Assembly (NCBI GenBank): GCA_037481835.1
Contig: JBBFKW010000009.1
Span: forward strand, 147,886-178,049
Length of the DNA stretch: 30,164 bases
From: Desulfosoma sp.
GTDB lineage: Bacteria; Desulfobacterota; Syntrophobacteria; Syntrophobacterales; DSM-9756
Direction of reading: 5' to 3'
In this document: piece by piece, positions 1-30,164 of the stretch
How positions within the stretch are numbered: the stretch's first letter is position 1
How the letters are laid out: every line of letters begins with the position of its first letter
Made by a program: the position numbers and the translations under genes
Notes under the pieces: model-generated
What the model was told of the DNA's origin: nothing
Databases searched by the model: none
The model's input: only the letters and a program-made list of their open reading frames with translations

Positions 1-1
1 C

Positions 2-43
2 TTCATCGCCCTGGACGAAACCAAGAAATTCCTGGCCGGTTGA
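2..43 (+). CDS. Probable 3' end of a gene entering from outside the window (...FIALDETKKFLAG*)
   Basis: Frame 2 reads TTC ATC GCC CTG GAC GAA ACC AAG AAA TTC CTG GCC GGT TGA, with G/C-ending codons like the host genes. Too short to identify. Confidence 0.35.
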   Translation, partial: FIALDETKKFLAG

Positions 44-323
44 GCCAAACCGCGACCGGCGGAAGCGAGACAGCGGAGATCTTCAGGGAGAACGAGCTTG
101 ACAGAAACTTCAGCAGGTCATCCCGGCTAAGCTCACAATATCTTAGGATTTTTCCCAAGAGACCGGGGCCGATGGTGTCACCCGAATGAATCGGAACCAC
201 CGTAGTTCTGCCATCCGGGTGTCTCAAGTAATGATGGCTGCCCTTAACCTGCACCAACTCGAAACCGGCCTTGTGGAGGGCCGTCATGAGCTCTCGGCCC
301 GTCACGGAAGGGATCCGCGTCAT
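3..323 (-). CDS. hicA: HicA-family toxin (type II TA mRNA interferase) with a C-terminal extension
   Basis: HicA signature L.KAGF.....KGSH..LRHPDGR.TVVP.H....IGPG.L..IL. Start overlaps the hicB stop (ATGA at 320-323). Confidence 0.9.
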   Translation of the reverse strand: MTRIPSVTGRELMTALHKAGFELVQVKGSHHYLRHPDGRTTVVPIHSGDTIGPGLLGKILRYCELSRDDLLKFLSSSFSLKISAVSLPPVAVWLNRPGISWFRPGR

Positions 324-535
324 GGGGCAACACCCACTTGCTGAACCCCAACAAAATCCAGCGTCTCCATTTCCTCGCCTTCCACCTCCAGACAGAGTTG
401 GATGGCTTCCTTGATTCGGCTCATGAGCTCATCCAGGGATCGGGCCTGGGTGTGGCACCCCCGGAGCGCCGGCACCGTGGCCACGTAGTAACCTTCCTGG
501 TCTTTTTCGATGAGCACGACGAATTGCTTCGGCAT
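320..535 (-). CDS. hicB: HicB-family antitoxin, short form without a C-terminal DNA-binding domain (71 aa)
   Basis: F.VLIEKD.EGYYVA.VP.L.GCHTQA.SLDEL...IKEAI.LCLE. ATG at 535 is preceded by a GGGGGTG RBS-like sequence. Adjacent to hicA. Confidence 0.9.
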   Translation of the reverse strand: MPKQFVVLIEKDQEGYYVATVPALRGCHTQARSLDELMSRIKEAIQLCLEVEGEEMETLDFVGVQQVGVAP

Positions 536-583
536 GGTGCCACCCCCATGTTTCGTGCGTTGCAAGAGCGCTTTTCAATTCAA

Positions 584-612
584 ACTATAATGAACACCCT
601 GAATCGGGTAAA
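584..612 (-). promoter_or_regulatory. Putative sigma70 promoter for hicBA
   Basis: Minus strand TTTACC-N17-TATAGT, about 50 nt upstream of the hicB ATG. Confidence 0.45.
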
Positions 613-670
613 GTTCTTCAACCTGCCGATGGTTTCCATGTGGCCCGCGGCGGTTGTTTTTGCTATGGTG

Positions 671-725
671 AGCCCGAAGGGCGGGCTTTCGGGCCGGGGC
701 GGCGTCTGAGCGCCCCGGCCCGAAA
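671..725. repeat. GC-rich inverted repeats (two adjacent hairpins) between hicB and csrA
   Basis: Perfect 15-bp stem TTTCGGGCCGGGGCG (687-701) / CGCCCCGGCCCGAAA (711-725) with a 9-nt loop, plus a 6-bp stem AGCCCG (671-676) / CGGGCT (682-687). Confidence 0.8.
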
Positions 726-737
726 CTCCCCAAAAGC

Positions 738-766
738 CTCTGCGAACTCTGCGCCTGTGCGGTGAA
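738..766. repeat. Short degenerate tandem repeat (CTCTGCG units)
   Basis: CTCTGCGAA CTCTGCGC CTGTGCGGTGAA: three units spaced 8-9 nt apart. Confidence 0.55.
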
Positions 767-817
767 TTTCCCTTCCCGCCGCACCGGCCGCTCACAGCCG
801 CCTCAACGGGGGACACC

Positions 818-1054
818 ATGCTCATACTGACCCGCAAGGTGGGGGAAGCCATTCGGATCGGGGACGACATCCAGGTGGTCATCACCGCCGTGGACCAGAA
901 CAAGGTGAAGGTGGGCATCAAGAGCCCCCGCCACGTGCCCATCTTCCGCGAGGAACTCTACCAAAAGATCCAGGAAGAAAACCGGCAGGCGGCCGCCATC
1001 CAGACCGACGATCTGGACGACCTCCTGCGAAGCCTCCCAACCAAGGCAGGTTGA
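818..1054 (+). CDS. csrA: Carbon storage regulator CsrA, long FliW-interacting type
   Basis: MLILTRKVGEAIRIGDDI.V......VKVGI..PR.VPIFREELY..IQEEN..AA. The C-terminal EENxxAA extension is typical of FliW-regulated CsrA. RBS GGGGGA. Confidence 0.97.
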   Translation: MLILTRKVGEAIRIGDDIQVVITAVDQNKVKVGIKSPRHVPIFREELYQKIQEENRQAAAIQTDDLDDLLRSLPTKAG

Positions 1055-1092
1055 ACATCCCCATCCGCCACGGTCTCAAGCGAGCAAAAACC

Positions 1093-1623
1093 ATGGACTG
1101 GGAAACCATCGCACGTCAACTCAAGACATTCTCCCCGCGCCATGAAGCCTATATCAAAACCATCCTCCAGGAAATGGTGGCCCATTACGGCGATCAACTG
1201 CTGGCCTGCGCCATTTTCGGTTCCTATGCGCGCAAGGAAAACCGGCTCAATTCCGACCTGGATCTTCTCTTGATTCTCGACGCCCGGGAAGGTTTTACAC
1301 AGCGGATGGCCCGTTTTGTGGAACAGGTCGAGATGAAACACGACGCCCTGGCCCAAGAACTCTATGAACAAGAAGGAATCCTTTGCGAACTTTCCCCTTA
1401 TATCCTCATGGAAGACGAAGCCCGCTTCGTTCAACCGGTTTATTATGATCTCGTGGAACACCACGTCATCGTGCACGACCCCCGCGGCCTCCTGGATCGC
1501 ATCGTCCGCCTTGTGAAAGAGCATCTTGTGGAATCGGCAGCCCGAAAGGAACCCGTGGGAACGGGCTGGCTCTGGACGATAAGCGGTAAAAAGATACCCA
1601 GGACTCTCGAGCCGGCGCCATGA
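1093..1623 (+). CDS. Minimal nucleotidyltransferase (MNT) domain protein, putative antitoxin
   Basis: Pol-beta NTase motif GS-X10-DXD (FGSYARKENRLNSDLDLL). Coupled to the HEPN gene by an ATGA overlap. An alternative TTG start at 1051 overlaps the csrA stop. Confidence 0.88.
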   Translation: MDWETIARQLKTFSPRHEAYIKTILQEMVAHYGDQLLACAIFGSYARKENRLNSDLDLLLILDAREGFTQRMARFVEQVEMKHDALAQELYEQEGILCELSPYILMEDEARFVQPVYYDLVEHHVIVHDPRGLLDRIVRLVKEHLVESAARKEPVGTGWLWTISGKKIPRTLEPAP

Positions 1624-2051
1624 AAGTGGACAAACTCACCCAAGCGTATCTTCGCAAAGCCCAAGTGAGGCTGGAGGCCCTCCATTTTTTTAAGGACAGG
1701 CAGGCCTATTCCGATGTGGTCCGCGAAGCCCAGGAACTTGTGGAGCTGCTGCTCAAAGCCGTCCTGCGGGCGGCGGGAGTGGAAGTCCCAAAGATCCATG
1801 ATGTGGGAAGGGTTCTGGAAAAGCACCGGGAGCACCTGCCGCCGGAACTGACGGAGCATCTTGCCGACATTCGACGCATTTCCAAAAGGCTTCGCAAGGA
1901 ACGGGAACTCAGTTTTTACGGGGCGGAAGATTTCATCCCCACAGAAGAATACGACATGGAAGACGCCGACCTCGCCATCGCGGACGCGGCGTTCGTTTAT
2001 CGAATCGTCTCGGAAATCTTTGACAAGACGGAAGCAGAAGAGCCGACATGA
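1620..2051 (+). CDS. HEPN domain protein, putative toxin partner of the MNT
   Basis: Helical HEPN pattern Y..VVREAQE.VEL.LKA.L...G...PKIHDV and RKERELSFYG. 143 aa, directly downstream of the MNT. Confidence 0.88.
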   Translation: MKVDKLTQAYLRKAQVRLEALHFFKDRQAYSDVVREAQELVELLLKAVLRAAGVEVPKIHDVGRVLEKHREHLPPELTEHLADIRRISKRLRKERELSFYGAEDFIPTEEYDMEDADLAIADAAFVYRIVSEIFDKTEAEEPT

Positions 2052-2473
2052 AGATCCAAACCTCCCGATTCGGCACCCTGGACCTGGACGAGAGCACCTT
2101 CATCCGCTTTCCCTGGGGCATCCCCGGCTTTGAAAATCTCAAACGCTACGTGCTTTTGGAACACCGCCAGGGGCCCTTTAAGTGGCTTCAAGCCGTGGAC
2201 CATCCCGAGGTGGCGTTTGTGGTATCACCGCCGGACGTTTTCGGCATCCGGTACAAAGTCCCCGAAAGACGGGCCTCGGTTCTCGACATCCGGAACCCCG
2301 AAGATCTGGCCATACTGATCCTGGTCTCTTTCAACAAGACCACGCGGGAAGTGCGCCCCCACGTGCGGGCCCCCCTGCTCCTGAACGCGGCCAATCGTCA
2401 AGCGTACCAATGGGTTATCGAAAAAGGGGAGGACAAGAACGTGATGGAACCCCTTCAACCAGATGAAACCTGA
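2048..2473 (+). CDS. fliW: Flagellar assembly factor FliW (CsrA antagonist)
   Basis: MKIQTSRFG.L......I.FP.GIPGFE...RY.LL.....PF.WLQ.V..PEVAFVV..P and the C-terminal .RAPLLLN...R.A.Q motif. Confidence 0.95.
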   Translation: MKIQTSRFGTLDLDESTFIRFPWGIPGFENLKRYVLLEHRQGPFKWLQAVDHPEVAFVVSPPDVFGIRYKVPERRASVLDIRNPEDLAILILVSFNKTTREVRPHVRAPLLLNAANRQAYQWVIEKGEDKNVMEPLQPDET

Positions 2474-2537
2474 GAAGGAAAAGGATAAGCCTCCCACTCC
2501 CCATTCAAAGGCAAGAAGGAAGCTCTCTATGGATCCT

Positions 2538-2575
2538 GCCGGGGAGGGGGTTTCAACCCAACCCGGCGATTTTTT
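2538..2575 (+). terminator. Possible intrinsic terminator of the csrA-fliW operon
   Basis: GCCGGG (2538-2543) ... CCCGGC (2562-2567) imperfect stem, followed by TTTTTT (2570-2575). Lies where the two operons converge. Confidence 0.3.
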
Positions 2576-2921
2576 CGTACTCCTTCGACGCGGATCTTCT
2601 CTTGTGGATTTCGGCCAATCGGATCGCCACCTGGCTTGAGGCCTCGGCAAGCCTTTGCAGGCAGGCCGCATAGCTTTCGGATAGTTCCTCGACGAGATGC
2701 CGAATACGACGGCCGCCGCCGTCTCCCTGATGATAGAGCGCCGGATCAAGACAAGCCGCGAGGTCCGCCATTCGGGAAAAGGCCGTCTCACACCGCTGGA
2801 CCGCCTGGTCCATCGCCGCAGCGTCGGCATCTGGACCGGCAAGTTCCCACAGGGCCAAAAGGCCTCCAAGGAGATCCTCCAGGGCCGATGCCAAGGACTC
2901 AACCTGTTCGGGCGGACTCAC
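2553..2921 (-). CDS. FliT-like helical flagellar chaperone (putative)
   Basis: Last gene after fliD-fliS-fliS. GTG start at 2921 behind GGGAGG, 122 aa, helical. C-terminus LAEIHKRRSASKEYEK resembles FliT tails. The call rests mainly on synteny. Confidence 0.55.
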   Translation of the reverse strand: MSPPEQVESLASALEDLLGGLLALWELAGPDADAAAMDQAVQRCETAFSRMADLAACLDPALYHQGDGGGRRIRHLVEELSESYAACLQRLAEASSQVAIRLAEIHKRRSASKEYEKIAGLG

Positions 2922-2955
2922 AGAGACCTCCCTGGGATGCCTGCGAAACGGGAAT

Positions 2956-3396
2956 TCATGCCACAATGGAGCGGCTCCAGCCTTCGGCGCCTTCCGGCCC
3001 GTCGAGGACAAGCTCACCCCGATCGTACTTCCGTTTCACTTCCTGCCAGGCCTCGCGAAGTTCTTTTAAAATGTCGATAAGGCCGTCGTAGACCTCAGGG
3101 CTTTTCATGGAATTGATGCCGATGAGCTCCCGAAGCACGTAGTTGTAAATTCTGGAGAGGTTCACCGCGATCTCCCCGCCTCGTTCGAAATCCAGTCCCA
3201 CCAGAAGCTCCGTGATCACGTCCTGCCCGTGGCGGATGCGTTCGTAGGCGGCGTCCATGCGATGGGAGGCATGGTGCTCTCGGGCTTTCCTTAAGTCTTC
3301 AATGGTCGCGTCATAACACATGAGAACAAGACTTGCGGTGTCCGCCGTTGCCACGTTTGTCGTCCGATAGGCATCGTGAGCCCTGTTCAGCATCAT
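2956..3396 (-). CDS. fliS: Flagellin export chaperone FliS (copy 2)
   Basis: AY..TNV.TA....LVLM.YD..I, QDVITEL..GLDFERGGEIA.NL..IYNY, I..ELREAW. Confidence 0.93.
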   Translation of the reverse strand: MMLNRAHDAYRTTNVATADTASLVLMCYDATIEDLRKAREHHASHRMDAAYERIRHGQDVITELLVGLDFERGGEIAVNLSRIYNYVLRELIGINSMKSPEVYDGLIDILKELREAWQEVKRKYDRGELVLDGPEGAEGWSRSIVA

Positions 3397-3425
3397 CTAT
3401 CCAACCTCCCCAACAATTGGTTCGT

Positions 3426-3797
3426 CTATCCGGCGCAAGCCACCTGAACCCATGCTTCGCGAAGCTCCCCGGCAATGGAGAGCATCCCACCTAGGGTCTC
3501 CTGAGCATGGGAATCGCGAATGGCCACCAGTTCCCTGAGCATATAATTGTAGATCCGGCCGAGATTTACGGCGATATCCCCTCCCCTTTCGTAATCCAGT
3601 CCCACGAGAAGCTCGGTGATGATATCCTGAGCGTGGCGAATGCGGTCCAGGAGGACATCCTCGTTCCCTTCGCTATGGGCGCGCTTGGCGTCCTGAAAGT
3701 CCCGAATGAGGGCATCGTAGCAACGCACGATGAGATCCGAAAATTCCACACTCGAGGCATCATTTTGCCGCAACACGGCGGAAGTGTAAGAAGCCAT
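3426..3797 (-). CDS. fliS: Flagellin export chaperone FliS (copy 1, more divergent N-terminus)
   Basis: LI..CYD..I, AQDIITEL..GLDYERGGDIA.NL..IYNYM, ELREAW. Confidence 0.88.
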   Translation of the reverse strand: MASYTSAVLRQNDASSVEFSDLIVRCYDALIRDFQDAKRAHSEGNEDVLLDRIRHAQDIITELLVGLDYERGGDIAVNLGRIYNYMLRELVAIRDSHAQETLGGMLSIAGELREAWVQVACAG

Positions 3798-3830
3798 TTT
3801 TTTCCTCCTGGGGGAAAAATTTTCCCGGTA

Positions 3831-5144
3831 TCAATTGTTGGACCTGGAGAAACTGGAAAAGAGCTGGGATAAGCTTGACATCTGATTGTTCATGGTATTC
3901 ATGGCGTTATCCATGGCGATGAACTGGGCCTTGAGTCGCTCCAGCTCGGCGTCGATGCGTTTTTCCATGGTCTCCATGCGATCGTCCAGCCTATCGATCT
4001 TGCCTTCCACGCTCTTGATCTGGGTTTTGACCGTGCCGTCCACCGAATCGGTGAGGGCATCCAACTCGGATTGCAAGCTTTGAGCCAGATCATTGAATTT
4101 GGACACCGTTCCCGGGTAATCTTGGGATAGAGCGTCCCGGAACTCTTCGGGGTCGAATTTCAGGGTGCCGTCCCGCGTGAAGGTGATCCCGTGGCTGAAG
4201 AGCTCTTGAGCGAGCACGGTGGTTTGCAACCGGCTCTTGATGGAGCGCAGCTGGGCGTCGCCGAAAAGGGCTCCCGTGGCTTCTTTGGAGGCGGCATCGT
4301 ATCGGGATTGCTCGTTGATGTACTTCATCACGCTGTTGTAAGCATCGACGAAAGCCTGAATTTTTCCTTCAATGCCCTTTTCGTCCCGATCGAGGCTCAG
4401 GGTCACCGTCGCTGCCGGATCTTCTCCCCGTAGCTGCAATGTGACGCCCTGGATGGCGTCGGTGATGGTGTTGGACGATCGAGTCATAGCGATGCCGTCG
4501 ATGGTAAATGCCGCGTCTTCCCCCGCCTGCAGGGTGGAAAAGTAATCCCCCGAAGCATCCGTAAACTGGATCCCCGCTGCACCCGTCTCCTCGCTAGTGA
4601 GAATGAGACGGTAATCGGAGTCGGAAACCTGGAGGACCCCGGCCATGACCCCGGTGGCGCTGGAGCCCGTATTCAGGCTGTTGATCTCGTCTCGGAGCTC
4701 GTTCAAGCTCTTGCCGTCCAGGGTGACGTCATGCCCCTGGATGGTGATGGTTCCCGTCCATCCGGTGGGGTCGGAGGCCGATGCAACCGAGGCGGACTGG
4801 AGCTTTTCGGCTTTGGCCAGGTTGGTGATCTGGATATCGAATCGGCTCTTGGAGGCACCGGATCCCACCGTGACCGACAAGAGATTGGACGGGTCTACGC
4901 TGCTGGAAGAAGTCAAGGTGGGGGTGAAAAGATCGAAGTCGCTCGAGTCCTTTATATCCTGGACGGCGGAAAGCAGAGCGGACAGCTTGGTGGAAACCGT
5001 GTTCCACGCCGAAAGGATGTCTTCCTGCTTATCTTTTTGCTTTTCCAACGGCTTGATGAACTGGTCCCTTTCCACCTGGCGGAGCTTTTCCACCATGGTC
5101 TGCCAGTCAAAACCACTTCCCACGCCACTGAGACTGAATCCCAT
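3831..5144 (-). CDS. fliD: Flagellar filament cap protein FliD (HAP2)
   Basis: N-terminal SG.GSGFD...MV.KL, then IDGI..TRSSNTI.DAI.GVTL.L, FVDAYN, and C-terminal RLK.QF.AMD..M..MN.Q. ATG at 5144 behind GGAGGT. Confidence 0.96.
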   Translation of the reverse strand: MGFSLSGVGSGFDWQTMVEKLRQVERDQFIKPLEKQKDKQEDILSAWNTVSTKLSALLSAVQDIKDSSDFDLFTPTLTSSSSVDPSNLLSVTVGSGASKSRFDIQITNLAKAEKLQSASVASASDPTGWTGTITIQGHDVTLDGKSLNELRDEINSLNTGSSATGVMAGVLQVSDSDYRLILTSEETGAAGIQFTDASGDYFSTLQAGEDAAFTIDGIAMTRSSNTITDAIQGVTLQLRGEDPAATVTLSLDRDEKGIEGKIQAFVDAYNSVMKYINEQSRYDAASKEATGALFGDAQLRSIKSRLQTTVLAQELFSHGITFTRDGTLKFDPEEFRDALSQDYPGTVSKFNDLAQSLQSELDALTDSVDGTVKTQIKSVEGKIDRLDDRMETMEKRIDAELERLKAQFIAMDNAMNTMNNQMSSLSQLFSSFSRSNN

Positions 5145-5231
5145 GAGCTCACCTCCCAAAGATCCATCCGGAGGGAATTAACCCGAGCGGTACTCTTTGT
5201 CTCCAACGGTCCGCCCACCCCCTTGTTTTTC

Positions 5232-5259
5232 TTATCGGCACGCGGCAGGAAGAACTTGA
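5232..5259 (-). promoter_or_regulatory. Sigma28 (FliA) promoter of the fliD-fliS-fliS-fliT operon
   Basis: Minus strand TCAAG-N15-GCCGATAA with a perfect -10 box. Confidence 0.85.
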
Positions 5260-5300
5260 CAGGTTTCAAGAGACATGCCCGCTATCAGCGCGGCCAACGA

Positions 5301-5334
5301 AGAAGGGGTGGCCCCCAAGGAACCACCCCCTCTT
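5301..5334 (-). terminator. Stem-loop (probable terminator) downstream of flagellin
   Basis: Minus strand GAGGGGGTGGTTCC-TTG-GGGGCCACCCCTTC, about 35 nt after the flagellin stop. The U-tract is weak. Confidence 0.65.
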
Positions 5335-5366
5335 TGGACTGGTAGATGAACGGTGATTTCTTTCGA

Positions 5367-6203
5367 TTAGCGAAGCAGCGTCAGAATCTGCTGCGGAGCC
5401 GCGTTGGCCTGGGCCAGCATGGCCATACCGGACTGCTGCAAGATCTGGTTCTTGGTAAACTGAGTCACCTCAAAGGCCATGTCGGCATCGCGGATGGCCG
5501 ATTCACTGGCCGAGTAGTTTTCAATCATGATGTTCAGGTTGTCCATGGTGTGCTGCAGCCGGTTCTGGTACGCGCCGATCTTGGCCATGTAGTTATTGAT
5601 GCTCTTCAAGGCATTATCGATGTTGTCCATGGCACTTTGCGCATTCGACTGGGTCTCGATCTTGCTAGCGTCCACGGCCAAGGCCTTACTGGATACTGCG
5701 TCAAGCGTAACCGTCAATTGATCGTGGCTCACATTCTGTGTACCGATCTGGAAAGTGAAAGTGATCTTCTCGCCCGAGCTTGCACCATAGACAAGCGTCA
5801 CGCCGTTATATTTGGACGTTTTGGCAATGCGGTCCAATTCGCTTTGGAGTTCCGCAAACTCGGTATTGAGCAATTCCCGCTCGTCATTCCTGATTTGGTC
5901 GCCCGCCGCTTGGGTGGCCAGCTCTTTCATGCGCACCAAGATGCTTTCGATTTCATGGAAAGCCCCATCTGCCACTTGAAGCATGGAGTTGGACTCCGAG
6001 GCGTTTTGATAGGCCACCCTCAACGAAGCGATCTTGGCCTTGAAGGTGTTGGCCACGGCAAATCCCGCCGCATCGTCTGCCGCATTGTTGATTCGATAGC
6101 CCGTAGACAGCCGCTGCAAGGACTTTGAAAGATTTCTGTTGTTGATGGTGAGATTTCCTTGGACAGTCAGCGCCGTAACATTGGTGTTGATACGAAGTGC
6201 CAT
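5367..6203 (-). CDS. fliC: Flagellin (short, 278 aa)
   Basis: MALRINTN...LSKSLQRLSTGYRINNAADDAAG at the N-terminus and IGAYQNRL...SESAIRDADMA.E...FTK.QIL.QSG.AMLAQAN..PQ.IL.LL at the C-terminus. Confidence 0.98.
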   Translation of the reverse strand: MALRINTNVTALTVQGNLTINNRNLSKSLQRLSTGYRINNAADDAAGFAVANTFKAKIASLRVAYQNASESNSMLQVADGAFHEIESILVRMKELATQAAGDQIRNDERELLNTEFAELQSELDRIAKTSKYNGVTLVYGASSGEKITFTFQIGTQNVSHDQLTVTLDAVSSKALAVDASKIETQSNAQSAMDNIDNALKSINNYMAKIGAYQNRLQHTMDNLNIMIENYSASESAIRDADMAFEVTQFTKNQILQQSGMAMLAQANAAPQQILTLLR

Positions 6204-6206
6204 GAT

Positions 6207-6265
6207 CATTCCTCCCTGAATGTTGGTGAAGACTTCCCTGTCGAACCCTTTCTACCAGTCCCTTG
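6207..6265 (-). promoter_or_regulatory. Three CsrA-binding ANGGA sites in the flagellin 5' leader
   Basis: mRNA-sense CAAGGGACTG (6256-6265), hairpin GAC-AGGGAA-GTC (6231-6242), and hairpin CATTC-AGGGAG-GAATG (6207-6222) covering the Shine-Dalgarno. Confidence 0.8.
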
Positions 6266-6279
6266 TGCCTTCAACTTTC

Positions 6280-6307
6280 TTATCGGCAAGGGCGGGGAGG
6301 AACATTA
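6280..6307 (-). promoter_or_regulatory. Sigma28 (FliA) promoter of flagellin
   Basis: Minus strand TAATG-N15-GCCGATAA. The TAA of the -10 box is also the stop codon of the upstream GT4 gene. Confidence 0.85.
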
Positions 6308-7962
6308 AATGTTTTTTCCGGGGTCAACATGCCGTGTTTGATCAGCCAATCCACGTGAAGAAGGGCCATTTCGCGAGATAGCCCATATTCCGTGCAACCG
6401 GATTTCACCAGATCCCCGATGGTCTTGGGGTCGAAAGCCGTCTGCTCCAGCATGGCATCCAGAACGGCATCCTGCAGGTGGCAGGCCGTCTCCACATAGC
6501 GTGTTGGACGAAAATCTTGGCTTCGTCGCCCTCGCCCATACGGACCAAGCATGACCGGCACACTCTCGTTCAGGATGCAGCTGGGATAATGCCGGAAGAT
6601 TCGCCCCGTCGAGGGCGCGATCAAAGACCTGGGCTCGGCCGGCATTGACCGGTCCCTGGCGGCCATCGCTATGAGATCCTTCCACAGCCCCACATAAGCC
6701 TGCACCACCCGAGGCCATCGGAACTCCTCCGCACGCTTCCTGGCCTTTTCCGCAAAAGCAGCCCGGACATCCGAACGACACACCAATGCTGAGAGGAATT
6801 CCAAAAAGAGGTCCATATGGAAGGAAACCTTTTGCGCCAGGTGATAACGGAGCTGGTCAGGGTCAAGGAGCCCTGCCAAGGATTCCCATGGCTCATGACT
6901 GCAGCTTGCCCACGTGGGTATGAGGAACCCCGTTTCCCCATGGACCACCAGGTCCCTGTAGCCGTCAAAGTCCGTGGCAAGGATGGGAAGCCCGGCTTCC
7001 ATGGCTTCCAGCAGGGTTAGACCGAATGTTTCTTGATAATTGTCCGCAAGAGAACAGAAAAGATCGGCGGCCGCATAAAGCCTGTCTTTTTCTTCCCTAC
7101 TGACGTTGGGAACCACCCGCACCCCACGGGACAAGTCCAGCGATCGAACAAGCTCATAGAGCAATTCCACGTCGTTTCGCCGTCCCGCCCCGGCCAGCAC
7201 CAAGGTGACCTTCATTTCGCTTGGGCGCCACACTTTTTCCCACAGCCAGGCGAATCCTTCCAGCAGAGGGCTCAGGTCCATCTTCGTCCTTGGCGAGAGC
7301 CGGCCAAGGCTCAAAATCACCACCTCATCCTCGGAAAAGTGCAAGCGCCGCCGGGCCTCGGTCCTGCTCGGCAGGGGTTGCGCTCTTTCAGGAAGTCCCA
7401 GTGGGATGTGAACGAGCCTGGGAGGCTCCGGCGGCGTGCCGCCGAGCCTGCGTTCAAAGCCATCGCGAATTGCCTGAAACGAGCTGGAAAGCATCTCGAC
7501 GGCGGCCTTGCTTGTGCATACGATGGCGTCGTAGGGTTTGGGCGCGGCAAGGAGGACCTGCATAAACTTGGCATAGAGCCTTGCGGTATCCAGCGAGTGG
7601 GTCACTCCGGTTACCGGAAAGCGCCGTCCCACCGGCAAGCTGTTTCGCCATTCAATCAGATAGGGCATAAAGTATGTAAAGTCCCCATTATGAAAAACGT
7701 CGGCGGGGAACCTTTCGTGACCCCATGGAAGAAGACTTCTCGGCAGAACGCGGATCCGTTCCATCGCTTCCGGAACCTGAGCGGCGAAGCGATCCCGAAA
7801 ATACCCATCGGCTCCGGCGTCACCACAATAAAAAAGGTAAGAATGGCAGGCCCCTGAGCGCAGAAGCGCCAGCACAAACTGCTCATTGGCCACGGGCATG
7901 CCCATCTTGTGCTGCCAGAAGGGATCGGCAATGAGAAAGGGATCTACGGAGGCCCATCTCAT
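6280..7962 (-). CDS. Glycosyltransferase family 4 (GT-B), candidate flagellin glycan transferase
   Basis: ILSLGRLS..K and the E-X7-E motif ETFGLTLLEAMEAGLPILATDFDGY.D.V..GETGFLI. Directly upstream of flagellin. Alternative TTG start at 7968. Confidence 0.9.
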   Translation of the reverse strand: MRWASVDPFLIADPFWQHKMGMPVANEQFVLALLRSGACHSYLFYCGDAGADGYFRDRFAAQVPEAMERIRVLPRSLLPWGHERFPADVFHNGDFTYFMPYLIEWRNSLPVGRRFPVTGVTHSLDTARLYAKFMQVLLAAPKPYDAIVCTSKAAVEMLSSSFQAIRDGFERRLGGTPPEPPRLVHIPLGLPERAQPLPSRTEARRRLHFSEDEVVILSLGRLSPRTKMDLSPLLEGFAWLWEKVWRPSEMKVTLVLAGAGRRNDVELLYELVRSLDLSRGVRVVPNVSREEKDRLYAAADLFCSLADNYQETFGLTLLEAMEAGLPILATDFDGYRDLVVHGETGFLIPTWASCSHEPWESLAGLLDPDQLRYHLAQKVSFHMDLFLEFLSALVCRSDVRAAFAEKARKRAEEFRWPRVVQAYVGLWKDLIAMAARDRSMPAEPRSLIAPSTGRIFRHYPSCILNESVPVMLGPYGRGRRSQDFRPTRYVETACHLQDAVLDAMLEQTAFDPKTIGDLVKSGCTEYGLSREMALLHVDWLIKHGMLTPEKTFNVPPRPCR

Positions 7963-7975
7963 GGTCAAGGCCCTT

Positions 7976-9616
7976 TTACGTCTTCTCGGAAAGATGAACC
8001 AAGTCCCCGCTCCATTGGTTCAGGCACGCGGCAAGGCGAGCGAGTTCCTTTTTTCCTTGGCGCTCAAGTAAATCGGCCAGGGCAAGGAAAGGGGGCAGAG
8101 ACGGTTCGCAGGGGTCCCCCAACGCGCCACAATCAATCGCCAAGGCAAGAGCCTCCTCAGCGGCTTTTCCGGCAGCGCGGTCATTTCGTTCCATGGCCAT
8201 CTGCGCAAACGCCAGGAGTACTGCCACCTTTAAACACCCTTTTTGCACAAGGTCTTTAAATGCTTCGTAAGCTTCCCCGTTTCGTCCACACTGCCAGTAC
8301 AAATTGGCGAGACGAATCCGGGCACTTTCCAAGCCGGGAGCGGTCTCAAGAGCCTTTTTCCAATGGGCCTCCGCCTGCCGTTTTTCTCCCCGAAGACGAC
8401 AGAGCTCACCCCATTGATCCCACGCCTCTGCGGCAAGAAATCCGTACTGAAGAGCCTCCTTGAAAGCCATTTCGGACAAGCTCGTCATCCCTGCTTCCGC
8501 AGCGCACATTCCCACCTGTTCCCAGGCTTCCCGACGGGCGACGGGATCCGGCAAGGCCTGGAGGCACGAGCGGGCGTCGCCAACACGGTCCAGAGCGAAG
8601 AGGCTACAGGCGATGCGTGCCGCCACATCCTGCGGACGCAATCGAGGTACCGGAATGGGCAGCGGGACCTGAAGGTCGGGGTCCACTTTCAGAAGAAAAC
8701 GGAGTGCCCACGCGTGGTTCCCGAGCCGTTGCCAGAGGGCTCCAATACGATAAAGCGTTACGGCATCCAGCCCGTCAAGGCATTGGACACGCGTAAGGCA
8801 CCTCCGAGCTTCCTCCAGATTGCCAAGCTGGATCCACTCGCCGGCCAGAACCAGGTGCGTATCCAGCCAGTAGGGCTTCAGCCTCGCCCATTGGTTCTGA
8901 TCCCCGCGGAATCGCACTCTGTCCAGTTGCTCCACGACCTTGGACATGTGGGCGATGGCAAGATCCCCCCTGCCCAAACGACTATACGAAATGGCCAGAT
9001 AGTAATGAAGGGTCGGATCGTTTCGGGACGACTCCCTTTCGCGTTGAAGCAACCGAATGTTTCTCAGCTCTTTTCGGGCCACGACGTCCGGGTCGTTGTA
9101 GCCATGGTGCGTCAAGACAATGTTCGTATTGACCAGATGCACATGGTCAGCCAAAGCATCCCAGTCGATGGCCTCGTGTATTCTTCCCTGAAATCTTATG
9201 TTTTTGCGGTTGGGGAAACAGCGCACCTGGAAAAGCGAGCAATTGATCTGCCCCTCGCGAATGTCTCTGAGCTCAAAGGCAAAAGCGCGAAGCCCATCAA
9301 AGTGTTTTTTGAGCTCGCGGATCTTGTGGGCGTTTTCTCCATCCACCCGATCATCCGCATCCCACCATAGACAGTAGGAACACGTGGCTTTGTCCAAAGA
9401 AAAATTTCGAGCCGCGGCAAAATCATCGTGCCATGCATAGTGAAAGACTTGAGGGGTAAAAGAGCGAGCCAAGTCGGGCGTTCCGTCCGTTGAGCCCGTA
9501 TCCACAACGACGATTTCATCGGCGAACCCCTGCACCGATGAGAGAGCCTCTTGGATATTGGCCGCCTCATCTTTCACGATCATGCAGACAGATAACTTTC
9601 CGGCCTTTGCCCTCAT
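7976..9616 (-). CDS. Glycosyltransferase family 2 with C-terminal TPR repeats
   Basis: LSVCMIVKDE, DEIVVVDTGSTDGT, W.DDFAAARN, DADD (DxD), F.GRIHE, H.GY, followed by helical TPR-like repeats. Confidence 0.92.
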   Translation of the reverse strand: MRAKAGKLSVCMIVKDEAANIQEALSSVQGFADEIVVVDTGSTDGTPDLARSFTPQVFHYAWHDDFAAARNFSLDKATCSYCLWWDADDRVDGENAHKIRELKKHFDGLRAFAFELRDIREGQINCSLFQVRCFPNRKNIRFQGRIHEAIDWDALADHVHLVNTNIVLTHHGYNDPDVVARKELRNIRLLQRERESSRNDPTLHYYLAISYSRLGRGDLAIAHMSKVVEQLDRVRFRGDQNQWARLKPYWLDTHLVLAGEWIQLGNLEEARRCLTRVQCLDGLDAVTLYRIGALWQRLGNHAWALRFLLKVDPDLQVPLPIPVPRLRPQDVAARIACSLFALDRVGDARSCLQALPDPVARREAWEQVGMCAAEAGMTSLSEMAFKEALQYGFLAAEAWDQWGELCRLRGEKRQAEAHWKKALETAPGLESARIRLANLYWQCGRNGEAYEAFKDLVQKGCLKVAVLLAFAQMAMERNDRAAGKAAEEALALAIDCGALGDPCEPSLPPFLALADLLERQGKKELARLAACLNQWSGDLVHLSEKT

Positions 9617-9712
9617 GGGGGATGACTCCGTGGCCTATCCAATGCGATCTAAAACCAGTGCACCATCGCCAGGAACAGACAGGGCAGACCTATTCGGTTT
9701 TTCAGGGTACTT

Positions 9713-11332
9713 TCAACCAGGATGCCCCTCCACAGTCCTGAGAAGAGAAACAGCCTCCGGTTTTCTGCCCAGTCTGGCGTAGACGGCAGCCAAACGGCGC
9801 CTGATTTCCCGGTTGGCGGGGTCTTTCTCGGCCATGCGGGACAACACCCGGGCGGCTTCCTCAAACCGTTCCGTCTTGATACAGCACACGGCCAGGGCAT
9901 CCAAGACCAGGGCGGGACAATCCTCGGATTGCTCCGCAATAAAATTCAAGACAGTCATCAGTTGGGGAAGCCAGCCTTCCTTGAAACATCGTTCCACCAA
10001 AAGGGGAAAAATGCTCCGGGCATCCGGATTTCGGAAAAACTCAACTCCCGCTTCTCGCAGAACAAAAGCAGCCTCTTGAAGGGATCCCAAACGCACCAGA
10101 GCATAGACCCAAGGAGGTCCCACCGACGACCACGATGCTCCCTCCGCCTTAGCCTCCCCGAGATGACGCGCCGCCGCAACAGGATCCCCCAATTGGAGCG
10201 TACACAGGCCCAAGAGAGCCAGCCCCACAGCATCACGCGACTTCATCCGCAGGAAGCGTTGGAGGAACTGGTAGGCCAAGGTGTGGTTTCCCGTTTCGTA
10301 AGCGCTCCGACCCACAAGCCACAAAAGTTCGGGCTCCGAATAGTACTCCTCAGAACTCAAGTCGCTTCGTCGCATTTCCAAAGGTAGCCTTTGGAATTGA
10401 TAAGCGGCAAGCAGAAACGGCAGGGCTTCTGAATATTTTTGTTGATGATATAGGGATAGCCCCAGAAACAATTTACCAGTGTGCTGATTGGGAGTCACCT
10501 TGAGGGAGGATCGAGCATACTCTTCAGCCTTTTTGTAGTTTTTCCTGTAAAGATGGTGGTACGAGAGCAGATTGAAAACAAGGGATCGAAGATTGTCCGT
10601 CGGGGGATCTAGAGCATGGGCTTTTTCAAGGTATTCCAGGCTTCCATCATGCTCACCCCTTACCAGCAAGGTGACTCCCATGTAGTAGTGCGCAAAAGAA
10701 TCCTCCGGATGCTCCCGGACGTACGCCTTCAACAGACCCAGATTGCGCTCAATTTTCTCTTGAAGCCGCTCTTCGCTGACGGCGTACCCCCAATGGCGAA
10801 TCGCCACGGGAGCCCGATCCAAAGGCATTCCCATGCGGAGGAGGGAGTTAGAGACACCCTCATGGACTCTTCCTTCGAAACGAACCCCTTGGCATTTTTT
10901 AAAAAAGCGAACGGCCCAGTGATAAGATGGGCTGCCCTGGAGCTTGACGTTTTCGATGGGAATGAGGTAGGCCGCAGCATCGGCGCACGCCGCCAACTGC
11001 CGCAAGGTCACCCCTTCTGGCGATGGCAGGAGCTCCTCGTCGGCATCCAACCACAGGACCCAATCCCCCGTGGCGTGCTGGACAGACACGTTCCTGGCCG
11101 CCGAGAAGTCATTATTCCATTGAAACTCCAGCACCTTGGCCCCATATAGAGCCGCTATATCCCTCGTCCGATCTTGCGAACCGGTGTCGACCACAATGAT
11201 CTCATCCACCTGGTCTCGGACGCTGTCCAGGCAGCGGGGCAGATTCGCCTCTTCGTTTCGCACAATCATGCAAAGGGATATGGTCACATCCTTCGATGGG
11301 GTCATTTGCAAGACAGGCTCCGTTGTCGTCAT
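9713..11332 (-). CDS. Glycosyltransferase family 2 with C-terminal TPR repeats
   Basis: ISLCMIVRNEE, DEIIVVDTGS.D.T, W.NDFSAARN, WLDADE, FEGRVHE, IRHWGY, KIERNL.LL, followed by TPR repeats. Confidence 0.93.
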   Translation of the reverse strand: MTTTEPVLQMTPSKDVTISLCMIVRNEEANLPRCLDSVRDQVDEIIVVDTGSQDRTRDIAALYGAKVLEFQWNNDFSAARNVSVQHATGDWVLWLDADEELLPSPEGVTLRQLAACADAAAYLIPIENVKLQGSPSYHWAVRFFKKCQGVRFEGRVHEGVSNSLLRMGMPLDRAPVAIRHWGYAVSEERLQEKIERNLGLLKAYVREHPEDSFAHYYMGVTLLVRGEHDGSLEYLEKAHALDPPTDNLRSLVFNLLSYHHLYRKNYKKAEEYARSSLKVTPNQHTGKLFLGLSLYHQQKYSEALPFLLAAYQFQRLPLEMRRSDLSSEEYYSEPELLWLVGRSAYETGNHTLAYQFLQRFLRMKSRDAVGLALLGLCTLQLGDPVAAARHLGEAKAEGASWSSVGPPWVYALVRLGSLQEAAFVLREAGVEFFRNPDARSIFPLLVERCFKEGWLPQLMTVLNFIAEQSEDCPALVLDALAVCCIKTERFEEAARVLSRMAEKDPANREIRRRLAAVYARLGRKPEAVSLLRTVEGHPG

Positions 11333-11335
11333 CCC

Positions 11336-12370
11336 TCAAGCGGGTCCCTGCCGTTCCAGGCCGCCACGAGCTCTCTCGAGGGCCTTCAGGATTTCGGCCG
11401 ATTGCCCGTCCAGGGCGCGGCCCTGCTCCAACACCTCCACGGCCTCTTCAAAGGAACCCAGTTGCATGTAGAGCTGCCCAAGGCGCAAATACCCTTCGGG
11501 ATGCTCCGGCCGGATGCGCAGAGCCCGAGCGTAGGCTTCCCCAGCCCCCTGCAGGTCGCCGCAGCGGGACAGCTCCTCTCCCATCTGCAAATACACGTCG
11601 GCCGCCTTGCCATCCAGCCCGTCGGGGCGCCATGCCTGTCCTAGCCGCCAGATCACATCCCGGTACTCCGACCATACCGCGGTGTCTTGCGGATGTTCGG
11701 ATAGGTACAGTTCCAACAGCTGGGAGGCGGTCTCATGATGTTCCGCTGCGCTGAGGGCCCGGGCGCAATTGAGAACGATTTCTCCGTCCCGCGGAGCTCG
11801 ATCCAAAGCCTGACTGAAGTATTCCAAAGCCTTGAGGAGATCCCCTTCCTTCCAGCATAGCACGCCCAGATCGTTATAGGCTTGGGCGTTTTGCGGATTT
11901 CTCCCGACAGCGATCTCAAAACAGATCCGGGCTTGATGGAAACGCCCCTTTTGGAATTCCTCCTCCCCGACACGAACCAGGATGGCGGCAATGTCCGCCT
12001 CTCCGTCATTTTTCTGACACTCCTTAAAAACACCTTCTTGGCGAGCCGGCAGACGGTCGAGCCATTCCTGAAGCTGGGGATCAGCCGGCGCGCGTTCCAT
12101 GCACGCTTGAAGGATGTCGCGCGCATCCTTTTCCCGGCCGCATTCCACAAAAACGCTCACACAGTGGCGGATCGTGTCGCGGTCATCGGGATCCAATTGG
12201 AGCGCCTTTTCCAGGGCATCCAGGGCCTCCCGGATCCGCCCTTTTTTCCACAGTGCGTAGCCCCACCGGCTCCATGCCCCGGCATCGTAGGGATGCTGGG
12301 CCAGATATTCTTCCATGGTCTGCCCATCCACATCCTCGGACCCAACCGCCAAAAATCTGCCACCATTCAT
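11336..12370 (-). CDS. Tetratricopeptide repeat protein (344 aa)
   Basis: Repeated TPR units (ALDALEKALQLDPDD, AYNDLGVLCW..G....ALEYF.QAL...P, AY.RAL.I.P..PEGY.RLG.LY). ATG at 12370 behind GGAGG. Confidence 0.88.
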   Translation of the reverse strand: MNGGRFLAVGSEDVDGQTMEEYLAQHPYDAGAWSRWGYALWKKGRIREALDALEKALQLDPDDRDTIRHCVSVFVECGREKDARDILQACMERAPADPQLQEWLDRLPARQEGVFKECQKNDGEADIAAILVRVGEEEFQKGRFHQARICFEIAVGRNPQNAQAYNDLGVLCWKEGDLLKALEYFSQALDRAPRDGEIVLNCARALSAAEHHETASQLLELYLSEHPQDTAVWSEYRDVIWRLGQAWRPDGLDGKAADVYLQMGEELSRCGDLQGAGEAYARALRIRPEHPEGYLRLGQLYMQLGSFEEAVEVLEQGRALDGQSAEILKALERARGGLERQGPA

Positions 12371-12498
12371 GATAGCCTCCAAACTTGCGCTGACTGTGTG
12401 CACGCCCAACATCTTACTCAGTGGCCGAAAAGGGGATGCCCCCGAATTGGGAATCTCTTTCTCCGTTCGCTCCCTTGGGCATCGCCTGCCAGGGAGGA

Positions 12499-12514
12499 AG
12501 CAAACCTCATGCCC
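12499..12514 (-). promoter_or_regulatory. Sigma54 (-24/-12) promoter for the TPR-GT2-GT2-GT4 operon
   Basis: Minus strand GGGCAT-GAGGT-TTGCT, GG-N10-GC spacing, close to the TGGCAC-N5-TTGC consensus. Confidence 0.65.
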
Positions 12515-12733
12515 ATACGGCCATGGGAAGTGCCGAAGGTTTCCGGACAAAATCCAACGTGCCGGATCATCCGCGGTTTACCGAAAAGGCAAAGCCACGG
12601 TTCGGGCATGTTTCCTCTCAACCGGATGGCCCGGCCAATTCCTTGACCATTCCGACAAGGTTTGCTAGATAGGACGATGGATTCATTTGCAACATCCCTT
12701 GCAAGACAACGCCAACTATCGACTTACCACATG

Positions 12734-12749
12734 TGGTATGATCCTTGCT
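12734..12749 (+). promoter_or_regulatory. Sigma54 (-24/-12) promoter for the sugar biosynthesis cluster
   Basis: TGGTAT-GATCC-TTGCT, GG-N10-GC spacing, about 80 nt upstream of the rfbF ATG. Confidence 0.65.
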
Positions 12750-12826
12750 CAAAGCCGATGTAACCGAGTTGCCGGAGGTCTGAACAGGGGCCTTGTCATC
12801 CCCAAACACTCGATGTGGGACGAACC

Positions 12827-13603
12827 ATGAAAGTCGTGATCCTGTGTGGAGGACTGGGGACACGGTTGCGCGAAGAAACCGAGTTTCGCCCCAAACCCAT
12901 GGTCTACATCGGCAACCGCCCCATCTTGTGGCACATCATGAAGATCTATGCCCATTATGGGTACAGAGAATTTATATTGTGCCTGGGATACAAGGGCGAA
13001 ATGATCAAGGAGTATTTCTATAACTACGAACTCCTTAACAGCGATTTTACCATAGAATACGGCAACTCCAAACGGATCGAAATACACAGCGAAGTGGCGG
13101 AGAAGGGATGGAAAATCACGCTGGCCGACACCGGCGATAAATCCCTTAAGGGTGCCCGCCTCAAGATGATCGAAAAATATGTTGATGAAGACACCTTCAT
13201 GGTGACCTATGGAGACGGTGTGGCAGATATCGACATCCGTGCGCTGCTGGATTTCCATAATAAGCACGGACGGATGGCCACCGTCACAGGAGTCAAGCCC
13301 GTTTCCCGCTTTGGAGAACTCAAGGTCAAAGGCCATCTGGTCACCCGATTCATGGAAAAACCGGAAATCAGCTCGGCCCGCATCAGTGGGGGGTTCTTCG
13401 TTTTCAACAGAGCCATCTTTGATCATCTCAGGATCGACGACCCCATGGACCTGGAAGTGGGCACCTTAGACAAGATCGCCCAGATGGGGGAACTCATGGT
13501 TTACAATCACCCCGGTTTTTGGGCCTGTATGGATACCCTCAGGGACGTGGAATACCTGAACTCCTTGTGGCAGACTGGGAAGGCGCAATGGAAGGTGTGG
13601 TGA
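12827..13603 (+). CDS. rfbF: Glucose-1-phosphate cytidylyltransferase (RfbF/DdhA)
   Basis: MKVVILCGGLGTRLREETE.RPKPMV.IG.RPILWHIMK.Y, TYGDGV.D, GFW.CMDTLRD, A.WKVW. Confidence 0.96.
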   Translation: MKVVILCGGLGTRLREETEFRPKPMVYIGNRPILWHIMKIYAHYGYREFILCLGYKGEMIKEYFYNYELLNSDFTIEYGNSKRIEIHSEVAEKGWKITLADTGDKSLKGARLKMIEKYVDEDTFMVTYGDGVADIDIRALLDFHNKHGRMATVTGVKPVSRFGELKVKGHLVTRFMEKPEISSARISGGFFVFNRAIFDHLRIDDPMDLEVGTLDKIAQMGELMVYNHPGFWACMDTLRDVEYLNSLWQTGKAQWKVW

Positions 13604-13609
13604 CTCACC

Positions 13610-14668
13610 ATGCGTGGCGCCCTTCAAGATTTCTATTCCGGTCGGAGGGTTTTCCTCACCGGCCATACAGGCTTTAAAGGTTCGTGGCTTTCCTTATATT
13701 TGAACTCCCTGGGATGCAAGGTCGTTGGGTATGCACTGCCCCCTCCAACAGACCCGAGCCTGTTCCAAGTCGCTGACATCTCAAGGAAGGTCACCTCCTT
13801 TACGGGAGACATCCTGGATTTTACCAACCTCCTGGCAGCGTTTTCTCGGCATCACCCGGAAATTGTCTTTCACATGGCCGCCCAATCCCTCGTCCGATGC
13901 TCCTATAGTATCCCCTTGGAAACCCTTGCCACCAACGTGATGGGAACCGCTCACGTGCTGGAGGCCGCCAGGAAGACCGATTCTGTGCGGGTAGTGATCA
14001 TCGTGACCAGCGACAAATGCTATGAAAACGAAAACTGGGTGTGGGGATATCGGGAGAACGACCCTTTAGGCGGACACGACCCCTACAGTGCGAGCAAGGC
14101 CTGTGCCGAACTTATCACAAGGGCCTACACGCGATCCTTCTTCCAGGACTCGACCAAAGCGGTCTCCTCCGTGCGGGCCGGTAACGTCCTCGGGGGAGGC
14201 GATTGGGCCCAGGACCGCCTTGTCCCTGACTGCGTCAGATTCTTGACAAGCCGCAAGCCCATCGTCCTTCGCAACCCCCAAGCCGTCCGCCCCTGGCAGC
14301 ATGTCTTGGACGCCCTGACCGGATATCTGCTGCTGGCTCACAAGATGTATGAATCTCCCCACCAGTACTCAGGGGCATGGAATTTTGGACCGGGCGATGA
14401 CGCCATTTTGACGGTTCGAGAGGTGGCGGTAAGCATCACGGAGCATTGGGGCGAGGGATCTGTGGAAATTCTCCCGGATCCGGCCCTGCACGAGATGGGT
14501 ACTCTCAAGTTGGACAGTTCCAAGGCGAGGACGCTCTTGGGATGGCGTCCTCGATGGAGCATTCAGAAGACCATTGCCAAAACCGTGGAATGGTACAAGG
14601 CCCATGCGGCCGGCGAGGCCATGGAGATGGTGTGCCGGAACCAGATAAGAGAGTATCTGGAAGTATGA
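13610..14668 (+). CDS. rfbG: CDP-glucose 4,6-dehydratase (RfbG/DdhB)
   Basis: [59 protein letters not shown]. Confidence 0.96.
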
Positions 14669-15999
14669 CCTTCGTGAATATGTGGAACGAAGGGCAACGT
14701 ATGCGCGGAGAAATCGAGCAGCACGTCCGCGCCTATTTTCAAACGGCCTTCGCACCTTCCCCCTTTATTCCCGGCGAAACCCCCATTCCCGCCTCGGGCA
14801 AGGTGTTCGACGCCGAGGAGATGGTCCACCTGGTGGACGCGGCGTTGGAGTTCTGGCTGACAACGGGACGTTTTGCCGCCTCCTTTGAAAAAGAACTGGC
14901 TCAATTCGTGGGCAGCGACCACGCCCTATTGGTCAATTCCGGATCTTCCGCAAACCTTTTGGCCATCAGCGCTCTGATGTCCCCTCAACTGGGCGAAAGG
15001 AGGCTGCAGCCCGGAGATGAGGTCATCACGGTAGCCGCCGGGTTCCCCACCACGGTGAATCCCATCGTCCAGAACAATCTGGTACCCGTTTTTGTGGACA
15101 TTTCCATCCCCACGTACAACGCGGATGCCGCTCTTTTGGAAAAAGCCCTCTCCCCCAAGACAAAAGCCGTCATTTTGGCGCACACCCTCGGCAACCCCTT
15201 TGATCTCGCCCTCGTGACGGAATTCTGCTCCACACATGGGCTTTGGCTCATCGAAGACTGTTGTGATGCCTTGGGATCCACCTACAAGGGGCGCAGGGTG
15301 GGCACTTTTGGAGACATGGCTACTTTCAGTTTTTATCCAGCCCATCATATCACCACGGGGGAAGGAGGGGCTGTGCTGACCAACAACTCCATGCTCAAAT
15401 CCATTGTGCGATCCTTGCGGGACTGGGGCAGGGATTGCTGGTGCGAGACGGGCACGGATAACAGCTGCAAGCGCCGGTTCCAGTGGAAGTTTGACGGCCT
15501 CCCGGAAGGATACGATCACAAGTATGTTTATTCCCACATCGGTTACAACCTCAAGGCCACCGATCTCCAGGCGGCGGTGGGTGTTGCCCAGATGAAAAAG
15601 CTGCCGACGTTTGTGCAATCACGAAAACGAAATTTCCACTTCCTTTATCAGGCCCTGGAAGCGTTCCAAGATTGGCTGGTCCTTCCCAAAGCCACCCCCG
15701 GCTCAGACCCCGCATGGTTCGGATTTCCCATGACCATCCGCTCCAACGCCCCATTTTCCCGCAATGATCTGGTTCAATTTCTCGAATCAAAAAAGATCGG
15801 CACGAGGCTGCTCTTTGCCGGCAATTTGCTGCGCCAACCCGCCTATCGCCATGTCCCCGTGCGGGTGGTGGAACCCTTGACAGTCACTGACACCGTGATG
15901 GAACGGACCTTGTGGGTCGGCACCTTTCCCGGGCTGACGGAACCCATGCTTCACTTTGTTGCGAACCAAATCGGCACCTTTATCGCCGAAAGGACCTGA
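14665..15999 (+). CDS. rfbH: CDP-4-keto-6-deoxy-D-glucose 3-dehydrase (RfbH/DdhC, E1)
   Basis: [24 protein letters not shown] (His in place of the aminotransferase Lys), Cys motif RDWGRDCWC......[24 protein letters not shown] at 14665 overlaps the rfbG stop; alternative start 14701. Confidence 0.95.
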
Positions 16000-16010
16000 A
16001 AGGGAGCCCC

Positions 16011-17513
16011 ATGAACCCTTTTGAACGCCCACTCTTCATTTTCGAAATGGCTAACAACCATATGGGAAGTGTCCGGCACGGGCTTCGCTTGATTCAAGCT
16101 TTCGCCCAAATCGCCGCGCGTTATCCATTTCGATTTGCCTTCAAGTTCCAGTTTCGTCACTTGGAAACATTTTTTCACCCGGACTATCGGGATCGGCTGG
16201 ACATCCCCTATGTGAAGCGTTTCCGCGAGACTCGCCTCAGTCGCGAAGAGTTCCAACAACTGAAAGAATGCGCCGAAGATCATATGTTCATGACCATCTG
16301 TACGCCTTTTGATGAGCCGTCGGTGGATCTAATCGAAGAAATGGACTTCGACGTCATCAAGATCGCCAGTTGCTCCTTCACGGACTGGCCCCTTCTGGAA
16401 AGAATCGTCGTCGCGGCTAAGCCCATCATCGCATCGACAGCCGGCGCGAGTGTCGATGACATGGATAAGGTGGTGAGTTTCTTCCAGCACCGCCAAAAGA
16501 TTTTCGCTCTCATGCATTGCGTGGGGGAATACCCCACAGGCGCCGACCACCTGCAACTCAACCAGATCGATCTCCTGCGACACCGCTATCCCGACCTGCC
16601 CATCGGCTATTCCACCCATGAGGAACCTGATAACGTTGAGGCAATCCAGATAGCCATAGCCAAGGGCGCCACCCTTTTTGAAAAGCATGTGGCCCTGGAG
16701 GCTGAAGGTTTTCCCAAAAACGCCTATTCGGCCACACCCCTCCAGGCGGACCGTTGGCTTGCGTCCGCGCAGCGGGCTTTCGCCATGTGCGGGGTGGCGG
16801 GGAGAAGGTCCGACCCTAGCGCCAAAGAATTGGCCGACTTGCGTCAATTCAAGCGGGGCGTCTTTGCCGCCAGAAAGATCGCTCAGGGAGAGAGGATCCA
16901 CGCAGGCAACGTCTTTCTCGCCTTTCCCAACACCGACCAACAGTTGGTGGCCAACGATCTATCCAAATACACGGTCTTCATCGCCCGCCGAGACCTGGAA
17001 GAGAAAGCGCCCATAAAGCATACCGACGTCTACCGGGAAGACAAAAGAGAGAAGATCTATTCCATCGTACAACAGGTCAAGCAGATGCTCGCCCAAGCCA
17101 ACGTGGTGGTTCCCGGCATGGCCCAATTGGAAATTTCCCACCATTACGGGCTCGATAAATTTGACCACATCGGCTCCACAATCATCAATGTCATCAATAG
17201 AGAATACTGCAAAAAATACATCGTGCTCTTTCCGGGCCAGAGTCATCCGGAACAGTATCATAAGATCAAGGAAGAGACGTTTGTGGTTCTCCACGGCGAT
17301 GTGACGCTTTCTCTTGACGGACGGAAAAAGAAGTGCTCACGCGGAGATATTGTCACCATAACCCGTGGCACGAGACACGACTTTCATTCGGAGGCTGGAG
17401 CCATCATAGAAGAAATATCGTCCGCACACTTTGCCGAAGACTCCTACTACACCGATGAGACCATCAACGCCAACCCGGAACGAAAGACCCTCTTGACCCA
17501 TTGGATGTCCTGA
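16011..17513 (+). CDS. N-acetylneuraminate synthase family protein (NeuB + SAF) fused to a C-terminal D-lyxose-isomerase-like cupin
   Basis: EMANNHMG, KFQ, TPFD..SVD, KIAS, HCV..YP, IGYS.HE, EKH in the NeuB domain. C-terminal YCKK.IVLFPGQ.HPEQYH..KEETF.VL.G...H.F cupin. RBS GGGAG. Confidence 0.88.
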   Translation: MNPFERPLFIFEMANNHMGSVRHGLRLIQAFAQIAARYPFRFAFKFQFRHLETFFHPDYRDRLDIPYVKRFRETRLSREEFQQLKECAEDHMFMTICTPFDEPSVDLIEEMDFDVIKIASCSFTDWPLLERIVVAAKPIIASTAGASVDDMDKVVSFFQHRQKIFALMHCVGEYPTGADHLQLNQIDLLRHRYPDLPIGYSTHEEPDNVEAIQIAIAKGATLFEKHVALEAEGFPKNAYSATPLQADRWLASAQRAFAMCGVAGRRSDPSAKELADLRQFKRGVFAARKIAQGERIHAGNVFLAFPNTDQQLVANDLSKYTVFIARRDLEEKAPIKHTDVYREDKREKIYSIVQQVKQMLAQANVVVPGMAQLEISHHYGLDKFDHIGSTIINVINREYCKKYIVLFPGQSHPEQYHKIKEETFVVLHGDVTLSLDGRKKKCSRGDIVTITRGTRHDFHSEAGAIIEEISSAHFAEDSYYTDETINANPERKTLLTHWMS

Positions 17514-17817
17514 CGGAGGCCCCTGTGCCGCTATACCCAACCCTCGTGTGGAACATTGATGACGGGTTCAATGGCCTTCCCCGAATGACGTTCCAACGCA
17601 CCTGGCTACTGAAACATCCCTCCAACCCACACAAAGGCAATGGCCCGGTGCGGCTTGAAAAGGCGGACGACTTCATGGACGACAGCCCCGCCCACTGCCA
17701 TCGGGCCACACAGATAGGGATTGGCGACTTTCTGGTGACTTCCCCATCGAGCCCCCAGAGCCTGCCTATGGAACATTTCCTGGTCGCTTTGGCGGAGTTT
17801 GCCACCACGAGGTTCTT

Positions 17818-19614
17818 GTGACCAAGCTATCCGACTATGTCATTCGGTTTTTAGAAGGCCTGGGAATCAGGCACGTATTCATGCTTGCCGGCGGTGGAGC
17901 CATGCATTTGGTGGACTCGCTGGGCAAAAGCTCCCAGATCACTCATGTATGCAACCTTCACGAGCAGGCATGCGCCATTGCCGCCGATGCATACGCCCAG
18001 TATACGGGAAAACTCGGAGTCGCCCTGGTAACCACCGGCCCCGGCGGGACCAACACGCTGACGGGCATCGCCGCCTCATGGCTGGATTCCATTCCCGTGC
18101 TCATCCTCTCCGGGCAGGTGAAACGTTCGGACAGGATAACGGGACGGGGTGTCCGCCAGATGGGTTTTCAGGAAATCGATATCGTGAGCCTGGTGAAGCC
18201 CATTACCAAATATGCCGTCACCGTCATGGAGCCGGAGACCATTCGGTATCATTTGGAAAAGGCGCTTCATGAGGCCACCACCGGGAGACCTGGCCCTGTG
18301 TGGATTGATATTCCTTTGGACGTTCAAGCCACCTCCGTCGAGGAAAACTCTCTGCAGGGCTTTGACGGCCCCCCAAAGGCTGTCGAGTGCCACGGACTCA
18401 AAGAGAAAGTCCGACAGGCCCTTGAGCTCCTCAATGGCTCCGAACGCCCGATCATCTTGGCGGGGAATGGCATCCGGTTGGCCGGCGCCCTGGACCTGTT
18501 TCATAAGATGATCAATCGCCTGACCATACCCGTGCTGACCACTTGGAAGGCCGCCGATTTCCTGCCTGAAGACCACCCCCTGTATGTGGGGCGCCCGGGA
18601 GCTGTGGGGCAGCGCGGAGCCAACTTCTCGCAGCAGAATGCCGATTGGATTCTCTGCATCGGGGCCCGATTGGACTTGGGCCAAACGGCTTATAACCATC
18701 AGAACTTCGCCCCGAGGGCTCGCAAGATCATGGTGGATGTGGATCCGGCGGAAATCGAAAAAATGCAGACCCCCATCCAGGTGCCCATTGCTTGTGACGC
18801 GGGAGATTTTCTCCGTGAATTCATCCGGCAACACTCCCAGACGGCACCCAAGGACTATTCCCAGTGGCTGCAGCAGTGCAAAGGGTGGCACCAGAAATAT
18901 CCGGTGGTGCTTCCCGAATACTGGAAAGAAGAAGATTATGTGAACGATTACGTTCTCATCAGCGTCCTTTCCGACGAGTTGACGGGGCAGGACCTCGTCG
19001 TTCCGGGAAGTTCGGGTGCCTGCAGCGAGCGGACCATGCAGGCCATTCGGATTACGGCAGGGTTGAGGGTCTTTAACAGTCAGGGACTGGGCTCCATGGG
19101 TTTCGGCGTCCCGGCGGCCATCGGAGGGTGCCTCGCGAGCGGAGGCAGAAGAACGATCTGCATCGAAGGAGACGGCGGGTTCATGATGAACATCCAGGAG
19201 CTGGAAACGGTCCGGCGCCTGCAGCTTCCCATCAAGTTCTTCGTCCTGAACAACGGTGGGTACGGATCCATCATGGCCACGCAAAAGAGCCACTTTGCCG
19301 GCCACTATGTGGGATGCACCCCAGCCAGCGGCCTCACCCTTCCCGACATTCCATCGGTTGCCGAAAGTTTCGGAATCCCAACGGATCGCATCTTGAATCA
19401 TTCCACAATTCGAGAAAAGGTTCGACACGTTTTGCAGTCCAAAGGACCGGTGGTCTGTGAAGTGAGGGTTTACCAGGACCAACCGACGGTGCCTCGAGTG
19501 GTCAGCACCCAGAAGGAAGACGGCTCCATCGTGTCCTCGCCCATGGAGGACATGTGGCCTTTTTTGGAAAGGCATGAATTCCATAACAATATGGGTAACA
19601 GGCCGCGTTCGTAA
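17818..19614 (+). CDS. Thiamine diphosphate-dependent acetolactate synthase-like enzyme (YerE-like sugar C-branching enzyme)
   Basis: GGGAMHL.DS, HEQAC..AA..YA, VTTGPGGTN, GFQE.DI, ThDP motif GDGG-X24-NN. Sugar-cluster context and no ilvH small subunit nearby. Confidence 0.88.
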   Translation: MTKLSDYVIRFLEGLGIRHVFMLAGGGAMHLVDSLGKSSQITHVCNLHEQACAIAADAYAQYTGKLGVALVTTGPGGTNTLTGIAASWLDSIPVLILSGQVKRSDRITGRGVRQMGFQEIDIVSLVKPITKYAVTVMEPETIRYHLEKALHEATTGRPGPVWIDIPLDVQATSVEENSLQGFDGPPKAVECHGLKEKVRQALELLNGSERPIILAGNGIRLAGALDLFHKMINRLTIPVLTTWKAADFLPEDHPLYVGRPGAVGQRGANFSQQNADWILCIGARLDLGQTAYNHQNFAPRARKIMVDVDPAEIEKMQTPIQVPIACDAGDFLREFIRQHSQTAPKDYSQWLQQCKGWHQKYPVVLPEYWKEEDYVNDYVLISVLSDELTGQDLVVPGSSGACSERTMQAIRITAGLRVFNSQGLGSMGFGVPAAIGGCLASGGRRTICIEGDGGFMMNIQELETVRRLQLPIKFFVLNNGGYGSIMATQKSHFAGHYVGCTPASGLTLPDIPSVAESFGIPTDRILNHSTIREKVRHVLQSKGPVVCEVRVYQDQPTVPRVVSTQKEDGSIVSSPMEDMWPFLERHEFHNNMGNRPRS

Positions 19615-19659
19615 GAACAGCCAATCAGCCCGCATCACCCATTGAGAGGCTCCGAGGGG

Positions 19660-20772
19660 ATGTTCGTAAGCGTCATTGTCCCATTCTTCAATGCGGAAAA
19701 ATTTCTTGACGATTCCATCGGGAGCGTGTTGGAACAGACCTACACGGATATTGAACTTATCCTTGTCGATGACGGCTCCACCGATGGAAGCCTTGCTCTC
19801 TGCAGAAAATACGGCGCCCGTGATTCCAGGATTCGCATTATCGCACAACCCAACCAAGGCCCCGCCAGTGCCAGAAACACGGGGGTCCGGATGGCCAGAG
19901 GAGATCTGGTCTTCTTTTTGGATGCCGACGATCTTCTTCGCCCCCAAGCACTAGAAAAGCTGCTCTTCGCTTGCAAAGAACACCAACCCGACTTGGTCTT
20001 GAGCAATTTCTGTAAGCTCATGCCCAACGGAAAATTCGCCGACCAGAAGGTTACGCTCGCGCCGGGAAGCCCCCCTTGCCAATCTGCCCAGGAAGTATTG
20101 GGCCCATACCAGATCCGCCAGTTTGTTAGGCACTTTCTCCATTCTCCCAGCAATCACCTCATCAGCTATTGCTGGGCTAGACTCTACAAGGCATGCGTCA
20201 TTCGCCAACATCGCATCATAGCCAATGAAGATATGCGCCTTTTCGAAGATTTTGTCTTTAACTTGGATTATATCAAGAATATAAAATCACTTTTCCTAAT
20301 CAATGAACCCCTTTATGTGTATAGAATGCATGACCATCACATTTCCTTGAGCATGTCCATGCTGAATGCCCCTCGTTTGATACGAGACATGGAGATTTTC
20401 CGCAAGGCGGCGAACGATTTTCTCACCACCTATGCGGTAGGAGACGGGCTGGAAACCAACCCGGAGCAAGAGATCGGGCATGCTTTGACCCATTATGCGA
20501 TTATTTTCCTGGTGCGCTCCTGTAGGCTCCTGGCACCCGAAACGCTGAAGTTCCTCTATCGTCAGGTTGGGATCCTGCTTAAGGCCCCCATCATGCAATG
20601 GAGCCTCAGGGGCTATAGGCCTCGGCAAGGCAACAGCCGCCTGCTGCCGTTATTCATAAACCATCAGTGGATCCTGCCGACGCTGATTCTGAGCATGGTC
20701 AAGGGCTATGCAAGGTACGGGAAACCATCGTCCGGATTGCGACAAGGCAGAAAAGGAGCCCCCCATCCATGA
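19660..20772 (+). CDS. Glycosyltransferase family 2
   Basis: VSVIVP.FNAEKFL, ELILVDDGSTD.S, N.G...ARN.G, FLDADD, ED..FN. ATG at 19660 behind GAGGGG. Confidence 0.93.
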   Translation: MFVSVIVPFFNAEKFLDDSIGSVLEQTYTDIELILVDDGSTDGSLALCRKYGARDSRIRIIAQPNQGPASARNTGVRMARGDLVFFLDADDLLRPQALEKLLFACKEHQPDLVLSNFCKLMPNGKFADQKVTLAPGSPPCQSAQEVLGPYQIRQFVRHFLHSPSNHLISYCWARLYKACVIRQHRIIANEDMRLFEDFVFNLDYIKNIKSLFLINEPLYVYRMHDHHISLSMSMLNAPRLIRDMEIFRKAANDFLTTYAVGDGLETNPEQEIGHALTHYAIIFLVRSCRLLAPETLKFLYRQVGILLKAPIMQWSLRGYRPRQGNSRLLPLFINHQWILPTLILSMVKGYARYGKPSSGLRQGRKGAPHP

Positions 20773-21998
20773 TCCCCCCGGAACATGACTCGGCTGGCAT
20801 ACGGCAACAAGACCCTCGCCCCTTGCTCATTTACGGTGCCGGGGTGGTGGGGAAGGTGCTGTATCAGCTCTGTGAGGCACTCGGGCTCACGGTGGAAGCT
20901 TTCTGTGACGGCAGCACGGCTCGGGCAAACACGACCTTTTGTGATCGCCCGGTCATCCACGCCTCGGATCTACCGCACCATTATCAAGATGCCCGCTTCC
21001 TCATCTCTGTGGCCTCCATTAAAGACGTGGTGGATAAGCTCCACGAGCTGGGCTACCGCACATGGAAAGCCGGAGGCCCTCTGCTCAAGCAATACCGTAC
21101 CTCCCCCTCTCCTCAGGGAAGCTCTTTCAACTACGTAGATTTTGCCGTCGAGACCTGCATATGGTGCCATGATGCCTATCTTGCCGGCAGCGGTCTATTC
21201 ATCCGAAGTGTGGACGTGGTCATCACGGAACGGTGCTCTCTAAGGTGCAAGGACTGCTCAAACCTGATGCAATATTATGAAAACCCTCGGGATTGCGACT
21301 GGGATAAGCTCATGGCATCCATCGGTCGGTTCTGCGACCTGGTGGACGATGTCTTGGAATTTCGGGTGATCGGCGGTGAGGCTTTCATGAACAAACGATG
21401 GCCCCAAGTGGTTGGTCATCTTGTATCCCAGCCCAAAGCCAAAAGGGTTGTGCTGTACACCAATGGAACCATACTTCCGCCAAAAAATGGATTGGAAGCC
21501 TTGAAACACCCCAAAGTGCTGGTGATCATCTCCAATTACGGGAAGATTTCAAGAAAGTTGCTTCCCCTGAAAAAGGCCCTTGAAGATATGGGCATCAAGC
21601 ACTACATCCTGAACATTGATTCCTGGCTGGATTGTGCGCGCATTGAGCCTCACCATCGCCCCTCCCCGGAAAACAAGCGCCTTTTTGCCGATTGCTGCGC
21701 GAAGAACATGTTGACCCTCTCCGACGGCCGGCTTCACCGTTGTCCTTTCTCCGCCAATGCCTTCCGGCTGGGAGCCATCCCCGATTTCCCAACGGATTAT
21801 GTGGATCTGTTTGAAGCCCCTTTGAGTGAGGCACGTGAAAATCTTCGAAAAGAAATCTGGAACTACCTTCATAAGAAGGAATTTCTTCACACGTGTGACT
21901 TCTGCAACGGACGCCCTTTGGCCGGGCCAGAAGTCCTTCCTGCCGTTCAAATTGGAAAGCCTTTGCCCTACCGCAAGTACGAAATGTCCGCTTCATAA
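20769..21998 (+). CDS. Radical SAM protein with an N-terminal small Rossmann-like module and C-terminal Cys cluster
   Basis: CSLRCKDC (CX3CX2C), GGEA, YTNGT. C-terminal CC...DG....CP and C.FC. ATG at 20769 overlaps the GT2 stop. Confidence 0.88.
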   Translation: MIPPEHDSAGIRQQDPRPLLIYGAGVVGKVLYQLCEALGLTVEAFCDGSTARANTTFCDRPVIHASDLPHHYQDARFLISVASIKDVVDKLHELGYRTWKAGGPLLKQYRTSPSPQGSSFNYVDFAVETCIWCHDAYLAGSGLFIRSVDVVITERCSLRCKDCSNLMQYYENPRDCDWDKLMASIGRFCDLVDDVLEFRVIGGEAFMNKRWPQVVGHLVSQPKAKRVVLYTNGTILPPKNGLEALKHPKVLVIISNYGKISRKLLPLKKALEDMGIKHYILNIDSWLDCARIEPHHRPSPENKRLFADCCAKNMLTLSDGRLHRCPFSANAFRLGAIPDFPTDYVDLFEAPLSEARENLRKEIWNYLHKKEFLHTCDFCNGRPLAGPEVLPAVQIGKPLPYRKYEMSAS

Positions 21999-22025
21999 AT
22001 GATCCCAAACACAGGGGGATAGGCC

Positions 22026-23126
22026 TTGTCTCAATCTTATAATAGGAAAGAAGAAGAAGCCCAAAAAAGGAACAGGCTTCAGCGGGAAAAACCCTATGTG
22101 TACTCCAAGATCATGAAGTTTGATGACAAACTGAGAAAAGGCGAGAGCGTCGCCATCATTCAGTTTCAGTATAACTACGTCTGCAATCTGCGATGTCAGC
22201 ACTGTTCCATCAAACGCTTTCAAGGGCCCAGCTCCAAACGATCCTTCACCCCGGAGGATGTGAGGAGCCTTTCGAGGCAAGCGGATGCCTTGGGCTTGGC
22301 CCGTTTCGTCATTACCGGTGGAGAACCCTTGGTCTTCAAGGATTTGGACGAATTGGTGGCAGCCATTGATCCGCAAAAGTTCTACATTAATTGCGATACC
22401 AACGGGTGGCTTCTCGATGACGAGAAAGCGAGACATCTTCGGAACATAGGCGTCGACAGGATCCAATTGAGCCTGGACAGTCTGGACCCCGACGAACACG
22501 ACCGGTTTCGAGGCGTTAAAGGATCCCATACCCGAGCCATGCGGGCGGTGGAAGCCGCCCTAAAGGCGGGTTTGGCCATATTTGTGCAGACAGTCGTCAC
22601 AAAAGAAAGACTGCATTCCGAAGAATTCATCCAATTCGTGCGTTTTTTCAATCAAATGGGAATCGGCGTCTTTGTCACTTACGCCAAACCCGTTGGCGCC
22701 TGGGAAGGCAACTACGACGTTCTGGTCACCCAGCAAGACATGGAATATATGCGCCAACTGGAGCGCCGCTACAATGTATTCACCCACTTAACACCCGCCT
22801 ACGGTTTGAATTTGGGATGCATTGCCGTTAAGGGTATGGTTTCCGTAACCCAGTACGGCGATGTTCTACCTTGTCCCTACATTCATGTTTCCATCGGCAA
22901 TGTTTTTTACGAGCCTCTGAAGGACATACTGAAAAGAGGACTGAGCATAAAATACTTCGGAGAACATGTGAGCACTTGTCTCATTGCTGAGGACAGACAG
23001 TTCATCCAGAAATATATCGCTCAGAAGGTTTACGGTCGATCTCTACCGGTACCCTGTGACGAAGTTTTCACGGAAGAAGACCGAACTCAAAAGCCTTTCA
23101 ACCAATCCCCAGAGGTGTTTCTGTGA
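22026..23126 (+). CDS. Radical SAM protein with SPASM/twitch-like C-terminal domain
   Basis: CNLRCQHC, TGGEPL, DTNG, SLDS....HD.FRG..GS, GC.A......V...GDV.PCPY....GN. TTG start. Confidence 0.92.
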   Translation: MSQSYNRKEEEAQKRNRLQREKPYVYSKIMKFDDKLRKGESVAIIQFQYNYVCNLRCQHCSIKRFQGPSSKRSFTPEDVRSLSRQADALGLARFVITGGEPLVFKDLDELVAAIDPQKFYINCDTNGWLLDDEKARHLRNIGVDRIQLSLDSLDPDEHDRFRGVKGSHTRAMRAVEAALKAGLAIFVQTVVTKERLHSEEFIQFVRFFNQMGIGVFVTYAKPVGAWEGNYDVLVTQQDMEYMRQLERRYNVFTHLTPAYGLNLGCIAVKGMVSVTQYGDVLPCPYIHVSIGNVFYEPLKDILKRGLSIKYFGEHVSTCLIAEDRQFIQKYIAQKVYGRSLPVPCDEVFTEEDRTQKPFNQSPEVFL

Positions 23127-23659
23127 GAAGAGAGAAGGCCAAGATACCCGCTTCGAGCATGGAAGACGCCATAAAGGTTTTGGACGCGTCCATTCCCAAC
23201 CCTACTCAAGGATTGCCCGATCCCGTCTTTTACTTCGTCAGCCGATTGACCCCATTGGTCAACGTGGACCTCCTCATCAAGGATGAAAAGGGCCGGACGC
23301 TTCTGGCCATGCGAAATGATCCCTATGCGGGAAAGGGCTGGCACGTGCCTGGGGGGATCGTGCGCTTCAAAGAGACTCTGGAAGCGAGAATCCAAGAAGT
23401 CGCCCGCACGGAGATCGGGGTACCCGTACATTGGGAGCCGAAACCCGCTGTTGTTCACCAGCTCATTCATGAGAAAAGGGATGTGAGAGGCCATTTCATT
23501 TCTTTGCTCTACAAGTGTTTTTTGCCCAGCCACTTCGTTCCTTCCAACAAGGGCTTGACAATGGACGACGCCGGGTATCTCATGTGGCATGAAAGATGTC
23601 CGGACAATCTCATCGTCTATCATGAAATTTATAGAGGCTATATCGACGAGCGAGCGTAG
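23123..23659 (+). CDS. NUDIX hydrolase, GDP-mannose mannosyl hydrolase-like
   Basis: TPLVNVDLLI....G..LL..R...P..G.GWHVPGG.V...ETL.......A..EIG, the modified NUDIX box of the Gmm/WcaH type. Confidence 0.82.
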   Translation: MRREKAKIPASSMEDAIKVLDASIPNPTQGLPDPVFYFVSRLTPLVNVDLLIKDEKGRTLLAMRNDPYAGKGWHVPGGIVRFKETLEARIQEVARTEIGVPVHWEPKPAVVHQLIHEKRDVRGHFISLLYKCFLPSHFVPSNKGLTMDDAGYLMWHERCPDNLIVYHEIYRGYIDERA

Positions 23660-23662
23660 CCC

Positions 23663-24682
23663 ATGAAAGCGAAAGACATTTCCGGGCAAGCCCCTGGAGG
23701 GCAACGCACCCCGCTGGGGGAAGTTCTTCCCCTGGACACACCCTTTGTGGTGCAGATATTCCCCATATACGCCTGCAACTTTCGCTGCGGCTACTGCATC
23801 TTTTCTGTGGAAAAGTCCAAGCGGCATTTCATCAGCGACAAACCCATCATGGATTACGACCTTTTTCGGAAAACCGTTGATGAAATGGCGCTCTTCCCGT
23901 CCCAACTGAAAGTCTTACGGTTCGTGGGAATTGGCGAACCCCTCCTCCATCCACGCATCGTGGACATGGTCCGCTATGCGGCGTCAAGAAAGATCGCCAA
24001 GGTCGTTGAGATTTTGACCAATGCTTCGCTCCTGACTCCCTCCATGTCCGATGCCCTGATCCAAGCCGGACTGACCCGCCTGATCATTTCCCTGCAGGGC
24101 ACTACGGCGGGAAAATATGAAGAAGTCTCTGGCGTCCGGATTGATTTTGAGAAGTTTGTGAGTAACATCCGATACTTTTATCAAAACAGGGAAAACACGC
24201 AGATGTACATCAAGGTGGTGGACTGCGCCTTGGATGGTGAGAAAGACAAAGAGCGGTTCTTTAAAATGTTTGGGGACATCTGCGATACCATCGCCGTGGA
24301 ATACGCTGTGCCTATTCACTCAGGGGTCAAATACCACCGTCTTTTGAAGGAGAAGCAACAAAAAGTGACCCAATTCGGCTTTCCCGTCCGGGATGTGAGA
24401 ATTTGCCCGCAACCTTTTTTCCACATGCAGATCAATCCCGACGGCAAAGTGGTTCCCTGTTACTCCTTTGAATACCCCCAGATCATGGGACAATGCAGCC
24501 ATGACTCGGTGGTGGACATCTGGAACGGACAAACTTTTCATCGGTTTCGCCGCAAGATGCTGGACGGAATCCAAACCCTCGGCGGGGTGTGCTCTCGATG
24601 TACCATCATCAAGTATCGTCTTTTCCCGGAAGACATTCTGAACGACTACGCAGACCGTCTCAAACCGTTCTATGAAAGGTAG
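23663..24682 (+). CDS. Radical SAM protein with SPASM/twitch domain
   Basis: CNFRCGYC, GIGEPLLH, LTNASLL, CPQPF....I.PDG.V.PC....IWNG....FR......C.RC. Confidence 0.92.
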   Translation: MKAKDISGQAPGGQRTPLGEVLPLDTPFVVQIFPIYACNFRCGYCIFSVEKSKRHFISDKPIMDYDLFRKTVDEMALFPSQLKVLRFVGIGEPLLHPRIVDMVRYAASRKIAKVVEILTNASLLTPSMSDALIQAGLTRLIISLQGTTAGKYEEVSGVRIDFEKFVSNIRYFYQNRENTQMYIKVVDCALDGEKDKERFFKMFGDICDTIAVEYAVPIHSGVKYHRLLKEKQQKVTQFGFPVRDVRICPQPFFHMQINPDGKVVPCYSFEYPQIMGQCSHDSVVDIWNGQTFHRFRRKMLDGIQTLGGVCSRCTIIKYRLFPEDILNDYADRLKPFYER

Positions 24683-25688
24683 TCAAACACAGTCGCAGAC
24701 GCTCCGGCCCATGTCAAATTCAAACAAACTAAATATAGCCATCCTGGGTTCAACGAGCCACATTGCCAAAGGTTTCGTCTATCACTTTTGGCATCATACC
24801 GCCCACACGCTCTATCTTTTCGCCCGATCCCAAAGAAAAGTCTTTGATTTCCTGCAAACAATGGGATCAGCGGCGAAGGAACGTTGCATGGTCTTTGAAG
24901 GATATGATGATTTTCTGACAGGCCCTTATGATGTCCTCATCAACTGCGTGGGGGTTGGCACACGAAAGAATCTTAAGTGGGACTATTCTCTCTACTTTAC
25001 AGTCATCGAAGAATTCGACAATCTATGCTTGCAATACCTGCGTACCCGACGCTCCGACGCCCTCTATATCAGCCTGAGTAGCGGTGCCGTTTATGGGCGG
25101 CATCACCAAAGGCCGGTAACCAAGGCGTCGTGCCACAGACTCAAGGTCAATAAGATTCAACCGGAAGACTACTACGGCATATCGAGAATCTATGCCGAGA
25201 CGAAACATAGATCTTTTGCCTCCATGAACGTCGTTGACCTTAGAGTCTTTTCCTATTTCAGCCGCTTCGCGAACCTCCATGAAGAGTATTTCCTGTCCGA
25301 AATCATGGGATGCCTCATCCATAACATTCCCTTCCGCACGACGCCCGAAGACATGGTTCGCGACTACATCCATCCAACGGATCTCTTTAGACTGACGGAG
25401 CGCTGCATTGAAGTTCGGCGATTGAACACGGCCTTCGACGCGGTGAGCCTGAAACCCGTTACAAAAATGGAACTGCTGCACTTTTTCGCCACGGAATACG
25501 GCCTTCATTATGAGTTCACCAGTACCTCCCTCTCAGATACCGCGACGGGAACCAAAAGAGTTTATTGCTCGGCTTACCGCTCGTCGGATAAGCTCGGGTA
25601 TCGACCGTCCTACACCTCGCTCCAAACCATCTCGGAAGAATCACGCCAGCTTCTCGAGAGTTTTCAGGGCAAAGAGAGGAGGCAGTAA
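24672..25688 (+). CDS. NAD-dependent epimerase/dehydratase family protein (extended SDR)
   Basis: IAILGSTSHIA Rossmann start, SSGAVYG, YGISR, RDYIH..DL. Alternative start at 24711. Confidence 0.85.
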   Translation: MKGSQTQSQTLRPMSNSNKLNIAILGSTSHIAKGFVYHFWHHTAHTLYLFARSQRKVFDFLQTMGSAAKERCMVFEGYDDFLTGPYDVLINCVGVGTRKNLKWDYSLYFTVIEEFDNLCLQYLRTRRSDALYISLSSGAVYGRHHQRPVTKASCHRLKVNKIQPEDYYGISRIYAETKHRSFASMNVVDLRVFSYFSRFANLHEEYFLSEIMGCLIHNIPFRTTPEDMVRDYIHPTDLFRLTERCIEVRRLNTAFDAVSLKPVTKMELLHFFATEYGLHYEFTSTSLSDTATGTKRVYCSAYRSSDKLGYRPSYTSLQTISEESRQLLESFQGKERRQ

Positions 25689-27304
25689 TGAGTGAGAGTT
25701 CCACCCAAAATGCAGATGCCGATGTGGCATACACAAAGAGACCTATCTTAAGTATATTGATCTATAACTATAACGGAAAATACCTTGGCAGATGTCTGGA
25801 AGCAATTTTTAGTCAGGAAATCATTACCCATTTTGAAGTTATTCTAATTGACGATGCGACTTGGGACGGAACTTGGGACACGGCTTTGGAATTTTTGCAG
25901 CACCATTCTGACCGCATCACCTTTCAACGCAACCGCTTTCCCCACGGACCGGGGATAAATTTTCAAAAAGCTTTGAGCATGGCCAAGGGGGAGTTCTTTA
26001 TTACTCTTTCAGCGGATCAGGCGTTCCGGCCGAATTACATTGGGAAAGCCATTCAGGCGATGAAGGAAGACCCCTACGCAGAATTCGGCGGCGTACACAG
26101 TTTGGATGGGTATAAATACGCCTCTCCCTTTCGAACAAATTATTGCATAACTGACGAACCTCTTGTCAGCATTTTATGTTACAATTACAATTATGGAAAA
26201 TACCTTGCACAAAGTCTTGAAAGCGTTTTTCAGCAAACCTACAAAAACATCGAATTGTGCTTTTCAGACAACGCCTCCACGGATGAGTCATGGTCAATTG
26301 CATTAGAGTTTGCCCGTAAGTACCCCCACCAAGTGTATCTAGTCAGGAACAGAGATAATTTCGGTGTGGACGCAAACTTTGCCAACTGTTTGCGCAATAT
26401 GAACGGGAAATATTATATCAACTTTTGCTCCGATGATGTTCTTGCTCCCGAATACGTGAAAAAGTGCGTGGAAGTGCTGGAGCCCCGACCAAACGTTGGC
26501 ATGGTTATCGTTCACCGGTCCATCATCGATGAACATGGCAGGCCCGCAGAAGAACCGCCCTTCTATAACCAATCATGTGTCATTCCCGGACATGCCCAGG
26601 CCGCAGTGTATATGATGGCCGGCGTCAACCCCAGCGTGTCTCAAATCATGTACCGAAGTGCCGTGGCTCTCCCAAAGGGTGTGTCTGGAGGTCTGGTCGC
26701 CAGATATTACGGAACGAGAATACTCGACTTCAACATCAGCCTGGAATATGACATCGGTTATCTCAAAGACCCCTTGCTCCTGCATCGTATCCACTCTCAG
26801 AGCGACACGCGACGGGCGGAATCCAACCTGTTGCCTGTCATCGGATGGTACATTCTGAACCACCAATTGGCGGAACTGGCAACCATTCACAAAGTGGAAC
26901 GGGCGGCAAGGCGCCTCCCGGAATCCATTGAAAAATTAGCACATTTGGCTATTCGATATGCCGTGAGAGCTTTGATGGATGACGACGAGGAGACGGCTTG
27001 CCGCTACTTTCATTTGGCGGCGGTCATGACCCCGACAATCTGTGAGGATGCACGGTGGAAGCAACTGGAAGCCTACTGGAGCGCTTCTTCCGGCACAAGG
27101 CGTGAAATCATCGACTTATTTAGTAAAACCGATAACTTAGTATCGAGATCCGTTTCCTATGACCCCCCTGCTGGGAGCGAACCCTTAGAGGATCCACACA
27201 TGGGGCGATCCCCTTCTCTGCCCCCCCTTAAAATACAGCGAATGACTCCCCCAACCACGAAAACTCTACCCGAGCAAAAAATCCATCTGGAAGGAACCCC
27301 GTGA
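25688..27304 (+). CDS. Glycosyltransferase family 2 with a tandemly duplicated GT-A N-terminal domain
   Basis: Two related segments: PILSILIYNYN.GKYL...DDATWDGTW..ALEF and PLVSILCYNYNYGKYL...DNASTDESW..ALEF. Confidence 0.9.
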   Translation: MSESSTQNADADVAYTKRPILSILIYNYNGKYLGRCLEAIFSQEIITHFEVILIDDATWDGTWDTALEFLQHHSDRITFQRNRFPHGPGINFQKALSMAKGEFFITLSADQAFRPNYIGKAIQAMKEDPYAEFGGVHSLDGYKYASPFRTNYCITDEPLVSILCYNYNYGKYLAQSLESVFQQTYKNIELCFSDNASTDESWSIALEFARKYPHQVYLVRNRDNFGVDANFANCLRNMNGKYYINFCSDDVLAPEYVKKCVEVLEPRPNVGMVIVHRSIIDEHGRPAEEPPFYNQSCVIPGHAQAAVYMMAGVNPSVSQIMYRSAVALPKGVSGGLVARYYGTRILDFNISLEYDIGYLKDPLLLHRIHSQSDTRRAESNLLPVIGWYILNHQLAELATIHKVERAARRLPESIEKLAHLAIRYAVRALMDDDEETACRYFHLAAVMTPTICEDARWKQLEAYWSASSGTRREIIDLFSKTDNLVSRSVSYDPPAGSEPLEDPHMGRSPSLPPLKIQRMTPPTTKTLPEQKIHLEGTP

Positions 27305-28449
27305 TGGAATTTGTTTATAAGAAACTACGCGAAGCCACCCACCTTATCGTTTTTGGGCTAGGCGCCCAATTTAGAAATTGCTACCGTCAGCTTGTTTTGG
27401 CCTTAGGCCGCGAGCCAAGTTTTCTCTGCGACAATGATCAGGGCAAGTGGGGACAGACCTTTTTTGGAAAACTGTGTCTCTCTCCCTCAGAACTACCCCG
27501 ACTGGCCTCATCCGCTCCCACGGTGGTCGTAGTCACCATTCGGCGGTACGAGCCAGTGGTCGCTCAACTACACGCCATGGAGATTCCTGACGTCTTTGTC
27601 GCCTGCTTTGACAGGGGGTATGATTATATCTTTGGAATCAAACCCCCGGATACGAAATCCCCGTTTCAAGGTGCCTTGGACTGTGACGATCGCATTCTGG
27701 CTGACAAATGGTCTTTTATAACAGGATCCACGAGGGGCATAGGAAAAACAATTGCCGTTGCTTTAGCCGGACTTGGGTCCAACGTGATCTTGCATGGGCG
27801 GTCACTCGACCACACCCATGAGGTTGCCCAACTTTGCCGAAAAAAGGAAGTTGAAGTAAGAACAATAGCCGCCGACTTCGCCATTATGAAACAGGTTGAG
27901 GTAATGCTCGAGACCTTGGAAACTGAATATCCACCAGTAGATATCCTCTACAACAACGCCGGCATCTGCCTTACCAACGGCCAAGGGACGCCATCGTGGG
28001 CGATTTGGTGGTCCATATCCACCAAGGAATACCTGCATCATTACATGGTAAATACACTTGCCCCCATCCTTATCACTAACCATTTGGTTCCCCAAATGCT
28101 CACCCGGGGCTATGGGAGGGTCATCACCATCTCCAGCACTATAGAAAGGCAGCCGGACGCCATCGCCTACGCATGTAGCAAAGCGGCGCTTAACAAATTC
28201 GTGCATGATTTGGCTCCGACCCTGCACGGCACAGACGTAAGCATGTGTCTCGTGTGCCCGGGGCATGTCCTCACAGACATGGGCGGCCCCTCAGCTCCTC
28301 ACAAGGTGGAGACCGTCATCCCCGGCGCTATTTTGGGAGCAGTCATGGATGCCAGTCTCAACGGCCGCTGGATTATGGCGCAGGACTATGCCGGACTGAG
28401 CTTATCCCAAGCCATACAAAAGGCACAATACTACTATGGACTACCTTAG
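27301..28449 (+). CDS. Short-chain dehydrogenase/reductase with an N-terminal small Rossmann-like module
   Basis: ITGSTRGIG (TGxxxGIG), DILYNNAG, YACSK (YxxxK), CPG.V.TDM, plus a roughly 130-aa N-terminal extension. Confidence 0.9.
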   Translation: MMEFVYKKLREATHLIVFGLGAQFRNCYRQLVLALGREPSFLCDNDQGKWGQTFFGKLCLSPSELPRLASSAPTVVVVTIRRYEPVVAQLHAMEIPDVFVACFDRGYDYIFGIKPPDTKSPFQGALDCDDRILADKWSFITGSTRGIGKTIAVALAGLGSNVILHGRSLDHTHEVAQLCRKKEVEVRTIAADFAIMKQVEVMLETLETEYPPVDILYNNAGICLTNGQGTPSWAIWWSISTKEYLHHYMVNTLAPILITNHLVPQMLTRGYGRVITISSTIERQPDAIAYACSKAALNKFVHDLAPTLHGTDVSMCLVCPGHVLTDMGGPSAPHKVETVIPGAILGAVMDASLNGRWIMAQDYAGLSLSQAIQKAQYYYGLP

Positions 28450-28473
28450 GGGCTCAGATGAGAGGTTTGCACT

Positions 28474-30000
28474 ATGACCAATACCCTTAACGGACGAAGT
28501 CAAGTCATGGTCAGGTCCTGTCCCAAACTGGAAAGCGGCTTGCGGTTAGGCCAGGAAGGCATTCACGCATGCCAACTCGGCCCCTTTTCTTCTCCCATCT
28601 TCTGGACCGCAGAAGAGGCAGGACGCCTCCATATCACCCGCGAGATGATCATCGAAAAAAGACAATGGCTTTTTGAGCTCCTCAATGACCCAAACAGCAC
28701 CACACCATGCAAACATTGTCATATGGTTACTACAAAGCGACTCCAAGATGTGCGCTTCGATCGCCTTGGCCATATTGATCTTGCTGCTGAAACCATATGC
28801 AATTTACGTTGCAGTTTTTGCGGATACACAAAATCTAACTCCTTTGCAAGAGCCAAGTATGAGGCGTTAAACATACTCCACTTATTTGAGCCGCATGATG
28901 TTTTATGGAATGCAGCGGTGGATTTCAATGGAGGCGAGCCAACTCTATTGCATAATTTCGATGATTACCTTGATTATTTTCGGTCCCGACGCATACGTGT
29001 ATTTCTTTATACAAATGGAACAATATATAGTCAGTCTGTCTTTGACGGTCTTGTGTCAGGAATGATTCGCTGGGTCTGCATTTCCCTCGACGCTGGTACG
29101 CCCGGCACCTATCGCAAAATCAAAAAAGCCGATCGATTCCAAGAAGTCCTTGAGAATATCGCTCGCTACTCAAGTGCCGGTGCGTTAGGAGGAGGCCAAG
29201 TAGCCGTAAAGTACATTTTTTCTGAGAATAACTGTGGGGAGGACGACATCTGTGGCTTCGCCTACGCCATGCTGGCATTACGGCCTCAAGAGGTTTGGCT
29301 CACCTTTGACTTCGAACCTATTGCGGGAATCCCCGGCGACCAAGAAAATTTTGGCGGTTATGATTACTCCCGGCACATTTCAGCTTATGCCAAGAGTTAT
29401 GTCATGTTAGCCAAGCACGGACTAAAACCAGTGCACTTTCCCGAAAAGCACCTCGCTACTGTAAGCATGCAAGGAAAGCTCTTCTTGAAAGCGTGCAAAA
29501 ATCAAATAGCAGCACTGGAGGCTTCTCGATCCAATGGTCCCCAGAAGGACATTCTTCTTGAAGACTTTCGGCGCCTTCCGTCCGGGCAACCTGGAACTCG
29601 GCCTTCAGTTCAAGATTTCGCTGTTTTTCGCCCTCATCCACCGCGCTTCCGATTCGAGGGCGAATCCTGGAAGCTGCTTTCTCTCGAGCAAAAGCGAATC
29701 GCCTTTGCACCAGCCTCCGTCATGACGGAAAAGCTCATCTCCGCTCCGGACATTCAGCAGGCCCGCCTGGTATGCATTTTCGACCGCGATCCGTTTTTGC
29801 ACGGCAAGAAGATAGCTGGATTACCCATTCTTCCCTACGAGCACCTGAAACAATGTGACATAGACCATATTGTGATTTGTGCTGCAGACCACAACCGACA
29901 AGATATTGTCGACTCCGTCTCTGCCTACATCACGAAAGAAACTGCAATTTACGTCATTGACCCCAGTTATTGTGAAGCGGCAAATGAGACACAGCGTTAA
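28474..30000 (+). CDS. Radical SAM protein with an N-terminal Cys-rich segment and a C-terminal Rossmann-like module
   Basis: CNLRCSFC, NGGEPTL, YTNG, ISLDAGT..TY..IK....F..V..N. Confidence 0.9.
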   Translation: MTNTLNGRSQVMVRSCPKLESGLRLGQEGIHACQLGPFSSPIFWTAEEAGRLHITREMIIEKRQWLFELLNDPNSTTPCKHCHMVTTKRLQDVRFDRLGHIDLAAETICNLRCSFCGYTKSNSFARAKYEALNILHLFEPHDVLWNAAVDFNGGEPTLLHNFDDYLDYFRSRRIRVFLYTNGTIYSQSVFDGLVSGMIRWVCISLDAGTPGTYRKIKKADRFQEVLENIARYSSAGALGGGQVAVKYIFSENNCGEDDICGFAYAMLALRPQEVWLTFDFEPIAGIPGDQENFGGYDYSRHISAYAKSYVMLAKHGLKPVHFPEKHLATVSMQGKLFLKACKNQIAALEASRSNGPQKDILLEDFRRLPSGQPGTRPSVQDFAVFRPHPPRFRFEGESWKLLSLEQKRIAFAPASVMTEKLISAPDIQQARLVCIFDRDPFLHGKKIAGLPILPYEHLKQCDIDHIVICAADHNRQDIVDSVSAYITKETAIYVIDPSYCEAANETQR

Positions 30001-30164
30001 GGTGTAATGTACTGGAAACCCAAGGGGCCCCCTCTGTGCCAATGAGAGTGAGACACCTACCCCTTGTTAAATTAGTGTAGGGCGGCTAGGAGAAGACGTG
30101 CTATGGCATCCCTGAATCCGTGAATAGAAAGGCGGCAGACTGACGGTGGGGCATTCGAAATCCA

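Follow-up and report, generated by a model that had tools for sequence, protein, structure and literature searches.

The window analyzed here, a 30,164-nucleotide stretch of a Desulfosoma contig, carries a plus-strand operon (12827 to at least 30000) that, judged from its predicted proteins, on balance probably makes a CDP-activated 3,6-dideoxyhexose whose C4 bears a long, polyhydroxylated branch. Equivalog-level homology suggests that RfbF, RfbG, and RfbH would first form CDP-4-keto-3,6-dideoxy-D-glucose. In a separate donor branch, the cupin domain of a NeuB-SAF-cupin fusion protein would isomerize a ketose to an aldose, which the NeuB domain would join to phosphoenolpyruvate (PEP), giving a 3-deoxy-4-hydroxy-2-ulosonic acid of eight carbons (from a pentose) or nine (from a hexose); in relatives, a HAD phosphatase would also act in this branch, on a ketose phosphate or an ulosonate phosphate. 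By analogy with ErwE, MMAR_2332, and MyGE, a YerE-like thiamine diphosphate (ThDP)-dependent enzyme would then decarboxylate the ulosonic acid and add the acyl carbanion to the C4 ketone. Going by gene context only, one of two SDR-fold proteins may reduce the resulting 1'-ketone, four radical-SAM enzymes may tailor the sugar, and GT2, GT4, and TPR glycosyltransferases may attach it to flagellin.

Genes and predicted proteins of the operon

The gene order given in the preliminary description, rfbF-rfbG-rfbH-[NeuB-SAF-cupin]-[ThDP enzyme], is borne out, as are the gene identities, by equivalog and Pfam scores, and all five genes lie on the plus strand in one operon (Table 1). No E3 reductase gene is linked to this cassette. 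Because the right edge of the window is the contig end (C9:178049), genes downstream of 30000 are not assembled.

Table 1. Features of the window and the evidence for their assignment
Feature	Position	Strand	Evidence
Flagellin, 280 aa	5367..6209	-	Flagellin_N and Flagellin_C
GT4, two GT2-TPR proteins, TPR protein	6280..12550	-	Co-directional with flagellin, directly upstream
rfbF, glucose-1-phosphate cytidylyltransferase	12827..13603	+	TIGR02623 equivalog, 344.5 bits (cut-off 300); ATG at 12827
rfbG, CDP-glucose 4,6-dehydratase	13610..14668	+	TIGR02622 equivalog, 481 bits (cut-off 278)
rfbH (E1), CDP-6-deoxy-4-keto-hexose 3-dehydrase	14680..15999	+	NF011936, 719 bits (cut-off 423); in-frame ATG at 14680
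NeuB-SAF-cupin gene	16011..17513	+	500 aa; start ATG at 16011
NeuB (TIM-barrel) and SAF/AFP-like part, PEP-dependent 3-deoxy-2-ulosonic acid synthase homologue	16011..17045	+	PF03102, 140 bits
Cupin domain, D-lyxose/D-mannose-isomerase-like aldose-ketose isomerase	17046..17513	+	Profile and fold
HAD-superfamily phosphatase gene remnant (internal deletion)	17540..17797	+	Profile positions 2-30 and 136-192 of 194 left
YerE-like ThDP-dependent carboligase	17818..19614	+	598 aa; all three TPP_enzyme domains
GT2 glycosyltransferase	19642..20772	+	PF00535, 130 bits
Radical SAM protein 1, NeuD-like N-terminal stretch	20667..21998	+	Domain and equivalog scans
Radical SAM/SPASM protein 2	22026..23126	+	PF04055, 98 bits
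NUDIX hydrolase, GDP-mannose mannosyl hydrolase-like	23123..23659	+	PF00293; NF011963, 41 bits, below cut-off
Radical SAM/SPASM protein 3	23663..24682	+	Domain scan
Divergent epimerase/dehydratase-fold protein	24672..25688	+	Weak PF01370, 26 bits
Double GT2 glycosyltransferase	25688..27304	+	PF00535, 156 bits, two stretches
Short-chain dehydrogenase, 130-aa N-terminal extension	27301..28449	+	PF00106, 128 bits, residues 137-331
Radical SAM protein 4	28474..30000	+	PF04055, 54.7 bits

Besides the NeuB match, the fusion protein shows a Cupin_2 match of 37.7 bits and weak matches to SAF and Lyx_isomer. A GTG at 15912 was considered as its start and rejected; the ATG at 16011 has a GGAG-type ribosome-binding site. 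The NeuB part scores well below the cut-offs of the sialic acid synthase equivalog (135 bits; cut-off, 400) and the pseudaminic acid synthase equivalog (123 bits; cut-off, 340). Its best solved relative is PDB 3g8r (377 bits), with only 83 bits to NmNeuB (1xuu). Residues aligned with NmNeuB E25, K129, S132, S154, S213, H215, E234, and H236 are conserved, and these presumably include the metal and PEP ligands, while R314 is replaced by Phe, E134 by Ser, N184 by Gly, and D247 by Asn. The 3g8r protein, titled “probable spore coat polysaccharide biosynthesis protein E” in an entry that assigns no function, is a member of this NeuB subfamily, matching its profile at 485 bits over the NeuB and SAF parts, but is a stand-alone protein of 350 aa without a cupin.

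The cupin had been proposed to supply the aldose, and profile and fold comparisons favor that role by pointing to D-lyxose isomerase homology. Its profile finds 2y0o (6.8e-16) and 7nzo (4.2e-13) in the PDB; with its AlphaFold model (pLDDT, 93.5), D-lyxose isomerases make up all of the top 10 Foldseek matches, with 2y0o at TM 0.77/0.72 and an rmsd of 1.8 Å. The window protein scores slightly below the Pfam Lyx_isomer cut-off (19.3 versus 20.8). The predicted fold is that of the D-lyxose/D-mannose isomerases (Bacillus subtilis YdaE, 2y0o; Thermofilum, 7nzo; Escherichia coli Z5688, 3mpb; TM, 0.74 to 0.77), and the motifs PGQ..PE..H, K.ETF, H.F, and E.SS are shared. The fusion cupin differs from these isomerases in being joined to NeuB and in having Gln for the first His of the HxH motif.

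Whether the ThDP enzyme groups with YerE-type enzymes or with IlvB had been raised as a check, and the comparison favors the former. Among solved structures, JanthE of Janthinobacterium sp. HH01 comes closest (8rph; 407 bits, residues 3 to 588 aligned), far ahead of the best acetolactate synthase (AHAS; 277.6 bits). In a tree that holds no characterized member such as YerE, ErwE, MMAR_2332, or MyGE, the window enzyme falls inside a clade of cassette-linked enzymes and the IlvB-like paralog of the same genome falls outside it. JanthE (8rph, 8rpi, and 8rpj), a carboligase that accepts ketones and also pyruvate, is called YerE-like by its authors; its ThDP motif is CDG, compared with GDG in the window enzyme. 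PDB 5ahk, which we take for the Pseudomonas protegens YerE homologue, reaches 264.7 bits and so does not surpass true AHAS, and the label “YerE-like” thus derives from JanthE alone.

Conservation of the cassette across genomes

Relatives of the NeuB-cupin fusion were surveyed with one genome per species; 572 were found, and the best 80 loci were kept by NeuB-cupin similarity alone (counts out of 80 below refer to these best 80 of 572). Of the 80 loci, 74 carry a ThDP homologue by ORF clustering and 68 by tblastn; RfbG occurs in 60, RfbH in 57, and RfbF in 56. The ThDP gene directly follows the NeuB-cupin gene in 34 loci, and in 26 more, read by eye, a single HAD-like ORF lies between them, so that the two genes are neighbors in about 60 of the 80 loci, in many phyla; stop and start codons often overlap. 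Recurring in most of the loci picked by NeuB-cupin similarity alone, this linkage is not due to chance. The NeuB-cupin/YerE-like linkage sought in other genomes is therefore conserved, and comparative genomics supports the earlier proposal that NeuB may supply the long 2-oxo-acid donor of the ThDP enzyme. The pairwise identities of NeuB-cupin and ThDP proteins (Spearman, 0.51) are correlated no more highly than those of ThDP and RfbF proteins (0.55).

A second survey, anchored on the ThDP enzyme, covered 400 other genomes of the phylum and gave 18 loci from 17 genomes. A NeuB-cupin gene adjoins the ThDP gene in 5 of 5 loci with at least 57% ThDP identity. Among more distant loci, the adjacent gene encodes a NeuB-cupin protein in one, a canonical NeuB without a cupin in three, an HpcH/HpaI aldolase in two, and an ErwJ-like acetaldehyde dehydrogenase in one. 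An aldolase and a NeuB protein occur together beside the ThDP gene in none of the phylum loci examined.

In the window, the 304-bp gap between the NeuB-cupin and ThDP genes contains a decayed HAD-like phosphatase gene. The remnant lies in one 120-aa open frame, with the invariant D8 (the nucleophile Asp) aligned to N and the Thr of motif II and the Lys of motif III gone. The intact family has the HAD hydrolase fold, and a HAD-type phosphatase gene is intact in all seven of the nearest loci of the ThDP tree. Among the 80 loci, the fusion is accompanied by a HAD-fold gene in 31 and by a Pfam HAD_2 gene in 16, never by both, which points to a donor derived from a central sugar phosphate rather than from a CDP-derived sugar. 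Given the replaced nucleophile and the lack of a linked E3 gene, the pathway may be impaired in this genome or depend on unlinked genes.

Of the accessory genes, the one for radical SAM/SPASM protein 2 is the commonest (homologue in 34 of the 80 loci), followed by those for the NUDIX hydrolase (33) and radical SAM/SPASM protein 3 (13); radical SAM protein 1 and the GT2 gene co-occur in 10 to 11. The divergent epimerase/dehydratase-fold protein, with a homologue in 5 loci, can be inferred to be a candidate side-chain ketoreductase in a YerF-like role, and the short-chain dehydrogenase is a second candidate. By context only, flagellin is the likely glycan acceptor; flagellin genes adjoin the cassette in 11 of the 80 other loci.

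Possible fates of the proposed ulosonic acid

The preliminary description had reported no neuA/neuC pair in the window, and this holds. No CTP_transf_3 (NeuA-type) or Epimerase_2 (NeuC-type) domain was detected in the 29 window ORFs scanned. In the whole genome (estimated to be 99.4% complete), no CMP-ulosonate synthetase was found besides KdsB, the product of the only CTP_transf_3 gene, which lies on another contig; one Epimerase_2 gene sits apart from the window, on contig C1, and the only other PF03102 matches are two DAHP synthases.

These searches bear on the possibility, which we regard as unlikely, that the cassette makes two sugars of one glycan and that gene adjacency reflects nothing more than the shared glycan. 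The NeuB-cupin protein would then form a Kdn- or Kdo-like acid, CMP-activated by KdsB or by an unlinked enzyme, and the ThDP enzyme would use pyruvate, as JanthE can, simply to add a yersiniose-type acetyl branch. KdsB is indeed encoded in the genome, and HAD genes accompany the fusion in the way that, in Bacteroides, Kdn-9-P synthase is paired with a HAD phosphatase. However, a PseF/KdsB-like cytidylyltransferase was found within 10 kb in only 2 of the 80 loci (L054 and L056), with a weak third (L069), and none of that family in the other 77, by single-sequence phmmer, a less sensitive method than Pfam. Pfam searches of 168 sequences (28 cluster representatives and 140 further ORFs of loci L004 to L030, with L031 to L083 partly scanned) likewise found no CTP_transf_3 domain. 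The glycosyltransferases of the window are of the GT2 and GT4 types, with none of the sialyltransferase type. The tight order NeuB-cupin, (HAD), ThDP in about 60 loci across phyla, together with the alternation of aldolases and NeuB proteins beside YerE-like genes, also argues against two separate sugars.

The Gmm-like NUDIX gene, present in the window and in 33 loci, would fit a reversed order of steps, which is more doubtful still: the ThDP enzyme would branch the CDP-sugar, the NUDIX hydrolase would free it, and NeuB would condense it with PEP to a branched ulosonic acid of at least 11 carbons. This scheme is modeled on PseG/PseI or LegG/LegI in nonulosonic acid synthesis; as a rule, the routes to pseudaminic and legionaminic acid free the sugar from the nucleotide ahead of the NeuB step. 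Yet 47 of the 80 loci lack the NUDIX gene, whereas the NeuB-cupin/ThDP pair hardly varies; the CMP activation that this product would require has no linked gene; and the fused lyxose-isomerase-like domain and the HAD phosphatase would be left without a role.

Finally, ThDP-dependent decarboxylases of 2-oxo acids are common and the ThDP enzyme scores 408 bits with the acetolactate synthase large-subunit equivalog, but it is very improbable that it merely decarboxylates the ulosonic acid to a 2-deoxy-aldose or is a specialized acetolactate synthase paralog unrelated to the CDP-sugar, as that score is below the cut-off of 538, the separate IlvB-like paralog has only 35% identity to it, its nearest characterized relative is a ketone-accepting carboligase, and rfbFGH genes are linked in 56 to 60 of the 80 loci.

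Relationship to known pathways

The NeuB domain and its SAF/AFP-like neighbor are shared with the sialic, pseudaminic, and legionaminic acid synthases (NeuB, PseI, and LegI), from which the window protein differs in its fused isomerase, its lack of a NeuA or NeuC partner, and the Phe at the R314 position. Yersiniose A synthesis in Yersinia pseudotuberculosis (DdhA-D, YerE, and YerF) likewise combines RfbF/G/H-type genes with a flavoenzyme-type ThDP carboligase acting on the C4 ketone. Its ddhA-ddhD set includes DdhD (E3), however, and YerE, which takes pyruvate, can do without a donor-forming enzyme, whereas the window cassette lacks a linked E3 and has NeuB-cupin.

The joining of a long 4-hydroxy-2-oxo acid to CDP-4-keto-3,6-dideoxyglucose by a ThDP enzyme is a published general scheme (Steitz et al. 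2022, PMC9306805), described for erwiniose (ErwE/ErwI/ErwJ/ErwF), caryophyllose (MMAR_2332/MMAR_2331), and gastriose (MyGE/MygI/MygF); ErwE, MMAR_2332, and MyGE accept 4-hydroxy-2-oxo acids from C4 to C8. The “new route” of the preliminary description is for this reason overstated, although the donor-forming enzyme does differ, and the novelty here would be that enzyme, within a kind of pathway known since 2022 (PMC9306805). The window shares with these pathways the acceptor route, a YerE-like gene beside a C-C bond-forming enzyme able to make a 3-deoxy-4-hydroxy-2-oxo acid, and a candidate NAD(P)H reductase downstream; aldolase-type loci like theirs (L105, L109, and L115) occur in the same phylum. 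The putative PEP-dependent NeuB-family synthase with its sugar isomerase thus stands where the HpcH/HpaI or BphI-type pyruvate aldolase does in the erwiniose, caryophyllose, and gastriose routes. Unlike those systems, the NeuB-cupin type is usually accompanied by a HAD phosphatase and followed by up to four radical-SAM genes, and the window places it in a flagellar context, not one of LPS or LOS.

Gene array and acceptor-sugar genes

The plus-strand genes form a single array that diverges from a minus-strand block of flagellar and glycosyltransferase genes (see the table). Domain and equivalog searches of the window ORFs showed that the gene calls and coordinates of the preliminary description, which read rfbF-rfbG-rfbH-fusion-ThDP, were correct. 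RfbF, RfbG, and RfbH of the CDP-3,6-dideoxyhexose pathway all lie above their curated equivalog cutoffs. The window ends where its contig ends (C9:178049).

Features of the Desulfosoma sp. window, with positions where available
Feature	Position	Strand	Remarks
Flagellar part: HicA-family toxin domain ORF; HEPN-domain ORF overlapping the fliW start; two tandem FliS paralogs	3-323 (-), 1620-2051 (+), 2048-2473 (+), 2956-3797 (-)		
Divergent block		-	TPR protein, two GT2-TPR proteins, GT4, then flagellin, FliD, two FliS genes
Gene array	12827-30000	+	Single, tightly packed
rfbF, glucose-1-phosphate cytidylyltransferase	Array gene 1	+	Equivalog score 344.5, cutoff 300
rfbG, CDP-glucose 4,6-dehydratase	Array gene 2	+	Equivalog score 481, cutoff 278
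rfbH, E1 dehydrase	Array gene 3	+	Equivalog score 719, cutoff 423
NeuB-SAF-cupin fusion	16011-17513	+	500 residues; start ATG at 16011 with GGAG-type ribosome-binding site; upstream GTG not the start
HAD gene remnant	17514-17817		One 120-residue frame
ThDP enzyme (putative YerE-like carboligase)	17818-19614	+	598 residues; 304 bases past the fusion gene; three ThDP-enzyme domains
Genes downstream of the ThDP gene		+	GT2, four radical-SAM proteins, Gmm-like NUDIX hydrolase, divergent epimerase-fold protein, double GT2, SDR
Candidate side-chain ketone reductase 1 (YerF/ErwF-type role)	24672-25688	+	Divergent epimerase-fold protein
Candidate side-chain ketone reductase 2 (YerF/ErwF-type role)	27301-28449	+	SDR

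RfbH has no linked E3, the reductase partner of the RfbI/AscD/DdhD type: a Pfam search found no Fer2, FAD_binding_6, or NAD_binding_1 protein in the window, the four FAD_binding_6 matches of the genome are all on other contigs, and no E3 was seen among the scanned neighbor ORFs of related loci. An NAD_binding_1 fragment lies upstream in L106, a locus of the same phylum.

Four radical-SAM enzymes within one sugar operon are unusual. The run of genes for radical-SAM protein 2, the NUDIX protein, radical-SAM protein 3, the epimerase-like protein, the double GT2, the SDR, and radical-SAM protein 4 is shared, with its order unchanged, between the window (20667-30000) and a Syntrophales metagenome-assembled genome (L025:8441-18000).

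The G+C content falls from 54 to 60% in the flagellar part of the window to 49 to 53% from about 20 kb onward. A homolog of the ThDP enzyme was found in neither the one genome of the same genus nor the two of the same family that were searched, so the cassette (rfbFGH, NeuB-cupin, a HAD-type ORF where present, and the ThDP gene) has the patchy distribution of an island. The drop in G+C and the absence from the near kin searched both fit a glycosylation island acquired by horizontal transfer. A promoter and terminator scan of positions 12400 to 20000 was uninformative: the sites that it gave, 1 promoter-like and 7 terminator-like, are in each case fewer than the mean for shuffled sequence. A 623-codon antisense frame over the ThDP gene (18076-19947, minus strand), longer than the real gene, was rejected as a composition artifact; a frame of this kind also misled greedy ORF picking in locus L081.

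The NeuB-cupin fusion and the ThDP enzyme

The fusion has a clear NeuB domain (PF03102, 140 bits against a gathering threshold of 22.1), a weakly matching SAF domain, and Cupin_2 at its C terminus. It does not reach the cutoffs of the models for sialic acid synthase (TIGR03569, 135 bits against 399.65) or the pseudaminic acid synthase PseI (TIGR03586, 123 bits against 340.25). The best solved relative of its NeuB part is 3g8r, a stand-alone “SpsE” of unassigned function (377 bits), compared with 83 bits for Neisseria meningitidis NeuB (NmNeuB). As 3g8r and the fusion belong to one NeuB subfamily, 3g8r could be used for modeling the sugar pocket. In the alignment with NmNeuB, the residues matching E25, K129, S132, S154, S213, H215, E234, and H236 are kept, whereas R314 is replaced by Phe, E134 by Ser, N184 by Gly, and D247 by Asn. 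We take His215 and His236 of NmNeuB to be metal ligands, the Lys and Ser residues to be PEP ligands, and Arg314 to contact the acetamido group. On that reading, the PEP and metal machinery of the fusion would be intact and its sugar pocket unlike that of a sialic acid synthase. A K-x-Q motif (K45 and Q47 of the window protein) is in register with the sialic acid synthase of PDB entry 6ncs and shifted in the NmNeuB alignment.

By profile, the cupin part matches the D-lyxose isomerases 2y0o (6.8e-16) and 7nzo (4.2e-13). Its structural model (pLDDT 93.5) gives D-lyxose/D-mannose isomerases as all ten best Foldseek matches, with 2y0o at TM scores of 0.77/0.72 and 1.8 Å, and the alignment has the motifs PGQ..PE..H, K.ETF, H.F, and E.SS in common with D-lyxose isomerases. 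The HxH...E...H metal site of these isomerases is incomplete in the fusion, the first His of HxH being Gln (QxH), and the score for Pfam Lyx_isomer (PF07385) is 19.3, below the gathering score of 20.8. Since profile and fold both point to D-lyxose isomerase, the earlier proposal of the cupin as the supplier of the aldose is the natural reading. An RmlC- or FdtA-type nucleotide-sugar epimerase/isomerase was rejected, there being no such structure among the listed Foldseek matches. The fusion represents a large family of good conservation: its 120 best database relatives are all of about 500 residues, carry both NeuB and Cupin_2, and are 58 to 76% identical.

The ThDP enzyme matches PF02776, PF00205, and PF02775 at 120 to 125 bits each and has the GDG motif of ThDP binding in the stretch EGDGGF. 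JanthE (8rph) is by far its best solved relative (407 bits, E value of 7.6e-121, residues 3 to 588 aligned), the best acetolactate synthase (AHAS) reaching 277.6 bits. It falls short of the cutoff of the acetolactate synthase model (408 against 538). A separate IlvB-like paralog in the genome, 35% identical to it, lies outside its clade in a quick IQ-TREE tree that was built without YerE, ErwE, MMAR_2332, MyGE, or any characterized enzyme. By the model score, the distinct paralog, and the much greater closeness to JanthE than to any AHAS, the protein is not the housekeeping acetolactate synthase. PDB entry 5ahk, which we take to be PpYerE, scores 264.7 bits and is no nearer than true acetolactate synthases. 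According to its description (PMC12188165), JanthE is regarded by its authors as YerE-like and accepts a broad range of 2-oxo acid donors, pyruvate also being accepted; its physiological substrates are given as unknown. In the window, the ThDP gene is linked to the CDP-4-keto-3,6-dideoxyhexose genes, as it is in most related loci.

Conserved linkage and the intervening HAD-type gene

A scan of one genome per species returned at least 572 encoded relatives of NeuB-cupin, and the best 80 loci were taken with up to 10 kb of flank. These represent numerous phyla, among them Thermodesulfobacteriota, Nitrospirota, Pseudomonadota, Chlorobiota, Cyanobacteriota, Bacteroidota, Patescibacteria, and Omnitrophota, as well as archaea. 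The linkage that the preliminary description had reported from a single window recurs in them: in tblastn searches with the window proteins, counting matches that covered at least 50% of the query, the ThDP enzyme turned up in 68 of the 80 loci, RfbG in 60, RfbH in 57, and RfbF in 56. The corresponding counts were 34 for radical-SAM protein 2 and 33 for the NUDIX protein. ORF clustering raised the count for the ThDP gene to 74, and several of the loci without one are contigs of 2 to 3 kb or end just past the fusion. The ThDP gene directly follows the fusion in 34 loci, mostly with overlapping or near-abutting stop and start codons; in 26 further loci, inspected by eye, only an ORF of 190 to 230 residues stands between them. 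In 11 of the 80 other loci, the cassette has flagellin genes at its side; carriers with adjacent flagellin include the culturable Methylophaga sulfidovorans DSM 11578 (L072) and Pseudothauera nasutitermitis (L045). Pairwise identities across loci gave Spearman coefficients of 0.51 for NeuB-cupin and ThDP, 0.55 for ThDP and RfbF, and 0.38 for NeuB-cupin and RfbH, with no pair-specific coevolution signal. Split transketolase-like genes (Transketolase_N plus pyrimidine-binding/C-terminal domains) occur in the cassettes of L004, L039, L051, and L057, together with an E1_dh component in L004, and may be a source of the sugar precursor.

A second sample was collected with the ThDP enzyme from 400 other genomes of the phylum, of which 17 had a homolog at an E value of 1e-100 or better, giving 18 loci; the two samples overlap, as at least one of these loci, L098, is the same record as a locus of the NeuB-cupin sample. 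NeuB-cupin adjoins the ThDP gene in all five loci whose enzyme is at least 57% identical to that of the window, plus one at 39%. Other partners, found beside more distant YerE-like genes, were (i) a canonical NeuB without cupin (225 to 265 bits to PF03102) in three loci (L103, L113, and L114), (ii) an HpcH/HpaI aldolase in two and an ErwJ-type acetaldehyde dehydrogenase in one, and (iii) an Epimerase_2 plus CBS protein in two (L108 and L110). In four of the 18, none of these partner types lies within 1.5 kb. No locus of the 18 has both an aldolase and a NeuB, as expected for alternative suppliers of the donor.

No Pfam or NCBIfam model matches the ORF that lies between the fusion and ThDP genes in 30 loci, and profile searches against the PDB gave only weak hits (E value of about 0.4), mostly HAD proteins. 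Its alignment shows a DxDD..N motif, a DD motif, and one Thr and one Lys that are both invariant. In its structural model (pLDDT 95.7), the listed fold matches are almost all HAD-superfamily phosphatases, such as the deoxyribonucleotidase-like 3bwv and 6g2l, and the predicted fold of the family is the HAD fold. With an intact copy found by tblastn in L025, the count is 31 loci. Sixteen others have a Pfam HAD_2 gene instead, and no locus has both types. The two HAD types track two large ThDP subfamilies, one linked to the ORF cluster without a Pfam match (c6) and the other, mostly of Pseudomonadota, linked to HAD_2 or to neither.

The window itself retains a remnant of this gene, which aligns with profile positions 2 to 30 and 136 to 192 of 194. 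Positions 31 to 135 are gone, the nucleophile Asp is replaced by Asn, and the near-invariant PWN has become PSS. A genuine 106-amino-acid gene at 17501-17821 was rejected, the profile alignment identifying a deletion remnant. There is no second copy in the genome. Because all seven nearest loci of the ThDP tree carry the gene intact, its loss is, by this comparison, recent and specific to the Desulfosoma sp. genome. That a phosphatase gene accompanies the fusion speaks for a central sugar phosphate as the precursor of the donor. Such an origin suits a NeuB-cupin product as donor for the ThDP enzyme better than the rival readings. With the gene lost from the window, the phosphatase step would be carried out by an unlinked enzyme, or the pathway would be impaired.

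A rival reading is that the NeuB product is activated with CMP, as sialic acids are. The only CTP_transf_3 gene of the genome (99.4% complete) is KdsB, on another contig (239 bits against an equivalog cutoff of 155), and the only Epimerase_2 gene lies on contig C1, unlinked to the window; the assembly thus has no neuA/neuC pair, so that the absence first noted in the window extends beyond it. The two other Pfam NeuB matches of the genome are 3-deoxy-d-arabino-heptulosonate 7-phosphate (DAHP) synthases. Across the 80 related loci, phmmer with KdsB found no cytidylyltransferase in 77 and one in two or three, namely, a PseF- or KdsB-like protein within 10 kb in L054 and L056 and a weak third in L069. 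Of 334 otherwise unannotated neighbor ORFs, 140 (L004 to L030) were scanned with Pfam and the other 194 only by single-sequence, six-frame phmmer with KdsB. In L054, L056, and perhaps L069, the ulosonic acid may thus be CMP activated. No pyruvate aldolase domain of the HpcH/HpaI or BphI type, as a source of the donor, was found in the window or in the 168 ORFs and representative sequences scanned with Pfam from related loci, and the only HpcH_HpaI gene of the genome above the cutoff is on contig C15. Judged by domain content, the ThDP gene has no candidate C-C lyase next to it other than NeuB-cupin.

Proposed route and comparison with known systems

From comparative genomics, we consider it fairly probable that the NeuB-cupin product, an ulosonic acid, serves the YerE-like ThDP enzyme as the long 2-oxo acid donor onto CDP-4-keto-3,6-dideoxyglucose. 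A fuller chain can be drawn more tentatively, and we would give it slightly less than an even chance. In it, the NeuB synthase fused to a lyxose isomerase-like domain would make an ulosonic acid of eight or nine carbons that resembles Kdo or Kdn, which would never be CMP activated and would act instead as the acyl-anion donor for the ThDP enzyme. The product would be a 13- or 14-carbon “sugar-on-sugar” CDP-dideoxyhexose, to be remodeled by the four radical-SAM enzymes and then attached to flagellin.

If this is true, the sialic acid synthase fold would have a second, widespread metabolic use, in that the family would also supply long keto acid side chains to branched deoxysugars, and the flagellar glycan encoded by the window would belong to a class so far undescribed. 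Many annotations as “N-acetylneuraminate synthase family protein” or “SpsE” would be mislabeled. Long-branched sugars, so far known from a few LPS and LOS structures, may then be common surface components, given that at least 572 species genomes, spread over many bacterial phyla and some archaea, carry the cassette, and they would include flagellin glycans (flagellin lies beside the cassette in 11/80 loci). The ThDP enzymes of this subfamily would also be candidates for a current topic of enzyme engineering, the biocatalytic synthesis of chiral tertiary alcohols, here with polyhydroxylated donors.

Our literature search on acyl-branched sugars, caryophyllose, aurantose, JanthE, and YerE-like enzymes or ErwE returned relevant work from the Müller group only. 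A review (PMC12247030) covers JanthE and mentions an in silico survey (Krug et al. 2024) that took in over 200 clusters of this type; the words “cupin” and “neuraminate” do not occur in it. A full-text search found no paper combining N-acetylneuraminate synthase, cupin, thiamine, and CDP-glucose 4,6-dehydratase, although Krug et al. 2024 or Lanza et al. 2024 may already describe NeuB-type partners. The available part of a paper on Mycobacterium kansasii LOS contains nothing on NeuB or ThDP genes, and no paper linking flagellin with a yersiniose-type sugar was found, the contexts being O antigens only.

The closest known systems are the clusters of Steitz et al. 2022 (PMC9306805). In the scheme that they put forward, and demonstrated in part, a pyruvate aldolase supplies a 4-hydroxy-2-oxo acid, which ErwE, MMAR_2332, or MyGE adds to CDP-4-keto-3,6-dideoxyglucose, and a reductase then yields erwiniose, caryophyllose, or gastriose. 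The general scheme is thus already described, and the “new route” of the preliminary description would be new in its donor-forming enzyme, probably NeuB-cupin and not an aldolase. Set against these clusters, the window represents the same kind of route but lacks their defining aldolase. It further differs from the known acyl-branched clusters in having no linked E3 and in its flagellar setting, the setting of theirs being LPS.
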